Source: Mycobacteriales bacterium (lineage in GTDB: Bacteria > Actinomycetota > Actinomycetes > Mycobacteriales > QHCD01). Taken from it: a stretch of 64,000 nucleotides of DNA. This document shows positions 1 through 64,000 of this stretch, piece by piece. Under the pieces are notes generated by a model, which was not told the origin of the DNA, ran no database searches, and saw only the letters and a list, made by a program, of their open reading frames with translations. The stretch lies in assembly GCA_036267955.1 (NCBI GenBank), contig DATAVB010000086.1, positions 817-64,816 on the forward strand. The letters run 5' to 3'. Both the position numbers and the translations under genes were made by a program. Within the stretch, counting starts at the first letter, position 1. Every line of letters starts with the position of its first letter.

Positions 1-168
1 ATAGCCGAAGAGGAAATAGAAGGCGACCGGCATGATCAGCGTGAAGATCAAGGTGCGCCGGTTGCGCAGCATCCGGCGGACCTCGAGCCGGACGAACGTC
101 AGGTTGAATCCACCCAGCGGCGGAACGCGCCGGTCGAGGTTGGGCATGGCAACTGGCTGGGCGCTCAT
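1..168 (-). CDS. ABC-2 type transporter permease, N-terminal fragment (gene continues off the left edge)
   Basis: Own reverse-strand translation gives MSAQPVAMPNLDRRVPPLGGFNLTFVRLEVRRMLRNRRTLIFTLIMPVAFYFLFGY. The ATG at 168-166 overlaps the TGA of the upstream ATPase gene (ATGA coupling). The N-terminus and first TM helix are typical of ABC-2 permeases. Confidence 0.6.
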   Translation of the reverse strand, partial: MSAQPVAMPNLDRRVPPLGGFNLTFVRLEVRRMLRNRRTLIFTLIMPVAFYFLFGY

Positions 169-1136
169 CGGGCACTCTCCATCGGTGCTGCGGTCGGTTC
201 GGTCAGCGCATCCGGGTCGGCCGCGGTGTCGCCGGTCAGGGCGATGAACGCGTCCTCGAGATTGCGTGCGGTTATTTCCAGGTCGCGGGCCTCGGTCCGG
301 GTGAGCAGGTAGCGCGCCACCGAGTCGGACTCCGCGGCCCGGATCAGCACCGTGTCGCCGCGGACCTCGACGCCCTCCACCCCGGGCAGACCGAGGAGTG
401 CCGATGGGTCGGCGCCGGGCAGCGTGGCCCGCACGACCCGACCGGAGGAGAGTTCCTTGATCTCCGCCGCGGTGCCGTCCGCGACGACCTCGCCCTCGCG
501 GATCAGCACGATCCGGTCGGCGTAGGCGTCCGCCTCTTCCAGATAGTGGGTGGCGAACAGGACCGTGCGGCCACGCTGGGTGTCCTCCCGGATCGCGGAC
601 CAGAAGTCGCGCCGGCCCACCACATCCATGCCGGTGGTCGGTTCGTCGAGCACCAGCAGCGCCGGGTCGGACAGCAGAGCCATCGCGAAACGCAGCCGCT
701 GCTGCTGACCGCCGGAGCATTTGCCGACCCGCCGGTCGGCGATCTCCCGGATGCCGGCCCGTTCCAGCACCTCGTTGACCGGCCTGGTGTTGACGAAAAG
801 TGTCGAGGTGAGTTCCACGGTCTCGCCCACGGTCAGGTCTTTCAGCAGCCCACCGGTCTGCATGACCGCGGCCACGAGACCGCGGGCGACGGCGTCGACC
901 GGCTTGAAGCCGAACACCTCGACCTGGCCGGAAGTCGGGGCGGACAGGCCGAGCATCATGTCAATCGTCGTGGTCTTGCCGGCCCCGTTCGGGCCGAGGA
1001 ACGCCACGATCTCCCCCGGCTCGACGGTGAGGTCGATGCCGTTGACTGCACGTACATTGCCGAATCTCTTGTGTAGGCCGTGCAACTCGAGCGCGGCGAC
1101 GGCGCCGGACTGCGAAGGTGTCAGGTTCATGGCCAT
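165..1136 (-). CDS. ABC transporter ATP-binding protein (ABC-2/DrrA-like exporter ATPase)
   Basis: Walker A GPNGAGKTT, signature CSGGQQQRL and Walker B LLVLDEPTTGMD are present. The start is trimmed to MAMNLTPSQ (M21 of the 343-aa track ORF). The gene is coupled to the downstream permease. Confidence 0.9.
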   Translation of the reverse strand: MAMNLTPSQSGAVAALELHGLHKRFGNVRAVNGIDLTVEPGEIVAFLGPNGAGKTTTIDMMLGLSAPTSGQVEVFGFKPVDAVARGLVAAVMQTGGLLKDLTVGETVELTSTLFVNTRPVNEVLERAGIREIADRRVGKCSGGQQQRLRFAMALLSDPALLVLDEPTTGMDVVGRRDFWSAIREDTQRGRTVLFATHYLEEADAYADRIVLIREGEVVADGTAAEIKELSSGRVVRATLPGADPSALLGLPGVEGVEVRGDTVLIRAAESDSVARYLLTRTEARDLEITARNLEDAFIALTGDTAADPDALTEPTAAPMESAR

Positions 1137-1563
1137 AACCCTGACAGAGCGGGGCGTTGGGCACATCGCTCGTTTGTCCTGAGAAGGGCGTGACAAATGT
1201 CAGACGGCCGGCGAACCGTCCACTGAGGAACTGAATGAGCCGACGACCTCGAGCCGCCGCTGCTGTCGAAGCCCCGATGGTGGACACGATCCCAGCCCTA
1301 CCGACCCGCCGCCAATGAGTTGCGGTTCGCAGCATCAGATGGCAATCTTTTGACTACGCCGGATCGCCTACAGCGAAGGGTGTTTAGCGTATCGATTGTC
1401 TTACGGGTGGCATTCAGCCTATTCCCGGGTACCCGGCGACTCATGAGTACCGCAAATCCTGTGAAGAGAGTGATTCTGCGTACAGGACGGCGGCCAAGGT
1501 GATCTACTCATGACCTGGACAGCATTCGATGTTGTCCGATGGCCCGACCTGTTGGGGGATGGG

Positions 1564-1773
1564 ATGAATACACAAGACCGTCTGATGACGCCCGGAGAGG
1601 TCGCCGCGATCTTCCGGGTCGATCCCAAGACTGTCACCCGTTGGGCTACCGCGGGACGGATCCACAGCATCCGTACGCCGGGTGGTCACCGTCGCTTTGC
1701 CGAGTCGGAGGTGCACGGTCTCCTGGCTCGTATGACGGGCGAGAGTGAGCGGCCGGTTCACGCCGCCTCCTGA
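1564..1773 (+). CDS. bldC: BldC-like small MerR/excisionase-type DNA-binding protein
   Basis: The sequence LMTPGEVAAIFRVDPKTVTRWATAGRIHSIRTPGGHRRFAESEV closely resembles my recollection of Streptomyces BldC (LLTPAEVATMFRVDPKTVTRWAKAGKLTSIRTLGGHRRYREAEV). The start was chosen at MNTQDR, with a GGGGGA RBS upstream. Confidence 0.8.
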   Translation: MNTQDRLMTPGEVAAIFRVDPKTVTRWATAGRIHSIRTPGGHRRFAESEVHGLLARMTGESERPVHAAS

Positions 1774-1870
1774 GCAGTGAGGGTCGTCAACGTCGACGGC
1801 CCGAGCTCTACGTCGGTGGGTGGTGGCCAGCAAGGGGGGTGCTGGCACCGACCGGCCCACAGAACGGTGC

Positions 1871-2521
1871 TCAGACCGCGCCGGCATCGTGTGCCAGCAG
1901 CGCCACCTGGACGCGGTTGGACAGCTCCAGCTTGGCCATGAGGCGCGACATGTGCGCCTTGACCGTGGCCACACTCATGAACAATTCCGCGCTGATGTCA
2001 GCGTTCGACTTACCCTGCCCGACCGCGATCGCGACCTCGCGTTCCCGGTCGCTGAGCCGCCCGAGCTGAGCCTGGGCGCGCAGCTGCCTGGTGTCGATCC
2101 CACTGTCGGCGACATGCTCGATCAGCGACCGCATCACGGTCGGGGACAGCATGGGCTCGCCCGCCGCGACCCGCCTGATCGCCTCGGCGATGTCGGCCGG
2201 CGGGGTGTCCTTCAGCAGGAATCCGCTGGCGCCCGCGCGCAGAGCGCGCAGCACGTACTCATCGGCGTCGAACGTCGTCAGCACGATGACCTGCGGTGCG
2301 CCCGTCCCGGTGAGCAGCAGTTCGGTGGTGGCCAGACCGTCCAGCTTCGGCATCCGGATGTCCATCAACACCACGTCCGGCTCGCTGCGTCGCACTGCCG
2401 CGACCGCTTCGCTACCGTCCGTGGCCTCCCCGACGATCTTGATGTCGTCGGTGCCGGACAGCATCATCGAGAGGCCGGCCCGGACCAGTGCGTCGTCATC
2501 GACGATCAGAACGCGAATCAT
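1871..2521 (-). CDS. Two-component response regulator, NarL/LuxR family
   Basis: A receiver domain (MIRVLIVDDD ... DVVLMDIRMP) and a C-terminal LuxR HTH (LSDREREVAIAVGQGKSNADISAELFMSVATVKAHMSRLMAKL) are present. The ATG at 2521 overlaps the kinase TGA (ATGA). Confidence 0.9.
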   Translation of the reverse strand: MIRVLIVDDDALVRAGLSMMLSGTDDIKIVGEATDGSEAVAAVRRSEPDVVLMDIRMPKLDGLATTELLLTGTGAPQVIVLTTFDADEYVLRALRAGASGFLLKDTPPADIAEAIRRVAAGEPMLSPTVMRSLIEHVADSGIDTRQLRAQAQLGRLSDREREVAIAVGQGKSNADISAELFMSVATVKAHMSRLMAKLELSNRVQVALLAHDAGAV

Positions 2522-3768
2522 GCCGGCCACGGTAGCCAGGTGTGCAGCAGAAACTCGCCTTCGCCGACCGGGCCGTGTTCGATCCGGCCGCTGGCGAGCG
2601 TGACCCGCTCCGTGAGCCCGATGAGGCCGCTGCCGGCGCCGGGCAGCTCGGCGACGTTGCTTCGGCCGACCGGCAAGGGATTCCGAATCTCGATGTCGAG
2701 CCCCGAATCCGGCGCCCCGGCGATGCAGACCCGCGCGAGCACCCCGGGGGCGTGTTTGCGCACGTTGGTCAGTCCCTCCTGGACGATCCGGTACGCGCTT
2801 CGCCCGACCGCGTCCGGAACGGCGGTAAGGTCCGCGATCTCGTCTTCCAGCTCGACCCGCATTCCGGCGGCCCGCGATTCGTCGATCAGACCGGGCAGAT
2901 CCGCCAGAGTCGGCTGCGGGCGCTCGGGTTGCCCACTATCCGGGCTCTCCCGCAGTACGCCGATCACCTCGCGGAGATCCTGTAATGCCTGGCGCGCACT
3001 GGCCCGGATGACCCCGGCGGCCCGGGCAATTTCGGCCGGCGGCGCGTCCGGTCGGAATTCCAATGCGCCGGCATGCAGGCTCAGCAGCGAAATCCGGTGA
3101 GCCAGCACGTCGTGCATCTCCCGGGCGATGCGTTCGCGCTCCAGATGCTGCGCCTGTTCGACCTTGAGCTGCTGGGCGGCCTCGGCCCGTTCGGCCCGCT
3201 CCCGCAAGGAGAGCAGCAACTGCCGGCGGGCTCGTACGAACATTCCACAGGCGACCACCGCGACGAGAAAGATGGTGCCAACCAGGATGCTGCCCCAATA
3301 GGACATGTTCTTGTCCGGGTGGACGGCGTACTGGGGTAACAGGCTCAGCAGCTCGAAAATCGTGATCGCGGCGACGATCGGAAACCGTCGGTGCACCGCC
3401 ACGGTGAACATCGCGATGATCGCCGCAGCGCCGGTGGTCTGGAATGCCAGCCCGGCGAGGGAAAGGACGATGGTCAGCGTCACCGGCCAGCGGCGGCGCA
3501 GCCACATCGTGAGAGCGGCCAGCGATCCCGCGACCAAATCGGCGATGACCAGGTAATGCTGCGACGGCACCGTGCCGTCGCTGCGTTCGGAAAACCAGAT
3601 CACCGGAATGCCACCGGCGGCGATCAGGAAGGCGATGACATCGACGACCCAGTCCCTTGTGGACCGGGGGAGCCGGTCGCCGTCGCTGTACGGTTCGGCG
3701 GTCAGGAGCGCAGGCAGCAGCCGGCGATACTCGATGCTGTGCCGGTGCGAGGCCGCCGTGCTGCTCAT
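2518..3768 (-). CDS. Sensor histidine kinase (HisKA_3 type, NarX/LiaS-like), multi-TM N-terminus
   Basis: An H-box REMHDVLAHRISLL and an HATPase region (GLTNVRKHAPG ... GSGLIGLTERV) are present, along with several hydrophobic helices. The start is trimmed to MSSTAASH (M28), leaving a 131-nt divergent intergenic region. Confidence 0.85.
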   Translation of the reverse strand: MSSTAASHRHSIEYRRLLPALLTAEPYSDGDRLPRSTRDWVVDVIAFLIAAGGIPVIWFSERSDGTVPSQHYLVIADLVAGSLAALTMWLRRRWPVTLTIVLSLAGLAFQTTGAAAIIAMFTVAVHRRFPIVAAITIFELLSLLPQYAVHPDKNMSYWGSILVGTIFLVAVVACGMFVRARRQLLLSLRERAERAEAAQQLKVEQAQHLERERIAREMHDVLAHRISLLSLHAGALEFRPDAPPAEIARAAGVIRASARQALQDLREVIGVLRESPDSGQPERPQPTLADLPGLIDESRAAGMRVELEDEIADLTAVPDAVGRSAYRIVQEGLTNVRKHAPGVLARVCIAGAPDSGLDIEIRNPLPVGRSNVAELPGAGSGLIGLTERVTLASGRIEHGPVGEGEFLLHTWLPWPA

Positions 3769-3899
3769 GTTGGCCAACACTACGGCGGTACGGCGGTGCC
3801 GCCCATAGACCAAAGTCGATCCGACCCTCGACGCTCGGCTACCGATCACCGACTCCCGCCCGACGCGCGCACCGGGTCGGCGCCGGCAGAGTGGCCGCC

Positions 3900-4817
3900 A
3901 TGATCACAGTCGAACAGCTCAGCAAGCGATACGGCTCGCACGTTGCCGTGAACGACGTCTCCTTCTCCTGCGAGCCGGGCACCGTCACCGGCTTCCTCGG
4001 CCCGAACGGGGCCGGCAAATCCACCACAATGCGGATGATCTGCGGGCTGACGAGGCCCTCGGCCGGTACGACGACCGTCAACGGGGTGCATTACCGGGAC
4101 CTGCCTGACCCGGGGCGCGCGGTCGGCGTACTGCTGGACGCCTCTGCGATGCACTCTGGCCGGACCGGCCGGGAGACGCTGACCCTCTCCGCCCAGGTCC
4201 TCGGGCTGGACCACCGGCGGGTCGACGAGCTGCTGGACCTCGTCGATCTGCGCGGCGCCGCACCCAAGAAGCGGGTCGGCAACTACTCCCTCGGCATGCG
4301 CCAGCGGCTGGGCATCGCGCACGCGCTGCTCGGCGACCCGGGCGTGCTGATCCTGGACGAGCCGGCGAACGGCCTGGACCCGGAGGGAATCTTCTGGATG
4401 CGCGGTCTGCTCCGCGACTTCGCCGACCGCGGCGGCACGGTGCTGCTGTCCTCGCACCTGCTGCACGAGGTCGAGGCCGTCGCCGACCGGCTGGTGGTGA
4501 TCGCCGGCGGGAAGATCGCCGCCCAGGGCACCAAGGACGAACTGCTGACCGCCTCCGGGATGGCGGTGCGGGCGCTCGACGACGTCGCCCTGCAGAAGGC
4601 ACTGGCCAACGCCGGGATCGCCGCCACCCGCTCGGCCGACGGGACCTTCCTCGTCGACGCGGAAGCGGAGGCGGTGGGTCGCGCGGCCGCTGCCGCCCAG
4701 GTTGTGCTCCTGGAATTGCGGCCGTCCGACGGTGGCGGCCTGGAGCAGCTGTTCCTCACCCTCACCTCCACCGAAGCCGCTTTGGCAGCCCGTAACGAGA
4801 CCAAGGAAGTTGCCTGA
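3900..4817 (+). CDS. ABC transporter ATP-binding protein
   Basis: The start is MITVEQLSKRYG. Walker A GPNGAGKST, signature YSLGMRQRL and Walker B VLILDEPANGLD are present. The gene is divergent from the NarL-type two-component system. Confidence 0.9.
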   Translation: MITVEQLSKRYGSHVAVNDVSFSCEPGTVTGFLGPNGAGKSTTMRMICGLTRPSAGTTTVNGVHYRDLPDPGRAVGVLLDASAMHSGRTGRETLTLSAQVLGLDHRRVDELLDLVDLRGAAPKKRVGNYSLGMRQRLGIAHALLGDPGVLILDEPANGLDPEGIFWMRGLLRDFADRGGTVLLSSHLLHEVEAVADRLVVIAGGKIAAQGTKDELLTASGMAVRALDDVALQKALANAGIAATRSADGTFLVDAEAEAVGRAAAAAQVVLLELRPSDGGGLEQLFLTLTSTEAALAARNETKEVA

Positions 4818-4818
4818 G

Positions 4819-5598
4819 ATGACCGCAACCACTCTGTCCGCCGTGTCGCCCACCCCGGCGCGGACGAAACGGGCATCGCTGCGCCGGCTGACCCTCATCG
4901 AGCTGCGCAAGATGGCCGACACCCGAGCCGGTATCGCCCTGCTCGCCGTCACCGTGCTGATCGCGGTGGTGATGATGCTGGTCCTCCCGTTCGCGTCGCA
5001 CGACTACGAACAGTCGCTGTCCTACTTCTTCCGCAACACGCTCATGCCGGTGGGGGCCCTGCTGCCGGTGCTGGGAATCCTCGCGGCGACAAGTGAATGG
5101 TCGCAGCGCACCGCGTTGAGCACGTTCACCCTCGTGCCGCATCGGGAACGGATCGCCGCGGCGAAGGTGTTCGCGGTCGTCCTGCTCGCGGTGCTCGCCA
5201 CCGCGCTCTGCCTGGTCACGGCGGCCCTCGCCAACCTGATCGGCCACGCGCAGGGCGCCAACGGTGGTTGGGAGTTGTCGGGCACGATCCTCGGCAACGG
5301 ATTGCTCAGCCAGCTTTTCGGAATGCTGATCGGCTTCTCCTTCGGGCTGCTGCTGATGAGCTCGCCGTTCGCTATCGTGGCTTACTTCCTCGTGCCGACC
5401 GTCATCCAGTTGCTCGGCGGCCTGGTGAACCAGCTGACCAAGCCGTTGCACTGGTTCGACCAGAGCGCGCTGACCAAGCTCTCCGACGAGCACGTCAGTG
5501 GAAAGTCGTGGGCGCAGATCGCCACGACGCTGGCGTTGTGGTTGCTTGTCCCGCTCGCGCTCGGTCTGATCAGACTCAACCGGCACGAGGTCAAGTAG
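4819..5598 (+). CDS. ABC-2 family transporter permease
   Basis: The ATG lies 1 nt after the ATPase stop. The product is a multi-TM hydrophobic protein (LIELRKMADTRAGIALLAVTVLIAVVMM...). Confidence 0.8.
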   Translation: MTATTLSAVSPTPARTKRASLRRLTLIELRKMADTRAGIALLAVTVLIAVVMMLVLPFASHDYEQSLSYFFRNTLMPVGALLPVLGILAATSEWSQRTALSTFTLVPHRERIAAAKVFAVVLLAVLATALCLVTAALANLIGHAQGANGGWELSGTILGNGLLSQLFGMLIGFSFGLLLMSSPFAIVAYFLVPTVIQLLGGLVNQLTKPLHWFDQSALTKLSDEHVSGKSWAQIATTLALWLLVPLALGLIRLNRHEVK

Positions 5599-5620
5599 CG
5601 GTACCGAGATCGACGTCAGG

Positions 5621-5658
5621 CGACCGGCGGTCCACCCATCCGGGTGGGCCGCCGGTCG
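5621..5658 (+). terminator. Intrinsic-terminator-like hairpin after the ABC-2 operon
   Basis: A 17-bp GC-rich stem (cgaccggcggtccaccc / gggtgggccgccggtcg) with a 4-nt loop is followed by gccgtttcc. Confidence 0.5.
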
Positions 5659-5706
5659 GCCGTTTCCGGACACGCAAGGCGCGTCTCCGGTGATGACAAC
5701 GATTTC

Positions 5707-5724
5707 TAGGCGAGCGTTCGCCTA
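5707..5724. promoter_or_regulatory. Operator-like palindrome upstream of the sugar ABC operon
   Basis: TAGGCGAGCGTTCGCCTA has 16 of 18 symmetric positions. It lies about 170 nt upstream of the first permease gene. Confidence 0.3.
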
Positions 5725-5890
5725 AAACCGGGCGAAGGAGCCGCAGAGCTCTTGATCTCCCGGAATTCTCCTGCCAGACTCCCCTAGCTGGATAACGCTT
5801 GCCGCTCGTGCCGGGGGAACGCGGACGGTCTGGCAGGGGAGGCTCGATGGCCTTGACGATGCGGGAAATCACGACCAGCCGGCGGGCGCC

Positions 5891-6832
5891 ATGGCCGCGG
5901 TAGCGCCCACCGCAACGGTGGCCAGGTCGGCGGCAACCAACGCTCCACCCGGCCGTTCGAAACGCCGACAACTCGGCACCGCGGCGTTCTTTCTCTTTCC
6001 CAGCCTCGTCGGCGTCCTGGTATTCCTGGTCGTGCCGGTAATTCTGGTAATCCTGCTGAGCTTCGTGCGCTGGGACCTGCTGAGTCCGCCGAAATTTGTC
6101 GGATTCTCGAACTTCACCGATCTCTTCCAGTACGACCAGGTCGGTCATTCACTGCTGGTCACGCTTTATTATGTCGTCCTCAACATCCCCATCCAGACGG
6201 TGATCGCGCTCGGTCTGGCCTTGATGCTCAACCGGAAGATGCCGGCGATGGGCTTCTTCCGGGTGCTCTACGTGCTGCCTTTCCTGGCGACCCCGGTGGC
6301 GATGGCCGTGGTGTGGAACTGGGTCTTCGACCCGAAGGTGGGCGTGATCAATTCGCTGCTGAGCCTGGTCGGCATCCATGGGCCGAGTTGGCTCGGCTCG
6401 TCCGCGTGGTCGATGCCGGTCATCGCCTTCGCCAACATCTGGCAGTACGCGGGTTACAACATGCTCTTTTTCCTGGCCGGTCTGCAGGCGATACCGAAAC
6501 AGCTGTACGAAGTGTCGGGGATGGACGGTGCCGGACGTATTCAGCAGTTTTTCCGGATCACCCTGCCGCTGCTCAACCCGACCCTGCTCTTCGTGCTGGT
6601 CACCGGTTTCATCGGCTCGTTCCAGGTCTTCGACATGGTCTATGTGCTGACCAACGGCGGGCCCGGCGACGCGACCGAGGTGATGAACCTCAAGATCTAC
6701 CAGTCCGCGTTCGTCGGTTTCCATATCGGCGAAGCCTGCGCCATGTCGGTGATCCTGTTCCTCATCATCCTGACCTTCACCATCGTCCAGTTCGCCTATT
6801 TCCGGCGGCGGACGACCTACGAGATGAACTGA
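5891..6832 (+). CDS. Carbohydrate ABC transporter permease (MalF/UgpA-like)
   Basis: The start region RRQLGTAAFFLFPSLVGVLVF is typical. The EAA-loop region reads EVSGMDGAGRIQQFFRITLPLL, and there are 6 predicted TM segments. Confidence 0.9.
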   Translation: MAAVAPTATVARSAATNAPPGRSKRRQLGTAAFFLFPSLVGVLVFLVVPVILVILLSFVRWDLLSPPKFVGFSNFTDLFQYDQVGHSLLVTLYYVVLNIPIQTVIALGLALMLNRKMPAMGFFRVLYVLPFLATPVAMAVVWNWVFDPKVGVINSLLSLVGIHGPSWLGSSAWSMPVIAFANIWQYAGYNMLFFLAGLQAIPKQLYEVSGMDGAGRIQQFFRITLPLLNPTLLFVLVTGFIGSFQVFDMVYVLTNGGPGDATEVMNLKIYQSAFVGFHIGEACAMSVILFLIILTFTIVQFAYFRRRTTYEMN

Positions 6833-6839
6833 GGTCGTC

Positions 6840-7679
6840 GTGGGACTCCTGCGTTTGGGTCGCTACGGGCGGCTCGGCATTTTCTACCTGATCCTGATCG
6901 CCGTTGCCGCGGTCTTCATCTGTCCGTACATCTTCGCCATCTTCGCCGCGTTCAAGCCGCTCAGTGGTGTGGTGAAGGACCGCGCCTGGGTGCCGCCCGG
7001 CCATTTCGACACCTCGAATTTCAGCGAGGTGCTGCACAGCCAACACTTCCTGACCTATCTGGGAAATACGGCCATGCTCGCGATCATCATCACGATCGGG
7101 CAGGTGCTGTTCTCGATGATGGGGGCGTACGCATTCGCCCGGATGAAGTTTCCCGGCCGTGACCTGCTGTTCTGGGTCTATCTTGCGACCCTGATGGTGC
7201 CCAACGTCGTGACCCTGGTGCCGATGTACATCATCATGAATCATCTGCACCTGCTCAACACCTATTGGGCGATCTTCCTGCCCTACGTCCTCGGCACGCC
7301 GTACGCCATCTTCCTGATGCGGCAGTTCTTCCTCACGATTCCCGAGGAGCTCATCGAGGCGGCCCGGTTGGACGGATGCGGTGAGCAACGCATCATGTGG
7401 CGGGTCGTGGTGCCGCTGTCCAAGCCGATCCTGCTGACGGCCGGGGTGATCGCCTTCGTCTTCGGTTGGAACAATTTCCTCTGGCCGCTGATCGTCACCG
7501 ACTCGACCTCGCTGCGGGTCGTCACGGTCGGCATCTCGAACCTGCAGTCCAACTTCACCGTCCAGTGGAATCTGGTGCTGGCCGGCTCGTTGATCGCGCT
7601 CGTGCCGATGTTGATCGTCTTCTCGATCTTCCAGAAATACATCGTCCGATCGATTCAGTTGACCGGCGTGAACAGGTAG
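6840..7679 (+). CDS. Carbohydrate ABC transporter permease (MalG/UgpE-like)
   Basis: The EAA motif EAARLDGCGEQRIMWRVVVPLSKP is present, and the gene pairs with the preceding permease. Confidence 0.9.
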   Translation: MGLLRLGRYGRLGIFYLILIAVAAVFICPYIFAIFAAFKPLSGVVKDRAWVPPGHFDTSNFSEVLHSQHFLTYLGNTAMLAIIITIGQVLFSMMGAYAFARMKFPGRDLLFWVYLATLMVPNVVTLVPMYIIMNHLHLLNTYWAIFLPYVLGTPYAIFLMRQFFLTIPEELIEAARLDGCGEQRIMWRVVVPLSKPILLTAGVIAFVFGWNNFLWPLIVTDSTSLRVVTVGISNLQSNFTVQWNLVLAGSLIALVPMLIVFSIFQKYIVRSIQLTGVNR

Positions 7680-7689
7680 GGGGAGGGCC

Positions 7690-9054
7690 ATGCGTTACAA
7701 GCGGGTACGACGTCGCGGCGCTGCCGGAATCCTCGCGACCGTGGCTTGTCTGGTGCTGGCCGGCTGCGCCCAGGGCTGGGGATTCGCCCCGTCGACAGCG
7801 AACGGCCGGGTCAATCTCACCTACGCGCTCTGGGACAACGTGCAACAGGTCGGCTATCAGAAGTCGATCGACCAGTTCGAGAAGCTGCATCCCAAGATCC
7901 ACGTCACGATCGAGCAGATTCCGTACGGCAGCTACCAGCCGAAACTGACCTCGGAATTCATCTCGCACAAGGGGCCGGACCTCTTCTGGGTGAACACGCC
8001 ATTCCTGGGCACCTGGATCAAGGACAAGGTCATGGTCGATATCGGGCCGAAGATCAAGGCCGACCACGTCGACCTGTCGCAGTACTATCCGGCGCTGGTG
8101 CAACTGCATCAGCACGACGGCAAGACGTACGGGCTGCCCAAGGACTGGGACACGATCGCGATCTATTACAACAAGGACTATTTCACCAAACACCATATCA
8201 AGGTGCCGGCGAAACTGACCTGGACGCCGGACGGGGGCGGCACGTTCATGCAGCTGCTGAAGGACACCACGATCGACACGCACGGCAACAATGCGAACTC
8301 GCCGAAATTCGACAAGAACAACATCGCCACCTACGGCATCAACAGTGCCAACGACATGCAGGGCTCGTACCTGAACTACCTGGAGATGAACGGCTCCGGG
8401 GTATTCCCCAAGGCGTATGACAACAAGGTCTCCTTCGACAATGCGAAGGGGGTCCAGACGTTCCAGTACCTGACCAATCTCATCAACAAATACCACGTCG
8501 CGGTGCCGGGGGCGGAGCTCGGACCGAACGCCGATGACTCCTCCGCGCTGCAGGTCTTCGCCCGCGGCGAAATGGCGATGTATCAGGCCGGCGACTGGAA
8601 TACCAACTCGATCACCCAGGGCGTGACGTTCAAGCTCGGCGTACTCCCACTGCCGACCGGCCCGACCGGGCGGGCCTCGGTCTTCAACGGGTTGATCGAC
8701 GCGATCAACACGCACAGCGCCCATCCGAAAGAGGCCTGGGAGCTGGAGAAATGGCTCGGTTCGGCGACCTCGGAGAAGATCATGGGCCAGGGCGGCTACA
8801 TCTGGCCGGCGATCAAGAGCCTGGACGTCTACATGCTGAAGGCCTGGCAGAAGAAGGGCCTGGATCTGCAGCCGTTCCTGGACGAGGCGCAGGGCCGGAC
8901 CGTCAACTGGCCGGTGAGTCCGGGGATGAACGAGGCGATCACCGACATGACCCGTGAACTGGGTCCGGCCTATCTGGGGTCGACCTCGGTGCCGGACAAG
9001 GTGCGCAGCGCGGCCAAGGTGGCCAACCACGACCTGATAACCGGCGCGCAATAA
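7690..9054 (+). CDS. Sugar ABC transporter substrate-binding lipoprotein
   Basis: A signal peptide with lipobox LVLAGCAQG is present. The sequence is SBP family-1-like, and a strong RBS GGGGGAGGG lies upstream. Confidence 0.9.
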   Translation: MRYKRVRRRGAAGILATVACLVLAGCAQGWGFAPSTANGRVNLTYALWDNVQQVGYQKSIDQFEKLHPKIHVTIEQIPYGSYQPKLTSEFISHKGPDLFWVNTPFLGTWIKDKVMVDIGPKIKADHVDLSQYYPALVQLHQHDGKTYGLPKDWDTIAIYYNKDYFTKHHIKVPAKLTWTPDGGGTFMQLLKDTTIDTHGNNANSPKFDKNNIATYGINSANDMQGSYLNYLEMNGSGVFPKAYDNKVSFDNAKGVQTFQYLTNLINKYHVAVPGAELGPNADDSSALQVFARGEMAMYQAGDWNTNSITQGVTFKLGVLPLPTGPTGRASVFNGLIDAINTHSAHPKEAWELEKWLGSATSEKIMGQGGYIWPAIKSLDVYMLKAWQKKGLDLQPFLDEAQGRTVNWPVSPGMNEAITDMTRELGPAYLGSTSVPDKVRSAAKVANHDLITGAQ

Positions 9055-9081
9055 CGGCTCTCTCCTTCGGTCTCTCTCCCT

Positions 9082-9145
9082 CGCCGATCTTGAAGTTATA
9101 GCCCCACATTTAGGACATCGATGGGCGATAACTTCAAGATCGGCG
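9082..9145. repeat. Long AT-rich perfect palindrome (18-bp arms, extendable to about 23 bp) between convergent genes; probable bidirectional terminator
   Basis: cgccgatcttgaagttat (9082-9099) is the exact reverse complement of ataacttcaagatcggcg (9128-9145). An inner gccc/gggc pairing extends the stem. The right arm overlaps the last codons and stop of the kinase gene. Confidence 0.6.
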
Positions 9146-10522
9146 AAGAGAGGTTGGCAGTCGTACGGTGACCCGCAGGCCCGGCCCGGCGTCGCCCAGC
9201 GTCGCCGAGCCGCCGTGGGCCCGGACCAGGTCGCGGACGATGGCCAGGCCCAGGCCACTGCCGCCGGCGTCCCGGCTGCGGGCGTCGTCGAGGCGGGTGA
9301 ACCGGCCGAACACCCGCTCCCGATCTGCCTCGGCGATGCCCGGGCCGTCGTCGGCGACCGTCACCACGACCCGGCGACTGGACCCGGAGGTCGTCACGCT
9401 CACCTTGCCGGCGGCGTGCCGTACCGCGTTGTCCAGCAGGTTGCGCACCACCCGGCGCAGCCCGTCAGCGTCCCCGTCGACCGTCGTCGGCCCGTCCGCC
9501 GACACACTCACCGGCACGCGGGCGTGCTCGTACGATCGGGCGACCTCGCCCACCAGATCACCGAGATCCACCCGCGACCGGCGTTGCGGCCGGGCCGGCT
9601 CGTCCAGCCGGGCCAGCAGCAGCAGGTCGTCCACCAACCGGGACAGTCGGTCGATGTCGATCAGGGCGCCGTCGGCGGTGCGCGGCCAGTCGGCCCGCTC
9701 GCCGAGATGCTGCGCCACCTCGAGCTGGGTGCGCAGGCTCGCCAGCGGGCTGCGCAGCTCGTGCGCAGCGTCACCGATGAAGGCCCGCTGCCGGGCGCTC
9801 GCATCATCGAGCCGGGCCAGCATGTCGTTGAGCGTCAGCGCGAGCCGGTGCACCTCGTCCTGGCCGTCGGGCACCGGGAGGCGCCGGGACGCCGCCGCGC
9901 CGCTGATCTCCGCGGCGCCGCGGCGCAGGTCCTCCACCGGGCGCAGCGTCCGTCCGATCACCGCATAGGAAAGCAGCGCCAGCAGGATAACCAACACCGG
10001 GACGCCGATGAAGAATTCGTTGCGCAGCAGCCGGCTGCTCTCGCCGATGCTGCTGGCATCGACCGCGACCACGACGGTCGCCGGTTGCTTCTCCGAGCCG
10101 GACTGGACCCCGACGACCCGCAACATCCCGGTGACGCCGGCCCGATCGCCGTGCAGGTGCAGCACCCGGCCGGACCGGACCTGGGTCAGCTCACTGGGGG
10201 AGAGCAGCGGGACCAGATGATCGGCCGTCGCGCCGGCCGCGCCCACGACCCGGTCGTCCCCGTCGACGACCTGCACCACGACGATGTTGCCCCCACCGAC
10301 CGGGATCGGCTCCGGCGGTGGCATGCCCATGGCGGCCACGTCCCGGCCGGTGGTGCGCGCACCGCTGTCCAGCGCCGAGGTGAGGGAATGGCTGAGCAGC
10401 GCCACCATCAGTACGGCGCCAACCACCAGGCCGCCGGCCAGCAGCAGGGTCGCGGCGGCGGTGAGCCGGAGCCGCAGGCCGCGGGCCCGCCAACCGCCGG
10501 CCCGCCAGCCGGTCAGGGTCAT
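9134..10522 (-). CDS. Sensor histidine kinase (HAMP-HisKA-HATPase, OmpR-partner type)
   Basis: Two TM segments flank a periplasmic loop. The H-box is FIGDAAHELRSPL, with N box LLDNAVRHA and G boxes DDGPGI and GGSGLGLAIV. Confidence 0.9.
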   Translation of the reverse strand: MTLTGWRAGGWRARGLRLRLTAAATLLLAGGLVVGAVLMVALLSHSLTSALDSGARTTGRDVAAMGMPPPEPIPVGGGNIVVVQVVDGDDRVVGAAGATADHLVPLLSPSELTQVRSGRVLHLHGDRAGVTGMLRVVGVQSGSEKQPATVVVAVDASSIGESSRLLRNEFFIGVPVLVILLALLSYAVIGRTLRPVEDLRRGAAEISGAAASRRLPVPDGQDEVHRLALTLNDMLARLDDASARQRAFIGDAAHELRSPLASLRTQLEVAQHLGERADWPRTADGALIDIDRLSRLVDDLLLLARLDEPARPQRRSRVDLGDLVGEVARSYEHARVPVSVSADGPTTVDGDADGLRRVVRNLLDNAVRHAAGKVSVTTSGSSRRVVVTVADDGPGIAEADRERVFGRFTRLDDARSRDAGGSGLGLAIVRDLVRAHGGSATLGDAGPGLRVTVRLPTSLRRS

Positions 10523-10554
10523 GGCACCGTCCGGCCGGAGCTGTCAGCCACCGG

Positions 10555-11232
10555 TCAGCCGCCGTCCACGGCCAGCCGGTAGCCCGCGCCGCGGACGGTC
10601 TGCACCGCCTGCCGGCCGTACGGCGCATCGATCTTGCGGCGCAGGTAGCCGACGTAGACCTCGACCACGTTCGGATCACCGTCGTAGTGCGCATCCCAGA
10701 CGTGGGACAGGATCTCGGTCTTGGAGACGACGTCGCCGGCCCGCCGCAGCAGGAACTCCAGCAGGCCGAACTCCTTCGGGGTCAGCTCGATCGTCGTCTC
10801 GCCGCGGCAGACTCTGCGCGCGGCCGGGTCCAGGGACAGGTCACCGGCGGACAGTACGGCCGGCCGTGGCGGCGCGGTCCGGCGCATCAGCGCGCGCAGC
10901 CGGGCCACCAGCACGACGAAGGAGAACGGCTTGGTCAGGTAGTCATCGGCGCCCACGTCCAGCCCGTCGGCCTCGTCGTACTCGCCGTCCTTGGCCGTCA
11001 GCATCATGATCGGCACCCAGTTGCCGTCCGCCCGCAGCGCCTGCGCGACCCGGTAGCCGGACAGCCCGGGCAGCATGATGTCCAGCAGCATCGCGTCGTA
11101 GCTGTTCTCCCGGGCCAGGTGCAGCCCGTCCGGCCCGGTGTGCGCGATGTCGACGGAGAATCCCTCGGCGGCCAGGCCGGTGCGCAGGGCGTCGGCGAGC
11201 CGGACTTCGTCCTCGACGACGAGTACCCGCAC
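10555..11232 (-). CDS. Two-component response regulator, OmpR/PhoB family
   Basis: A receiver domain (MRVLVVEDE ... DAMLLDIMLPGLSG ... LTAKD) and a winged-helix output (ELTPKEFGLLEFLLRRAGDVVSK ... TVRGAGYRL) are present. Confidence 0.9.
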   Translation of the reverse strand: MRVLVVEDEVRLADALRTGLAAEGFSVDIAHTGPDGLHLARENSYDAMLLDIMLPGLSGYRVAQALRADGNWVPIMMLTAKDGEYDEADGLDVGADDYLTKPFSFVVLVARLRALMRRTAPPRPAVLSAGDLSLDPAARRVCRGETTIELTPKEFGLLEFLLRRAGDVVSKTEILSHVWDAHYDGDPNVVEVYVGYLRRKIDAPYGRQAVQTVRGAGYRLAVDGG

Positions 11233-11409
11233 GACGCCTCCTCTCCACCACCTCAGCCACCGAGCGGGCCGAGCGATCCACTGGCCGCAACCGTATCGTC
11301 GGAGGACGAGGCTGTGAGTCCGCTGAGAACGGACATCCTCTCAGCGTTGTCACAGCATGCCCGTCGCAGGATGGCACCACGAACGTAGACACGCACGTCA
11401 GCGAAATGG

Positions 11410-12537
11410 GTGATCAGGGTGGTTTCAGCACGATCATGGCGATGGGCAGCTCCCGTTGTGGTGGCCGTCGGTATCGGCTCGGGCATCGGCATCAACGGCG
11501 CCATGTCGGCTGACGCGTCGCCGACGTTGCCGGCGAAGACGCCGACCGCGCTGCTCAGTGAGGTACAGGGCGCCCACATTGACGGCTTCTCCGGCACGGT
11601 CGTCCAGCACGCCGATCTCGGCCTGCCGGACATCTCGACGCTCGGCGGGGGCCGCGGCAGCTCGGACCTGTCCTCGTTGATCACCGGCTCGCACACGATG
11701 CGGGTCTGGTACGACGGTCCGCAGAAGGTACGGCTGGCGCTGCTGGGCACGCTCGGTGAATCCGACCTGATCCGCAACGGCAGCAACCTGTGGAACTGGT
11801 CGAGCAAGAACAACTCGGTGACCCACTACGCGCTGCCGGCCGACGCCGGCAAGCAGGCCGAGAAGGCTCCGGCCGGCACCCCGCTGACCCCGCAGCAGGC
11901 CGCTGAGAAGGCACTGGCGGCGGTCAATCCGACGACCAGGGTGACCGTGTCGGGCACCGTCTCGGTGGCCGGACGTTCGGCGTACGAGCTGGTGATCGCG
12001 CCCCGCGACACGACGTCGCTGGTCGGCTCGGTGAAGATCGCCGTCGACTCCGCGACCCACGAACCGCTGCGCGTCCAGATCTTCGCCAAGGGTCACAGCA
12101 AGGCGGCCCTGGAGGTCGGATTCACCCAGATCAGCTTCACCAAGCCCGGTGCGGCCCAGTTCCAGTTCACGGCGCCGAAGGGCGCCACGGTGAAGCAGGG
12201 CAACCTCGGCGGTCTGGCCGGCGGGCACGGGTCGAAGCAGCACCCCGCGTCGCCGCCGAAGGCTAAGCACGCCGTGCCGAGCAAGGCCGGCGAGCCGGCC
12301 GTGGTCGGCACGGGCTGGTCGCAGGTGCTGGTGGTCAAGGACTTCACAATGCCGTCCGGAAAGTCCGCCGGCCAGTTCGGCAGTCTGCTGCACAACCTCC
12401 CGCAGGTCAGCGGCAGCTGGGGTAGCGGCCGGCTGTTCACCTCCTCGCTGATCAACGCGCTGATCACCGACGACGGCCGACTGGTCGTCGGCGCGGTCCC
12501 AGCCAACCAGCTGTACGCCGCCGCAGCGCACCGATGA
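11410..12537 (+). CDS. Secreted LolA-like / RseB-like fold protein (uncharacterised actinobacterial family)
   Basis: A Sec-type signal sequence (AAPVVVAVGIGSGIGINGAMSADA) is present. The N-terminal region resembles LolA-like proteins usually found next to ABC-2 exporters. The stop overlaps the next ATG (ATGA). Confidence 0.55.
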   Translation: MIRVVSARSWRWAAPVVVAVGIGSGIGINGAMSADASPTLPAKTPTALLSEVQGAHIDGFSGTVVQHADLGLPDISTLGGGRGSSDLSSLITGSHTMRVWYDGPQKVRLALLGTLGESDLIRNGSNLWNWSSKNNSVTHYALPADAGKQAEKAPAGTPLTPQQAAEKALAAVNPTTRVTVSGTVSVAGRSAYELVIAPRDTTSLVGSVKIAVDSATHEPLRVQIFAKGHSKAALEVGFTQISFTKPGAAQFQFTAPKGATVKQGNLGGLAGGHGSKQHPASPPKAKHAVPSKAGEPAVVGTGWSQVLVVKDFTMPSGKSAGQFGSLLHNLPQVSGSWGSGRLFTSSLINALITDDGRLVVGAVPANQLYAAAAHR

Positions 12538-13532
12538 CCACGGAAGTCGTGTCCTCGCAAGGCAGTACGGCGGGCAGCCGGGACCGGAGCACGGTCCAGG
12601 CTGCCCCGGCCGTGGCCACGACAGGGCTGACCAAGCGGTTCCGGGGCGGGCAGGTCGCGGTCAACGCCATCGACCTGGTGGTGCCCTCGCGCAGTGTGTA
12701 CGGCTTTCTGGGGCCCAACGGCTCGGGCAAGACGACCACGATCCGCATGCTGCTCGGGCTCATCTCGCCGACCGCGGGCACGCACGAGCTGTTCGGTCAG
12801 CCGATGCCCGGCCAGGCCGCACAGGTGCTGCCCCGGGTCGGAGCGCTGGTCGAGGGACCGGCGTTCCACCTGCACCTGAGCGGGCGGGCCAACCTGGCCC
12901 GAGTCGACGCGGCCGACCGGACGGCCGATCCGCGCACCGCCTCGGCCCGGATCGCCGAGGCGTTGGACCGGGTCGGGCTCTCGATCGCGGCGGGCAAGAA
13001 GGTCCGCAATTACTCCCTCGGCATGAAGCAGCGGCTCGGCATCGCCGCGGCGCTGCTGCAGCCGCGAGAGCTGCTGGTGCTCGACGAGCCGACCAACGGC
13101 CTGGATCCGCAGGGCACCCGCGAGGTGCGGTCGCTGATCAGCTCGCTGGCCGATGAGGGCACGACCGTGCTGATCTCCTCGCACCTGCTCTCCGAGGTCG
13201 AGCAGATCTGTACGCACGTCGGCGTCATGCACGCCGGCCGCCTCATCCGGCAGGGGCCGCTGGATGCCCTGCGGGAAGGGCAGACCGCCCAGGTGCAGGT
13301 GCACACGGCACAGCCGGCCGAGGCGGTCGCGGTGCTGGACCGGCTCGGTCTGGCGCACGTGACGCGGCAGGGCAGCGATGTCACCGCCGAGCTCGACGGC
13401 CGACCGCCGGAAGATATCTGTGCCGAGTTGGTCCGGGCCGGAGTCGGGATCCGCGGCTTCGTTGTCGACGCCCCCACCCTGGAGGACGTTTTCGTGTCAC
13501 TGACCGGGGAGGGTTTCGATGTCAGCGGTTGA
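12534..13532 (+). CDS. ABC transporter ATP-binding protein
   Basis: Walker A GPNGSGKTT, signature YSLGMKQRL and Walker B LLVLDEPTNGLD are present. Confidence 0.9.
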   Translation: MTTEVVSSQGSTAGSRDRSTVQAAPAVATTGLTKRFRGGQVAVNAIDLVVPSRSVYGFLGPNGSGKTTTIRMLLGLISPTAGTHELFGQPMPGQAAQVLPRVGALVEGPAFHLHLSGRANLARVDAADRTADPRTASARIAEALDRVGLSIAAGKKVRNYSLGMKQRLGIAAALLQPRELLVLDEPTNGLDPQGTREVRSLISSLADEGTTVLISSHLLSEVEQICTHVGVMHAGRLIRQGPLDALREGQTAQVQVHTAQPAEAVAVLDRLGLAHVTRQGSDVTAELDGRPPEDICAELVRAGVGIRGFVVDAPTLEDVFVSLTGEGFDVSG

Positions 13533-14391
13533 CGCGACAACCGCCGCACCGGCCGCCTCCGCGCGGCCGCTGCGGTCGGTGAGCAGCAGATTCTTCCGCT
13601 CGGAATTGGGAATGGTTTTCGGCCGGCGCCGCAACCAGGTCGCGTTGCTGGTGCTCGGCTGCGTGCCGATTCTGATCGCCATCGCGGTGAAGCTCTCCAC
13701 ACCGAAGCCGGGTGACGGCGGCCCGCAGTTCATCGCACAGATCACCCAGAACGGCGTCTTCGTGGCGTTCAGCACGCTGACCGTGGTGATTCCGATCTTC
13801 CTGCCGCTGGCGGTGGCCGTCGTCTCCGGTGACGCGGTCGCCGGGGAGGCCGGATCCGGGACGCTGCGCTACCTGCTGGTCGTTCCCGTGAGCCGGGCCC
13901 GGCTGTTGCTGGTGAAGTACGCCAGTACGTTGGTTTTCGCGCTCGCCGCGACCCTGCTCGTGTCGGGGGTGGGCGTGCTGATCGGATTGATTCTGTTCCC
14001 GCGCGGCTCCGCGACGCTGTTGTCCGGCTCCACCGTCGGAATGGGTGAGGTGCTCTGGCGCCTGCTCCTGTGCAGTCTGTACGTCGCGGCCGGAATGGCT
14101 GCCCTGGCGGCGATCGGGCTCTTCATCTCCACCCTGGTCGAGGCTTCTGTCGCCGCGATGGCAACCACGGCAGGGATAGCGATCGTGCTGCAGGTGCTCG
14201 ATTCGGTGCCCCAGCTGCACGCGATTCAGCCGTATCTGGTGAATCACTGGTGGCTGAGCTTCGGGGATCTGCTCCGATCTCCCATGGTGACAGGCGATGT
14301 GGTGCACGGGCTGCTCGTCTCGCTGGCCTATGTAGGGATATTCGGCTCCTTGAGTTGGGCCCGTTTCGGCGGCAAGGACGTGTCCAGCTGA
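13519..14391 (+). CDS. ABC-2 family transporter permease
   Basis: The product is a multi-TM hydrophobic protein. The gene overlaps the ATPase gene by 14 nt. Confidence 0.8.
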   Translation: MSAVDATTAAPAASARPLRSVSSRFFRSELGMVFGRRRNQVALLVLGCVPILIAIAVKLSTPKPGDGGPQFIAQITQNGVFVAFSTLTVVIPIFLPLAVAVVSGDAVAGEAGSGTLRYLLVVPVSRARLLLVKYASTLVFALAATLLVSGVGVLIGLILFPRGSATLLSGSTVGMGEVLWRLLLCSLYVAAGMAALAAIGLFISTLVEASVAAMATTAGIAIVLQVLDSVPQLHAIQPYLVNHWWLSFGDLLRSPMVTGDVVHGLLVSLAYVGIFGSLSWARFGGKDVSS

Positions 14392-14404
14392 TCCACAATA
14401 GACA

Positions 14405-14440
14405 GAAAGGGCGGCACCGGAATTCCGGTGCCGCCCTTTC
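14405..14440. terminator. Bidirectional intrinsic terminator hairpin
   Basis: A perfect 16-bp stem gaaagggcggcaccgg/ccggtgccgccctttc with an aatt loop is followed by a T-rich tract (tgattcttttctgg). It lies between convergent genes. Confidence 0.75.
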
Positions 14441-14460
14441 TGATTCTTTTCTGGCTCTGA

Positions 14461-15474
14461 TCAGTTGTTGTTCGAAACCCATTCGCCGGTCTGCGGGTCG
14501 ACCGCGTAATTGTTGGGAATGTCGTTCTCATCCGGAGTGGTGCCCGGGTCGGGGGTGAATTGGCCGCTGTCGGAAACCGAGTAGCCGCCCTTCCACTGCC
14601 CGTCCTGGCCCACCTCGACGTGGTCGGCGTGGCCGTCGCCGTCGAAGTCGGTCAGCAGGTAGGTCTTGCCGTCGGCCTCGACCACGGCGCTGTCGGCGTG
14701 GCCGTCCTGGTTGACGTCGATGGTCTCGGCGCCCTCGAAGTGCTGGCCGCCGGCGTCGATGCTGATCGTCCCCGCGGCGGTGCTCGCGGGCGGAACGCCG
14801 TCCGACCCGTCGCTGCCGTCGGCCGGGCCGGTGGTGGAGGAGGAATCACCGTCGCTGGACGTGTCGCTGGGGTAGCTGTCGCTGGAGGAGGAATCGCTGG
14901 AGGAGGTGTCGCTCGGGTAGCTGTCGCTGGACGACGAGTCGCCGGTCGTGCTGGTGGAATCGCCGGCCGGGTTGGAGTCGCTGCTGTCGCTGCCGGGCAC
15001 GCCGTCGTCGATCCACTCGCCGGTGGACTTGTCCTCGTGCTGGACGTCGATCACCTTGCCGTCGGAGCCGATGATCGCGGCGCCGTCGGCCTGACCGTCG
15101 TGGTCGGTGTCAACCGCCATGACCGTGTCGCCGTCGGGCAGCGAGATGCGGGCGACGGCGTCGCCGTCACTGTCGGTGGTGGCGGCCTCGGTGTAGGTGT
15201 GTCCGTCGACCGCGATAGAGACGGTCGAACTTCCGGTGGCCGACGATTCGCCACTCGACCCGCCGGCCGCGGACGAGCTGTCGTCGCTGGACGAGCTGTC
15301 TCCGTAGGAGTTGTCGCCGTAGTCGGAGTGATCCGACCCGCTGTCGTCATTGGCGACCATGCTGTAGTGGTCGTCCCCGGCGGTGTCGCCGAGGCCGCCG
15401 TCGTGATCGGCACCGAAGTTGTCCACGCTGGTGTCCGTACCGGCGTCAAAGGTGGTGTCGTGGTCGAATTCCAT
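14461..15474 (-). CDS. Hyper-acidic Asp/Ser/Gly/Thr-rich protein with DxDxDGxxD calcium-binding-type loops (paralog A, module order X-Y)
   Basis: The start is trimmed to MEFDHDTTF, with RBS GGGAGAT. The loops DTDHDGQAD, DVNQDGHAD and DFDGDGHAD are present. I found no hydrophobic segment and no signal peptide. The protein is paralogous to 15740-16597. Confidence 0.7.
   Translation of the reverse strand: MEFDHDTTFDAGTDTSVDNFGADHDGGLGDTAGDDHYSMVANDDSGSDHSDYGDNSYGDSSSSDDSSSAAGGSSGESSATGSSTVSIAVDGHTYTEAATTDSDGDAVARISLPDGDTVMAVDTDHDGQADGAAIIGSDGKVIDVQHEDKSTGEWIDDGVPGSDSSDSNPAGDSTSTTGDSSSSDSYPSDTSSSDSSSSDSYPSDTSSDGDSSSTTGPADGSDGSDGVPPASTAAGTISIDAGGQHFEGAETIDVNQDGHADSAVVEADGKTYLLTDFDGDGHADHVEVGQDGQWKGGYSVSDSGQFTPDPGTTPDENDIPNNYAVDPQTGEWVSNNN
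14861..14940. repeat. In-frame 45-nt tandem duplication inside paralog A (encodes SSSDSYPSDTSS x2)
   Basis: gtgtcgctggggtagctgtcgctgga... recurs at 14861 and 14906 with few substitutions. Confidence 0.7.
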
Positions 15475-15672
15475 GGTCGTTATCTCCCAGCAGTCAGCGT
15501 CGAGGTTCAGCAATCTGCGGCATACGCTAGGTCGTACGCCGGACCGGAAGCTTCCCGGATTCGTGCCATCGAATGCCTGTCCGTTCTGTGCACTGTAGTC
15601 GCTTCTGCGTCCGTGTCACGGGTTGTGTCACGGACGCTGTCGACGACGGTCCGGTAGTGCCGCAATGGAAGC

Positions 15673-15701
15673 GGGGCGGCACCGAATCTCGGTGCCGCCC
15701 C
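15673..15701 (-). terminator. Terminator hairpin downstream of paralog B
   Basis: A 12-bp perfect stem ggggcggcaccg/cggtgccgcccc with a 5-nt loop lies 39 nt after the stop of the 15740-16597 gene. Confidence 0.6.
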
Positions 15702-15739
15702 GGGTCTGGGGTGGGAGCAGCCAGGGGCTGTGGAAGGGC

Positions 15740-16597
15740 TCAGCTGCCGGACTGGGGCGGGCCGGCGTCGACCCACTCGCCGGTGCTCGGGTCGACGTAC
15801 TGCACATCGACGACCTGCCCGGTGGAGTCCTCGATCTCCGCCACGTCGGCCTGGCCGTCATGATTGGTGTCGCCCGCCAGCACGGTGTCGCCGTCAGAAA
15901 GATGCACCTGTGCAACGGCATTGCCGCTGCTGTCGTACTGCGCGGCCTCGGTGTACTCCTGACCGTCGACCTGGATCGAGACCGTCGGACCGTTCGTGCC
16001 GTCGGTGCCCGCTGCCGTGGTGCCCGCTGCCGTGGTGCCCGCTGCCGTGGTGGTCGTGTCGGTGGTCGTGTCGGTGGTCGTATCGGTGCCACCGGTCGCC
16101 TCGCGGTCCACCTCCCAATGGCCGTCGCCGTCGGATTCCGACACCGCGATGGGCTGGCCGCTGGCGTCGTATTCGATTGCGATATCGGCCTTTCCGTCAC
16201 CGTCGGAGTCGCCCACGAGGATCATTCCGTTTCCTTCATGGATCACGGCAGCGTCGAGGTGGCCGTCATGGTCGACGTCGATGGTGGCGGGCAGTTCGTA
16301 CTCCTGGCCGTTCACGTCAAGTTGGATTTCGCTTCCGGACGACGTCGTCGAGGTACCGGAGTCGCCGTTTGAGTCGCCACTGGAGTCGCCACTGGAGTCG
16401 CCACTGGAGTCATAGCCGGTGGTGCCCGCAGTGGCCGGGTCGTCCGATCCGGCGCCGGTTCCGGAGTCGTCGTTGGCGACCATCCCGTAGTGGCTGTCGT
16501 CGCCCGCGCTGAAGCCAGTCGAGTCGTCGGTCGCATCCAGCGGACCTTCGGCAGCTGGCTCGTCGACGGTGTCGAAGCTGCCGTCGTGTCCGTCCAT
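15740..16597 (-). CDS. Hyper-acidic DxDxDGxxD-loop protein (paralog B, module order Y-X)
   Basis: The start is trimmed to MDGHDGSFDTV, with RBS GGGAG. The loops DVDHDGHLD, DSDGDGKAD and DTNHDGQAD are present. It shares the N-terminal motif DDSHYGMVANDDSG and the C-terminal TGEWVD with paralog A. Confidence 0.7.
   Translation of the reverse strand: MDGHDGSFDTVDEPAAEGPLDATDDSTGFSAGDDSHYGMVANDDSGTGAGSDDPATAGTTGYDSSGDSSGDSSGDSNGDSGTSTTSSGSEIQLDVNGQEYELPATIDVDHDGHLDAAVIHEGNGMILVGDSDGDGKADIAIEYDASGQPIAVSESDGDGHWEVDREATGGTDTTTDTTTDTTTTAAGTTAAGTTAAGTDGTNGPTVSIQVDGQEYTEAAQYDSSGNAVAQVHLSDGDTVLAGDTNHDGQADVAEIEDSTGQVVDVQYVDPSTGEWVDAGPPQSGS
16004..16084. repeat. In-frame micro-tandem repeats in paralog B (15 nt x3 then 12 nt x3; encode TTDTTTDTTTDTTTTAAGTTAAGTTAAGT on the minus strand)
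   Basis: ggtgcccgctgccgt occurs three times (16004-16048), followed by ggtggtcgtgtc three times (16049-16084). Confidence 0.85.
16359..16406. repeat. 12-nt in-frame tandem repeat in paralog B (encodes SGDS repeats)
   Basis: gagtcgccactg occurs three times (16371-16406), preceded by a degenerate copy. Confidence 0.8.
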
Positions 16598-16785
16598 GGT
16601 GAACTCCCTAGTTGCGGTGACGTAAGGTTGCGGCCACGCTAAGCGGCTCACCCGCCGCGTTGTATCGCGGAATCGTGCCACCAGCAACGGATGAACAAGA
16701 CACCGGTGTCGTTAACCCGACACCGCACGCATCAGGGGATATCCGACCATAGTTCGTCGCGGTAGACCCCAGCTCTCGCGTTACT

Positions 16786-16811
16786 GCTTTGTCCGCTCTG
16801 CCGGACAAAGC
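16786..16811. promoter_or_regulatory. 10-bp inverted repeat in the divergent intergenic region upstream of the repeat-peptide ORF
   Basis: The arms are gctttgtccg and cggacaaagc with a 6-nt spacer, about 100 nt upstream of the ATG at 16911. Confidence 0.3.
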
Positions 16812-16910
16812 ACAGCTATTTCGGTCACTATTTCCTGGATGTGTGCCGAATCTCGGCTACTGCGGCATTATTTCCCTTGGCCGTTTTCTCTTTAGTGCAA
16901 GGAGCCCCCC

Positions 16911-17078
16911 ATGACCACCAACACCACCCCTGCCACCCAGTTCGTCTCAGCCGCAGACGGCAGCAGCTGGTATTCAGTTGCTGGCACTGACGGCTCGAGC
17001 TGGTATTCAGTTGCTGGCAGTGACGGTTCAAGCTGGTACTCGGTTGCTGGCAGTGACGGTTCGAGCTGGTACGTCTAA
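16911..17078 (+). CDS. Unannotated 55-aa ORF: leader-like N-terminus plus four tandem DGSSWYSVAG(T/S) repeats
   Basis: My translation is MTTNTTPATQFVSAADGSSWYSVAGTDGSSWYSVAGSDGSSWYSVAGSDGSSWYV*. An AAGGAG RBS lies 7 nt upstream. Seven of 8 codon differences between repeat units are synonymous, including AGC/TCG/TCA Ser switches. The ORF is below the 60-aa cut-off of the supplied track. Confidence 0.6.
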   Translation: MTTNTTPATQFVSAADGSSWYSVAGTDGSSWYSVAGSDGSSWYSVAGSDGSSWYV

Positions 17079-17202
17079 CTGCCAGTCGACGTTCGCAGTC
17101 GCGCACGCTGTCGCTGAACCTGGTCGATTGTCGGCGTGAGGTAGCCTTCATTCGGCGCATGGACGATGATGTCTGTCGTCTCGGTCAGCCGATGGAGGGC
17201 GT

Positions 17203-19776
17203 GTGCGTTCGCGACTGAGCCTTCGGCGATTGTGGACCCGGCACGCCGGGCGTGCTCGGTGGTGCCTGTACGGTGCGCCGGCGGTGGCTGCCGCGGCAAT
17301 CTGGTGGCTGTTCGCGTTCGACGGTCCGGTCGGCAATTGGACCGCGATCATTCTGGTCACGGCCGGATCTGTTGTCGCCGAGCGCACACAACTGTTCATC
17401 GTTGTGCGCAAACAAACTGTTGCGCTCTCGGTAAACGATATTCCGCTGACCGTGGGGCTGCTGGCCCTGTCGCCGCTTTCGCTGCTGATATCCCGGGTGG
17501 TGGCGAAATGCGTGATCCTCGTGCTGCGCCGACCCGGCACCGGAAAGTCCGTCTTCAACCTGGGCGTCGAGGCGCTCGAGGTCGCGGTCGCGGCAACCGT
17601 CGCGCACTCCCTGTCGACCCTGCATTCAGTGCAGGAGCCGGCGACCTGGGGTGCGATCTTCGTTGGCGTCGCCGCCGCGGATGTCACGAGCGCGGCGCTC
17701 GTCGCATTGGCGATCAGGGTGACAGAAGTGCACCTGGACCGCCGGCAGGTCGCATCGCTCTTCGTGCCGGCCTTTGTCGTCGGCCTCATCGACACGACGC
17801 TCGGCCTGGTGGGCGTGCTGGTCATGTCGGTCAATCGGTGGGCGGGCAGCCTGCTGGTCCTCGTAATCGTGGTGTTCTATTTCGCTCACCGCGCATACGG
17901 CAGGTTCCTGGCGCAGCACGAACGACTCGAACAGGTCTATGCATTCAGCCGTCGGGTCGAAGCCTCCCGGCCCGAGCCTGAGGCCATTGGCCCATTGCTC
18001 GAATTCATTCGCGAGACCCTCAATGCGCGCGAAGTCACACTGATTCTGGCGCTCGGCGATCCTGACGAAGGCGATCCAACCGAGGAGACGCCCCTCAGAA
18101 TTGTCACCGTGGGTACAGATGGCAAACCGGAATGGACGCAGACGGTAGTGGCCGGCGAACCGCTGCGCCAGGTGGTATTCGCCGACGGGCGGAGCCGGCT
18201 GGTGTCCACCCGGAGTGGCCACATCGACCAACTGTGGGCCGATGCGATGGTCGCGCGGAATGCCACCGAGGTGATTCTCGCGCCATTGCGTACCCACGAC
18301 CGGGTCTGGGGAGTGGTCGAGGCGACCGATCGGCAGGTGAAATTCGCCGCCTTCACCCCTGAGGAGGTTCGGCTGCTCGACAACCTGGCGCGCCACCTCG
18401 CGGCCGCCGTGGAGAACCAGGGCTTGGTGGAACGGCTGCGCCTGCAGGCCTTTACCGATCCGCTCACCGGAATGCCGAACCGGGTGCGGTTCGAGGCCGA
18501 TGTCACCGAGGCGCTCGAGGCCGCCGAGCCGGAGGATCTCCTGGGAATCGCGGTGTTCGGCGTGGACGCGGTCAAGTCGGTCAACGACACTCTCGGGCAC
18601 GAAGCCGGTGACCAGCTGGTGACAGCTGTCGCGACCCGGCTGACGTCACTGGCTGGTGAGACGGTCCGGGTCGCCCGGATCGGTGGCAACGCGTTCGCTC
18701 TCCTGCTGCACGACTCAGATCTCGCCGCGCTGCAGGAGCAACTGCGACTGTGGCACGAGCGGCTGCATCCGCCCTGCCCGGCCGGCGACGTGACGATCGA
18801 GCTCGCACTTTCCGGTGGTCTCGCGGTCGCGCCGATTCACGGCTCCAATGCCGCGGAGTTGTTGCAGCGGGCCACGGTGGCGCTGGAGTCGGCCCGCAAC
18901 ACCGGCCAGCCGGTGGTCAGCTACGTCGCCGCCATGGAGCACGGCAGCCTGCGCCGCCTGCAGTTGGCCACCGACCTGCGTGCCGCGCTGTCGGACAATC
19001 AGCTGCGGCTGCACTATCAGCCCAAGGTGGCCCTGGACGGCAATGCGGTCGTCGGGGTCGAGGCGCTGTTGCGCTGGGAGCATCCCGAATACGGCAATGT
19101 CCCGCCGGACGAGTTCATCCCGCTGGCCGAGCGCACCGGACTGATCGGGCCGCTGACCACCTTTGTTCTCGGTACGGCGCTGCGCCAGTGCCGCAGCTGG
19201 CTGGAGCGCGACCTGCGGATCGGGGTGGCGGTCAACCTCTCGGTCCGCAGCCTGCTCGATCCTGAGCTGGTCCCGCGCATCTCGACCTTGCTGGCCGAGA
19301 TCGACGTGCCGTCGGAACTGTTGACGTTGGAGATCACCGAGGGAACGGTGATGGCCGACCCGGACCGGGCGCTGCCCGTGCTGCACCGGCTGCGTGGGCT
19401 CGGGATACAGCTGGCCGTCGACGACTTCGGCACCGGGTATTCCTCACTGGCGTACCTGCGGCACCTGCCCGTCGACGACGTGAAGATCGACAAGGCCTTC
19501 GTACTCGGAATGGGCACCGGCGAGGAAGATCTGGCAATCGTGCGGGCGATCGTCGAGCTGTGCCACAGCCTCCGGTTCACCGTGGTCGCGGAGGGGGTCG
19601 AGGACGAGCTGACCCGCGATCTGCTGCGGGGCATGGGATGCGACGCCGTACAGGGTTATCTGGTCAGTCGACCGCTGCCGACGGACCGGTTCGACGCCTG
19701 GCACGACACCTGGTTGGCGGCGCACGAGGAGCGGCCGGAGACGGTGCGCCGGTTGCACGTCTCGGGCGGCTCCTGA
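17203..19776 (+). CDS. Membrane-anchored GAF-GGDEF(degenerate)-EAL protein, probable c-di-GMP phosphodiesterase
   Basis: A GTG start follows a GGAGGG RBS. The N-terminal 220 aa are multi-TM, followed by a GAF-like region. The GGDEF site reads RIGGNAF. The EAL motifs EALLRWEHP, NLS, EITE, DDFGTGYSS, KIDKAFV, EGVE and QGY are intact. Confidence 0.9.
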   Translation: MRSRLSLRRLWTRHAGRARWCLYGAPAVAAAAIWWLFAFDGPVGNWTAIILVTAGSVVAERTQLFIVVRKQTVALSVNDIPLTVGLLALSPLSLLISRVVAKCVILVLRRPGTGKSVFNLGVEALEVAVAATVAHSLSTLHSVQEPATWGAIFVGVAAADVTSAALVALAIRVTEVHLDRRQVASLFVPAFVVGLIDTTLGLVGVLVMSVNRWAGSLLVLVIVVFYFAHRAYGRFLAQHERLEQVYAFSRRVEASRPEPEAIGPLLEFIRETLNAREVTLILALGDPDEGDPTEETPLRIVTVGTDGKPEWTQTVVAGEPLRQVVFADGRSRLVSTRSGHIDQLWADAMVARNATEVILAPLRTHDRVWGVVEATDRQVKFAAFTPEEVRLLDNLARHLAAAVENQGLVERLRLQAFTDPLTGMPNRVRFEADVTEALEAAEPEDLLGIAVFGVDAVKSVNDTLGHEAGDQLVTAVATRLTSLAGETVRVARIGGNAFALLLHDSDLAALQEQLRLWHERLHPPCPAGDVTIELALSGGLAVAPIHGSNAAELLQRATVALESARNTGQPVVSYVAAMEHGSLRRLQLATDLRAALSDNQLRLHYQPKVALDGNAVVGVEALLRWEHPEYGNVPPDEFIPLAERTGLIGPLTTFVLGTALRQCRSWLERDLRIGVAVNLSVRSLLDPELVPRISTLLAEIDVPSELLTLEITEGTVMADPDRALPVLHRLRGLGIQLAVDDFGTGYSSLAYLRHLPVDDVKIDKAFVLGMGTGEEDLAIVRAIVELCHSLRFTVVAEGVEDELTRDLLRGMGCDAVQGYLVSRPLPTDRFDAWHDTWLAAHEERPETVRRLHVSGGS

Positions 19777-19845
19777 CCCACCCGGGACCGGTTTTCTCCC
19801 GGCCCGGTGCGCCGTGTACCCTCACAGGGCCTGGTTACGGGCAAT

Positions 19846-19918
19846 GCCCTCTTAGCTCAGTCGGCAGAGCGTCTCCATGGTAAGGAGAAGGTCTAGGGTT
19901 CGATTCCCTAAGAGGGCT
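19846..19918 (+). tRNA. tRNA-Thr (anticodon GGT)
   Basis: It folds by hand as a cloverleaf with acceptor GCCCTCT/AGAGGGC, anticodon stem TCTCC/GGAGA, loop ATGGTAA and T-arm TAGGG-TTCGATT-CCCTA. Confidence 0.9.
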
Positions 19919-19948
19919 CGACGGCGCCAGGACCCGGGTGCCGCCCGA

Positions 19949-20025
19949 GGCGGAGTAGCTCAGTCTGGCAGAGCAAGCGGCTCATAATCGCTGTGTCGCC
20001 GGTTCAAGTCCGGCCTCCGCTACCA
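19949..20025 (+). tRNA. tRNA-Met (anticodon CAT, elongator type; an Ile-lysidine identity is not excluded)
   Basis: The cloverleaf has anticodon loop CTCATAA, T-loop TTCAAGT and an encoded 3' CCA. Confidence 0.85.
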
Positions 20026-20109
20026 CGCTGACGTGACGGCTGCGCCGCCGTCAGTTATCGTTGCAGATCGTTCACCCGTACCACCACTTCCCGCGAAAGG
20101 CATGCCGCT

Positions 20110-20274
20110 GTGGCCGCCACCGATATCCGTCCGAAGGTCACGCTGGCCTGCGAGGTGTGCAAGAACCGCAACTACATCACCCGGAAGAACCGGCGCAACG
20201 ACCCGGACCGCCTGGAGATGAAGAAGTTCTGCGCCAACTGCGGCAAGCACCAGGCGCACCGCGAGACCCGCTGA
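20110..20274 (+). CDS. rpmG: 50S ribosomal protein L33
   Basis: My translation from the GTG is (M)[53 protein letters not shown]. At 54 aa it is missing from the ORF track. Its position after tRNA-Thr/Met is the conserved one. Confidence 0.9.
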
Positions 20275-20285
20275 CCTGACCGCCG

Positions 20286-20732
20286 GTGGCTCTCGACGCG
20301 ACCTTCATCGGACGCAGCTATCCGCCGACCGAGCCGTACGAGGTCGGCCGCGCCAAGATCGCCGAGTTCGCCGACGCGGTCGGCGACCCCAACCCGATCT
20401 ACCGGGACGCCGCGGCGGCCCGGGCGGTCGGGCACGACGACGTGATCGCGCCGCCGACCTTTGCGTTCCTGTTCACCTTCCGCGCCGCGCGCGCGTTGAT
20501 CGACGACCCGGCGCTCGGGCTCGATTATTCGCGGGTGGTGCACGGCGAGCAGCGGTTCGTCTACGACCGACCGGTGCGGGCCGGCGACCAGCTCGTCACC
20601 ACGGTCACCGTGGAGAACATCCGGACCGCCGCCGGCAACGACATGGTCACCAGCCGCAGCGACGTCAGCACCATCGACGGCGAGCACGTTCTGACCGCCT
20701 ATTCGACGCTGGTCGCCCGGGGGACCGCCTGA
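20286..20732 (+). CDS. MaoC-like hydratase/dehydratase subunit (HadA-like)
   Basis: It has the N-terminal hot-dog sequence YEVGRAKIAEFADAVGDPNPIYRD. Its position after rpmG is conserved in actinobacteria. Confidence 0.75.
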   Translation: MALDATFIGRSYPPTEPYEVGRAKIAEFADAVGDPNPIYRDAAAARAVGHDDVIAPPTFAFLFTFRAARALIDDPALGLDYSRVVHGEQRFVYDRPVRAGDQLVTTVTVENIRTAAGNDMVTSRSDVSTIDGEHVLTAYSTLVARGTA

Positions 20733-21148
20733 TGCCGTCGTACGACAGCGTGTCCGTCGGCGACGAACTGCCGACCACCACTTTCCCCATTGACCGCGCC
20801 ACGTTGGTCCGGTACGCCGGGGCCTCGCTGGACTTCAACCCGATTCATTGGAACGAGCGGTTCGCCACCTCGGTCGGCCTGCCGGACGTCATCGCGCACG
20901 GGATGCTCACCATGGCCGAGGCGGTCCGGGTCGTGACCGACTGGACCGGCGATCCGGGCGCCATCGTCGAGTACGGCGTGCGGTTCTCCCGGCCGGTCGT
21001 GGTGCCGCACGACACCGGCGCTGAATTAACCGTCACCGGGAAGGTGACTGACAAGCGGGACGACGGCACGGTCGTTGTCACCCTGACCGCCCGCAGCGGC
21101 GACGTGAAGGTGCTGGCAATGGCCCGTGCCACCGTACGACTGGGCTAA
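20732..21148 (+). CDS. MaoC-like (R)-specific dehydratase subunit (HadB-like)
   Basis: The hydratase motif DFNPIHWNERFATSVGLPDVIAHGMLT is present. The ATG overlaps the preceding stop. Confidence 0.8.
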   Translation: MPSYDSVSVGDELPTTTFPIDRATLVRYAGASLDFNPIHWNERFATSVGLPDVIAHGMLTMAEAVRVVTDWTGDPGAIVEYGVRFSRPVVVPHDTGAELTVTGKVTDKRDDGTVVVTLTARSGDVKVLAMARATVRLG

Positions 21149-21267
21149 CGACCGGCGTGATTGGCAAAATCTCGTTGGGTTGACTTGTGGCGCACGCCAC
21201 AACTGTTGATCATCGTCGGCGCCACTCCGGCTCGCCGCGCTCCACCACCCAGGAGGGTGATCGCCCG

Positions 21268-21480
21268 ATGGTCAACATTGACAAAGCAGTCGACAAGGCC
21301 TAGGAGACGAAGTCGATCAAGGACATCCTGGCCGCGCCGCCATCGGCGCTGGCGGGATTGACCGAGAAGCATGACGAGGTGTTGGCTTCGCTCGGCGTGA
21401 AAACGGTGGAGCAACTGGGCTCCTGGAAGTACGCCGAGGTGGCGCGCTCGCTGGTGGCACTGGCCAAGCACGAGGCCTGA
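21268..21480 (+). pseudogene. Small ORF (70 codons) interrupted by an in-frame TAG at codon 12; pseudogene, recoding or sequence error
   Basis: The translation is MVNIDKAVDKA-TAG-ETKSIKDILAAPPSALAGLTEKHDEVLASLGVKTVEQLGSWKYAEVARSLVALAKHEA*. An AGGAGG RBS precedes the ATG. GC3-rich coding signal starts immediately after the TAG, with no ATG or GTG before the TTG at 21358. Confidence 0.4.
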
Positions 21481-21650
21481 GACACGGCCGTGGAGCGCGG
21501 CGGGCAGCCGCGATTGGAGTCCCGCCGCGCTCCTGCGTACACTGCCCAAAGCCGGGGTCCGTTTGACCCTGTCTGTTGCTGCGCTGGTGACGGACGGTCG
21601 TACGCTCGGTGGTGGGTCGCGTTGGAGTTCGATGCAATGTGGCGTGCCGA

Positions 21651-21723
<73 letters not shown>

Positions 21724-21775
21724 CAATTCAGCTTCACCGAACAGCACCAGATCAGCACCGACGAGAGAGGACGCC

Positions 21776-22027
21776 GTGACGCAGACCCGGTCGGACGCGA
21801 CAAGCCCGTCGTCGCGCGCCGCCAGCAATCGCCGCGGCTCCCCGCCGGCCCGGTTGGCACGGTTCTTCCGCGAAGTCGTCGCCGAGCTGACCAAGGTGAT
21901 CTGGCCGAGCCGGTCGGATCTGATCACGTACACGCTTGTCGTGATCGTCTTCGTGGCGATCATGATCGCGATCGTTGCCGGACTCGACGTCGGTTTCGCC
22001 AAGGCCGTCGTTTCGGTCTTCGGCTAG
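21776..22027 (+). CDS. secE: Preprotein translocase subunit SecE
   Basis: A GTG start follows the RBS GAGAGAGGA. The C-terminal sequence ARFFREVVAELTKVIWPSRSDLITYTLVVIVFVAIMIAIVAGLD is typical of SecE. Confidence 0.85.
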   Translation: MTQTRSDATSPSSRAASNRRGSPPARLARFFREVVAELTKVIWPSRSDLITYTLVVIVFVAIMIAIVAGLDVGFAKAVVSVFG

Positions 22028-22074
22028 GTCGGCACCACCCGGTCATAACAGTGCACCACCGATTCCAGTAGCAG

Positions 22075-22926
22075 GTGAGGGAAGTGAGCCAGGGCGTGCC
22101 CGAGATCGATGAGGCCGGCACTGTGCAGGACACGGAGCTGACCGCCGACGAGCACACCGACGTGGCTGCGCAGGACACGGTGTCCGGTGCCGGCGATGCC
22201 ACGTCGCCGGAGACCGAGGTGGACTCGGCGGCCGCGGCAGATGTCGCCGAGCCGGCTGACACTGCTGAGCCGGCCGACAGTGCTGAGCCGGCTGACACTG
22301 CTGAGCCGGCCGAGGACGAACCGGTCGACCCGAGCAGCGAGCTGCGGGCGGCCCTGCGCGCGGCTCCCGGCGACTGGTACGTGGTGCACTCCTACGCCGG
22401 GTACGAGAACAAAGTGAAAGCCAACCTGGAGAACCGGATCTCCTCACTCGACATGGAGGACTTCATCTTCCAGATCGAGGTCCCGACCGAGGAGGTCACC
22501 GAGATCAAGAACGGGAAGCGCCAGCAGGTGCAGCGCAAGGTCTTCCCGGGCTACATCCTGGTGCGGATGGATCTCAACGACGAGTCGTGGGGTGCGGTTC
22601 GCAACACCCCGGGTGTCACCGGATTCGTCGGTGCCACCTCCCGGCCGTCACCGCTGAGTCTGGATGAGGTCGTCCGCATCCTGGCGCCGGCGAGCACCGA
22701 GCCGACCGCCGCAGGCGGCGGCGGTGGCCGATCCAAGCAGGCCCAGGTTGCCGTCGTCGACTTCGAGGTCGGCGAGTCGGTGACCGTGATGGACGGTCCG
22801 TTCGCCACGCTGCCGGCCACGATCAACGAGATCGATGCCGAGCACCAGAAACTCAAGGTGCTGGTCTCGATCTTCGGCCGCGAGACTCCGGTCGAGCTGT
22901 CCTTCGGGCAGGTCTCCAAGCTCTGA
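22075..22926 (+). CDS. nusG: Transcription termination/antitermination factor NusG with acidic N-terminal extension
   Basis: The NGN domain ([14 protein letters not shown] ... FPGYILVRM) and KOW domain ([18 protein letters not shown]) are present. The start is either GTG 22075 or GTG 22084. Confidence 0.95.
22246..22317 (+). repeat. 18-nt in-frame tandem repeat x4 (AEPAD[T/S]) in the NusG N-terminal extension
   Basis: The units are gccgagccggctgacact, gctgagccggccgacagt, gctgagccggctgacact and gctgagccggccgaggac. Confidence 0.85.
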
Positions 22927-22978
22927 GCCGTTCCACCCGCACCAACCCAGCAACCAACCCAGCAACTCAGGAAGTCAC

Positions 22979-23410
22979 ATGCCTCCCAAGAAGAAACTCT
23001 CCGCGATCATCAAGCTGCAGATCCAGGCCGGTGCAGCGACGCCGGCGCCGCCGGTCGGTCCGGCGCTGGGTCAGCACGGCGTGAACATCATGGAGTTCTG
23101 CAAGGCCTACAACGCCGCCACCGAAGCGCAGCGCGGCAATGTGGTGCCGGTCGAGATCTCCGTGTACGAGGACCGCTCGTTCACGTTCATCACCAAGACC
23201 CCGCCGGCAGCGCGGCTGCTGCTGAAGGCCGCCGGCGTGGACAAGGGCAGTGGTGAGCCGCACAAGACCAAGGTGGCCACCGTGACCCGCGACCAGGTCC
23301 GCGAGATTGCGCAGAGCAAGATCGAGGATCTCAACGCCAACGATCTGGACGCGGCCGAGAAGATCATCGCCGGCACCGCCCGTTCGATGGGAATCACCGT
23401 CCAGGGCTAA
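22979..23410 (+). CDS. rplK: 50S ribosomal protein L11
   Basis: The sequence begins [45 protein letters not shown]... Confidence 0.95.
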
Positions 23411-23539
23411 ACCCCCCTTTGCGCCAACGTGGCTTTGGGGCAATCTAGCCGCCCCAACGGCACATTGGCGCAAACCCGTGGGAGGGTGCGGCGCCACGAG
23501 CGCGCTGGCCCGCCATACCACCTGACAGGAGTACGAAAG

Positions 23540-24259
23540 ATGAAGCGCAGCAAGGCATATCGCAAGGCGGCGGAGCTGATCGACGCGGACGCGTTGTACG
23601 CGCCGCTGGACGCCGTGAAGCTCGCCAAGGAGACCTCCACCACCAAGTACGACGCCACCGTCGAGGTCGCTATGCGGCTGGGCGTCGACCCACGCAAGTC
23701 CGACCAGATGGTCCGCGGCACGGTCAACCTGCCGCACGGCACCGGCAAGACGGCCCGGGTGATCGTCTTCGCGACCGGAGACAAGGCCGCTGAGGCCGAG
23801 GCCGCCGGCGCGGACGTGGTCGGCTCGGACGACCTGGTGGAGCAGATCCAGGGCGGCTTTCTGGACTTCGATGCCGCCATCGCAACGCCGGATCAGATGG
23901 CCAAGGTTGGCCGGGTGGCACGGGTGCTGGGCCCGCGTGGCCTGATGCCCAACCCCAAGACCGGCACGGTCACCCAGGACGTCGGCAAGGCGATCTCCGA
24001 CATCAAGGGCGGCAAAATCAACTTCCGGATCGACAAGCAGGCCAACCTGCACCTGGTGATCGGCAAGGCCAGCTTCGAGGCCGACAAGCTCGCCGAGAAC
24101 TATGCCGCCGCGCTGGATGAGGTGCTGCGGGCCAAGCCGTCGTCGTCGAAGGGCAAGTACCTGAAGAAGGTCACCTTCGCCACCACGATGGGTCCCGGCA
24201 TCCAGGTCGACCCCAACCGGACCCGCAACGTCGCCGCTGCGGAGGACGTACAGGCCTGA
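23540..24259 (+). CDS. rplA: 50S ribosomal protein L1
   Basis: The sequence runs [20 protein letters not shown] ... [11 protein letters not shown] ... [15 protein letters not shown]. Confidence 0.95.
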
Positions 24260-24272
24260 GCCAGACCGCCTG

Positions 24273-24307
24273 ACGGCCCCTTACATCCACCGGATGTACG
24301 GGGCCGT
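24273..24307 (+). terminator. Hairpin after rplA
   Basis: A 16-bp stem with one mismatch (acggccccttacatcc/ggatgtacggggccgt) has a 3-nt loop. Confidence 0.55.
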
Positions 24308-24333
24308 TCGCGTTCGGGGGGCCGCCAGCCGAC

Positions 24334-24389
24334 CATGATCGTGAGTGGATTTGATACCTGCAGAGGTACCAAATCCACTCACGATCATG
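24334..24389. repeat. Palindromic extragenic element, copy 1 (26-bp stem, CATGATCGTGA...TCACGATCATG termini)
   Basis: The sequence is catgatcgtgagtggatttgatacct-gcag-aggtaccaaatccactcacgatcatg, with one mismatch. It shares its termini and the GGWACCAAA core with the element at 25227-25283. Confidence 0.8.
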
Positions 24390-24433
24390 TGGAAGATGAG
24401 AACGGGTGGGGCGGGGAGCGGTGGGCTGGAATT

Positions 24434-25153
24434 TCACGCACGGCCGGCGGATTGCCTGAGTCGGGCCCGCACCGCTTCGGTGGTTACGTCGGCGGCGCGC
24501 AGTATCTCCGCGGCGATACCGGTGTTTTCGGCGAGGATGCCGAGCAACAGATGCTCGGTGTCGACCCAGGTGTCGCCCAGATAGAGCGACTGCCGGGTCG
24601 CCAATTCGACTGCTTTCTTGGCTTTCGGGGTGAACGGGACGCGCTCCGGTGTCTCGGGACTCGCCGGGGCGAGCCGATCCACGATCCGCTGCCGGAATTC
24701 GTCGATACCCAGGCCACTCGTTTCGGCAATGACCTGGGCGCCGAGACCGGCATCGATATCGCATACCCCGAGCAGTAGATGTTCAGTGCCGATGTAATCG
24801 TGCTGAAAATGAATCGCGTTTTCCTGGGCGGCGACAATGGCCCGCCGGGCCAGGTGGGTATAGCGGCGAAAGACACTGGCTGCCTCCGTTGCGGGCTGCT
24901 CCGGCACATCCGCCGGCGCGAATCGCTTGCGTGCAGCCTGTTTCGTGACGCCGATGCGTTGGCCGATCTGCGTCCAGGAATAACCGTGCGTGCGAGCCTG
25001 ATCGACGAAATGGCCAATGAGATGGTCGCCGATTTCATTTAAATCGACTGCCGTGGAACAGGCTTGATCGAGATAGGCCAGTACGTCGCCTTCCGGTTGG
25101 CTGTCGATGACTTGCGTGATGAGGGTGTCCAATTGGACGGGCAGGGTCTCCAT
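24434..25153 (-). CDS. HTH-containing Clp N-terminal (Clp_N repeat) domain protein
   Basis: An HTH is present (GYSWTQIGQRIGVTKQAARKRF). Two Clp_N repeats follow (ARRAIVAAQENAIHFQHDYIGTEHLLLGV and AKKAVELATRQSLYLGDTWVDTEHLLLGIL). The start was set at METLPVQL, consistent with a leaderless promoter; M1 or M9 of the track ORF remain possible. Confidence 0.75.
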   Translation of the reverse strand: METLPVQLDTLITQVIDSQPEGDVLAYLDQACSTAVDLNEIGDHLIGHFVDQARTHGYSWTQIGQRIGVTKQAARKRFAPADVPEQPATEAASVFRRYTHLARRAIVAAQENAIHFQHDYIGTEHLLLGVCDIDAGLGAQVIAETSGLGIDEFRQRIVDRLAPASPETPERVPFTPKAKKAVELATRQSLYLGDTWVDTEHLLLGILAENTGIAAEILRAADVTTEAVRARLRQSAGRA

Positions 25154-25154
25154 G

Positions 25155-25203
25155 TCGACAACCATAGGTTGTCGATCCAGCTTCGACAACCTTTAGTTGT
25201 CGA
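25155..25203 (-). promoter_or_regulatory. Two 9-3-9 palindromic operators (TCGACAACC-N3-GGTTGTCGA) overlapping a putative leaderless promoter
   Basis: The sites lie at 25155-25175 (perfect) and 25183-25203 (one mismatch), with centres 28 bp apart. On the minus strand I read TTGTCG-17nt-TATGGT-7nt-ATG(25153). Confidence 0.55.
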
Positions 25204-25226
25204 CACACTCTCTCGGCTGGGTAAAT

Positions 25227-25283
25227 CCATGATCGTGATCGGTGGTTGGGGCTATAGGAACCAAAAACCGATCACGATCATGG
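25227..25283. repeat. Palindromic extragenic element, copy 2 (same family as 24334-24389)
   Basis: The sequence is ccatgatcgtgatcggtggttgg...ccaaaaaccgatcacgatcatgg. The outer arms are 17-bp perfect and the inner pairs are interrupted. Confidence 0.8.
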
Positions 25284-25364
25284 AACGGGCGGGGCGGGCC
25301 GGATCCCGTGGGCGGGGACGGCGGAACGGGCGGTGCCGGGCCTGACAGCTCGGCCGGTGTTGGG

Positions 25365-28300
25365 TCAGGTGCGGGGCGGGAACGGGATGCCGGCCCGGGA
25401 GGCCCGGGTGGCGACGTCCGGGCGGAGCGGTTGGTGGACCTTCAACTGCTCGGTTGCAGCCTCGATCGCCTTCTCCAGCTGAGGATCCGCGCCGGCCGCC
25501 GACTCCTGCGGGCTGACGTCGACCTCGATGTCGGGCTCGGTGCCGCGGTTCTCCAGCCCCCAGCCGACGTCGGCGAACCAGAAGGCGTACTCCGGCTGGG
25601 TCGTCATGGTGCCGTCGGCGAGCCGGACGTCGGGGCTGATGCCGATGACGCCGCCCCAGGTGCGCATGCCCACCACCGGACCGAGCTCCAGCATCGAGAA
25701 CGCGTGCGTGAAGATGTCGCCGTCCGAGCCGGCGTGCTCATTGGTGAGGCACACCATCGGGCCGGCCGGCGAGGTGTCCGGGTACGGCTCCGGCGGCCGC
25801 CACCGGCTGACCGTGGCGCCGATCCGCTTGCGGGTCAGTTTGTCCAGCAGCAGCCCGGAGACCGCGCCACCGCCGTTGAAGCGGACGTCGACGACCAGAG
25901 CGTCCCGGTCGTGTTCGGTCAGGAACGCGCGGTGGAATTCCGCGTACCCGTCCACCCACATGTCCGGCACGTGCAGATATCCGATCCGGCCCGCGCTGGC
26001 CTCGTGCACCAGCTTCCGGTTGCGCTCCACCCATTCCCGGTACCGCGCCCTGCGCTCGCCGTCCAGCGTCTTGACGGTGACCCGCCGCGGATACGCGCCG
26101 TCCGGGCCGGCGACGGTGAGCTCCACCGCCTGATCGGCCTGATGCACCAGCAGCGGGCCCGGGCCGGTCAGCGGGTCGACCGGCTGCCCGCCGACCGCCA
26201 GCAGCGTGTCGCCTTCCCGTACGCCGACACCCGGCCCGGCCAGCGGCGAGGTCGCCTCGGGATCCCAGCTGTCACCGACCACGATGTGACCCACGTGCCA
26301 CCGTCCGGTGGCGTCGTCACGCCGCAGGTCGGCGCCGAGCTGCCCGATGGCCCAGTGTTCGGTCGGCCGGTAGTCACCACCCATCTCGTACGCGTGCGAG
26401 GTGCCGAGCTCGCCCTGCAACTCCCACAGCAGGTCGGAGAATTCGGCCCGGGTGGCGACCCGGTGCGCCAGCGGTTCGTACCGGCGCAGGATCGCCGGCC
26501 AGTCGATCCCCGCCATGTCGGGGATCCAGTAGCGGTCCCGCTGCAATCGCCACGCCTCGGCCAGCATCTGCGGCCACTCGGCGCTCGGGTCAACCGGGAT
26601 CCGGATCCGGTCGATGTCGACCCAACCGGACTCCCGGCCGGCCTCGTCGCCGGCATCCTTGGCCGGCTCCACTCCCGCCTTCACGATGCGCACCCGGCCG
26701 CTCGCTCGGTACAGCATCGTGCTGTGGTCGGCCGACACGACCACGTCGCCGGCGTCGTCGGAGAGCTCCTTGTATTCCTGCGTGCTGAGGTCGTAGCAGC
26801 CCAGCACGCCGCTGGTGACCTTGTCGGACATCGGGTTGTTGCCCCGTTCGCCGGTGACCGGCTCCGAGCAGATCAGCACTTTCTCGCCGATCCCGATCAC
26901 CTGGGTATAGCGCTCCTCCGGCAGCGGGAACGCCACCACCCGGTCGGCAATGCCGTCGAAATCAATGACCGTCGGCTGCGGTTTGTCGGCATTCTTCTCG
27001 GCGTCGACATCGCCGCTCCTGCCGCTGTCGGCCGGGTCGTCCTTCTTCTCCAACGGCCGCCGTACCGGGATGAACGGCGAGACGAGGTCGGGTCGGAGCG
27101 TCACGAGATAGGGCTTTCCGGCCTTGGGAAAGCCGGCCGAGAACTGCACATCGTCCATTACCGGGTTGAAGGTTCGCCGGGACAGAAAGTAGAGATACCG
27201 GCCCTGCGGATCGAAATTCGGATCTTCGTTGCGGAAGTCCGGCCGGACCACCTCGTGCACCTCGCCGGACTCGACCGCGACCACACGGATCGCCGACGCG
27301 TACGCCGACACCGGGTAGCTGTAGGCCAGCCAGGCGGAGTCCGGCGACCAGGTGAGCCCGGAGATCCGGGCGCCGGGCGCCTCGTCGGCTACCCGCAGCA
27401 GGCCGTCGGCAGTCGTCACGATCAATAGTTGACGGCGCCGGTTGCAGACGGCGACGGCGCTGCCGTCCGGTGCCGGGGCGATCTCCCGGATGCCGCCGAG
27501 ATCGGCGTCGGTCAGCCTGCGGCCGCGGCCTTCCTGGCCGGCCGTCAATTCGACGAGCTCCAGGCCGTCCTCGCCGGCGGCGTCGCTGACCGCGACGATC
27601 CGCTCGCCGTCGAGGTACTCGGCGAGGCGGTAGCGCACCCCCTGGGCAGTGCCGTGCTGGCTGGCCGCCTCCTCCCAGGCCGGCATGGTGACCAGCTTGC
27701 CGCGGACGGCGGTCAGCAGCGTGTGGCCGTCCGGGTGCAGTGTCGGGTCGGACAGATGCCGGGACGCGTCGACGAAACGCCGGTTGCGTTGGGTGCGTGG
27801 CCCGGCCAGCCGGATCGGGATCTGCCGAGCCGTGTTGTCGGTCGGGTCGAGCAGCCAGAGCGATCCGGCGTGTTGATAGACGATCCGGTGTCCGTCCGTG
27901 CTGGCGTTCCGCGCATAGTAGGTGTCGTGGTCGGTGTGCCGGCGCAATCCACCCCCATCCGGCGTGCACGAATAGATGTTTCCGACGCCCTCATGATCAG
28001 AAATGAAATAGACCCGGTCACCTATCCATAGTGGACAGGCGAAGTTGGTGTCGAGCTCGGCCAGCAGCCGGTGGAAGGTGCCGCTGCCGTCCGGGTCGAT
28101 CCACAACCGGCCGGCCGTGCCGCCGCGGTATCGCTTCCAGGTGGCCGGATCCTCGGTATTACGGCCCAACACCACGGCGCCGGACGGGCCGAATCCGACC
28201 GATCCCACTGTCCCGTACGGCAGCTGACGGACCGGTCCGCCCTCGAGCCCTACGGCGTACGCCGGTGTGATCCGGCCGAATGGCTGGCCGGCCGAGCTGA

Positions 28301-28622
28301 CGAACAGCACCTCGCCGTCCGGGGTGAATCCGCGTACCGCCGTCTTGTGGTCACCCAGCCAGGTCAGCCGGCGGGCCGGCCCGCCCACCGCCGGCATGCT
28401 GTACACCTCCGGCGGACCTTCGGCCTCCGAGATGAACGCGACATGTGCCCCGTCCGCGGAGATCGCGGGCTGGCCGATGTCCGCGAGGTCAGCGGTGAGC
28501 CGGCGTCCCACCCCGCCCTCGATCGGAGCGCTCCACAGGTCGTCCTCGCACACGAACAGCACCGTGCCGCCACCGATGGCCGGATAGCGCAGATAACTGT
28601 CGGGTGATGCCAACTCAGTCAC
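25365..28622 (-). CDS. Tricorn-type protease homolog (beta-propeller + PDZ + S41 peptidase)
   Basis: The start is trimmed to the GTG of VTELASPDSYLRYPAIGGGTVLFVCEDDLWS, with RBS AAGGGGGA. PD40/WD40-like propeller repeats are present. The C-terminal S41 region reads VVDVRFNGGG ... NEHAGSDGDIF. Confidence 0.85.
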   Translation of the reverse strand: MTELASPDSYLRYPAIGGGTVLFVCEDDLWSAPIEGGVGRRLTADLADIGQPAISADGAHVAFISEAEGPPEVYSMPAVGGPARRLTWLGDHKTAVRGFTPDGEVLFVSSAGQPFGRITPAYAVGLEGGPVRQLPYGTVGSVGFGPSGAVVLGRNTEDPATWKRYRGGTAGRLWIDPDGSGTFHRLLAELDTNFACPLWIGDRVYFISDHEGVGNIYSCTPDGGGLRRHTDHDTYYARNASTDGHRIVYQHAGSLWLLDPTDNTARQIPIRLAGPRTQRNRRFVDASRHLSDPTLHPDGHTLLTAVRGKLVTMPAWEEAASQHGTAQGVRYRLAEYLDGERIVAVSDAAGEDGLELVELTAGQEGRGRRLTDADLGGIREIAPAPDGSAVAVCNRRRQLLIVTTADGLLRVADEAPGARISGLTWSPDSAWLAYSYPVSAYASAIRVVAVESGEVHEVVRPDFRNEDPNFDPQGRYLYFLSRRTFNPVMDDVQFSAGFPKAGKPYLVTLRPDLVSPFIPVRRPLEKKDDPADSGRSGDVDAEKNADKPQPTVIDFDGIADRVVAFPLPEERYTQVIGIGEKVLICSEPVTGERGNNPMSDKVTSGVLGCYDLSTQEYKELSDDAGDVVVSADHSTMLYRASGRVRIVKAGVEPAKDAGDEAGRESGWVDIDRIRIPVDPSAEWPQMLAEAWRLQRDRYWIPDMAGIDWPAILRRYEPLAHRVATRAEFSDLLWELQGELGTSHAYEMGGDYRPTEHWAIGQLGADLRRDDATGRWHVGHIVVGDSWDPEATSPLAGPGVGVREGDTLLAVGGQPVDPLTGPGPLLVHQADQAVELTVAGPDGAYPRRVTVKTLDGERRARYREWVERNRKLVHEASAGRIGYLHVPDMWVDGYAEFHRAFLTEHDRDALVVDVRFNGGGAVSGLLLDKLTRKRIGATVSRWRPPEPYPDTSPAGPMVCLTNEHAGSDGDIFTHAFSMLELGPVVGMRTWGGVIGISPDVRLADGTMTTQPEYAFWFADVGWGLENRGTEPDIEVDVSPQESAAGADPQLEKAIEAATEQLKVHQPLRPDVATRASRAGIPFPPRT

Positions 28623-28965
28623 GTCTGGTCCCCCTTGATACGGATGTGCTGACGATGCCACCACAACCGCGCGACCGGGAGAAGAAGCGCGGCCGATCTG
28701 CCCGATCGGGCAGCCGCGGGGGGCCGGTTTGGAGTACGGGACAGTGACGACGTACTCTCGTAACCGAATCCAACCCGAAGACCGCTGGTTGTCGAGTCGT
28801 GTCCGCAAGCCGGGCGTGAATCGACCGAAGGCCCCCAGGGCAGCCCGCGCAGGATGGACGGAGCGTCAGGCGCGCGAGCGCCATCCCGCCCCGTGCGCCC
28901 AGCGCCGGGGCGTCTGTCATGTCTGGGCCCGAGGCAAGACCGGCCGCAGGCATGAGAGGAGGACC

Positions 28966-29580
28966 ATGGCGCAATCGGAGAAGGTCGCCGCCGTTGCCGA
29001 GATCACCGAGCATTTCCGCGCATCGCAGGCCGCAGTGCTCACCGAGTACCGCGGGTTGACGACCGCCGAGCTGACTCAGCTCCGCCGCAATCTCGGCCCG
29101 GACACCACCTACGCCGTCGTCAAGAACACGCTGACCAAGCGTGCGGTCAACGAAGTGGGCTACACCGAGCTGACCGGGCTGCTCGCCGGTCCGACCGCGA
29201 TCGCCTTCATTGAAGGAGATCCGGTCGAGGCCGCCAAGGGGCTGCGCGACTTCGCCAAGGCCAGTCCGGCCCTGGTGATCAAGGGCGGCGTGCTGGACGG
29301 CAAGACGCTGACCCCGGACGAGATCGACAAGATCGCCGATCTCGAACCGCGCGAGGTGCTGCTGGCCAAGCTGGCCGGTGCCATGAAGGGCAACCTGACC
29401 AAGGCCGCCGGGCTGTTCCAGGCCCCGATCGCCCAGGTCGCACGGTTGGCCGAGGCGCTCAAGGAGAAGAAGCCAGCCGAGGCAGCCGCTCCCGCGGCCG
29501 ACCCCGAGCCGGCCGCCGAAGCCACTACCGACCCAGCCGAGGCCGCGCCCGCGGCGGACGCAGCCGAGTCCGACAGCTGA
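28966..29580 (+). CDS. rplJ: 50S ribosomal protein L10 with Ala/Glu/Pro-rich C-terminal tail
   Basis: The sequence begins [44 protein letters not shown], with RBS GAGAGGAGGA. The roughly 160-nt upstream region is presumably the L10 leader. Confidence 0.95.
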
Positions 29581-29646
29581 CTCTGCACCTGATCATCGAC
29601 CCGCCGGTCCAGACGACCGGCGTCATAGCGAAAGGAATACGCCACC

Positions 29647-30030
29647 ATGGCGAAGCTCAGCACTGACGAGCTGCTCGACGCGTTCAAAGAGATGACGCTG
29701 CTTGAGCTGTCGGACTTCGTGAAGCAGTTCGAGGACACCTTCGAGGTCACCGCGGCCGCTCCGGTCGCCGTTGCCGCCGCCGGCGTCGCCGGTGCCGCTG
29801 CCGAGGCCCCCGAGGAGCAGGACGAGTTCGACGTCATCCTCGAGGCTGCCGGTGACAAGAAGATCCAGGTCATCAAGGAGGTCCGTACGCTGACCAGCCT
29901 GGGCCTGAAGGAGGCCAAGGACCTCGTAGACGGCGCACCGAAGCCGCTGCTGGAGAAGGTCAACAAGGAGGCCGCCGAGAAGGCCAAGGAGGCCCTCGAG
30001 AAGGCCGGCGCCACCGTTTCGGTCAAGTAG
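29647..30030 (+). CDS. rplL: 50S ribosomal protein L7/L12
   Basis: The sequence runs [34 protein letters not shown] ... [40 protein letters not shown]. Confidence 0.95.
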
Positions 30031-30057
30031 TTCAAACAGTACGAAGCACTGCAGTTC

Positions 30058-30087
30058 GGGGCGGTCACCCTCACGGGTGGCCGCCCC
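30058..30087 (+). terminator. Intrinsic terminator after rplL
   Basis: A 13-bp stem ggggcggtcaccc/gggtggccgcccc with a tcac loop is followed by a T-containing tract gctgtgattctgtgatt. Confidence 0.7.
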
Positions 30088-30244
30088 GCTGTGATTCTGT
30101 GATTCCCCTGCGATTACTCCAGGAGGGTCCCCCAGGTTTCCGGCCAGTAACCTCGCTCGCCCCGGCGTCGTTGTTCCCCTAGGCGCGTCTGGCCGATAGC
30201 AGCGCTGGACCGGATGGCCGCAAGAAACGCGAGGGAGTTGGTCG

Positions 30245-31255
30245 GTGGGCGTCGCGGTAGCGGTCGAGGGCCTGTCCAAATCCTTCGGCAGCCAGGAGAT
30301 CTGGTCCGACGTCACCCTCACCCTTCCGCCCGGTGAGATCTCGGTCCTGCTTGGCCCGTCCGGCACCGGCAAGTCGGTCTTCCTCAAGTCCCTGGTCGGA
30401 TTGCTCAAGCCCGAGCGCGGCAAGATCATCGTCACCGAGACCGACATCTGCCGCTGCCGCGAGCACCGGCTCTACGAGATCCGCAAGCTCTTCGGCGTGC
30501 TCTTCCAGGACGGCGCGCTCTTCGGCTCGATGAACCTCTTCGACAACATCGCCTTCCCGCTGCGCGAGCACACCAAGAAGGGCGAGCGCGAGATCAGGAA
30601 CATCGTCCTGGAGAAGATGGACATGGTCGGTCTGCTCGGCTCCGAGTCGAAGCTGCCCGGCGAAATCTCCGGCGGAATGCGCAAGCGGGCCGGGTTGGCC
30701 CGCGCGCTGGTGCTGGACCCGGAGATCATTCTCTTCGACGAGCCGGACTCCGGCCTCGACCCGGTCCGGGTCGCCTACCTCAATCAGCTGATCGTCGACC
30801 TGAACGCGCAGACCGACGCGACGTTCCTCATCGTCACGCACGACATCGGCACCGCCCGTACCGTGCCGGACAACCTCGGCCTGCTGTTCCTGCGCCGGCT
30901 GGTGATGTTCGGGCCGCGCGAACAGCTGCTCACCTCGACCGAGCCGGTGGTGGAGCAGTTCCTCAACGGCCGTCGGGAGGGCCCGATCGGCATGTCGGAG
31001 GAGAAGGACGCCGATCAGGTGCAGGCCGAGTTGGCGTCTCTGGTGCGGCCGGGGGCCGACCGTACGCCGGCCATTACCGGTGTCCCGGCGCAGCTTGAAC
31101 CCACGCCCGGTCTTCCCGTACGGGCCGCGGTGGCACGCCGGCAGGCTCGCGTACGGCAGCTCCTGCACACCCTGCCGCCGGCCGCGCAGGCGGCGATCCG
31201 GGCCAGTCTCCCGGCCGAGCCGCAGTGGGCGGCTCCGGCGTCGGGTAACTCGTGA
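30245..31255 (+). CDS. mkl: Mce-system ABC ATPase (Mkl/MceG, MlaF-like)
   Basis: Walker A GPSGTGKSV, signature ISGGMRKRAGLARAL and Walker B IILFDEPDSGLD are present. It lies directly upstream of the yrbE/mce genes. Confidence 0.9.
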   Translation: MGVAVAVEGLSKSFGSQEIWSDVTLTLPPGEISVLLGPSGTGKSVFLKSLVGLLKPERGKIIVTETDICRCREHRLYEIRKLFGVLFQDGALFGSMNLFDNIAFPLREHTKKGEREIRNIVLEKMDMVGLLGSESKLPGEISGGMRKRAGLARALVLDPEIILFDEPDSGLDPVRVAYLNQLIVDLNAQTDATFLIVTHDIGTARTVPDNLGLLFLRRLVMFGPREQLLTSTEPVVEQFLNGRREGPIGMSEEKDADQVQAELASLVRPGADRTPAITGVPAQLEPTPGLPVRAAVARRQARVRQLLHTLPPAAQAAIRASLPAEPQWAAPASGNS

Positions 31256-32022
31256 GCGGGCCGGTCACCGGGGCGGTACGCGGCAGCGGCGAGCTGTTCG
31301 CGCTCGGGCTCGATGTCGCCCGGGGCGTCTTCCGCCGGCCGTTCCAGGCCCGGGAATTCATCACCCAGGCCTGGTTCATCGCCAGCGTCACGATCCTGCC
31401 GACCGCACTGGTGGCGATCCCGTTCGGCGCGGTCATCGCGTTGCAGCTGGGATCGCTGACCCAGCAACTCGGCGCGCAGTCCTTCACCGGCGGCGCCTCG
31501 GTGCTGGCGATCATCCGGGAGGCCTCGCCGATCGTGACCGCGCTGCTGATCGCCGGTGCGGGTGGTTCGGCGATCTGCGCCGACCTCGGGTCACGCAAGA
31601 TTCGCGAGGAGATCGACGCGATGGAGGTGCTGGGCATCAACCCGATCCAGCGCCTGGTGGTGCCCCGGGTGCTGGCCGCGATGCTGGTGGCGGTGCTGCT
31701 CAACGGGCTGGTGGCGATCGTCGGCGTCTCCGGCGGCTATTTCTTCAACGTGATCCTGCAACACGGCACGCCGGGCGCCTATCTCGCGTCCTTCGACGCG
31801 CTGGCCCAGCTTCCCGACCTGTACGCCGGTGAGGTGAAGGCGTTCATCTTCGGTGCGATTGCGGCGATTGTCGCGGCCTACAAGGGATTGAACGCCGGTG
31901 GCGGGCCGAAGGGCGTCGGCGACGCGGTGAACCAGTCGGTGGTGATCACCTTCCTGCTGCTGTTCAGCACGAATTTCGTACTGACCGCGATCTATTTCCA
32001 GCTCGTCCCGGCGAAGGTTTAA
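31252..32022 (+). CDS. yrbEA: Mce-system permease YrbEA (MlaE family)
   Basis: There is a GTGA overlap with mkl. The MlaE-like sequence REASPIVTALLIAGAGGSAICADLGSRKIREEIDAMEVLGINP is present. Confidence 0.9.
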   Translation: MSGPVTGAVRGSGELFALGLDVARGVFRRPFQAREFITQAWFIASVTILPTALVAIPFGAVIALQLGSLTQQLGAQSFTGGASVLAIIREASPIVTALLIAGAGGSAICADLGSRKIREEIDAMEVLGINPIQRLVVPRVLAAMLVAVLLNGLVAIVGVSGGYFFNVILQHGTPGAYLASFDALAQLPDLYAGEVKAFIFGAIAAIVAAYKGLNAGGGPKGVGDAVNQSVVITFLLLFSTNFVLTAIYFQLVPAKV

Positions 32023-32026
32023 GGCC

Positions 32027-32836
32027 ATGCCGGCGAAGCCTCTGGAGGTGCTCGACGACCTCGGCGACCAGCTGACGTTCTACATCCGGTCGCTGCTGTG
32101 GATCCCGCGCACGGTGCGCCGCTACCGCAACGAGGTGCTGCGGCTGCTGGCCGAGGTTACCTTCGGCACCGGCGCGCTGGCCGTCGTCGGCGGCACCGTC
32201 GGCGTGATCAGCGTGCTGTGTTTCTTCACCGGGTCCGAGGTCGGCCTGCAGGGTTATCAGGGGCTGAACGAGATCGGCACCGCCGCCTTCACCGGATTCA
32301 TCTCGGCCTATTTCAACACCCGGGAGATCGCACCGCTCGTCGCCGGGCTGGCGCTCTCGGCGACCGTCGGCTGCGGGTTCACCGCGCAGCTCGGGGCCAT
32401 GCGGATCAGTGAGGAGATCGACGCCCTCGAGGTGATGGCGGTGCCGTCACTGCCGTTCCTGGTGACCGCGCGCATCATCGCCGGGCTGATCGCGGTCATC
32501 CCGCTCTACATCATCGGTCTGCTGGCGTCCTATCTCTCCACCCGATTAATTGCGACTGTCTACTATGGACAGTCGGGCGGCACGTACGACCACTATTTCC
32601 GGCTCTTCCTGCCGCCCGGGGATGTGCTCTGGTCGTTCGCAAAGGTGCTCGTCTTCGCCGTGGTGATCGTCCTGACGCACTGCTACTACGGGTACCGGGC
32701 AAGTGGCGGGCCGGCCGGTGTCGGGGTGGCGGTCGGCCGCGCGGTGCGGACCGCGATCGTCGCCATCAACGTGATCGATTTCTTCCTCAGCCTGGCGATC
32801 TGGGGCGCCACCACGACGGTACGGATTTCGGGGTGA
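32027..32836 (+). CDS. yrbEB: Mce-system permease YrbEB (MlaE family)
   Basis: The sequence REIAPLVAGLALSATVGCGFTAQLGAMRISEEIDALEVMAVP is present. Confidence 0.9.
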   Translation: MPAKPLEVLDDLGDQLTFYIRSLLWIPRTVRRYRNEVLRLLAEVTFGTGALAVVGGTVGVISVLCFFTGSEVGLQGYQGLNEIGTAAFTGFISAYFNTREIAPLVAGLALSATVGCGFTAQLGAMRISEEIDALEVMAVPSLPFLVTARIIAGLIAVIPLYIIGLLASYLSTRLIATVYYGQSGGTYDHYFRLFLPPGDVLWSFAKVLVFAVVIVLTHCYYGYRASGGPAGVGVAVGRAVRTAIVAINVIDFFLSLAIWGATTTVRISG

Positions 32837-32843
32837 GCGGCCG

Positions 32844-34187
32844 ATGACGCACACCCAACCACGGCCGCTGGTGACGGCGGCCGGGCTGCGCCGGGCCGGG
32901 GAGACCGCCCGGCGGCGGCTGGTCGGCATCGTCTACCTGGTGATTCTCGCCCTGCTGCTGGCGCTCACGGTGGCGATCTACCAGAAGAAGTTCGTCTCGA
33001 TCGTGCCGGTGACGCTCGAGGCCGACCACATCGGCAACCAGCTCACCGCCGGCGCCGACGTGAAGCTGCGCGGCGTACTGGTCGGCGAGGTCCGGAAGGT
33101 CAGCAGCGAGGGGCGCGGCGCCCGGCTCAGCCTGGCGCTGAAACCGGGAATGGCCAAGCAGATCCCGAGCAACGTCGAGGCGCAACTGCTGCCCAAGACG
33201 CTCTTCGGCGAACGTTATGTCGCGTTGGTCGTGCCGCGCGACGCGGCCGGCCCGATCCACTCCGGCGCGGTGATCCCGGAGGACCGGTCCACCTCGGCGA
33301 TCCAGGTGCAGAAGGTGCTCGACGACCTGATGCCCGTGCTGCGGACCCTGAAACCCGATCAGCTCAACGCGACGCTGAGTGCGGTGGCCGGTGCCCTGGA
33401 CGGGCGGGGTGAGGAATTGGGCGACAACCTGACGAAGCTCGGTGACTATGTCGGGGCGCTCAATACGAAGCTTCCAGTGCTGCAGCACGACATCTCCGCG
33501 CTGGCTGATGTGGCCGACACCTACAACGCCGCCGCGCCCGACCTGCTGGGCACGCTGGACAACCTGTCGACGACCAGCGACACCGTGGTGGCGGAGAAGA
33601 CGCAGCTCGACACCCTGTTCCGCAGCACCTCCGGGGTGTCCTCCACGGCGACCGCGGTCCTGGCGGAGAACGAGCAGAACCTCATTCATCTCACGAAGAA
33701 CAGCCAGCCACTGCTGAACCTGCTGGCGAAATACTCGCCCGAATTCCCGTGCCTGCTGCAGGGACTGGCCGATTTCGAGCCCCGGGTGGAAGATGCCTTC
33801 TCCAGCGCCGGACCGGGGCTGCACCTGACCCTTGAGGTGATCAAGGACCGCGGCAAGTTCACCCCCGGCGAGTACCCGCAGTACGTCGCTCATCCCGGCC
33901 CGAAGTGCTACGGCCTGCCCGGTCACCCGTCCGGGAATTTCCCCAACACCTACATCCCGGATGGCAGCAAGCCGTCCGGTCAGACGTCGTTGCCGCTGGT
34001 CGGGTCGGCCCCGGCCGCTTTGCAGAAGACCGGTGGCGACATCGGTGAACAGGGTTCGCCGCAGGAGGTCGACGCGGTCAAAGGGCTCATCGCGGCGCAG
34101 GACGGCACGACGCCGAGCAAGGTGTCCGCATTGGACGCCGTCCTGTATTCGCCACTGGTCCGGGGCGCCGAGGTGACGCTCAAATGA
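32844..34187 (+). CDS. mceA: Mce family substrate-binding protein MceA
   Basis: An N-terminal TM helix and the MCE domain (ADVKLRGVLVGEVRKV) are present. This is the first of six consecutive Mce genes. Confidence 0.9.
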   Translation: MTHTQPRPLVTAAGLRRAGETARRRLVGIVYLVILALLLALTVAIYQKKFVSIVPVTLEADHIGNQLTAGADVKLRGVLVGEVRKVSSEGRGARLSLALKPGMAKQIPSNVEAQLLPKTLFGERYVALVVPRDAAGPIHSGAVIPEDRSTSAIQVQKVLDDLMPVLRTLKPDQLNATLSAVAGALDGRGEELGDNLTKLGDYVGALNTKLPVLQHDISALADVADTYNAAAPDLLGTLDNLSTTSDTVVAEKTQLDTLFRSTSGVSSTATAVLAENEQNLIHLTKNSQPLLNLLAKYSPEFPCLLQGLADFEPRVEDAFSSAGPGLHLTLEVIKDRGKFTPGEYPQYVAHPGPKCYGLPGHPSGNFPNTYIPDGSKPSGQTSLPLVGSAPAALQKTGGDIGEQGSPQEVDAVKGLIAAQDGTTPSKVSALDAVLYSPLVRGAEVTLK

Positions 34188-35218
34188 CGAAGATAACGCC
34201 GTCCCTGCTCAAGCTCATCGCGTTCGCCGCGGTAACGATCTTCGCGATGTATGTCCTCGGCACGACCATCGCCAACAACAGTTTCGGCGCCACCACGAAA
34301 TACCGCGCGGACTTCACCGATGTGACCGGCCTCAACACCGGTGACGACATCCGGATCGCAGGCGTCAAGGTCGGCAAGATCGACAGCATCAGGATCGTGC
34401 ACCGCAAGCTGGCCGAGGTGACCTTCTCGGTGACCAGGGACCGATCGCTGCCGACCAGCACGACGGCCCTGGTGCGTTACCGCGACCTGGTCGGGCACCG
34501 CTATATCGAGCTGGCGCAGGGGCCGGGGTCGGACCGGAATCTCCGCGCCGGCGGCACGATCCCGGTCCAGCAGACCCAGCCGGCCCTGGATCTCACCGTA
34601 CTGTTCAACGGGTTCAAACCGCTGTTCCAGGCGCTCTCGCCGGACGATGTCAACCGGCTCTCCTACGAGATCATCCAGGTGTTCCAGGGCGAGTCCGGCA
34701 CGGTCGACGACCTGTTGGCGCACACCGCGTCGCTGACCACAACCCTTGCCAGCAAGGACAAATTGATCGGCGAGGTGATCACCAACCTCAATTCGGTGCT
34801 CACCACGATCAACACCCGCGACCAGAAGCTGACCAACCTGATCGTGCAACTGCAGCGGCTGGTCACCGGCCTGGCGCAGGACCGCAAGGCCATCGGCGGC
34901 TCGCTGTCCGGGATCAACCAACTGGCCTCCACCACCGCCGGCCTGCTCGCGGACGGCCGACCCGCGCTGAAATCGGATATCAGCGAGCTGCGCCGGGTGG
35001 CGACGACGCTCAACGGTGCCAGCGGCACGGTGAACGGTGTGCTCCAGCGGCTACCCAACAAGCTCAACTCGCTGACCCGCACCGCCAGCTACGGATCGTG
35101 GTTCAACTTCTATCTCTGCGGTCTGCAGGCGAAGGCCGGCTACAAGGGAATCGCGATCCTGCCCGGCGGTGTGCTCTATACCCCGCAGGTCAACATCGAC
35201 CAGGCGCGTTGCCAATGA
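34184..35218 (+). CDS. mceB: Mce family protein MceB
   Basis: There is an ATGA overlap with mceA. The MCE domain sequence DDIRIAGVKVGKIDSI is present. Confidence 0.9.
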   Translation: MTKITPSLLKLIAFAAVTIFAMYVLGTTIANNSFGATTKYRADFTDVTGLNTGDDIRIAGVKVGKIDSIRIVHRKLAEVTFSVTRDRSLPTSTTALVRYRDLVGHRYIELAQGPGSDRNLRAGGTIPVQQTQPALDLTVLFNGFKPLFQALSPDDVNRLSYEIIQVFQGESGTVDDLLAHTASLTTTLASKDKLIGEVITNLNSVLTTINTRDQKLTNLIVQLQRLVTGLAQDRKAIGGSLSGINQLASTTAGLLADGRPALKSDISELRRVATTLNGASGTVNGVLQRLPNKLNSLTRTASYGSWFNFYLCGLQAKAGYKGIAILPGGVLYTPQVNIDQARCQ

Positions 35219-36375
35219 GGCCGTTCCGGGAACGTGACCCGATGACCATCGGCATTGTCGGCCTGGTGGTCATCGTCGCGTTGATCTACACCGCGTTCAA
35301 CGCGCAGAACCTGCCGGTCGTCGGGGGTGGTACGACCTACCGGGCACAGTTCAGCGAGGCCGGTGGGCTCAAGACCGAGGACGAGGTCCGGGTCGCCGGG
35401 GTGAAGGTCGGTACGGTCACCGGGGTCGATCTGGTGGCCGATCACGTCACGGTGAGCTTCCGGATCAAGGGCGCCTGGATTGGCGACAAATCAACCGCCG
35501 CGATAAGAATCAAGACCCTGCTCGGCCAGAAATATCTCGCCATCGTGCCGAGCGGTGCGCGGAAACTGTCGGCCCGTCAGGAGATCCCGCTCTCCCGGAC
35601 CACCTCGCCGTACGACGTCGTCGACGCGATCAGCCAGCTGTCGGTGGAGAGCTCGGAGATCAACACCAAACAGCTCGCGACCGCTTTGAATACGCTGTCC
35701 TCGACCTTCGCCAATACGCCGAAAGACCTGCGGCAGACCGTATCCGGGCTGTCCAAGCTGTCGAAGACCATCTCCTCCCGGGACGGCGCGCTGCGCGAAC
35801 TGCTGCGCCAGACCCGCCAGGTCAGCGGCACGCTGGCCGCCCGCAGCGGCCAGCTCACCAAGCTGATCAGTGACGGAAACCTGCTGCTGACCGAGATCAC
35901 GAAACGGCGCGTCGTCATCCACGCCCTGCTGCAGAGCACGATCACGCTCTCCAAACAGATCTCCGGCCTGGTCACCGACAACCAGAAGGATCTCAAGCCC
36001 GCGCTGACCCAGCTTTCCGGTGTGGTGAAGGTGTTGCAGAAGAACCAGACCAACCTCGACCAGAGCCTCAAGCTGCTCGGTCCGTTCGTCACCGTGTTCG
36101 CCGACACCCTCGGAAATGGGCGCTGGTTCGACACCTACCTGCAGAATCTGATCGTTCCCGGACCGGTTGACCTCGGCAGCGTCACCGGTGGGCTCTGCCC
36201 CACCTTGGGCCAGGTGACCGGCGGGCTGGACAACGTCACCAACGGGCTCGGCGGCACCGTCTCCGATCTCGGCAGCGGCCTGACCGGCAGCCTGAATTCC
36301 GTCTGCAAGGACGTGTCCGGGTCGCTGTCCGCCAGCCCGACACCGACGCCGACGAAATCCGGGGGTGGCCGATGA
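35215..36375 (+). CDS. mceC: Mce family protein MceC
   Basis: The ATG at 35215 overlaps the mceB stop. The sequence DEVRVAGVKVGTVTGV is present. The upstream 39 codons of the track ORF were rejected. Confidence 0.9.
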   Translation: MRPFRERDPMTIGIVGLVVIVALIYTAFNAQNLPVVGGGTTYRAQFSEAGGLKTEDEVRVAGVKVGTVTGVDLVADHVTVSFRIKGAWIGDKSTAAIRIKTLLGQKYLAIVPSGARKLSARQEIPLSRTTSPYDVVDAISQLSVESSEINTKQLATALNTLSSTFANTPKDLRQTVSGLSKLSKTISSRDGALRELLRQTRQVSGTLAARSGQLTKLISDGNLLLTEITKRRVVIHALLQSTITLSKQISGLVTDNQKDLKPALTQLSGVVKVLQKNQTNLDQSLKLLGPFVTVFADTLGNGRWFDTYLQNLIVPGPVDLGSVTGGLCPTLGQVTGGLDNVTNGLGGTVSDLGSGLTGSLNSVCKDVSGSLSASPTPTPTKSGGGR

Positions 36376-37637
36376 TCCTGTCCCGGATGGCGACCCGGCT
36401 GCTGTCGCTGGCGACGATCTTTGCCATCGTCCTCGGCGTGGTTTATTACTACGCCTGGCGACCCAAGCCGGTCTTCCATATTTCCGCCGACTTCACCCGT
36501 GCGGTGGGCATTTATGTCGGCTCGGACGTACGGATCCTGGGCGTCAAGGTCGGCCGGGTCGACAAGGTGACGCCGCACGGCACGTCGGTACGGGTGCAAA
36601 TGAGTGTCGCCTCCGAGCGGCAGGTGCCGGCGACGGCGCAGGCCGTCGTGGTGACGCCGTCGGTGGTGGCCGACCGATACATCCAACTGACCCCGGTCTA
36701 CACAAAGGGGGCGGTGATGCGGCCCGGCGCGCACATCGGGCTGGACCGCACCGCCGTACCGGTCGAGCTCGATCAGATCTACAAGAGCCTGGACGACCTC
36801 TCGACCGCACTCGGCCCGACCGGCGCCAACAAATCCGGGGCGTTGTCGAAGGCGCTGAAGGTCGGAGCCGCCAACCTGAAAGGGAACGGCTCGGATATCG
36901 GTCAGTCCGTGCACGACCTGTCCAAGGCCGTGCAGACTCTCAGCGGCGGCCGGTCCGATCTCTTCGGCACGGTCACCAACCTGCAGAAACTCACCTCGGC
37001 GCTGGCCGGCAGCGACGCCCAGGTGCGGACGTTCAACGGGAATCTCTCTGCGGTCGCGAGCCAGTTGGCCGGCGAGCGGACCGATCTCGGGGGCGCGCTG
37101 CACAACCTGTCGATCGCCCTGGGTCAGGTGGCGACCTTCGTCCACGACAACAAGACCGGGCTCGAGTCCAACGTGCACGGCCTCGCCCAGGTGACCAATG
37201 TGTTGGTGGCCGAGCGGGACGCGCTCGGCCGGTTCCTGGATGTCGCGCCGACCGCACTGTCCAATGTGAACGACACGTACAACGGGACCTCCGGCACGCT
37301 GGACACGCGGAACAACTTCAACCAGCTCGGCGACCCGCGGTTCGTCTGCAGTCTGCTGGACTCGTTGCCGGCGCACGACCAGTTGACGGACCTGAAGAAG
37401 ACCTGCGGCCAGCTCAGCTCGACGCTAGAGAAACTGCCGAAAGTCCCGCTGCTGAACGAGAAGCCGCCGCCACTGCCGGAGCTGCCCAAGGTGCTGCCGG
37501 ATCCGAGCCAGGTGCCGGGCGTCTCGGATCTGCCCGGCATCGCCGACAAGACGGTGCAGTCGCTCTCGGACCTCACCAACCTCAGTGGGGCGCCGCTGCT
37601 GCAGACCGTCCCGGGTCTGATCGGGGGCGGTCAATGA
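36372..37637 (+). CDS. mceD: Mce family protein MceD
   Basis: There is an ATGA overlap with mceC. The sequence SDVRILGVKVGRVDKV is present, and the C-terminus is Pro-rich. Confidence 0.9.
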   Translation: MILSRMATRLLSLATIFAIVLGVVYYYAWRPKPVFHISADFTRAVGIYVGSDVRILGVKVGRVDKVTPHGTSVRVQMSVASERQVPATAQAVVVTPSVVADRYIQLTPVYTKGAVMRPGAHIGLDRTAVPVELDQIYKSLDDLSTALGPTGANKSGALSKALKVGAANLKGNGSDIGQSVHDLSKAVQTLSGGRSDLFGTVTNLQKLTSALAGSDAQVRTFNGNLSAVASQLAGERTDLGGALHNLSIALGQVATFVHDNKTGLESNVHGLAQVTNVLVAERDALGRFLDVAPTALSNVNDTYNGTSGTLDTRNNFNQLGDPRFVCSLLDSLPAHDQLTDLKKTCGQLSSTLEKLPKVPLLNEKPPPLPELPKVLPDPSQVPGVSDLPGIADKTVQSLSDLTNLSGAPLLQTVPGLIGGGQ

Positions 37638-38842
37638 GAACCCGTCTCTGTCTGGCTCTTGCCCTGATCCTGGCCCTGGCCGGCTGCGGTTTCCACGGGT
37701 TGTATTCGGTGTCGCTGCCGGGCGGCGCCGACCTCGGCGCGAAGCCGTACCACGTGACGGTGGTTTTCGGTGACGTGCTCGACCTGGTGCCGCAGTCGTC
37801 GGTGAAGGTCAACGACGTGACGGTCGGCAAGGTCGAATCCATCAAGCTGGACGGCTGGAAGGCCAAGGTCACGCTGGCCGTCAACCGGGACGTGCACCTG
37901 CCGGCCAACAGCACCGCGCAGCTCGAGCAGACCAGCCTGCTGGGGGAGAAGTACGTCGCGCTGGTCGCGCCGCCGCGGGGCCACGGGAACCTCGCCGACG
38001 GCGACACGGTCAAGAGCAGCGGGCGCGGCGTCGAGGTTGAGGAGGTGCTCTCCGCGCTGTCGTTGTTGCTGAACGGCGGCGGAGTGACCCAGCTGCAGAC
38101 CATCAACCGCGAGTTGGGCCGGGCGTTGCAGGGTCGGGAGGGCTCACTGCGCAATCTGCTGACCCAGCTCGACCACTTCGTCGGCGGCCTGGATGCGCAG
38201 CGCTCGGAGGTGGTGCGCGCATTGACGTCGGTGAACAAACTCGCCACCACACTGGACAAACAGCGCAAGGTGCTGACCACGGCCCTGGACAAGATCCCGC
38301 CGGCGCTGAAGATCCTGGCCGATGAACGCGGCCAGCTCACCAAGATGCTGACCGCGTTGAATCGGCTCGGCACCGTCGGGGTGCAGGTCATCAACGGCAG
38401 CAAGGAGGCGACCCTGGCCGACCTGAAGGCGCTGCAGCCGACGTTGACGACCCTGGCGAATGCCGGATCCGCCCTGCCGAATTCGCTCGAGCTGTTGCTG
38501 ACGTACCCGTTCCCGGAGAACGCGCCGGACGACATCCGCGGCGACTACACAAACCTCTATGTGACGGCCGATCTGGATCTGCACGACGTGCTGCACAACC
38601 TGATCGACGGCCCCAACACCCGTACCCTGCAGGGCGGCGACGGCCCGACCACCGACCCGTCAACGGGCCCGTCGACCGCTCCGTCCAGCGGCCCGTCGAC
38701 GGCACCGACCACGACCGACCCGCCCAAGAAAAAGCAACAGCCGATCGTGCCACCGTTGCCACCTCAGGTGCCACGGCTGCCGACGATCATCGGGCTGCCG
38801 CCGGTCCTGGGCCAGATCCTGGCCGGGGTGGACGGGTCGTGA
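37634..38842 (+). CDS. mceE: Mce family lipoprotein MceE (LprN-like)
   Basis: The sequence starts MRTRLCLALALILALAGCGFHG, which contains a lipobox. The MCE domain sequence SSVKVNDVTVGKVESI is present. The ATG overlaps the mceD stop. Confidence 0.9.
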   Translation: MRTRLCLALALILALAGCGFHGLYSVSLPGGADLGAKPYHVTVVFGDVLDLVPQSSVKVNDVTVGKVESIKLDGWKAKVTLAVNRDVHLPANSTAQLEQTSLLGEKYVALVAPPRGHGNLADGDTVKSSGRGVEVEEVLSALSLLLNGGGVTQLQTINRELGRALQGREGSLRNLLTQLDHFVGGLDAQRSEVVRALTSVNKLATTLDKQRKVLTTALDKIPPALKILADERGQLTKMLTALNRLGTVGVQVINGSKEATLADLKALQPTLTTLANAGSALPNSLELLLTYPFPENAPDDIRGDYTNLYVTADLDLHDVLHNLIDGPNTRTLQGGDGPTTDPSTGPSTAPSSGPSTAPTTTDPPKKKQQPIVPPLPPQVPRLPTIIGLPPVLGQILAGVDGS

Positions 38843-40212
38843 TCACCACCAAGACCAGGTTCCAGCTGCTGCTTTTCGCGATCATTGCCGTGCTCGGAGT
38901 GTCCTATGTGGGCGTGCATTACGTCGGGTTGGGACAGAAGCTCCGGCACACCACCTACACGGTCAGCGCGGATTTCACCGACGGCGGCGGGATCTATCCG
39001 GGCGCGGACGTCACCTACAACGGGGTGCACGTCGGCAAGGTCGGGAAAATGCAGCTGCTGGCCGACGGCGTCCGGGTGCAGTTGATTATCGACAAGAGCG
39101 CGCCGCGGATCCCAGCCACAGCAGGAGCGAGCGTCAACGACCGGTCGGCGGTGGGGGAGCAGTACGTCGACCTGCGGCCGGCAAAGAATTCCTCGACCTA
39201 TCTCGCCGACGGGTCGATCATTCCGATGAATCGCAACAGCATCCCGATTTCCACGCCGCGGCTGCTGTTGAATGTCGACCAGTTGGTCAATTCCGTCGAC
39301 CGGTCGGACCTGTCGACGGTGATCGACGAGTTGGGCAAGGCCTTCGCCGGCCGTGGACAGGATCTGCAGCGGCTGATCGACGAGGGAAATCCGCTGCTGT
39401 CCGATGCGCAGAAGGCGTTGCCACAGACGTTGTCGCTGCTGGACGTGGGCAAGACGGTGCTCGACACCCAGGTCCGGTCGAAGTCCGATATCGCGAGTTT
39501 CTCCAAGAACCTCAGGTTGCTCAGCGCCCAGTTGAAATCCAGCGACCCGGACCTGCGCCGGCTGGTGCAGACCGGCCCGGCCGCCACCAATGAGGTGAAC
39601 GACCTGCTGACCGGGATACGCACCGACACCGGGGTGCTGCTGGCCAATCTGCTCACCACCAGCCAGGTCACGACGAAGCGGTTGGCCGGCGTCGAACAGA
39701 TTCTGGCGGTCTATCCGGCCGCCGTGGCCGGCGGATTCACCGTGGTCCCGGGTGACGGCACGGCGCATTTTGGATTGGCGGTCAACCTGAGCGATCCACC
39801 GGCCTGCGAGAAAGGCTACGAGAGTACGACGAAACGGGCGCCGGCCGACGGGACCGACACTCCCGCCAACACCGCGGCCGGCTGCACCGAGCCGAAGGGC
39901 AGCGGCACGGACGTCCGCGGTGCGCAGAATGCGCCGATCGTCGGCGGCCCGGAACCGGTGGCGCCGATCCCGTCCTACGCCCGGGCGCACGAGTCGCCGC
40001 AGCCCGGTGACCCGCAGGACCAGCCGGCCCCGACGAACCAGGCGCCACACCAGCCCACGGATTCGGGCTCGGCCGGCGCGTCGTCGGGCCCTACGGGCCA
40101 GCCGTCGTCGAGCCCGTCCAGCCAGGTGCCGAGTGACGAGCTGCCGATCGTGCCCGGCCTCGGTCCAGTCACCGGGATCCGCATTCCGACCATCCCCGGT
40201 CTCGGCAGCTAG
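38839..40212 (+). CDS. mceF: Mce family protein MceF
   Basis: There is a GTGA overlap with mceE. The sequence ADVTYNGVHVGKVGKM is present, and the C-terminal tail is long and Pro/Ser-rich. Confidence 0.9.
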   Translation: MITTKTRFQLLLFAIIAVLGVSYVGVHYVGLGQKLRHTTYTVSADFTDGGGIYPGADVTYNGVHVGKVGKMQLLADGVRVQLIIDKSAPRIPATAGASVNDRSAVGEQYVDLRPAKNSSTYLADGSIIPMNRNSIPISTPRLLLNVDQLVNSVDRSDLSTVIDELGKAFAGRGQDLQRLIDEGNPLLSDAQKALPQTLSLLDVGKTVLDTQVRSKSDIASFSKNLRLLSAQLKSSDPDLRRLVQTGPAATNEVNDLLTGIRTDTGVLLANLLTTSQVTTKRLAGVEQILAVYPAAVAGGFTVVPGDGTAHFGLAVNLSDPPACEKGYESTTKRAPADGTDTPANTAAGCTEPKGSGTDVRGAQNAPIVGGPEPVAPIPSYARAHESPQPGDPQDQPAPTNQAPHQPTDSGSAGASSGPTGQPSSSPSSQVPSDELPIVPGLGPVTGIRIPTIPGLGS

Positions 40213-40218
40213 CGGCAG

Positions 40219-40836
40219 TCAGGTCCGGCTGGGCGCGGCGACGAGCCGCAGGATCCGCTCCACCGTCTGCTCGGCCGGCGGCTCGGCGCCGACGTCCACA
40301 CTGGACAGACCTAGCCTTGTTAGAGCGTCGGCCATCCGTTCGTTGTAGAGCACGGCTCGGCCCAGGAACTTGTCGACCAGGCTCTGCTCGTCAGCGGTGC
40401 GCTCCCCGTACCGGCTGCCGGCATACATCCTGGCCCGCAGCAGTTCGCTCGGCGCCGTGAGCCAGAACGCGGCCACACCGGGGATCTCCAGCGTGGCGAC
40501 ATTCGGCGGCCACAGCGCCGATCCCTCCAGGACCAGCCGGCCGGCGGCCGGATCGGTCGCGTGCGCCCGGACCAGTTGCTCGATGCCCGGCCACATCCGC
40601 GTGTAGTGCTCGACGACCGCGGTGAACAGCTCGTCGACCGACAACGAACGGAAATGGTCGACGACATACGGTTTCGTGACCGGACTTCCGTCGGGCAGCC
40701 ACGGCCGGCCCGGATGGCGGGCAAGCTTGTCGGTCGAGACATAACTCCAGCCGAGCCGATCGGCCAGCCCCTGAGCCACAGTGGACTTGCCCACATTGGA
40801 CGGACCGCCGATGAGGACGACTCGCACGTCGGTCAC
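40219..40836 (-). CDS. P-loop NTPase / AAA-type small kinase-like protein
   Basis: The Walker A sequence VVLIGGPSNVGKST lies at the N-terminus. The protein is about 205 aa. Confidence 0.6.
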   Translation of the reverse strand: MTDVRVVLIGGPSNVGKSTVAQGLADRLGWSYVSTDKLARHPGRPWLPDGSPVTKPYVVDHFRSLSVDELFTAVVEHYTRMWPGIEQLVRAHATDPAAGRLVLEGSALWPPNVATLEIPGVAAFWLTAPSELLRARMYAGSRYGERTADEQSLVDKFLGRAVLYNERMADALTRLGLSSVDVGAEPPAEQTVERILRLVAAPSRT

Positions 40837-41441
40837 GGTGTGGCCAATTGCCGGAGGGCCGTCGGCGCCGCACCCTCATCGAGGCGCTGCCGGATCACGG
40901 CGGCACATTCCGCGGAGCTGAGCTTCGACGTGTCGACCTCGAGATCGTAGATTCCCGGTATGTGTACGGCGTCCTGCCACCGGTGCACCTCCGGCGGTAT
41001 CGAGCCGTCGGCCGCGTAGCTGTTCTGCCAGGTCGCGATCCGGCGTTCCATGACGACCTCGACCGGGCAGCGGACACCGACGAACAGGGCCGGCAGCGGC
41101 GCCAACCGGCGCGCGCAACGGGCCAGAATGCCGCGCGGTTGCGAATAGTTGTCGTGATGGCCGACGTCGACAACCACGTTCAGGCCGAGCCGACTCTGGG
41201 CGGCGATGGCCTCGTACAGCCCGTCATACATGGTGACGATGAGTGGCTCCAGGTCGGGACGTTCGCCGCCGGGCCGCAGCCCGATGCCCGGCTGATAGCG
41301 ATCCGGGATCGTCTCCTTGTAGCGGTCGACGCCGAGATTCAGCCACACGCCGTCGAAAATCTCCTGGATCGCGCGCGAGATACTGGATTTACCCGAGCGG
41401 GGAGTCCCGTTCAGAATCACGATCTGACCTGCCTGAGGCAT
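40833..41441 (-). CDS. Chloramphenicol 3-O-phosphotransferase (CPT)-family P-loop kinase
   Basis: The sequence QIVILNGTPRSGKSSISRAIQ ... WLNLGVDRY ... VVDVGHHD matches the pattern typical of the CPT family. The start is at MPQAGQ with RBS GGGAG. There is a 4-nt overlap with the downstream kinase gene. Confidence 0.7.
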   Translation of the reverse strand: MPQAGQIVILNGTPRSGKSSISRAIQEIFDGVWLNLGVDRYKETIPDRYQPGIGLRPGGERPDLEPLIVTMYDGLYEAIAAQSRLGLNVVVDVGHHDNYSQPRGILARCARRLAPLPALFVGVRCPVEVVMERRIATWQNSYAADGSIPPEVHRWQDAVHIPGIYDLEVDTSKLSSAECAAVIRQRLDEGAAPTALRQLATP

Positions 41442-41718
41442 GCATGTACTCCCTGGAATGTCTGGATATCGGGATGTCCTCACGGTATGGCTGTTCGCCG
41501 GGAAAAATAAGTCTTGTTCTTGGTTGCCCGATCTGATGTATTAGGCGGGGGAGGACCGGATGAGCCTCCCGGATCCCATTCCAGCGGAACCGCCATTTGT
41601 CGGCTTTGTCGCCGCGGCCGGGACATCATCGAAGAATCTTCGCCGGATTCCAACACTTCACCGGGCCGTCCGTCGTACCAAATGACTGCCCAGCAACACC
41701 CACCATGAGGTGATCGAA

Positions 41719-41907
41719 ATGGATCCCAGGTACTACATCGCCGCGCACAGCGAGCTGATCGAACGGCGGCGCTCGGCCGAGCGGGCCCGACTCGTCAGGT
41801 CGGGCGGCCCGTCCGTCGTCCGGGCGAGGGCCGGTGCGATGCTAATCCGGATGGGCTGCCGGTTGGCCCGCGACCACCGCTCCGCCCCCGCCGCCGTCAA
41901 CGCTTAG
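41719..41907 (+). CDS. Small Arg-rich hypothetical protein (62 aa)
   Basis: The sequence is MDPRYYIAAHSELIERRRSAERARLVRSGG...MLIRMGCRLA, with RBS GAGGTG. It lies 11 nt upstream of the next gene. It is weakly supported as coding. Confidence 0.35.
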   Translation: MDPRYYIAAHSELIERRRSAERARLVRSGGPSVVRARAGAMLIRMGCRLARDHRSAPAAVNA

Positions 41908-41918
41908 GAGTGATACCG

Positions 41919-42863
41919 ATGTCCGCTGACCTCGACGGCGTCGTCCGGGATCGACAGATCCTGGACCTGACCTCGCTGCAGACCCCCGAAGACGTCGACC
42001 GCATCACCGGCCTGGAGAACATCGAGTTCGTTCTCGTTCCGGCCTCGCTGGCGGCGGCGGTCGATGGAATCCCACGGCGCAATGTCGAGCAGTACGTCGT
42101 CGTACCGGACGGCGTACGGGTCCGGAGCCAGACCGGCATGCTCCAGGTCGGTGGCGGGTCGTTCAACGGCCCGGACGCGCAGAACGAGTTTCTGGTCGTG
42201 CTGGGGGCGTTGGTGTTCACTACCCCGGTCACCGACATCAAGCTGGCCGGCATCGTGGTGATCGGTGCCGTGTACGCGCCGATCGGTAGCGAGGACGCGG
42301 TCGGTGGCGCTATCACCCAGGTGATGGGCATGGTGGGTTATTACCGTTATGCCGAGGGTCAGCAGATCAAGACGTTGAGCGGACAGCCGAAGCTGAACGG
42401 CGCCGCGCTCGCCAACAAGGCCGGCAGCCCCGACGACATCCTCATAGCGGCCGGACAATTCACCGTGACCGGGCCCGTCACCGAATTGGGATACCGGGAG
42501 TTGGTCGTACTGGGTCAGGCGATTCTGCCCCGGTCCGGCGAGGACGTGCTCGGCCCCGCGCTGCAGGTCTCCGGTCAGACGATCTGGTACGGCGGAAGCA
42601 ATCCGCGGCTGTTCATGGGTAATGAGGAGTTCGGTCGGCAATTCCTCGAGCTGATCGAGGAGCCCGCGACGTTCATTCTGTTTGGCAACGCCACTTTTGA
42701 CGCTGACGTGACGCCCGAGCTGCTGCGCGAGAAGGTCGCGGAGATCGTGTTGTTCGGAACGATCGAGGGGCCGAAGAGCATCGTTCCGGTCCTGCAGTAT
42801 CTGACCACCGAGAAGTTCGGCACCATCAACGCACTTGAGGACTCCGCCGGTGACGCGGGATGA
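41919..42863 (+). CDS. Uncharacterised protein with three internal ~53-aa repeats, coupled to the ECF sigma gene
   Basis: An AGGAG RBS is present. The repeats read NEFLVVLGALVFTTPVTDIKLAGIVVIGAVYAPIGSEDAVGG, DDILIAAGQFTVTGPVTELGYRELVVLGQAILPRSGEDVLGP and PATFILFGNATFDADVTPE..IVLFGTIEGPKS. The 3' end overlaps the sigma gene start. Confidence 0.6.
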   Translation: MSADLDGVVRDRQILDLTSLQTPEDVDRITGLENIEFVLVPASLAAAVDGIPRRNVEQYVVVPDGVRVRSQTGMLQVGGGSFNGPDAQNEFLVVLGALVFTTPVTDIKLAGIVVIGAVYAPIGSEDAVGGAITQVMGMVGYYRYAEGQQIKTLSGQPKLNGAALANKAGSPDDILIAAGQFTVTGPVTELGYRELVVLGQAILPRSGEDVLGPALQVSGQTIWYGGSNPRLFMGNEEFGRQFLELIEEPATFILFGNATFDADVTPELLREKVAEIVLFGTIEGPKSIVPVLQYLTTEKFGTINALEDSAGDAG

Positions 42864-43380
42864 CGACGCGCGGACCTTCGCGCGGATCTACGACGAACAC
42901 CGGACCGCCGTACACGCCTATTTCCTCGGCCGTACCAGCGATCCGGAGATCGCCGCGGACCTGATGCAGGAAACCTTTCTGCGGACCTGGCGCCGGCTGC
43001 CCGAGGTCGCCGATCTCGACGACGATCGGCGCCGGGCGTGGATCTTCACCGTGGCGCGCAATCTGACGATCGACACCTACCGCAGCCGGGCGACGGCGAA
43101 GGCCACCCAGGCCGCCCTGCAACGGTCCGCGCCGACCGCCGCACCGGATCACGAACAGCCCGACTCGCAGGCGGAGCTGGCTGAACACGTCGCCGCGCTG
43201 GACAAGGCGATCGCCGCGCTGCCGGACAAACTTCGTACCACCCTGACCATGCACGCGGCGGGCGGAATGAACAGTGCCCAGATCGCCAAGGCGCTGGGCG
43301 AACCGGCCGGCACGATCCGGTACCGGCTGAGCCAGGCCCGGCAGCGCCTTGCGGCGACCCTCTTGACCGTGGAGGCTTGA
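42850..43380 (+). CDS. ECF-type RNA polymerase sigma factor
   Basis: Region 2 reads DLMQETFLRTWRRLPEV...RRAWIFTVARNLTIDTYR. Region 4 reads LRTTLTMHAAGGMNSAQIAKALGEPAGTIRYRLSQARQRL. The start is GTG 42850 (RBS GAGGA) or TTG 42835. Confidence 0.85.
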   Translation: MTRDDDARTFARIYDEHRTAVHAYFLGRTSDPEIAADLMQETFLRTWRRLPEVADLDDDRRRAWIFTVARNLTIDTYRSRATAKATQAALQRSAPTAAPDHEQPDSQAELAEHVAALDKAIAALPDKLRTTLTMHAAGGMNSAQIAKALGEPAGTIRYRLSQARQRLAATLLTVEA

Positions 43381-43383
43381 GCC

Positions 43384-43593
43384 ATGCCACTCGGACTGGA
43401 TCAACTGCTGGAAGCGTGGGGCACCGCGCAGCGGCTGAGCCCGCAGCGGGCCGACCGCATCCGGGCCGAGATCATCGCGCCGCCGGCGTTACCGACGGCC
43501 TGGTGGGTCGACTTCAACGGCCGGCTGGCCGGCGCCTTCCTGCAGTCGAACGGTGTCGCGAGCATTCCGGCCACGGCCGAAGTGGCGGCCTAG
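43384..43593 (+). CDS. Small protein in the anti-sigma position (69 aa, no recognisable ZAS motif or TM)
   Basis: The ATG lies 3 nt after the sigma stop. The call rests on position only. Confidence 0.4.
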   Translation: MPLGLDQLLEAWGTAQRLSPQRADRIRAEIIAPPALPTAWWVDFNGRLAGAFLQSNGVASIPATAEVAA

Positions 43594-44312
43594 ATCCGGG
43601 CGAGTCGGGTCAGGCCGGCCAGGAACGCGGCCCGTTCGGCATCGCTGAAGTCCACATAGGGCAGTGCCGCCAGCCGATTGGTCTCCGCTTCGAGCTGTTC
43701 TGCCACCGGGCCACCGTCGAGTTGTTGTACGGCGTCCGCGCTCAACCCGGCGGCCTCCCACGCCGTCACGTGCGCATCCGCGCGGTGGTAGCGCAACGCC
43801 GTGATGCGGTCGTGCAACCCGTGCGCCGCGGAATCGGCGGTATCCGGCGGTTTCATCAGCGCGAACGCCACGCCGCCGGTGGCGGCTGCGAGGGCGCGGT
43901 CGGCCAACGGCCGCAGGTCCTCGACAACGTCGGCATGGTCGGCGAAGAGTTCCCCGACCGCCGCTCCCTGCACCTTTCGGAGGCCGACCAGCAATTCCCG
44001 CCCGGTCGGGCTCGCGGCAACGACGTCACCGGAACGGATCAGCAGACCCTGCCGCACCTGCTGATCCAGCCCGGCGGCGAATTCCCCGAATGGCGCGTAC
44101 CGCGCAATGCTGTGCAACTCGGCGGCCAGCGCGGGCCCGGCGAGCAGTGGAGTCAGCAGCGGCACCAAGAGGCCACCACGCTCCAAACCCGCCGCGTGGA
44201 ACAGTTCCACCGCGGCCGGCCGGGCGATCGGGTGCACCGCGATGGTGACCCGGTCGATCTCGGGTGCGACCGCGGCGGCGAATTCGAATGCAGTCATGCC
44301 GAATTCAGTCAT
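43590..44312 (-). CDS. Hypothetical protein (possible winged-helix region)
   Basis: This 240-aa ORF has GC3-rich codon usage. It is encoded upstream of the LysE exporter gene on the minus strand, and the two ORFs overlap at 44305-44312. I recognised no motif confidently. Confidence 0.45.
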   Translation of the reverse strand: MTEFGMTAFEFAAAVAPEIDRVTIAVHPIARPAAVELFHAAGLERGGLLVPLLTPLLAGPALAAELHSIARYAPFGEFAAGLDQQVRQGLLIRSGDVVAASPTGRELLVGLRKVQGAAVGELFADHADVVEDLRPLADRALAAATGGVAFALMKPPDTADSAAHGLHDRITALRYHRADAHVTAWEAAGLSADAVQQLDGGPVAEQLEAETNRLAALPYVDFSDAERAAFLAGLTRLARI

Positions 44313-44943
44313 GCCGGCCGGTCACCGCGAGGCTGGCTCCGAGTCCGATCATGACCAGCCCGGTGGCGCCACCAATCGCGGCCATCCGGCGCGGCGAATC
44401 GGCGATCCAGGACCGCGCGACACCGGCGATCAGACTGAACGTCGTATCGGTGGCCAAGGCGATTGCGAAATAGATCAGACCGAGCAACAGCATCTGCAGC
44501 GGCACATTGCCGGCGGCGCGATCGACGAACTGCGGCAGAATGGCGGCAAAGAATATCGCGGATTTTGGATTGGTCGCACCGACCACGAAGCCCTCACGAA
44601 ATGCGCGCCGGCTGCCGCGGAATTCCGCTCGCCCGGTCAACACCGAGGACAGCGAGCGGCGTTGCCGGATCGTACGAATTCCCAGATACACCAGATATGC
44701 GGCGCCGATCAGTTTGACCGCGGTGAAGACGACCGCGGAGCGCTCAAGCACCGTCCCGATACCGACCGCGACCGCACCGACCAGTGCGTACTCGCCCAGC
44801 GCATTGCCCAGCACAGTCGCGACCGCCCCGCGCCGGCCGTGTACGAGGGCCCGGCTCACCACGAACAGGACGCTCGGTCCCGGCGCCACGATGAGCACGG
44901 CGGCGAGCAGCACAAAAGCCAGCAGCCGATCTGGATTGACCAT
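44305..44943 (-). CDS. LysE/RhtB family amino-acid exporter
   Basis: The start MVNPDRLLAFVLLAAVLIVAPGPSVLFVVSRAL is typical of LysE-family N-termini. There are 5-6 TM helices. Confidence 0.85.
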   Translation of the reverse strand: MVNPDRLLAFVLLAAVLIVAPGPSVLFVVSRALVHGRRGAVATVLGNALGEYALVGAVAVGIGTVLERSAVVFTAVKLIGAAYLVYLGIRTIRQRRSLSSVLTGRAEFRGSRRAFREGFVVGATNPKSAIFFAAILPQFVDRAAGNVPLQMLLLGLIYFAIALATDTTFSLIAGVARSWIADSPRRMAAIGGATGLVMIGLGASLAVTGRHD

Positions 44944-45000
44944 GAAAGCGATCGTACCGGCAGGTTATGGTCGGCGGACCGGACGGCGAGAGGGAGCGGC

Positions 45001-45597
45001 GTGGTCGAGGAATGGGTCGATGCGGATTTCAGCGGCGTTGACTGGTACGGCGAGGAGCGGTCCGCCGGCCGTTATGTGCGGTGCCGCTTTCTCGGCGCCG
45101 ATCTCACCGAGACGCAGACCCGCGGGGTGGTCTTCGAGGAATGCGATTTCGGGAATGCCAAGCTGAATTCCTCGGTGCACGACGAGTCGATCTTCCTGAA
45201 TTGCCGCTTCGAGCGGACCAGCTTCTTCGACGCGACGCTGACCGCGTGCAAGGTGGCCGGCAGCGAATTCATCACCGCGCAGTTGCGGCCGCTGCGGGTC
45301 GAGGGTGGCGACTGGTCGTACGTCAGTCTGCGGTTGGCTGACCTTGCCGGCGTGACCCTGCGCGACGTCCGACTGGTGGAGGCCGATTTCACCGGCGCCA
45401 AGCTGCACGGCGCCGATCTGTCCGGCGCTGATCTGTCCCGGGCCCTGTTCGCCGAGGCCGACATCACCGGGGCCGACCTGCGCCGCGCCACTCTGGATCA
45501 TGTGGACACCGCCGGCCTCGACATCTCGGGCGTCAAGATCGGGATCGCGCAGGCCGCCGCACTGGCCCAGCACCGGGGCGCCGTCGTCGACGGCTGA
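45001..45597 (+). CDS. Pentapeptide-repeat protein (MfpA/Qnr-like)
   Basis: A GTG start follows the RBS GAGAGGGAG. There are consecutive A(D/N)LXX pentapeptides, such as ADLTETQTRGVVFEECDFGNAKLNSS and ADFTGAKLHGADLSGADLSRALFAEADITGADLRRA. Confidence 0.85.
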   Translation: MVEEWVDADFSGVDWYGEERSAGRYVRCRFLGADLTETQTRGVVFEECDFGNAKLNSSVHDESIFLNCRFERTSFFDATLTACKVAGSEFITAQLRPLRVEGGDWSYVSLRLADLAGVTLRDVRLVEADFTGAKLHGADLSGADLSRALFAEADITGADLRRATLDHVDTAGLDISGVKIGIAQAAALAQHRGAVVDG

Positions 45598-45618
45598 TCG
45601 ATCAGTCAGCCGGCGCGG

Positions 45619-47148
45619 TCAGGCCGGCCCGCTCCGGGCACCCACCTGCTGGGCCAGCCCCTCGACCGCCTCCCGTGGAGTGAACGATTCGCCGGGGACA
45701 CCGGTGTGCTCCTCGGCCATCCAGAAGGGCTGCTCGAGGTAGGCCCGCACCGCCGCGGCCTCGGCGAGCACCCGACGACAGCCGGCCGCCACTTCTCGAT
45801 GCGCCGCGTCGGCGTGCTCGAGCACGGCCGAGCGGGACGCCCGCAGGTCGATCGCGGGATACCGGTGCGCGGCGAGTTCTTCCAGGCTGGTGATCGTGAC
45901 CGCGCCGGCCCCCGCCCAGTCCGGCACCGGGTCGGCCTCGGGATGATGCGGCGCCACCCGTACGCCGGTGACCGATCCACCGGCCGTCGTCACGCCGACC
46001 CGGCCGTCGAAGGTGGTCTCGCCGACCCGTTCGGCGACGACCCGGTCCACCGCCAGCAGCACCTGAGCTCCGGCCGCCGCCAGGGTCGAGGCGCACCGGG
46101 CCGCGTAGTCCAGGGCTGCCGCGGCCCGCGCGGTCGGCGCCTGCACGATCAGGGTGGCCTCCGGTCGGGCCTCGGCGTCCAACAGCCGCGGCAGCCCTGG
46201 CCACGAGTGATCGGCGGCCGACTCGGTGGCGGCCACCGCGATCAGCGCGGCCGGGCCGACGCCGATCAGGTTGTGGATGACCTCGCCGAGGATCACCAGA
46301 TGCCCGGTGCCCACCGGACCGAGGAAGTCGACGGTGCCGCCGCGCGGCCACGGTGCGACAGCGTCCAGGGCCTTGATCCCGGTGCCGAGCACGGCTCCGG
46401 GCGGCGGTGCCGACAATGCGACGCCGGCCGGGGGCGGCGGTGCCGAGGCGGGGTCGACGGTTGTGCCGAACAGCGCCATAACCCTGGTCGCTGCTGTGTC
46501 ATGAGCCGTGTTGTCGGTTGTCGCGTCGGACATGGTCTGCTCCCTGGGTCGGGTCGGTTGTCTGGGTTGGGTGGTCGTGGATGGAGGCCGATCGGTGCTG
46601 TCGGCGAGGAGCGGACGCAGCCGCCCGCGGGCGTCGTACAACCGCTTCCGGACCGCGCCCCGGCTGATGCCGAGCAGCTCGGCCAACTCGGCATCGCTCC
46701 ACTCGCCGTAGTAGCGCAGTCCCAGCAGGACCCGGTCGGCGTCCCGGGTCAGCTGCAGCGCCCGACGAACCCGGTCGACCTGGTCGCCCCGTTCGGCGGC
46801 CTGTGCCGGATCGGGTCCTCCGGAGCTGGTCGCCGGATCGACCAGAGCAGGGTCGAGGTCGATGACGAGGTCGAGCAGCATGGTCGGTCGGGTCCGCCGA
46901 CGATGCCGGTCGGCGTGCTTGCGCACCACCAGGGCCAGCCAGCGTGGATACGCCACCGGCTCGCGCAGCGTCCCGATCGACCCGAACACCTCGACCAGCG
47001 CGTCCTGCACGACGTCGTCCACGGCGTGCCGGTCATCGACCAGCCGGCCGGCGATCCTGCGGGCCGGCTCGGCGGAGGCCGCGAGCAGGCGGTCCCGGGC
47101 ACTCGGGTCCCCGCCCGCCGCCGCGGCCGCCAACTGCTCCAGCTCCAT
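45619..47148 (-). CDS. ECF sigma factor fused to a degenerate F1-ATPase beta-subunit-like domain
   Basis: Sigma region 2 reads [38 protein letters not shown]. Region 4 reads [36 protein letters not shown]. A Pro/Thr linker follows. The beta-like landmarks are [49 protein letters not shown] and [19 protein letters not shown]. The reading frame is open throughout. Confidence 0.75.
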   Translation of the reverse strand: [509 protein letters not shown]

Positions 47149-47183
47149 GTGCACCACACCAGTCAAGGCCCATTGGGCGGGCA

Positions 47184-47822
47184 ATGCGTTACGCCCTGGG
47201 CTCCGGGTCGTTGAACGCAGGCGTGGGACATCCGAGTGCAACCGACGCCGAGACCGAGAGTGGCGCCACGATCGACACAACAGCCGACACCGCCGAGGAC
47301 CAAGCTACCGAGGTCGCCGCTGACGACGGGACGCCGCGGCGGCCCCGCTTCGCGGCACTGACCTGGCTGCTGCCGGCGCTGACCGTGGTCGCTCTCCTGG
47401 TGGCCGGTGTCGTGGGCGGGCTGTACTACCGCCAGCACGGCAGGGACGCGGCCCGCAATGCGGCGGTGACCGCCGCCCGCCAGGTCCTCATCAACGCGTA
47501 CTCGGTGGACTACCGCTCGGTGACCAAGGATTACCAGCGCTTCGTCGACGGCACGTCGGGTGACCTGCACAGCCAACTGACCGACGGCAGGTCGAAGTTC
47601 ATCCAGACGGTGCAGACGACGCACACCCACGAGACCGCGCAGATCGTCGACGCCGGAGTGGTCCGTTCCGACAGCAACTCGGCCACCATCGCGATCGCGC
47701 TCAACAGCCCGCTGACCACCACCTCCATCAGCAAACCGCAGACCCGCTCCTACCGGACCGAGGTCGACGTGGCGCTGGTACACGGCACCTGGCTGGCGAC
47801 CGCGATCCGGCAGGCGGACTAG
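47184..47822 (+). CDS. Mce-associated membrane protein (Mas-like)
   Basis: An acidic N-terminus, a single TM (ALTWLLPALTVVALLVAGVVGGLYY) and an NTF2-like C-terminal domain match the usual Mas pattern. The start is uncertain (ATG 47184 or GTG 47223). Confidence 0.7.
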   Translation: MRYALGSGSLNAGVGHPSATDAETESGATIDTTADTAEDQATEVAADDGTPRRPRFAALTWLLPALTVVALLVAGVVGGLYYRQHGRDAARNAAVTAARQVLINAYSVDYRSVTKDYQRFVDGTSGDLHSQLTDGRSKFIQTVQTTHTHETAQIVDAGVVRSDSNSATIAIALNSPLTTTSISKPQTRSYRTEVDVALVHGTWLATAIRQAD

Positions 47823-47824
47823 AC

Positions 47825-48640
47825 GTGGCCACCAGAGACACGGCGGCAGAGGAGAACGAGCAGACGCCCCGGCGTCGGCCCACGCCGCGGCCGTCGGTCG
47901 CGCCTGGCGGCGGTCGGCCGCGGGTTGCCGGCCAGCGGAACCGGACCCGCCCGGCGGCCGATGAGGCGGCGGTCGGCGAGGCGCCGGTCGACGAAACTGG
48001 CGACGCAGCTGGCGACATAGCTGACGACGCAGCTGACGACATAGCCGGCGACGAAGCCGGCGACGCAGCGCGCAATGAAGCGGGCGATGCGGCGACATCG
48101 GCCGAGCGGACCCACCGGGCCATACGCCTGCCACGAATGCGGCTGCCGCGCCCGCGGTCCGGATCCCGCCGGACGTGGCTGAGCGTTTCTGCCGTACTAC
48201 TGGTCGTCTTCGCGGTGACCGCGGCAGTGCTCGGGCTGCGGCTCTACGACGGCCGGGCCAGTGACGCCAACTCGGCGGACGTGCTGCGGATCGTTCCGCG
48301 CTATGCCAGCCAGGTGCTGTCGTTCGACTATCGGCACCTCGACACCAATGCCGCCGCCGCGCGGCCGCTGCTGTCCGGCTCGTACCGCAAGGACTACGAC
48401 CAGAGCATGACCTCGCATGCGGCGGCCTGGAAGAAGTACCACTACGTGGTGAAGTCCAGCATCGCCTCGGCCGGTGTCTCGCAGGCGTCGGGTTCGCAGG
48501 TCGTGGTGGTGGCGTTCGTGGATCAGTCCGTGTCGGCCGGTACGACCAAGATCGGTACGGCCAAGGACCTGATTCGACTCCGGCTCACCCTGCAGCGCCA
48601 GCACGGCAGTTGGCTCCTCATCAAGCTCGGCTCGCTCTGA
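47825..48640 (+). CDS. Mce-associated membrane protein (Mas-like), second copy
   Basis: A disordered basic/acidic N-terminus, a TM (VSAVLLVVFAVTAAVLGLRLY) and a C-terminal domain (RIVPRYASQVLSFDYRHLD...) are present. Confidence 0.7.
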   Translation: MATRDTAAEENEQTPRRRPTPRPSVAPGGGRPRVAGQRNRTRPAADEAAVGEAPVDETGDAAGDIADDAADDIAGDEAGDAARNEAGDAATSAERTHRAIRLPRMRLPRPRSGSRRTWLSVSAVLLVVFAVTAAVLGLRLYDGRASDANSADVLRIVPRYASQVLSFDYRHLDTNAAAARPLLSGSYRKDYDQSMTSHAAAWKKYHYVVKSSIASAGVSQASGSQVVVVAFVDQSVSAGTTKIGTAKDLIRLRLTLQRQHGSWLLIKLGSL

Positions 48641-49021
48641 CACGGAGCGTCACCATCGGGTCGGCCGACGCCCGAGCCGGGAGATCGCCGGGCACGGCGC
48701 GTCGAAAGCACGCCACAGTGCTTGACGCGGGGCCCTCGGAGAGTCAGGCTGGGCGCACGGTGATGACATCTGAAAGCCTGCGCACCGACTGCGGCCGGTC
48801 CGGCATGGGCCCGATTCGACAGCAGTCGTAGCTGCGTCTACACTGCTGGTTTGCGCTGCCCTTCTTTCCGCCGTCCACTGATTGTGATGCCGATTGTGCG
48901 TCGCTGTCCTTCAGTTGACAGCGGTGGTTCCGGCTGCGCTAGAACTCTCTCGGCGCTCGCGCGACGGTGCTGATAGCAGCTCAGCAGTGCTCGACCGTGC
49001 AGGTCCTCGGAAGGACGCATC

Positions 49022-52000
49022 TTGGCAGTCTCCCGCTCCGGCCAGACAATCGTGCAAAACAAGCCCAGCATTCCCGGCGCACCACCCCGGCTCTCGTTCG
49101 CGAAGATCGCGGAGCCCCTCGAAGTCCCCAACCTCCTCGCTGTGCAGACCAGCTCCTTCGGCTGGCTGATCGGCAGCGACCGCTGGCGTGAGCAGGCGGC
49201 GGACGGGGCTACGAGCGGCCTGGAGGACATCCTCGGCGAGATCTCGCCTATCGAGGACTTCTCCGGCTCGATGTCCCTGTCGTTCTCCAATCCCCGGTTC
49301 GAAGATGTCAAGGCGCCGGAGGAGGAGTGCAAGGACAAGGACATGACGTTCTCGGCTCCGTTGTTCGTCACGGCCGAGTTCATGAACAACTCCACCGGCG
49401 AGATCAAGAGCCAGACCGTCTTCATGGGTGACTTCCCGATGATGACGGTCAAGGGCACCTTCATCATCAACGGCACCGAGCGTGTCGTGGTGTCCCAGCT
49501 CGTCCGCTCTCCCGGCGTGTACTTCGACCGGACGCTGGACAAGACGTCCGACCGGGAGATCTACAGCTGCAAGGTCATTCCGAGCCGCGGCGCGTGGCTG
49601 GAGTTCGACGTCGACAAGCGCGACACCGTCGGCGTCCGGATCGACCGCAAGCGCCGCCAGCCGGTCACCGTGCTGCTCAAGGCCCTCGGCTGGACCGAGG
49701 AGCGTATCCGGGAGCGGTTCGCCTCCTCGCCGACGCTGATCGGCACCCTGGAGAAGGACCACATCACCACCCAGGACGAGGCGCTGCTCGACATCTACCG
49801 CAAGCTGCGGCCGGGCGAGCCGCCGACGCGGGAGAGCGCCCAGACCCTGCTGGACAACCTCTTCTTCAACCCGAAGCGGTACGACCTGGCCAAGGTCGGT
49901 CGCTACAAGGTGAACAAGAAGCTCCTTCTCGACCTGCCCACCACTCAGGGTGTGCTGACCGAGGACGACATCGTCGCCACCATCGAGTACGTCGTGAAGC
50001 TGCACGACGGCGAGACCAGTGACGGTGACCAGCTGTACGAGGTCGACGACATCGACCACTTCGGCAACCGGCGGCTGCGTACGGTCGGCGAGCTGATCCA
50101 GAACCAGATCCGGGTCGGCCTGTCCCGCATGGAGCGCGTCGTCCGCGAGCGGATGACGACCCAGGACGTCGAGGCGATCACTCCGCAGACCCTGATCAAC
50201 ATCCGCCCTGTGGTGGCGTCGATCAAGGAGTTCTTCGGCACCAGCCAGCTGTCCCAGTTCATGGACCACACCAACCCGCTCGCGGGCCTGACGCACCGTC
50301 GTCGGCTGTCCGCGCTGGGTCCGGGTGGTCTGTCCCGGGAGCGGGCCGGCATGGAGGTCCGCGACGTGCACCCCAGCCACTACGGCCGGATGTGCCCGAT
50401 CGAGACCCCGGAAGGTCCGAACATCGGCCTCATCGGCGCGCTGTCGACCTTCGCCCGGGTCAACCCGTTCGGCTTCATCGAGACTCCGTACCGGAAGGTC
50501 GAGGACGGTCGGGTCACCGACCACGTCGACTACCTGACGGCCGATGAAGAGGACCGGTTCGTCAAGGCGCAGGCCAACACGCCGATCGACGGTGACGGCA
50601 ACTTCATCGAAGACCGCGTGCTGGTCCGCCGCAAGGGCGGCGAGACCGACCTCGCCACCCGCGACGACGTGGACTACATGGACGTCTCGCCGCGGCAGAT
50701 GATCTCGGTAGCCACCGCGATGATTCCGTTCCTGGAGCACGACGACGCCTCGCGTGCCCTGATGGGCGCCAACATGCAGCGGCAGGCTGTTCCGCTGCTG
50801 CGCAGCGAGTCGCCGCTGGTCGGCACCGGCATGGAGTTGCGGGCCGCGGTCGACGCCGGCGACGTCATCGTCGCCGCCAAGGCCGGTGTGGTCGAGGAGC
50901 TGTCCGCCGACTACGTCACGGTCATGGCCGACGACGGCACCCGGCAGACCTACCGGCTGCACAAGTTCCGCCGGTCCAACCAGGGCACCTGCATCAACCA
51001 GCGTCCGATCGTGGACGAGGGTGACCGGGTCGAGGTCGGCCAGGTCGTCGCCGACGGTCCCTGCACCGACACCGGTGAGATGGCGCTCGGCAAGAACCTG
51101 CTCGTGGCGTTCATGCCGTGGGAGGGCCACAACTACGAAGACGCGATCATCCTGTCCCAGCGAGTGGTCCAGGACGACGTCCTCACCTCGATCCACGTCG
51201 AGGAGTACGAGGTCGACGCCCGGGACACCAAGCTTGGGCCGGAGGAGATCACCCGGGACATCCCGAACGTCTCCGAAGAGGTGCTCGCCGACCTCGACGA
51301 GCGCGGCATCATCCGGATCGGCGCCGACGTCTCCACCGGCGACATCCTGGTCGGCAAGGTCACCCCGAAGGGTGAGACCGAGCTGACCCCGGAGGAGCGC
51401 CTGCTGCGGGCGATCTTCGGTGAGAAGGCCCGTGAGGTACGGGACACCTCGCTGAAGGTGCCGCACGGTGAGGGCGGAAAGGTCATCGGCGTCCGGCTGT
51501 TCAGCCGCGACGACGGTGACGAGCTGCCCCCCGGCGTCAACGAGCTGGTCCGGGTCTACGTCGCCCAGCGCCGCAAGGTGCAGGACGGCGACAAGCTCGC
51601 CGGCCGGCACGGCAACAAGGGCGTCATCGGCAAGATCCTCCCGGTGGAGGACATGCCGTTCCTGCCCGACGGCACCCCGGTCGACATCGTGCTCAACCCG
51701 CACGGCGTCCCGCGCCGGATGAACATCGGCCAGATCCTGGAGATCCACCTGGGCTGGCTGGCATCCCGCGGTTGGAAGATCGAGGGCAACCCGGACTGGG
51801 CCGAGCTGCTCCCCGAGGAGCTGTACGAGGCCGAGCCGGGCAGCAACACCGCCACGCCGGTCTTCGACGGCGCCCGGGAGACCGAGATCATCGGTCTGCT
51901 GCATTCGAGCCTGCCCAACCGGGACGGCGAGCGGATGGTCGGCGGAGACGGCAAGGCGCAGCTCATGGACGGGCGTAGCGGCGAGCCGTTCCCGTACCCG

Positions 52001-52468
52001 GTGGCCGTCGGCTACATGTACATCATCAAGCTGGACCACCTGGTCGACGACAAGATCCACGCTCGCGCCACCGGTCCGTACTCGATGATCACGCAGCAGC
52101 CGCTCGGCGGTAAGGCTCAGTTCGGTGGTCAGCGCTTCGGCGAGATGGAGTGCTGGGCGATGCAGGCGTACGGCGCCGCATACACCCTGCAGGAGCTGCT
52201 CACGATCAAGTCCGACGACGTGGTGGGCCGGGTCAAGGTCTACGAGGCGATCGTCAAGGGCGAGAACATTCCTGAGCCGGGCATCCCCGAATCCTTCAAG
52301 GTGCTGCTCAAAGAGCTGCAGTCGCTCTGCCTGAATGTGGAGGTGCTCTCCAGTGACGGTGTGTCCATCGAGATGAAGGACAGCGACGAGGACGTCTTCC
52401 GCGCGGCGGAGGAGCTCGGGATCGACCTGTCCCGGCGAGAGCCGAGCAGCGTCGACGTCGACGGCTGA
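49022..52468 (+). CDS. rpoB: DNA-directed RNA polymerase beta subunit
   Basis: A TTG start follows the RBS GGAAGGA. The sequences [28 protein letters not shown] and [38 protein letters not shown] (rifampicin cluster) are present. Confidence 0.98.
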
Positions 52469-52477
52469 TCGACCGAG

Positions 52478-52503
52478 GGCGGTGCGGGGCGACCCGCACC
52501 GCC
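52478..52503 (+). other. GC-rich hairpin in the rpoB-rpoC intergenic region
   Basis: An 11-bp stem ggcggtgcggg/cccgcaccgcc has a gcga loop and no U-tract. It may be an RNA processing or attenuation structure. Confidence 0.3.
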
Positions 52504-52597
52504 ACCGGTCGGCGTGAACAAAACTCCATGCCGGGTCACTGCGAATCAGCAGTGCGAGACAAGACCCGGTTGACCCGTGAAGAGGGATGAGAAAATA

Positions 52598-56521
<3,924 letters not shown>

Positions 56522-56536
56522 TTCGTCAGGCGACAC

Positions 56537-56568
56537 AGGGCCGGGCACCGTTATCGGTGCCCGGCCCT
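56537..56568 (+). terminator. Intrinsic terminator after rpoC
   Basis: A 13-bp perfect stem agggccgggcacc/ggtgcccggccct has a 6-nt loop. Confidence 0.7.
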
Positions 56569-56633
56569 CTCGCGTCTGCGGTTCGGCCCGGGGGTTCGGT
56601 CCGACCGTGCGGAGGCTCCCTAGACTCGGGCGG

Positions 56634-57224
56634 GTGTCGCACTACTTCGACGAGTCGCCGGCGTCCCGCCACCGCGAGGGTTGGGTCGAGCTGACCGTCG
56701 CGGACCGCGAGCTCCGGCTCGCCACGGACAGCGGTGTCTTCTCCGCCGGGCAGCTCGACCCGGGTACCGCCGTACTGCTGGACAGCGTGCCGCTGCCGCC
56801 TGCTTCCGGGGACCTGCTCGATCTCGGCTGCGGCTACGGTCCGATCGCCCTCACACTCGCGCTGAGGGCGCCGCACGCCACTGTGTGGGCGGTCGACGTG
56901 AACGAACGGGCCCGAGAACTCACCCAGGCCAACGCCGCCGCGGCCGGGTTGACCAACCTCAGGGTGGCGCACCCCGACGAGGTGCCGGCCGACCTGCGAT
57001 TCGCCGAGCTCTGGTCCAACCCGCCGATCCGGATCGGCAAGGCGGCGCTGCACGACCTGCTGCTGAGGTGGCTGCCCCGGGTGGACGGCGCGAGCTTCCT
57101 GGTCGTGCAGAAGCATCTCGGCTCCGACTCGCTGCAACGGTGGTTGACCGAGCAGGGCCTGCCGACGGAGAAAGTACGGTCCCGTAAGGCTTTCCGGGTT
57201 TTGTGCGCGCGTCGTCCCGGCTGA
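56634..57224 (+). CDS. Class I SAM-dependent methyltransferase (RsmC/RlmG-like MTS domain)
   Basis: The GTG start gives VSHYFDE. The sequences [30 protein letters not shown] (motif I) and WSNPPIRIG (NPPx motif) are present. Confidence 0.8.
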
Positions 57225-57559
57225 CTGTCGGAGCCGCGAGGTACGATCAAAAGGATCCCGCGGCGGCCTGTGGCAGACCTTTCCCCAGGCCGGTCTCGGT
57301 CGGGAATTCCTGGCGTGCCCACCCCGTTTTGACCCTGACCGCCGCGTCGCGTAACCTTGCCACTCGTGCTCGAGGAGACTCGAGCCGACTGCGCATGCGG
57401 CTCACGCCGTTGACGTGTGAGCCCGCCGGTCCACACCCGCTCGATCAACTTGGGCGGCGGAACGTGGGCCAGGCGACACGCCCGACCGCGGGGGTCGGTA
57501 GGGCGGGCGCACCAGCGGTGCCACCAGTACGAGTCGGAATAGGGAGACGCGAGGCCTTC

Positions 57560-57933
<374 letters not shown>

Positions 57934-57934
<1 letters not shown>

Positions 57935-58404
57935 TGCCCCGCAAGGGTCCCGCGCCTCGGCGCCCCGTCGTCATCGATCCGGTCTACGGTTCACCGCTGG
58001 TGACCAGCCTGATCAACAAGGTTCTGCTGTCCGGCAAGCGGTCCACCGCCGAGCGGATCGTCTACGGCGCCCTGGAGGGTGCCCGCGACAAGTCCGGCAC
58101 CGACCCGGTTGTGACGCTCAAGCGCGCGCTCGACAATGTGAAGCCGACGCTGGAGGTGCGCAGCCGCCGGGTCGGTGGCGCCACCTACCAGGTGCCGGTC
58201 GAGGTCCGTCCGCAGCGCAGCACCACGCTGGCACTGCGTTGGCTGATCACCTACAGCCGGGCGCGCCGGGAGAAGACGATGACCGAGCGGCTGATGAACG
58301 AGCTGCTCGACGCGAGCAACGGCCTCGGTGCCAGCGTCAAGCGACGTGAGGACACCCACAAGATGGCCGAATCGAACAAGGCTTTCGCGCACTACCGCTG
58401 GTAG
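57934..58404 (+). CDS. rpsG: 30S ribosomal protein S7
   Basis: The sequence begins [44 protein letters not shown]. There is a TAATG overlap with rpsL. Confidence 0.97.
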
Positions 58405-58440
58405 TGCCCCCGCAACAACGAGATGTGAGAGAAGAGAGCA

Positions 58441-60540
58441 GTGGCCAAGGACGCCGAACTCGCCAGGACCCGAAACATCGGGATCATGGCGCACATCGAC
58501 GCGGGCAAAACCACGACGACCGAGCGAATCCTGTTCTACACCGGGATGAACTACAAGATCGGTGAAGTCCACGATGGCGCCGCCACCATGGACTGGATGG
58601 AGCAGGAGCAGGAGCGGGGGATCACCATCACCTCCGCGGCGATCAAGTGTGAGTGGAAAGACCACATCATCCAGATCATCGACACCCCCGGGCACGTCGA
58701 CTTCACCGTTGAGGTGGAGCGGTCGCTGCGGGTGCTCGACGGCGCCATCGCCGTTTATGACGGTGTCGCCGGAGTCGAGCCGCAGACGGAGAACGTCTGG
58801 CGGCAGGCCGACAAGTACAACGTTCCGCGGATGTGCTTCGTCAACAAGCTCGACCGCACCGGCGCCAACTTCTTCCGGTGCGTCGACATGATGATCGAGC
58901 GCCTGGGCGCCACCCCGCTCGTGCTGCAGATCCCGATCGGGCTGGAAGGCGCGCACATCGGCGTCGTCGATCTGATCGGCGAGCGCGCGCTGACCTGGCG
59001 CGGCGAGACCACGATCGGCGAGGACTACACCGTCGAGGCCATTCCGGATGACCTGGTCGAGCAGGCCGCTGAATACCGCGAGAAGCTGATCGAGACGCTG
59101 GCCGAGAACGACGACGAGACGATGGAGGCCTATCTCGAAGGTCGCACGCTGACCAACGAGGAGATCAAGGCCGGCATTCGGCGCGCCACCCTGGCCGGCA
59201 AGGCCAACCCGGTGCTCACCGGCTCCGCCTTCAAGAACAAGGGCGTGCAGCCGCTGCTGGACGCGGTCGTCGACTACATGCCGAGCCCGCTGGACGTCGG
59301 TGGCATCAAGGGCACGCTGACCGATGGTGAGACCCCGATCGTGCGTGAGCCGAGCGAGGACGCGCCGTTCTCCGGCCTGGCGTTCAAGGTGCAGACCGAC
59401 CAGCACCTTGGCAAGCTCACCTACGTCCGGATCTACTCCGGCAAGGTCGAGACCGGCTCTCAGGTGCTGAACTCGACCAAGGACCGCAAGGAGCGCATCG
59501 GCAAGATCTACCAGATGCGCGCCAACAAGCGGGATGAGCGCGCAGGCGCCGGCGCCGGTGAGATCATCGCTGTCGCGGGTCTGAAGCAGACCACCACCGG
59601 TGACACGCTGAGCGACTCCAACAACGCGGTCATCCTCGAGTCGATGATCTTCCCCGAGCCCGTCATCGACGTGGCGATCGAGCCGAAGACCAAGGCCGAC
59701 CAGGAGAAGCTGGGAACAGCGATCCAGAAGCTGGCCGAGGAGGACCCGACTTTCCGCGTGCACAACGACGAGGAGACCGGTCAGACGGTCATCTCGGGTA
59801 TGGGCGAGCTGCACCTCGAGGTGCTGGTCGACCGGATGAAGCGCGAGTTCAAGGTCGAGGCGAACGTCGGTAAGCCGCAGGTGGCCTACCGCGAGACCAT
59901 TCGCAAGTCGATCGAGAAGATCGAGTACCTGCACAAGAAGCAGACCGGCGGTTCGGGCCAGTTCGCGAAGGTGCTCGTCAACGTCGAGCCGATGACCCTC
60001 GAGGCCGACGGCCCGACGTACGAGTTCGTCAACAAGGTCAGCGGTGGACGTATCCCGAAGGAATACATCCCATCGGTGGACCACGGCGCGCAGGAAGCCA
60101 TGCAGACCGGACCGCTTGCCGGCTATCCGCTGGTGGGTGTCCGACTGACCCTGGTCGACGGCGCCTACCACGAGGTCGACTCGTCGGAAATGGCATTCAA
60201 GACCGCCGGACTCATGGTGGCCCGCGATGCGGCCCGCCGCGCCAGCCCGGCGATCCTGGAGCCGCTGATGGCCGTCGAGGTCACCACGCCCGAGGACAAT
60301 ATGGGCGATGTGATCGGCGACCTGAACTCGCGTCGTGGCCAGATTCAGGCCATGGACGAGCTGGGCGGTGGAGCGCGTCTGGTAAAGGCGCTCGTTCCGC
60401 TGTCGGAGATGTTCGGCTACGTCGGCGACCTCCGGTCGAGGACGCAGGGCCGGGCCAGTTACTCCATGATGTTCGACTCCTACGCGGAAGTTCCCAGCAG
60501 TGTCGCGAAGGAGATCATCGCGAAGGTGACGGGCGAGTAG
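58441..60540 (+). CDS. fusA: Elongation factor G
   Basis: The sequences [25 protein letters not shown] and [24 protein letters not shown] are present. Confidence 0.97.
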
Positions 60541-60609
60541 TCCGACAGTCTTCTGAATTGTTCGAAAGCCCGTACGGCATACAGAAATAACATCCGGTAG
60601 GAGGATCCA

Positions 60610-61803
60610 GTGGCGAAGGCGAAGTTCGAGCGGAACAAGCCGCACGTCAACATCGGCACGATCGGTCACATCGACCACGGCAAGACCACGCTGACCGCGG
60701 CAATCACCCGGGTGCTTGCTGACAAGTACCCGGACGTCAACAAGGCAGCGGCGTTCGACCAGATCGACAACGCTCCCGAGGAGCGTCAGCGCGGCATCAC
60801 GATCGCCGTCTCCCACCAGGAGTACGAGACCGAGAAGCGTCACTACGCGCACGTCGACTGCCCCGGGCACGCCGACTACGTGAAGAACATGATCACCGGT
60901 GCGGCGCAGATGGACGGCGCCATCCTGGTGGTTGCCGCCACCGACGGCCCGATGCCGCAGACGCGTGAGCACGTGCTGCTCGCCCGTCAGGTCGGTGTCC
61001 CGTACATCGTCGTGGCCCTCAACAAGGCCGACATGGTCGACGATGAGGAGATCCTGGAGCTCGTTGAGCTCGAGGTTCGTGAGCTTCTCTCCAGCCAGGA
61101 GTTCCCTGGCGACGACGCTCCGGTTGTTCGTGTCTCGGCGCTGAAGGCGCTCGAGGGCGACGCCGAGTGGGGCGAGAAGATCATGGAGCTCATGAACGCC
61201 GTCGACGAGGCGATCCCGGAGCCCGAGCGCGACATCGAGAAGCCGTTCCTCATGCCCATCGAGGACGTCTTCACGATCACCGGCCGCGGCACCGTGGTGA
61301 CCGGTCGGGTCGAGCGTGGAATCGTGAACGTCAACGAGACCATCGAGATCGTCGGCATCAAGGACAAGTCGCAGACGACCACCGTCACCGGTGTCGAGAT
61401 GTTCCGCAAGCTGCTCGATCAGGGCCGCGCGGGCGACAACGTGGGGCTGCTGCTTCGTGGCACCAAGCGCGAGGACGTGGAGCGCGGGCAGGTCATCTGC
61501 AAGCCGGGCTCGATCACCCCGCACACCAAGTTCGACGGCCAGGTCTACATCCTGTCCAAGGACGAGGGCGGCCGGCACACGCCGTTCTTCAACAACTACC
61601 GGCCCCAGTTCTACTTCCGTACCACGGACGTAACTGGCGTCGTCTCGCTTGCCGAAGGCACCGAGATGGTCATGCCGGGTGACAACACCGAAATGTCGGT
61701 CGAGCTGATTCAGCCGATCGCCATGGAGGAGGGCCTGCTCTTCGCCATTCGCGAGGGCGGTCGCACGGTCGGATCCGGCCGAGTGATCAAGGTTCTGAAG
61801 TAG
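60610..61803 (+). CDS. tuf: Elongation factor Tu
   Basis: The sequences [24 protein letters not shown] and [26 protein letters not shown] are present, with RBS AGGAGG. Confidence 0.97.
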
Positions 61804-61816
61804 CAGCACCGAGATG

Positions 61817-61849
61817 GAGGCGGCGGCCTCGGAAATAGGCCGCCGCCTC
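61817..61849 (+). terminator. Intrinsic terminator after tuf
   Basis: A 13-bp perfect stem gaggcggcggcct/aggccgccgcctc with a 7-nt loop is followed by gtttc. Confidence 0.7.
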
Positions 61850-61913
61850 GTTTCATGGAAAAGCAGACGATCAACCACGGCAGTCAAGACGGCCAGCGAC
61901 AGCGAGGATGACC

Positions 61914-62219
61914 ATGGCGGGACAGAAGATCCGCATTCGGCTCAAGGCGTATGACCATGAGGCGATCGACGCGTCGGCGCGCAAAATCGTCGACACGGTG
62001 ACCCGTACCGGTGCCCGGGTCGTCGGCCCGGTGCCGCTGCCGACCGAGAAGAACGTCTACTGCGTCATCCGGTCGCCCATGAAGTACAAGGACAGCCGCG
62101 AGCACTTCGAGATGCGCACCCACAAGCGACTCATTGACATTCTCGACCCGACGCCGAAAACGGTCGACGCGCTCATGCGCATCGATCTCCCGGCCAGCGT
62201 CGACGTGAACATTCAGTAG
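61914..62219 (+). CDS. rpsJ: 30S ribosomal protein S10
   Basis: The sequence begins [55 protein letters not shown] lies 7 nt upstream. Confidence 0.97.
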
Positions 62220-62266
62220 GGATCTGTCACCGATGCCACCCGCGAAGCGACTTGGGAGCGAAGCCC

Positions 62267-62929
62267 ATGTCTAACGAGATCAAAGGCGTTCTGGGCGAGA
62301 AGCTCGGCATGACCCAGGTCTTCGACGAGAACAACCGGATGATTCCGGTGACCGTCGTCAAGACCGGTCCCTGTGTCGTCACCCAGGTCCGTACGCCCGA
62401 CAAGGACGGCTACTCAGCCGTGCAGCTGGCTTACGGCGCGATCGACCCGCGCAAGGTCACCAAGCCGGTGGCCGGCCACTACGCCAGGGCCGGGGTCACC
62501 CCGCGCCGTCACCTGGTCGAGTTGCGCACCGAGTCCGCGAGCTCGTACGAGCTCGGCCAGGAGCTCGGCGCCGACACGTTCGAGGTCGGCGTTCCGGTCG
62601 ACGTCGTCGGCACCAGCAAGGGCAAGGGCACCGCCGGCGTCATGAAGCGACACGGCTTCCACGGTCTGCCCGCCTCGCACGGCGCCCACCGCGTGCACCG
62701 GCACCCCGGCTCGATCGGTGGCTGTGCCACCCCGGGCCGCGTCTTCCGGGGCACCCGGATGGCTGGTCGGATGGGCCACGACCGCACCACGATTCTCAAC
62801 CTCACCGTGCAGAAGGTCGACGCGGAAAAGGGCCTGCTGCTGATCAAGGGCGCCATTCCCGGCCCCGACGGCGGCATCGTCCTGGTGCGTACGGCGCTGA
62901 CCAGCGGTGTGAAGGGTGGTGCAGCGTGA
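62267..62929 (+). CDS. rplC: 50S ribosomal protein L3
   Basis: The sequence runs [31 protein letters not shown] ... [13 protein letters not shown], with RBS GGGAG. Confidence 0.95.
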
Positions 62930-63642
62930 CAGCCCCAGCAGGCACCGTGACTGACACAGCGACTGACACAGCGACTGAGCCGCAGACGCGGACGGTCGAC
63001 GTGCACACGCCGGCCGGCTCGACCGACGGCACCGTCGAGTTGCCGGCCGCGGTCTTCGACGTGCAGGCCAACATCGCGCTGATGCACCAGGTGGTGACGG
63101 CGCAGCTGGCCGCCGCCCGACAGGGCACGCACTCGGCCAAGAGCCGCGGCGAGGTCTCCGGTGGCGGCGCGAAGCCATACCGGCAGAAGGGCACCGGCCG
63201 GGCCCGTCAGGGTTCGACGCGGGCGCCGCAGTTCACCGGCGGTGGCATCGTGCACGGCCCGACACCGCGCAAGTACGACCAGCGGACCCCGAAGAAGATG
63301 AAGGCGGCGGCCCTCCGTGGCGCGCTGTCCGATCGGGCCCGTGGCGGTCGGGTGCACGTCTTCAGCGCGCTGGCCGAGGGGGACACCCCGTCGACCAAGC
63401 AGGCCGTGATCGCACTGGCGACCGTGGCGTCCTCCAAGCACGTGCTGGTCATTGCCCAGCGCAGCGACGAGGTCACCTGGAAGAGCCTGCGCAACGCCGA
63501 GACGGTGCACCTGCTCGACCCCGGCCAGCTCAACACGTACGACGTGCTCGTCAGCGACGACGTGGTGTTCACCCGGCCGGCGCTCGAGGCCTTCCTGACC
63601 AGCGCCGACAAGTCGGCAACCGAGAAGGAGGCGCAGGAGTGA
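62926..63642 (+). CDS. rplD: 50S ribosomal protein L4 (with Thr/Asp-rich N-terminal extension)
   Basis: There is a GTGA overlap with rplC. The sequence [35 protein letters not shown] is present. Confidence 0.95.
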
Positions 63643-63935
63643 ACAGCGACCCGCGTGACATCCTGCTCGCTCCGGTGATCTCGGAGAAGAGCTACAGCCT
63701 GCTGGATGAGAACAAGTACACCTTTCTCGTCCGGCCGGACGCCAACAAGACGCAGATCAAGATCGCCGTACAGCAGGCGTTCGGCGTCAAAGTGCTCGAC
63801 GTGAACACGCTCAACCGGACCGGCAAGCGCAAGCGGACCCGCTTCGGCTACGGCAAGCGCAAGAACACCAAGCGCGCGATCGTCAGCGTGGCCGACGGCG
63901 AGCGGATCGAGATCTTCGGCGGTCCGGTCGGCTGA
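63639..63935 (+). CDS. rplW: 50S ribosomal protein L23
   Basis: The sequence reads [49 protein letters not shown]. There is a GTGA overlap with rplD. Confidence 0.95.
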
Positions 63936-63950
63936 CGCCGACCGATCGCC

Positions 63951-64000
63951 AGCTATACCGAACGACAGCTATACCGAACGACAGCTATACCGAACGACAG
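63951..64000. repeat. 16-nt perfect tandem repeat (agctataccgaacgac) x3+, running off the right edge
   Basis: The units span 63951-63966, 63967-63982 and 63983-63998, followed by a partial fourth. The repeat is about 50% GC in a roughly 70% GC genome. It starts 15 nt after the rplW stop. Confidence 0.85.

What the first reader, a model, noticed from the sequence alone, without database searches (positions are those of the whole stretch)
16911..17078. Unannotated 55-aa ORF built from four DGSSWYSVAG(T/S) repeats under peptide-level selection
The + strand reads AAGGAG-N7-ATG and encodes MTTNTTPATQFVSAA followed by DGSSWYSVAGT, DGSSWYSVAGS, DGSSWYSVAGS and DGSSWYV, then a stop. The ORF is below the 60-aa threshold, so it is absent from the ORF track. 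Seven of the eight codon differences among the 33-nt units are synonymous (GGC/GGT, TAT/TAC, TCA/TCG). One Ser position is encoded as AGC, TCG, TCA and TCG in successive units, a switch that cannot happen by a single silent step. That argues for purifying selection on the amino-acid sequence rather than a DNA- or RNA-level repeat. Codon choice (TAT, TCA, GTT, GCT, ACT, AGT) is atypically AT-ending for this genome. A short leader followed by iterated Trp-Tyr-containing cores is the layout of multi-core RiPP precursors. Examples are aromatic cross-linked peptides made by P450 or radical-SAM enzymes, and it is also the layout of repeat signalling peptides. No tailoring enzyme is adjacent. The nearest neighbours are the acidic DxDxDG proteins (divergent) and the GAF-GGDEF-EAL membrane protein 125 nt downstream, with no terminator in between.
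Basis: partly seen in the sequence, partly recalled or inferred. Interest (0 to 1): 0.7.

Follow-up and report, generated by a model that had tools for sequence, protein, structure and literature searches.

The report
Trp-repeat small protein beside c-di-GMP sensor
A real but unnamed 55-residue gene made of tryptophan-containing repeats sits directly in front of a membrane c-di-GMP signalling enzyme in this genome and in ten related actinobacterial loci, which points to a peptide-and-sensor pair that has not been described before.

Summary
Window 16911-17078 (+) encodes MTTNTTPATQFVSAA-(DGSSWYSVAG[T/S])x3-DGSSWYV behind an AAGGAG Shine-Dalgarno site. It is a real gene. In all 11 orthologous loci recovered (sensor identity 98% to 41%, including cultured Geodermatophilus), a small same-strand ORF lies 63-299 nt upstream of the orthologous multi-TM GAF-GGDEF-EAL gene. 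Each ORF has its own Trp repeat (DSTNWY, DNATWL, SSSWG, SVKWY, DGAKWN, GARWGR, GASWQ), in 1 to about 30 copies. All periods are multiples of 3, and the last Trp is always 1-2 residues from the C-terminus. Core codons differ by 29 synonymous versus 7 non-synonymous changes (P about 1e-15). Six lineages carry a cleavable Sec signal; the window's clade does not. In three more distant loci the same kind of Trp repeat ends a secreted S8 subtilase placed directly before a TM-GGDEF-EAL gene. No tailoring enzyme is linked, no RNA structure or Rfam family fits, and no Pfam or NCBIfam family matches. The sensor's membrane domain models confidently and weakly resembles ligand-binding ECF S-components. 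Most likely this is an exported Trp-motif peptide or mini-protein that is the cognate partner of the adjacent c-di-GMP enzyme. The RiPP reading is unsupported.

The parts
16775..16898 (+). Conserved upstream region of the small gene, probably promoter/operator plus short 5' UTR. It includes a candidate -35 TGCCGA (16844-16849) and -10 CATTAT (16866-16871) with a 16-nt spacer, and the box GCGGCAT(T/C)ATTTCC..TTGG.
   Evidence: This region is much better conserved than the ORF or the downstream spacer in window/L002/L091/L003. The GGCATCATT(T/C)C..TGG box also occurs about 45 nt before the ATG in L004/L092/L093 and partly in L096. There is no consensus RNA fold and no Rfam match. The promoter assignment is my inference; the consensus promoter scan did not call it.
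16899..16904 (+). Shine-Dalgarno AAGGAG, 6 nt before the ATG.
   Evidence: Read directly from the sequence. AAGGAG is conserved in 7 related loci; L095 has TAAGGAG before its second Met and L099 has GAGGAGG.
16911..17078 (+). Small gene, 55 aa: MTTNTTPATQFVSAA + 3 x DGSSWYSVAG(T/S) + DGSSWYV + stop.
   Evidence: Positional orthologues exist in 10 other loci. It was not found among called proteins in the 5.8-billion protein collection.
16956..17075 (+). Four in-frame repeat units (16956-16988, 16989-17021, 17022-17054, 17055-17075). The core hexapeptide is DGSSWY and the spacer is SVAG(T/S).
   Evidence: TRF. The core shows 6 synonymous and 0 non-synonymous differences in this gene. Single-sequence AF2 places each SWYSVA on a beta-strand and each G(S/T)DGS in a turn (pLDDT 74.6; weak evidence).
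17079..17202 (+). 124-nt spacer between the small gene and the sensor gene. Its sequence is not conserved and it has no terminator-like site.
   Evidence: z = -1.8; no consensus structure.
17203..19776 (+). Partner gene, 857 aa. It has a polytopic membrane domain (about aa 1-255, 17203-17967), then GAF (aa 264-405), GGDEF (416-569) and EAL (591-824).
   Evidence: Pfam. Orthologues. AF2 model of aa 1-261 has pLDDT 92.3 and pTM 0.84. The best PDB fold matches are ECF-transporter S components.

Best explanation
The ORF is a genuine, separately promoted small gene. Its product, a Trp-motif repeat peptide or mini-protein, acts in trans as the cognate partner (ligand or co-sensor) of the adjacent polytopic GAF-GGDEF-EAL enzyme. 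The functional element is a short module, small/polar-x-x-W-(Y/L/G/N/Q), in many lineages D-x-x-x-W-x. It always ends the protein 1-2 residues after the last Trp and is present in 1 to about 30 copies. The product is exported. Export is by Sec in the lineages that keep a cleavable signal peptide, and by an unknown route in the window's clade; the ABC-2 exporter at 12534-14391 is only a guess. Outside the cell, the Trp module is either released by proteolysis as several identical short peptides per precursor or acts as a multivalent beta-hairpin array. It is then recognised by the sensor's membrane-embedded input domain, whose fold resembles small-ligand-binding ECF S components. That recognition shifts the balance of c-di-GMP synthesis and hydrolysis. 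What is shown: the coding status, the purifying selection, the conserved linkage, the C-terminal Trp rule, the signal peptides and the sensor architecture. What is inferred: export in the window's clade, processing, binding to the sensor, and any effect on c-di-GMP.
For: (1) All 11 orthologous loci with upstream sequence carry a same-strand small ORF 63-299 nt before the sensor gene, across 98% to 41% sensor identity. The other flanking genes differ: DUF6802/ABC-2 in the window's clade, YajQ in most of the deeper loci, and an HTH/NB-ARC regulator gene in L095. (2) Trp-repeat ORFs occur upstream in 10 of 15 loci whose sensor has the homologous TM domain, against 1 of 81 control GGDEF-EAL loci (Fisher P = 2.8e-9). 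(3) Core codons show 29 synonymous versus 7 non-synonymous differences where 18.5% synonymous is expected (P = 1.2e-15). In L091 the core DNATWL has 9 synonymous and 0 non-synonymous differences while its spacers vary in sequence and length. In L096 only the GASWQ frame is conserved. (4) In all 13 family members the last Trp is 1-2 residues from the stop. (5) Six lineages have an N-terminal h-region (KD 2.2-2.7) with AxA-type sites. In L095 the predicted cleavage leaves a mature peptide that starts and ends with the core DGAKWN. (6) In L011, L019 and L014 the same type of repeat, (GASWS)n or (SASWG)n, is the C-terminus of an S8 subtilase; the complete L014 ORF has an N-terminal hydrophobic leader. 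A TM-GGDEF-EAL gene follows directly. L011's TM domain is homologous to the window's (E = 2e-17). (7) The upstream region and SD of the small gene are conserved. (8) The sensor membrane domain models at pLDDT 92 and its top fold hits are all ECF S components (RibU, ThiT, BioY, FolT, CbiM; prob 1.0, TM-score 0.56-0.65 on target length).
Against: The window's own clade (window, L002, L091, L003) and Geodermatophilus lack any signal peptide (KD at most 1.0), so export there is unproven and the product could be cytoplasmic. No expression, processing or binding data exist. The S-component similarity is weak (best E = 4e-3, none at or below 1e-3). Two more distant homologues (L013, L016) show no such ORF. 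The charge of the module flips between lineages (net -5 to +8), which fits a co-evolving pair but equally fits a loosely constrained sequence. Linkage alone does not prove physical interaction.
Confidence: 0.5

Rival explanations
1. An independent secreted or envelope-associated Trp-repeat protein, for example a membrane-interface, cell-wall/glycan-binding or antimicrobial peptide. Its linkage to the sensor gene would be only transcriptional or historical, and it would not bind the sensor.
For: Signal peptides and S8-subtilase fusions show an extracytoplasmic life. Single-sequence AF2 predicts a five-stranded beta-meander with an aromatic ladder. The Geodermatophilus version is an (RW)-rich cationic peptide. 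Strong hairpins follow the small ORF in L092, L095 and L099, compatible with a separate transcript.
Against: Linkage to this particular sensor survives several rearrangements of every other neighbour and recurs with S8-fused repeats. That is hard to explain without a functional tie.
Confidence: 0.18
2. A cis-acting leader peptide (uORF). Ribosomes would pause at Trp codons or at the C-terminal W-x-stop, as with trpL or TnaC, and thereby control transcription or translation of the downstream sensor gene.
For: The ORF lies in the 5' leader of the sensor gene with no terminator in the window. The only strictly invariant residue is Trp, and it is always next to the stop codon. Non-preferred codons give a low GC3. 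In the window a hairpin can sequester the sensor's GGAGG.
Against: There is no conserved terminator/antiterminator or any consensus structure in the spacer, and the spacer sequence is not conserved. Residues other than Trp are under purifying selection. Cleavable Sec signals, a 180-aa 30-repeat version and fusions to a 620-aa protease make no sense for a mere leader. The regulated gene has nothing to do with Trp metabolism.
Confidence: 0.12
3. A multi-core RiPP precursor whose Trp (or Trp-Tyr) is modified by enzymes encoded elsewhere in the genome, for example prenylation as in ComX or aromatic cross-linking. This is the first reader's favoured reading, and it is compatible with a signalling role.
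For: The layout is a short N-terminal segment plus iterated conserved cores with variable spacers, with the last core ending the protein. The Trp is invariant. There is no hit to any ordinary protein family.
Against: No radical-SAM, P450, prenyltransferase, YcaO, lanthipeptide or peptidase gene lies in the scanned parts of the window, and none is co-conserved in any of the related loci. No NCBIfam or Pfam precursor model matches. Sec signal peptides instead of leader peptides in six lineages are atypical for RiPPs, which are usually modified in the cytoplasm.
Confidence: 0.12
4. A non-coding tandem DNA or RNA repeat (iterons, protein-binding sites) that merely happens to be open in one frame.
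For: It is a tandem repeat in an intergenic-looking region next to a conserved upstream block.
Against: Relatives share no repeat nucleotide sequence beyond TGG, yet each keeps an open frame, an SD, a period divisible by 3 and a synonymous-only divergence pattern. No Rfam or structural signal was found.
Confidence: 0.02

Closest known systems
ComX pheromone / ComP receptor of the Bacillus ComQXPA system
   Same: Both have a small, highly polymorphic peptide gene next to the gene of a polytopic membrane receptor. The one invariant residue is a Trp a few residues from the C-terminus (the Trp detail is my own knowledge). ComX as a signalling peptide acting on ComP and modified by ComQ is described in PMC5799266.
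   Different: There is no ComQ-like isoprenyl transferase nearby and no sequence match to any known family. The receptor output is GAF-GGDEF-EAL, not a histidine kinase. The module is repeated 1-30 times, and several lineages use a Sec signal.
Sec-exported pro-peptides with a C-terminal active peptide (Phr, PapR, NprX, SHP/XIP type signals of Firmicutes)
   Same: In six lineages the layout is a cleavable signal peptide, an S/T/A/P-rich pro-region, and the conserved element at the extreme C-terminus. The link to subtilisin-type proteases recalls Phr processing by subtilisins (my own knowledge).
   Different: The partner is a membrane enzyme, not a cytoplasmic RRNPP receptor. No oligopeptide permease link was seen. 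The window's clade has no signal peptide. The phylum is Actinomycetota.
Multi-copy (multi-core) peptide precursors: yeast alpha-factor, cyanobactins, triceptides/3-residue cyclophane RiPPs
   Same: Both show iterated identical cores separated by variable spacers, with the last core ending the precursor and copy number varying between lineages.
   Different: No maturation or tailoring enzyme is linked. Processing is not demonstrated. Some family members have a single core.
Trp-dependent leader peptides (trpL, TnaC)
   Same: Both are a short ORF in the leader of a downstream gene with Trp codons as the conserved feature.
   Different: There is no conserved attenuator structure and the downstream gene is unrelated to Trp metabolism. 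The whole core is under purifying selection, and signal peptides are present.
ECF-transporter S components (RibU, ThiT, BioY, FolT, CbiM), compared with the sensor's membrane domain only
   Same: They are the best and only coherent fold matches to the confident AF2 model. They are compact helical membrane proteins that bind small, mostly aromatic ligands from outside.
   Different: Similarity is weak (E at least 4e-3, about 10-15% identity). The domain has an extra beta-hairpin and helix, is fused to GAF-GGDEF-EAL, and no EcfT/EcfA genes are linked. No Pfam family matches.
BNR/Asp-box (S-x-D-x-G-x-T-W) hairpins and designed tryptophan-zipper hairpins
   Same: The unit (S/T)DG-x-SW-x-x-V resembles an Asp-box. 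A phmmer search of 1.84 billion proteins pulled out BNR propeller proteins among its 27 hits. AF2 predicts D-G turns and Trp-bearing strands.
   Different: The Pfam BNR model does not match the small proteins. The units are 5-11 aa, not about 40-aa blades, and many family members lack the D-G.

Membership tests
RiPP precursor (multi-core; P450, radical-SAM or prenyl-modified) | Tailoring-enzyme gene adjacent to, or co-conserved with, the precursor gene | tested here: not met
   Pfam scans of window genes from 165 to 45597 show ABC transporters, two-component systems, DUF6802 proteins, ribosomal/Had genes, an mce operon and a tricorn protease, but no rSAM, P450, prenyltransferase or YcaO. Neighbours in related loci vary and include none.
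RiPP precursor (multi-core; P450, radical-SAM or prenyl-modified) | Match to a curated precursor family model | tested here: not met
   NCBIfam and Pfam at E up to 10 gave nothing relevant.
RiPP precursor (multi-core; P450, radical-SAM or prenyl-modified) | Post-translational modification of the core | not testable with these tools
   Needs mass spectrometry.
ComX/ComQXPA-type pheromone | ComQ isoprenyl transferase gene next to the peptide gene | tested here: not met
   and the neighbour tables.
ComX/ComQXPA-type pheromone | Conserved Trp close to the C-terminus of a polymorphic peptide, with an adjacent polytopic receptor gene | tested here: met
   The last Trp is 1-2 residues from the stop in 13 of 13 members. 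The adjacent gene has about 6-8 membrane helices. However, the receptor is a GGDEF-EAL enzyme, not a histidine kinase.
Sec-exported C-terminally active pro-peptide signals (Phr/PapR type) | Cleavable N-terminal Sec signal peptide | tested here: inconclusive
   Present in the L004, L092, L093/94, L095, L096 and L097 lineages and in P0122 and P0124. Absent in the window, L002, L091, L003 and L099. This rests on hydropathy and AxA inspection only.
Sec-exported C-terminally active pro-peptide signals (Phr/PapR type) | Adjacent cytoplasmic RRNPP-family receptor | tested here: not met
   The conserved neighbour is a membrane GAF-GGDEF-EAL protein.
Trp leader peptide / transcription attenuator | Conserved alternative terminator/antiterminator structure after the ORF | tested here: not met
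   No terminator-like site in the window spacer, z = -1.8, and no consensus pairs in 4 relatives.
Trp leader peptide / transcription attenuator | Regulated operon belongs to Trp metabolism or transport | tested here: not met
   The downstream gene is GAF-GGDEF-EAL, followed by tRNAs and rpmG-hadAB.
BNR/Asp-box repeat proteins | Match to Pfam PF02012 (BNR) or an Asp-box in about 40-aa propeller blades | tested here: not met
   BNR hits P0131 and P0133 but none of the small proteins.
Pentapeptide repeat proteins | Match to PF00805 / PF13599 | tested here: not met
   The window peptide has no hit. Only the 5-aa-period relatives L096 and L011 give weak hits.
ECF S component (sensor membrane domain) | S-component fold | tested here: inconclusive
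   Foldseek top hits are all S components, but E is 4e-3 or worse and TM-scores are 0.41-0.50 (query) and 0.56-0.65 (target).
ECF S component (sensor membrane domain) | Association with the EcfT/EcfA energising module | tested here: not met
   No such genes appear in the window or related loci.

The most novel reading that the evidence does not exclude
An actinobacterial peptide-signalling cassette. A ribosomal, probably unmodified, multi-copy Trp peptide with lineage-specific 'pherotype' cores such as DGSSWY, DSTNWY and DNATWL would be exported. It would then be read directly by an S-component-like membrane domain that gates a GAF-GGDEF-EAL enzyme. That would amount to peptide quorum or autocrine sensing wired straight into c-di-GMP turnover.
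Probability: 0.25. Interest if true: 0.85.

Novelty: new variant of a known kind. Interest (0 to 1): 0.7.

Why it matters
Peptide signals are well known in Firmicutes but hardly known in Actinomycetota. Very few membrane-bound c-di-GMP enzymes have an identified input ligand. Here a candidate ligand is genetically encoded beside an orphan sensor domain, with natural allelic series (different cores, copy numbers and charges) that would make specificity directly testable with synthetic peptides. The case also shows a family that gene callers miss, as in the window and Geodermatophilus, or call in the wrong frame, as in L096. Finally, it defines a new membrane input domain for GGDEF-EAL proteins that has no Pfam model.

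Tried and rejected
(1) A direct protein search with the 55-aa peptide in 5.8 billion proteins found nothing at E up to 10. The peptides are too short and too divergent for sequence searching, so synteny was used instead.

(2) The genome-contig scan with the sensor protein found only the contig already in hand. The metagenome scan with the orthologue alignment seeded on generic GGDEF/EAL motifs and returned mostly paralogues. Those loci were reused as a negative control.

(3) phmmer of the peptide against 1.84 billion representatives gave 27 hits. All were unrelated repeat proteins, junk translations or BNR propellers. BNR membership was then tested and rejected.

(4) Rfam searches at gathering and at E up to 10 thresholds found nothing. 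RNA folding of the spacer and of the conserved upstream block gave no conserved structure.

(5) The consensus sigma-70 promoter scan found nothing. The promoter proposed here is therefore inference from conservation.

(6) Foldseek of the single-sequence peptide model gave only generic beta-meander matches.

(7) The last contig look-up, for a Blastococcus orthologue, failed.

(8) Literature searches by topic and by literal repeat strings found no description of this family.

(9) tblastn for YajQ or an S8 protease in the window found none.

Full report
OBSERVATION. Window 16911-17078 (+) is an open frame of 55 codons: MTTNTTPATQFVSAA, then DGSSWYSVAGT, DGSSWYSVAGS, DGSSWYSVAGS, DGSSWYV, then stop. 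Tandem Repeats Finder reports period 33, 3.3 copies and 92% matches. Among the units the codon differences are GGC/GGT, AGC/TCG/TCA, TAT/TAC and TCA/TCG (all silent) and ACT/AGT (Thr/Ser). In the other five frames the same differences change amino acids. GC3 is 0.65 against 0.83 for the next gene and 0.78-0.95 for other genes of the window. The description is therefore accurate.

IT IS A CONSERVED GENE.

- The gene 124 nt downstream (17203-19776) encodes a polytopic membrane domain followed by GAF, GGDEF and EAL domains.
- Its orthologues were fetched with their flanks.
- L001, the 98%-identical orthologue, starts inside the sensor gene and so has no upstream sequence.
- In every locus that has upstream sequence, a small ORF lies on the same strand 63-299 nt before the sensor gene. 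There are 11 distinct loci, with sensor identity to the window's protein from 66% down to 41%. They keep the downstream synteny sensor-rpmG-hadA-hadB.

The products are:

- L002: ...(DSTNWY + spacer) x5, ending NWYN.
- L091: MNTNIAAAA(DNATWL + spacer) x5, ending V.
- L003: ...(DGGSSSWGYT) x3, then DGGSSSWG.
- L004: signal peptide + (SVKWY...) x3, ending K.
- L092: signal peptide + ...DTTRWGK.
- L093/94: signal peptide + ...NSHKWY.
- L095: signal peptide + DGAKWN...DGAKWN...DGAKWN.
- L096: signal peptide + about 30 x GASWQ. The public gene call there is in the wrong frame.
- L097/98: signal peptide + ...YGVIWI.
- L099/100 (Geodermatophilus sp., not called as a gene): MNERGARWG(RGARWG) x3, ending R, behind GAGGAGG.

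A profile of the signal-type members found only five clusters in 5.8 billion proteins. The two new ones end in LHWY and HKWY.

In all 13 sequences the last Trp is 1-2 residues from the C-terminus. The other neighbours are not conserved. They are DUF6802 proteins and an ABC-2 exporter in the window's clade, YajQ in most of the deeper loci, and an HTH/NB-ARC regulator gene in L095. Linkage is therefore to the sensor gene alone.

SELECTION. I took the six codons from W-4 to W+1 of every repeat in seven genes. Copies differ by 29 synonymous and 7 non-synonymous nucleotide changes, where random change of these codons would be 18.5% synonymous (binomial P = 1.2e-15).

- L091: 9 synonymous and 0 non-synonymous differences in DNATWL, while its spacers differ in sequence and length (SVI, SVS, NVTAS, NVQA).
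- Geodermatophilus: 8 synonymous and 0 non-synonymous.
- L096: the GASWQ frame shows 6 synonymous and 1 non-synonymous; the other two frames show 1/6 and 0/7.

All repeat periods (15, 18, 27-33 nt) are multiples of three. Relatives share no repeat DNA beyond TGG.

SPECIFICITY OF THE ASSOCIATION. A six-frame scan of all 100 fetched loci looked for at least 3 regularly spaced Trp residues in similar context. It found such repeats upstream of the sensor in 10 of 15 loci whose sensor has the homologous membrane domain. It found them in only 1 of 81 control loci carrying other GGDEF-EAL genes (Fisher P = 2.8e-9).

Three of the positives are of a different form. In L011, L019 and L014 an S8 subtilase ends in (GASWS)n, (GNSWS)n or (SASWG)n and is followed within about 100-170 nt by a TM-GGDEF-EAL gene. 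The complete L014 ORF has an N-terminal hydrophobic leader, which marks it as secreted. L011's membrane domain is homologous to the window's (31% identity over 214 aa, E = 2e-17). L014's is not detectably homologous. Two distant homologues, L013 and L016, show nothing comparable.

EXPRESSION SIGNALS. About 135 nt upstream of the small gene is much better conserved than the ORF or the spacer in the four loci of the window's clade. A box GGCAT(C/T)ATT(T/C)C..TGG about 45 nt before the ATG recurs in the L004/92/93 clade and partly in L096. I read this as a promoter with operator, with -35 TGCCGA at 16844-16849 and -10 CATTAT at 16866-16871. That is inference: the consensus scan did not call it. 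There is no consensus RNA fold. Rfam has no match at gathering or at E up to 10. The spacer to the sensor gene is not conserved, has no terminator-like site, no consensus structure and an unremarkable folding energy. In L092, L095 and L099 strong GC hairpins follow the small ORF. This is compatible with an abundant short transcript plus read-through.

THE PARTNER. The first 261 residues of the sensor, modelled with 44 homologues, give pLDDT 92.3 and pTM 0.84. The model has about seven long helices, one beta-hairpin and very short loops. No Pfam or NCBIfam family covers the domain. The best PDB fold matches are all substrate-binding S components of ECF transporters: RibU, ThiT, BioY, FolT and CbiM/NikM. 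They score probability about 1.0, TM-score 0.56-0.65 on target length, and E = 4e-3 at best. This is a lead, not a proof. It suggests a membrane-embedded pocket for a small, possibly aromatic, ligand.

THE PRODUCT. Six lineages have a typical h-region (Kyte-Doolittle 2.2-2.7) and AxA-type sites (VSA, ANA, ATA, SVA). In L095 the predicted cleavage leaves a peptide that begins and ends with DGAKWN. The window's clade and Geodermatophilus have no hydrophobic N-terminus, so their export route, if any, is unknown. An ABC-2 exporter (12534-14391) lies nearby in that clade, but this is only a coincidence worth testing. Single-sequence AlphaFold2 of the window peptide gives a five-strand beta-meander with SWYSVA strands and G(S/T)DGS turns (pLDDT 74.6, pTM 0.41). 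Its Foldseek matches are generic. The unit faintly resembles an Asp-box, and phmmer pulled out BNR proteins. The BNR model does not match the small proteins.

MECHANISM. The best-supported reading (about 0.5) is that the small gene makes a trans-acting Trp-motif peptide or mini-protein that is the cognate partner of the adjacent c-di-GMP enzyme. The C-terminal polar-x-x-W-x module would be the recognised element. Repeats would give either several peptides per precursor after proteolysis or a multivalent hairpin array. Coding status, selection, linkage, the C-terminal Trp rule, the signal peptides and the sensor architecture are shown. Export in the window's clade, processing, binding and the effect on c-di-GMP are inferred.

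The rivals are:

- An envelope or secreted Trp-repeat protein linked to the sensor only by regulation (0.18).
- A cis-acting Trp leader peptide (0.12). It is weakened by the absence of any conserved attenuator, by selection on non-Trp residues, by the signal peptides and by the protease fusions.
- A RiPP precursor modified by unlinked enzymes (0.12). No tailoring gene was found in the scanned window genes or co-conserved in any related locus.
- A non-coding repeat (0.02).

COMPARISON AND NOVELTY.

- The arrangement works most like ComX-ComP: a polymorphic peptide with an invariant near-C-terminal Trp beside a polytopic receptor (PMC5799266 for the system; the Trp detail is from my own knowledge). 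It also resembles the Sec-exported, C-terminally active pro-peptides of Firmicutes, and it has the multi-copy layout of alpha-factor-type or multi-core precursors.
- It is not a member of any of these families. There is no ComQ, no RRNPP receptor, no tailoring enzyme and no family-model match.
- Literature searches by topic and by the literal repeat strings found no description.
- I rate it a new variant of a known kind (a peptide-receptor cassette). It has a new peptide family, a new membrane input domain and a c-di-GMP output, and it occurs in a phylum where peptide signalling is barely documented.

LIMITS.

- Only 11 syntenic loci plus 3 protease-fused cases were available, mostly from metagenomes of one order.
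- No expression or biochemical data exist.

Noticed in passing
window 16775-16898 (and L002 about 5570-5690, L091 about 1980-2100, L003 about 2135-2255): The block upstream of the small gene is more conserved at the DNA level than either flanking coding region. It contains repeated ATTTC(C/G) elements, a GACAAAG box and a partly conserved inverted repeat CTTTGTCCG...CGGACAAAG (window 16787-16810). It probably holds operator sites for an unknown regulator. It has no consensus RNA structure.
   Followed up: partly
window 14461-15513 (-) and 15740-16687 (-): Two tandem, very acidic DUF6802-like paralogues (weak FG-GAP/DUF6802 hits) carry in-frame low-complexity tandem repeats (TRF 14857-14942, 15997-16088, 16358-16411). 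A homologue sits divergently next to the small gene only in the window's clade (L002, L003, L091).
   Followed up: partly
L004 4559-5050, L092 2544-3035, L093 2541-3032, L096 2108-2599, L097 2113-2604, L099 2185-2676 (all on the minus strand): In most of the deeper loci a YajQ-family gene (PF04461) is the conserved divergent neighbour upstream of the small-ORF/sensor pair. It is absent from L095 and from the 64-kb window (tblastn). A functional tie to c-di-GMP signalling is possible but was not examined.
   Followed up: no
L096 3395-3937 (+): The public gene call (3592-3963, VAGRF repeats) is in the wrong frame. The frame with a signal peptide and about 30 GASWQ repeats is the one under purifying selection (6 synonymous, 1 non-synonymous, against 0-1 synonymous and 6-7 non-synonymous in the other frames).
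   Followed up: yes
L011 198-1247, L019 383-1183, L014 369-2231: S8 subtilases end in long (G-A/N-S-W-S) or (S-A-S-W-G) pentapeptide Trp repeats, and each is directly followed by a TM-GGDEF-EAL gene. This C-terminal repeat module has no dedicated Pfam model; it gives only weak pentapeptide-repeat hits.
   Followed up: partly
L099/L100 3736-3830: Two strong GC-rich hairpins (best -39.5 kcal/mol) lie immediately after the Geodermatophilus small ORF, with no U-tract. They could be a terminator or attenuator, and they are not seen in the window.
   Followed up: no
L095 1-759: A PCMT-like methyltransferase (414 aa, runs over the locus end) is followed by a 50-aa gene. It looks like a separate RiPP-type enzyme/precursor pair a few kb upstream of that locus's small-ORF/sensor pair.
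   Followed up: no
window 16911-17078 and the small ORFs of 8 other loci: GC3 of the small ORF is below that of the adjacent sensor gene in 9 of 11 loci (for example 0.65 vs 0.83, 0.68 vs 0.96). The window copy uses GTT, GCT, TCA, AGT and TAT in a genome with coding GC3 of about 0.8-0.95. The cause is unexplained; translation pacing, avoidance of mRNA structure or recent origin are possibilities.
   Followed up: partly
window 63941-64000: A 16-nt tandem repeat ACCGAACGACAGCTAT (3.8 copies, 95%) runs off the end of the window.
   Followed up: no
window 30245-40212; 44107-45597; 25365-28808 (-): Other content of the window includes an mce-type lipid-transport operon (MlaE x2, Mce/MlaD x5), a 496-aa pentapeptide-repeat protein and a tricorn-like S41 protease. 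tRNA-Thr, tRNA-Met and tRNA-Trp are at 19846-19919, 19949-20025 and 21651-21724.
   Followed up: no

Follow-up and report, generated by a model that had tools for sequence, protein, structure and literature searches.

An ECF sigma factor fused in frame to a degenerate F1-ATPase beta-like domain

The gene of interest lies on the minus strand of a 64-kb stretch of DNA from an uncultured lineage of Mycobacteriales (hereafter, the window). It encodes, in a single reading frame, an ECF sigma factor followed by a large C-terminal domain of ~285 residues, which we explain best as an F1-ATPase beta paralogue of ancient origin and reduced size. The fusion recurs in isolates and in many metagenomes, and the proteins that carry it form a sizeable, conserved family, apparently undescribed, of what are presumably self-contained transcription switches.

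The open reading frame occupies positions 45619–47280 (minus strand) and translates into 553 amino acids from its first TTG, or into 509 from the ATG at 47148, which opens the sequence MELEQL. The N-termini of homologues align with MELEQL, and the coding sequence was accordingly placed at 45619–47148, with its stop codon at 45619–45621. A sequence-only reading of this DNA had proposed one uninterrupted 509-residue frame; translation upholds this, and all of the peptides that it quoted are present. The continuity of the frame also withstands comparison with other genomes. Nearly all of 41 homologues (34–64% identity) share the single-ORF architecture, and 165 of 181 collected proteins match both a sigma HMM and a beta-like HMM (the remaining 16 are fragments). 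Further support comes from the uniformity of the two halves: GC3 hardly differs between them (sigma half 0.89, beta-like half 0.88), and dN/dS lies at 0.14–0.32 in both alike. Recurrence in at least 165 proteins and purifying selection together indicate that the fusion is not an artefact.

The N-terminal half is a complete ECF sigma factor, as had been claimed from the sequence. Sigma region 2 (aa 1–88; 46885–47148, minus strand) matches Pfam Sigma70_r2 over aa 29–87, carries an invariant DVVQ motif and a second invariant motif, and is modelled with a pLDDT of 94–98 up to aa 80. Region 4 (aa 114–186; 46591–46809, minus strand), which includes the recognition helix, matches Sigma70_r4 and Sigma70_r4_2 over aa 138–178; residues G164, R167, K168, R169, L170, D172, R174 and R176 are invariant in the family alignment. 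The Pfam matches all exceed their cut-offs, as does that to the NCBIfam sigma70-ECF model (TIGR02937; 63.2 bits versus a cut-off of 42.9). Between regions 2 and 4 lies a linker (aa 89–113; 46810–46884, minus strand) that opens with a partly conserved RPTxLLDL and is otherwise disordered (pLDDT 42–63 over aa 91–120), with L92 nearly invariant. By Pfam and NCBIfam, then, regions 2 and 4 are present while regions 1.1 and 3 are absent, as in ECF (group 4) sigma factors. The NCBIfam model for ShbA (NF007230) gives the protein 33.8 bits where 209 are required, and by that test the sigma factor is not a member of ECF40.

Region 4 is followed by a disordered linker rich in Pro, Thr and Arg (aa 187–224; 46477–46590, minus strand), with a pLDDT below 50 at aa 192–205 and 210–212; it is gapped in the alignment and varies in length between homologues. 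The linker leads into the beta-like domain (aa 225–505; 45634–46476, minus strand), which consists of a nucleotide-binding fold and a shortened C-terminal helical part, and whose assignment draws on homology, fold, models and purifying selection. Pfam detects neither a SnoaL-like C-terminal domain of the ECF41/ECF56 type (the domain matches PF00006 and F1 beta instead) nor, anywhere in the fusion protein, the TPR domain of ECF42. Alignment, gene neighbourhoods and structural model agree on a conserved extension downstream of region 4 that is folded and exceeds 50 aa, in the absence of an anti-sigma factor.

The relationship of this extension to F1 beta emerges from several searches. Pfam PF00006 (ATP-synt_ab) matches aa 257–370 with 27.3 bits, just below its cut-off of 29.5, and the case for beta homology is made by phmmer and by a family profile. 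Phmmer against the PDB retrieves the F1 beta chain 2qe7_D (E=1e-13, in three collinear stretches), and a profile built from 36 family members retrieves F1 beta chains with E=3e-39 and 138 bits. The top 57 PDB sequences with this profile are all F-type beta subunits or Mycoplasma G1 beta subunits, so the domain is derived specifically from beta, rather than from alpha, V-type or FliI proteins. The ~290 residues that had been aligned to F1 beta by eye thus hold up as ~285 aa. Several beta motifs are kept: TGIKxxD...P...GG, PAxDxLxSxS, QPFxxAE..TG, and a stretch resembling the DPxP "catch loop". The NCBIfam atpD model (TIGR01039) gives 42.6 bits against a cut-off of 462.85. A pairwise alignment with a mycobacterial-type AtpD, made with an approximate sequence and hence of limited value, gives the same picture as the profile alignment.

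Structure prediction agrees with the profile searches. The AlphaFold2 model of the full-length protein has a mean pLDDT of 87.2, with ~95 in the C-terminal domain; its pTM of 0.67 is a weak hint on contact between the domains. Modelled alone, the C-terminal domain reaches a pLDDT of 89.3 and a pTM of 0.86. In a Foldseek search of the PDB, F1 beta chains rank first (E 1.6e-13, probability 1.00, query-normalised TM 0.5–0.65). Homology to the RecA-like rotary-ATPase fold (F1/V1/FliI) is hence found in profile and structure searches alike.

Despite this ancestry, much of what a catalytic beta subunit needs has gone. The Walker A motif reads GPVGTGHL (aa 277–284; 46297–46320, minus strand), where F1 beta has GGAGVGKT; the Lys-Thr pair has been lost, with His283 in place of Lys and Leu284 in place of Thr, just as the sequence-only reading had stated. 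Among ~60 direct-type representatives (the architecture of the window gene; see below), the last two Walker A positions are HL in 35 and QL in 11, and two direct-type members have lost the P-loop entirely. Only one protein among those with a recognisable P-loop keeps GKT. The Walker B aspartate is kept (D368 in LLAVDRV; 46045–46047, minus strand); it aligns with LLFID of beta and is invariant in 36 of 36 aligned members. Matters differ at the positions that we take, from a presumed mapping onto bovine residue numbers, to be those of the catalytic Glu and the phosphate-binding Arg: members have E, Q, D, A or G at the Glu position, in the GER motif, and the stretch following Walker B has been deleted. 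The larger losses relative to F1 beta comprise (i) the N-terminal barrel, with its crown, in the direct type, (ii) ~28 residues after Walker B, (iii) the DELSEED helix-loop (the lever), and (iv) the C-terminal ~40 aa. The earlier claims of a missing barrel and of two shortened helical segments (here, the deletions after Walker B and at the DELSEED helix-loop) therefore stand, as does that of a non-catalytic domain derived from F1 beta; judged from these changes, the domain is no longer able to hydrolyse ATP.

The replacement of the Walker Lys varies by sub-family: H or Q in the direct type, K in barrel-type proteins, and R, V, L, M or no loop at all in ankyrin-type proteins. The position of beta's adenine-stacking Tyr is likewise not conserved, being Y, F, L or T in the family alignment. 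These two facts make a single conserved nucleotide ligand doubtful, and they weaken the idea, raised from the sequence, that the domain gates the sigma factor according to nucleotide or energy state or by mimicking F1.

Across the family, three architectures can be distinguished: direct (the window gene), ankyrin-inserted, and barrel-retaining, the last of which keeps the crown domain. Ankyrin-type and barrel-type relatives show the same sigma-core signatures as the direct type. The closest homologues of the window protein come from Mycobacteriales MAGs, whereas the EF-Tu and RpsG encoded in the window are each the sole member of their 90% cluster. The same architecture occurs in the isolates Kribbella orskensis and Kribbella sp. 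CA-253562 (a complete genome, NZ_CP192049.1), as well as in many independent metagenomes. A search of a 1.8-billion-protein library yielded 438 representatives at E≤1e-30, a number that cannot serve as family size because genuine beta subunits reach that score with the profile (138 bits); the best 150 of the 438 were checked, and all of these score at least 181 bits with the family profile. Neither Pfam nor NCBIfam has a dedicated model for the sigma/beta-like fusion. An F1-beta-like ECF extension is not described in the main text or preprint of the 2021 ECF re-classification, and is mentioned neither in reviews of non-canonical ECFs nor in the results of full-text literature searches. Within the literature so covered, the earlier impression that an ATP-synthase-beta-like extension belongs to no described regulatory class is correct.

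Directly upstream of the gene is a candidate ECF-type promoter, GTAAC-N16-GGGCCT (GTAACGCATTGCCCGCCCAATGGGCCT; 47166–47192, minus strand), probably autoregulated. This is the sole exact match in the window (0.15 expected by chance); a second copy, at 57134–57160, differs by one mismatch and is no more than chance would give. In 12 of 12 loci, two of them of the ankyrin type, GTAAC-N16-GGGNCT stands immediately before the gene; the spacer is always exactly 16 nt, the -10 element is GGGCCT or GGGTCT, and the motif occurs once per locus. Motif and gene have stayed together even between distant lineages, among them ankyrin-type loci whose base composition differs; in barrel-type loci the same motif was not clearly seen. 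A bipartite -35/-10 promoter with a rigid spacer of 16–17 nt, usually before the sigma factor's own gene, is an ECF hallmark, and its position in all 12 loci implies autoregulation. No sigma-70-type promoter was found in front of the gene. Eight nucleotides after the -10 hexamer lies an in-frame GTG (47155–47157, minus strand), from which a 512-aa product (VVHMELEQ...) may be translated as an alternative, leaderless start. Most direct-type loci have an in-frame ATG or GTG 7–9 nt past the -10 hexamer, and the mRNA is probably leaderless.

A second, internal start is apparent at the junction of the two halves. Reading the sequence directly, a Shine-Dalgarno sequence AGGGAG (46545–46540) is followed, after a 6-nt spacer, by the ATG of Met206 (46533–46531; whole element 46531–46545, minus strand). 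An SD-like core 5–9 nt before an in-frame ATG or GTG is found at the homologous junction position in every locus for which DNA was available; as a background, 10 of 110 internal ATGs in window genes have such an SD. Of 35 aligned homologues, 23 have M in the junction column and 6 have V. In five protein clusters, gene callers placed the start at the junction, and at one of the loci concerned the full ORF is intact; two MAG homologues have a nonsense codon in sigma region 4 with the beta-like part and its SD-ATG intact. By contrast, the barrel-type sequences read have no conserved Met at the junction, and about half of barrel-type and ankyrin-type members have any Met in this stretch. "Beta-only" proteins turned out to be contig-end fragments or internal-start calls, with no case of two cleanly separate genes. 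From these sequence features we infer that the internal SD-ATG probably also yields a free, 304-aa beta-like domain; the SD-like motif could instead be the relic of an ancestral two-gene state, or a translational pause site. We know of no description of a conserved internal start at the junction in other extension-bearing ECF groups.

Gene neighbourhoods were compared by all-vs-all BLAST of the ORFs in the window and six genome loci, and eight further loci were inspected. Across the window, two Mycobacteriales MAG loci, the Kribbella loci and six further metagenomic loci, no neighbouring gene recurs. At none of the examined loci does a cognate anti-sigma gene, a typical though not universal ECF feature, adjoin the sigma gene, and no atp genes lie near any of them.

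On balance, we favour as reasonably probable a one-component ECF sigma factor in which the pseudo-beta domain stands in for an anti-sigma factor, the gene is autoregulated, and the free domain acts in trans. Regions 2 and 4 would bind core RNA polymerase, and the fusion sigma factor most likely reads GTAAC-N16-GGGCCT before its own gene, which would give positive autoregulation. The beta-like domain, which presumably regulates the sigma factor, would hold the sigma domains inactive (or active) until a signal alters the contact; that signal may come from a protein partner, or from a small ligand that carries phosphate and occupies the remodelled P-loop cleft. Supplied in trans, the free beta-like protein could influence the fusion, much like a co-expressed anti-sigma factor. 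A bolder version, in which tethered and free pseudo-beta form a new anti-sigma module linking the ECF sigma factor to phosphate, nucleotide or energy status or to ATP-synthase assembly, strikes us as quite unlikely.

The junction features can be read in another way, namely as a two-protein sigma/anti-sigma system within one ORF, where the free beta-like protein is the inhibitor in trans and the fusion fixes the stoichiometry or is a minor product. The SD and ATG/GTG in all loci with DNA, with their alternation of M and V, speak for such a system, as do the gene callers' preference for the internal start and the two MAG copies with a nonsense codon in region 4. So too does the pairing of a full-length start that is apparently leaderless, and hence without an SD, with an internal start preceded by a strong one. 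Yet virtually all full-length members keep an open frame between the halves, which a purely trans-acting system would not need; no cleanly separate gene pair occurs among the collected proteins, and a junction Met is not a consistent feature of barrel and ankyrin types. We regard this arrangement as unlikely. Less credit still is due to F1 mimicry or docking, whereby the domain binds alpha, gamma or epsilon, or joins the alpha/beta ring, so that the sigma factor is sequestered and then released by assembly or energy state. That the domain is beta-derived and keeps beta's most conserved surface motifs fits this proposal, but the same motifs form the structural core of the fold; barrel-type relatives do retain the crown, which is used in ring assembly, whereas the window type is without the barrel, DELSEED lever and C-terminal tail, all of them contacts with F1 partners, and atp genes are missing from the examined surroundings.

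The reading of the promoter also has a competitor. The consensus of SigD/ShbA (ECF40) is GTAAC(A/G)-N16-18-CGAT (PMC13537577, PMC12019637); GTAAC is thus also the -35 element of ECF40 promoters, and another sigma factor of this kind could read the window promoter, placing the gene downstream in another regulon. The -35 pentamer is identical and the 16-nt spacer similar, but the -10 element is GGGCCT or GGGTCT rather than CGAT, and co-inheritance of motif and gene across distant lineages is the usual signature of ECF autoregulation; we consider control by another sigma factor improbable. It is more improbable by far that the fusion is an artefact or decaying relic, be it two genes joined by a frameshift or mis-assembly, or a functionless, pseudogenised piece of atpD. 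In favour of this, the window is part of one 72-kb contig from an uncultured lineage, and a nonsense codon is seen in two MAG homologues; however, the same single ORF is present in Kribbella isolates and many independent metagenomes, both halves show purifying selection and uniform codon-position GC, and the model is confident and compact. A frameshift or assembly artefact as such is ruled out by the recurrence in homologues and isolates and by dN/dS.

ECFs with C-terminal extensions have been described as typically without an anti-sigma factor, with an extension type that tracks the sigma-core clade (PMC7826278, PMC8999054). The window protein resembles these ECFs in that a minimal sigma2-sigma4 core precedes a C-terminal domain that is folded and over 50 aa long, an anti-sigma gene is missing nearby, the extension is inherited with the sigma-core clade, and the gene is stand-alone and apparently autoregulated. 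It differs in the nature of the extension: a ~285-aa P-loop fold derived from F1 beta, as opposed to SnoaL, TPR or Cys-rich domains. Among sigma factors, ECFs that contain their own regulatory domain are the counterpart of "one-component systems", and are wanted as orthogonal switches for synthetic biology. The extension types studied so far are, to our knowledge, few: SnoaL, TPR, Cys-rich and fused anti-sigma. The family, with at least ~150 representative clusters and three architectures, adds a new type of considerable evolutionary age, which is large and well folded and derives from ATP synthase's catalytic subunit. The candidate promoter makes the system directly testable by reporter, and the conserved internal start suggests that a sigma factor and its inhibitor may be encoded in a single reading frame.

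Compared with AtpD itself, homology is collinear and spans the nucleotide-binding domain together with part of the C-terminal one, and the Walker B Asp is kept; unlike AtpD, the domain is fused to a sigma factor, lies outside an atp operon, has His-Leu in Walker A, and is missing barrel, lever and tail. F1 alpha and V1 B use the same fold without turnover, in a nucleotide- or partner-binding role inside the hexamer, and F1 alpha keeps an intact GKT loop. The window-type protein departs from both in its degenerate loop and missing ring-assembly elements, and is a clear case of an F1 beta paralogue persisting as a pseudo-enzyme outside any ATPase complex. Were the energy-coupled anti-sigma reading true, a direct line would run from bioenergetics to promoter selection, and the ankyrin and barrel relatives would apply that principle, with variations, in other phyla.

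Within the window, the gene is monocistronic, and 21 bp separate its stop codon from the end of a convergent gene. Its neighbours are pentapeptide-repeat, LysE, membrane-protein and rpoB genes, rather than those of an atp operon. An anti-phage defence role was considered and dropped, as PADLOC gave no match. The gene had been described as sitting directly beside rpoBC; this needs correcting, since two membrane-protein ORFs separate it from rpoB, whose start at 49022 is ~1.9 kb away. The label "Mas" given to these two ORFs was not confirmed by Pfam or NCBIfam, where a weak match to Rv0361_Cterm (E=1.3e-3) was recorded.

The sequence-only reading had described a single minus-strand ORF opening with an ECF sigma factor; the frame is open across 45619-47280, with a length of 553 aa when read from the first TTG or 509 aa when begun at MELEQL (47148), and its translation contains all of the peptides cited in that reading. 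Residues 1-186 form an ECF sigma factor, recognised by both Pfam (Sigma70_r2 and r4/r4_2 pass their cut-offs) and NCBIfam (TIGR02937 sigma70-ECF; 63.2 bits, cut-off 42.9). The proposed homology of the C-terminal half to F1-ATPase beta is likewise upheld. PF00006 scores 27.3 bits on the fusion protein alone, phmmer against PDB matches beta chains in three collinear stretches (E=1e-13), and a 36-member family profile reaches F1 beta at E=3e-39, with all of the top 57 PDB sequences being F-type or G1 beta chains. The AlphaFold2 models of the full-length protein (pLDDT 87.2) and of the C-domain alone (pLDDT 89.3, pTM 0.86) are confident predictions, and a Foldseek search of PDB ranks F1 beta first (E=1.6e-13, probability 1.0; TM normalised to query 0.5-0.65).

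HMM alignments to beta, together with the family alignment, reveal which parts of the beta-like domain have been retained: TGIKxxD...P..GG, running into the P-loop; an invariant Walker B Asp (D368); the GSVT strand; PAxDxLxSxS; and QPFxxAE..TG. Absent are the N-terminal barrel (in the window protein), ~28 residues beyond Walker B, the DELSEED helix-loop, and the final ~40 residues of beta. Walker A is degenerate, as had been claimed (GPVGTGHL in the window protein), and the position of the catalytic Glu is occupied by E, Q, D, A or G among family members. Judged from these lost segments, the degenerate Walker A and the variable Glu position, the domain cannot be an ATPase. Residues Y430, F475 and A478 of the window protein, which we take to be the adenine-pocket Tyr, Phe and Ala of bovine F1, are not conserved family-wide.

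A word-indexed search returned 41 relatives (34-64% identity), including Kribbella orskensis, Kribbella sp. CA-253562 and Mycobacteriales MAGs, nearly all with an identical precomputed Pfam architecture. When 1.8 billion representatives were searched exhaustively with the profile, the matches listed included at least 150 proteins at ≥181 bits. Local HMMs, one for each half, both matched in 165 of the 181 proteins collected; the others are fragments. Three architectures emerge. The direct type, to which the window protein belongs (~440-510 aa, ~60 representatives), consists of sigma, a short linker and the beta NBD, with a G(T)G[H/Q]L P-loop. The ankyrin type (570-780 aa, ~63; e.g., loci L014 and L015, proteins P0040, P0059, P0062 and P0066) is a sister group carrying ankyrin repeats between sigma and NBD and a mostly degenerate P-loop; some members are named Chloroflexota. 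The barrel type (490-615 aa, ~29; e.g., loci L021 and L022, proteins P0087, P0090, P0094 and P0099) forms a third group with a beta-barrel (PF02874), a shrunken NBD and a fuller C-terminal domain; it retains the N-terminal barrel and the Walker Lys (GK[L/V/M/A]) and has lost the Walker B stretch. GKT is kept by only one protein across the three. In a scan of one genome per species (185,579 species), the direct-type gene was found at seven loci in six genomes, all Actinomycetota; two of these genomes are Mycobacteriales MAGs, three are from Kribbella/Kribbellaceae, and the sixth is an uncultured Actinomycetota MAG. In one MAG, the gene copy is split over two contigs.

Inspection by eye of the aligned upstream regions revealed GTAAC-N16-GGG(C/T/AC)CT directly 5' of the gene at every aligned locus, including two of the ankyrin type (GTAAC-N16-GGGNCT). 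In 12/12 loci the two elements lie exactly 16 nt apart and, where present, the motif occurs once per locus, always at the fusion gene; the 64-kb window holds a single exact copy (47166-47192, minus strand; 0.15 expected). Barrel-type upstream regions (L021, L022) gave no clear match, that of L022 reading GTAAG-N16-CGTTCT. GTAAC-N16-GGGNCT shows the classic hallmarks of an ECF promoter under autoregulation. At most direct-type loci an in-frame ATG/GTG lies 7-9 nt past the -10 hexamer (GTG at 47157 in the window), which suggests leaderless transcripts. A one-mismatch motif, GCAAC-N16-GGGCCT, upstream of the rpsL region (57134-57160, plus strand) is at chance level (2 found, 2.06 expected).

The linker is otherwise unconserved and disordered, yet at one alignment column 23 of 35 homologues have Met and 6 have Val, and the other six place a Met or Val no more than three residues away. 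In the DNA, each locus carries a Shine-Dalgarno (SD)-like core 5-9 nt 5' of the linker ATG: AGGGAG-N6-ATG in the window (ATG at 46533), AAGGAG-N6 in L001 and L018, AGGAG-N6 in L002 and L019, GGGAG-N6 in the Kribbella loci, and GAGGAGG-N5 in L016 and L020. Among the 110 ATGs that lie in frame inside confident genes of the window, only 10 are preceded by such a motif. In five clusters gene callers independently picked the internal start; for one of these, the full 456-codon ORF is intact at its locus. The beta-like part is thus probably also made as a free protein of 304 aa, next to the fusion.

Could the fusion be an artefact? dN/dS is 0.14-0.32 for both halves (three Kribbella pairs; window versus L002), a range indicating that each is under purifying selection, and codon-position GC is equal in the two; the fusion is a real, conserved family rather than an accident. 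Its members carry only two kinds of database label, 'sigma-70 family RNA polymerase sigma factor' and, erroneously, 'F-type H+-transporting ATPase subunit beta', and no curated Pfam or NCBIfam model covers the architecture. No description of it turned up in two reviews of non-canonical ECFs, in full-text literature searches, or in the ECF re-classification (main text) and its preprint. The protein can be likened to the extension-regulated ECF41 and ECF42, but shows no match to their defining domains. Its beta-like half is an AtpD homologue that lacks nearly all functional hallmarks of a beta subunit. Among extension-regulated ECF sigma factors, the fusion is a genuine and conserved variant that appears not to have been described before, and two of its regulatory features are concrete enough to be tested directly.

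The best-supported mechanism is a one-component ECF sigma in which the pseudo-beta domain would take the place of the anti-sigma factor; the sigma would positively autoregulate its own gene, and the free domain would possibly act in trans. Anything past a catalytically dead regulatory domain is inference. No anti-sigma-like gene was found around the fusion gene at any locus. Strong conservation of the GTG[H/Q]L loop among direct-type members argues that the cleft matters there, while the variability of the loop from type to type speaks against a single nucleotide ligand shared by all three. A rival is a purely trans system of sigma and beta-like protein. The MAG copies L001 and L003 each have one in-frame nonsense codon in sigma region 4 (TGA at 355-357, DAR*RL; TAG at 1016-1018, GGWP*SDL) and an intact beta-like half and SD-ATG; these are either natural split versions, fitting the free-domain idea, or MAG consensus errors. 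Alternatively, the beta-like half might dock to ATP synthase. The promoter might also be transcribed by another sigma: ECF40 SigD/ShbA promoters likewise have a GTAAC -35, but their -10 is CGAT (PMC13537577, PMC12019637) as opposed to GGG(C/T/AC)CT.

The fusion gene is monocistronic in the window. It is convergent with a pentapeptide-repeat protein gene (44965-45597, plus strand; 21 bp between stop codons) and flanked by a LysE exporter gene (44305-44943, minus strand) and a Mce-type operon (35098-41500, plus strand; MlaD/Mce4_CUP1 domains). None of these is conserved beside its homologues, and the window shares no neighbours with the other lineages compared. Of the neighbourhood first described, the divergent genes stand; rpoB is not directly adjacent, as two membrane-protein ORFs intervene upstream. 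These ORFs (47184-47822 and 47825-48640, plus strand) had been labelled Mas genes, a label for which Pfam gives no match; NCBIfam gives a weak Rv0361_Cterm match (E=1.3e-3). The candidate ATG at 47184 falls within the -35 GTAAC on the opposite strand, so divergent transcription and sigma binding could interfere mutually. EF-Tu (tuf, 60610-61803) and ribosomal protein S7 (rpsG, 57934-58404) are each the sole member of their 90%-identity cluster, and the window lineage is therefore without close sequenced relatives. An ordinary second ECF sigma gene (42835-43380, plus strand; Sigma70_r2 and r4_2) lies 2.2 kb from the fusion gene and is followed by two overlapping ORFs: 43377-44354 (plus strand), which could encode its anti-sigma factor, and the alternative 43590-44312 (minus strand), with weak HTH_67/SCO6745-like matches.
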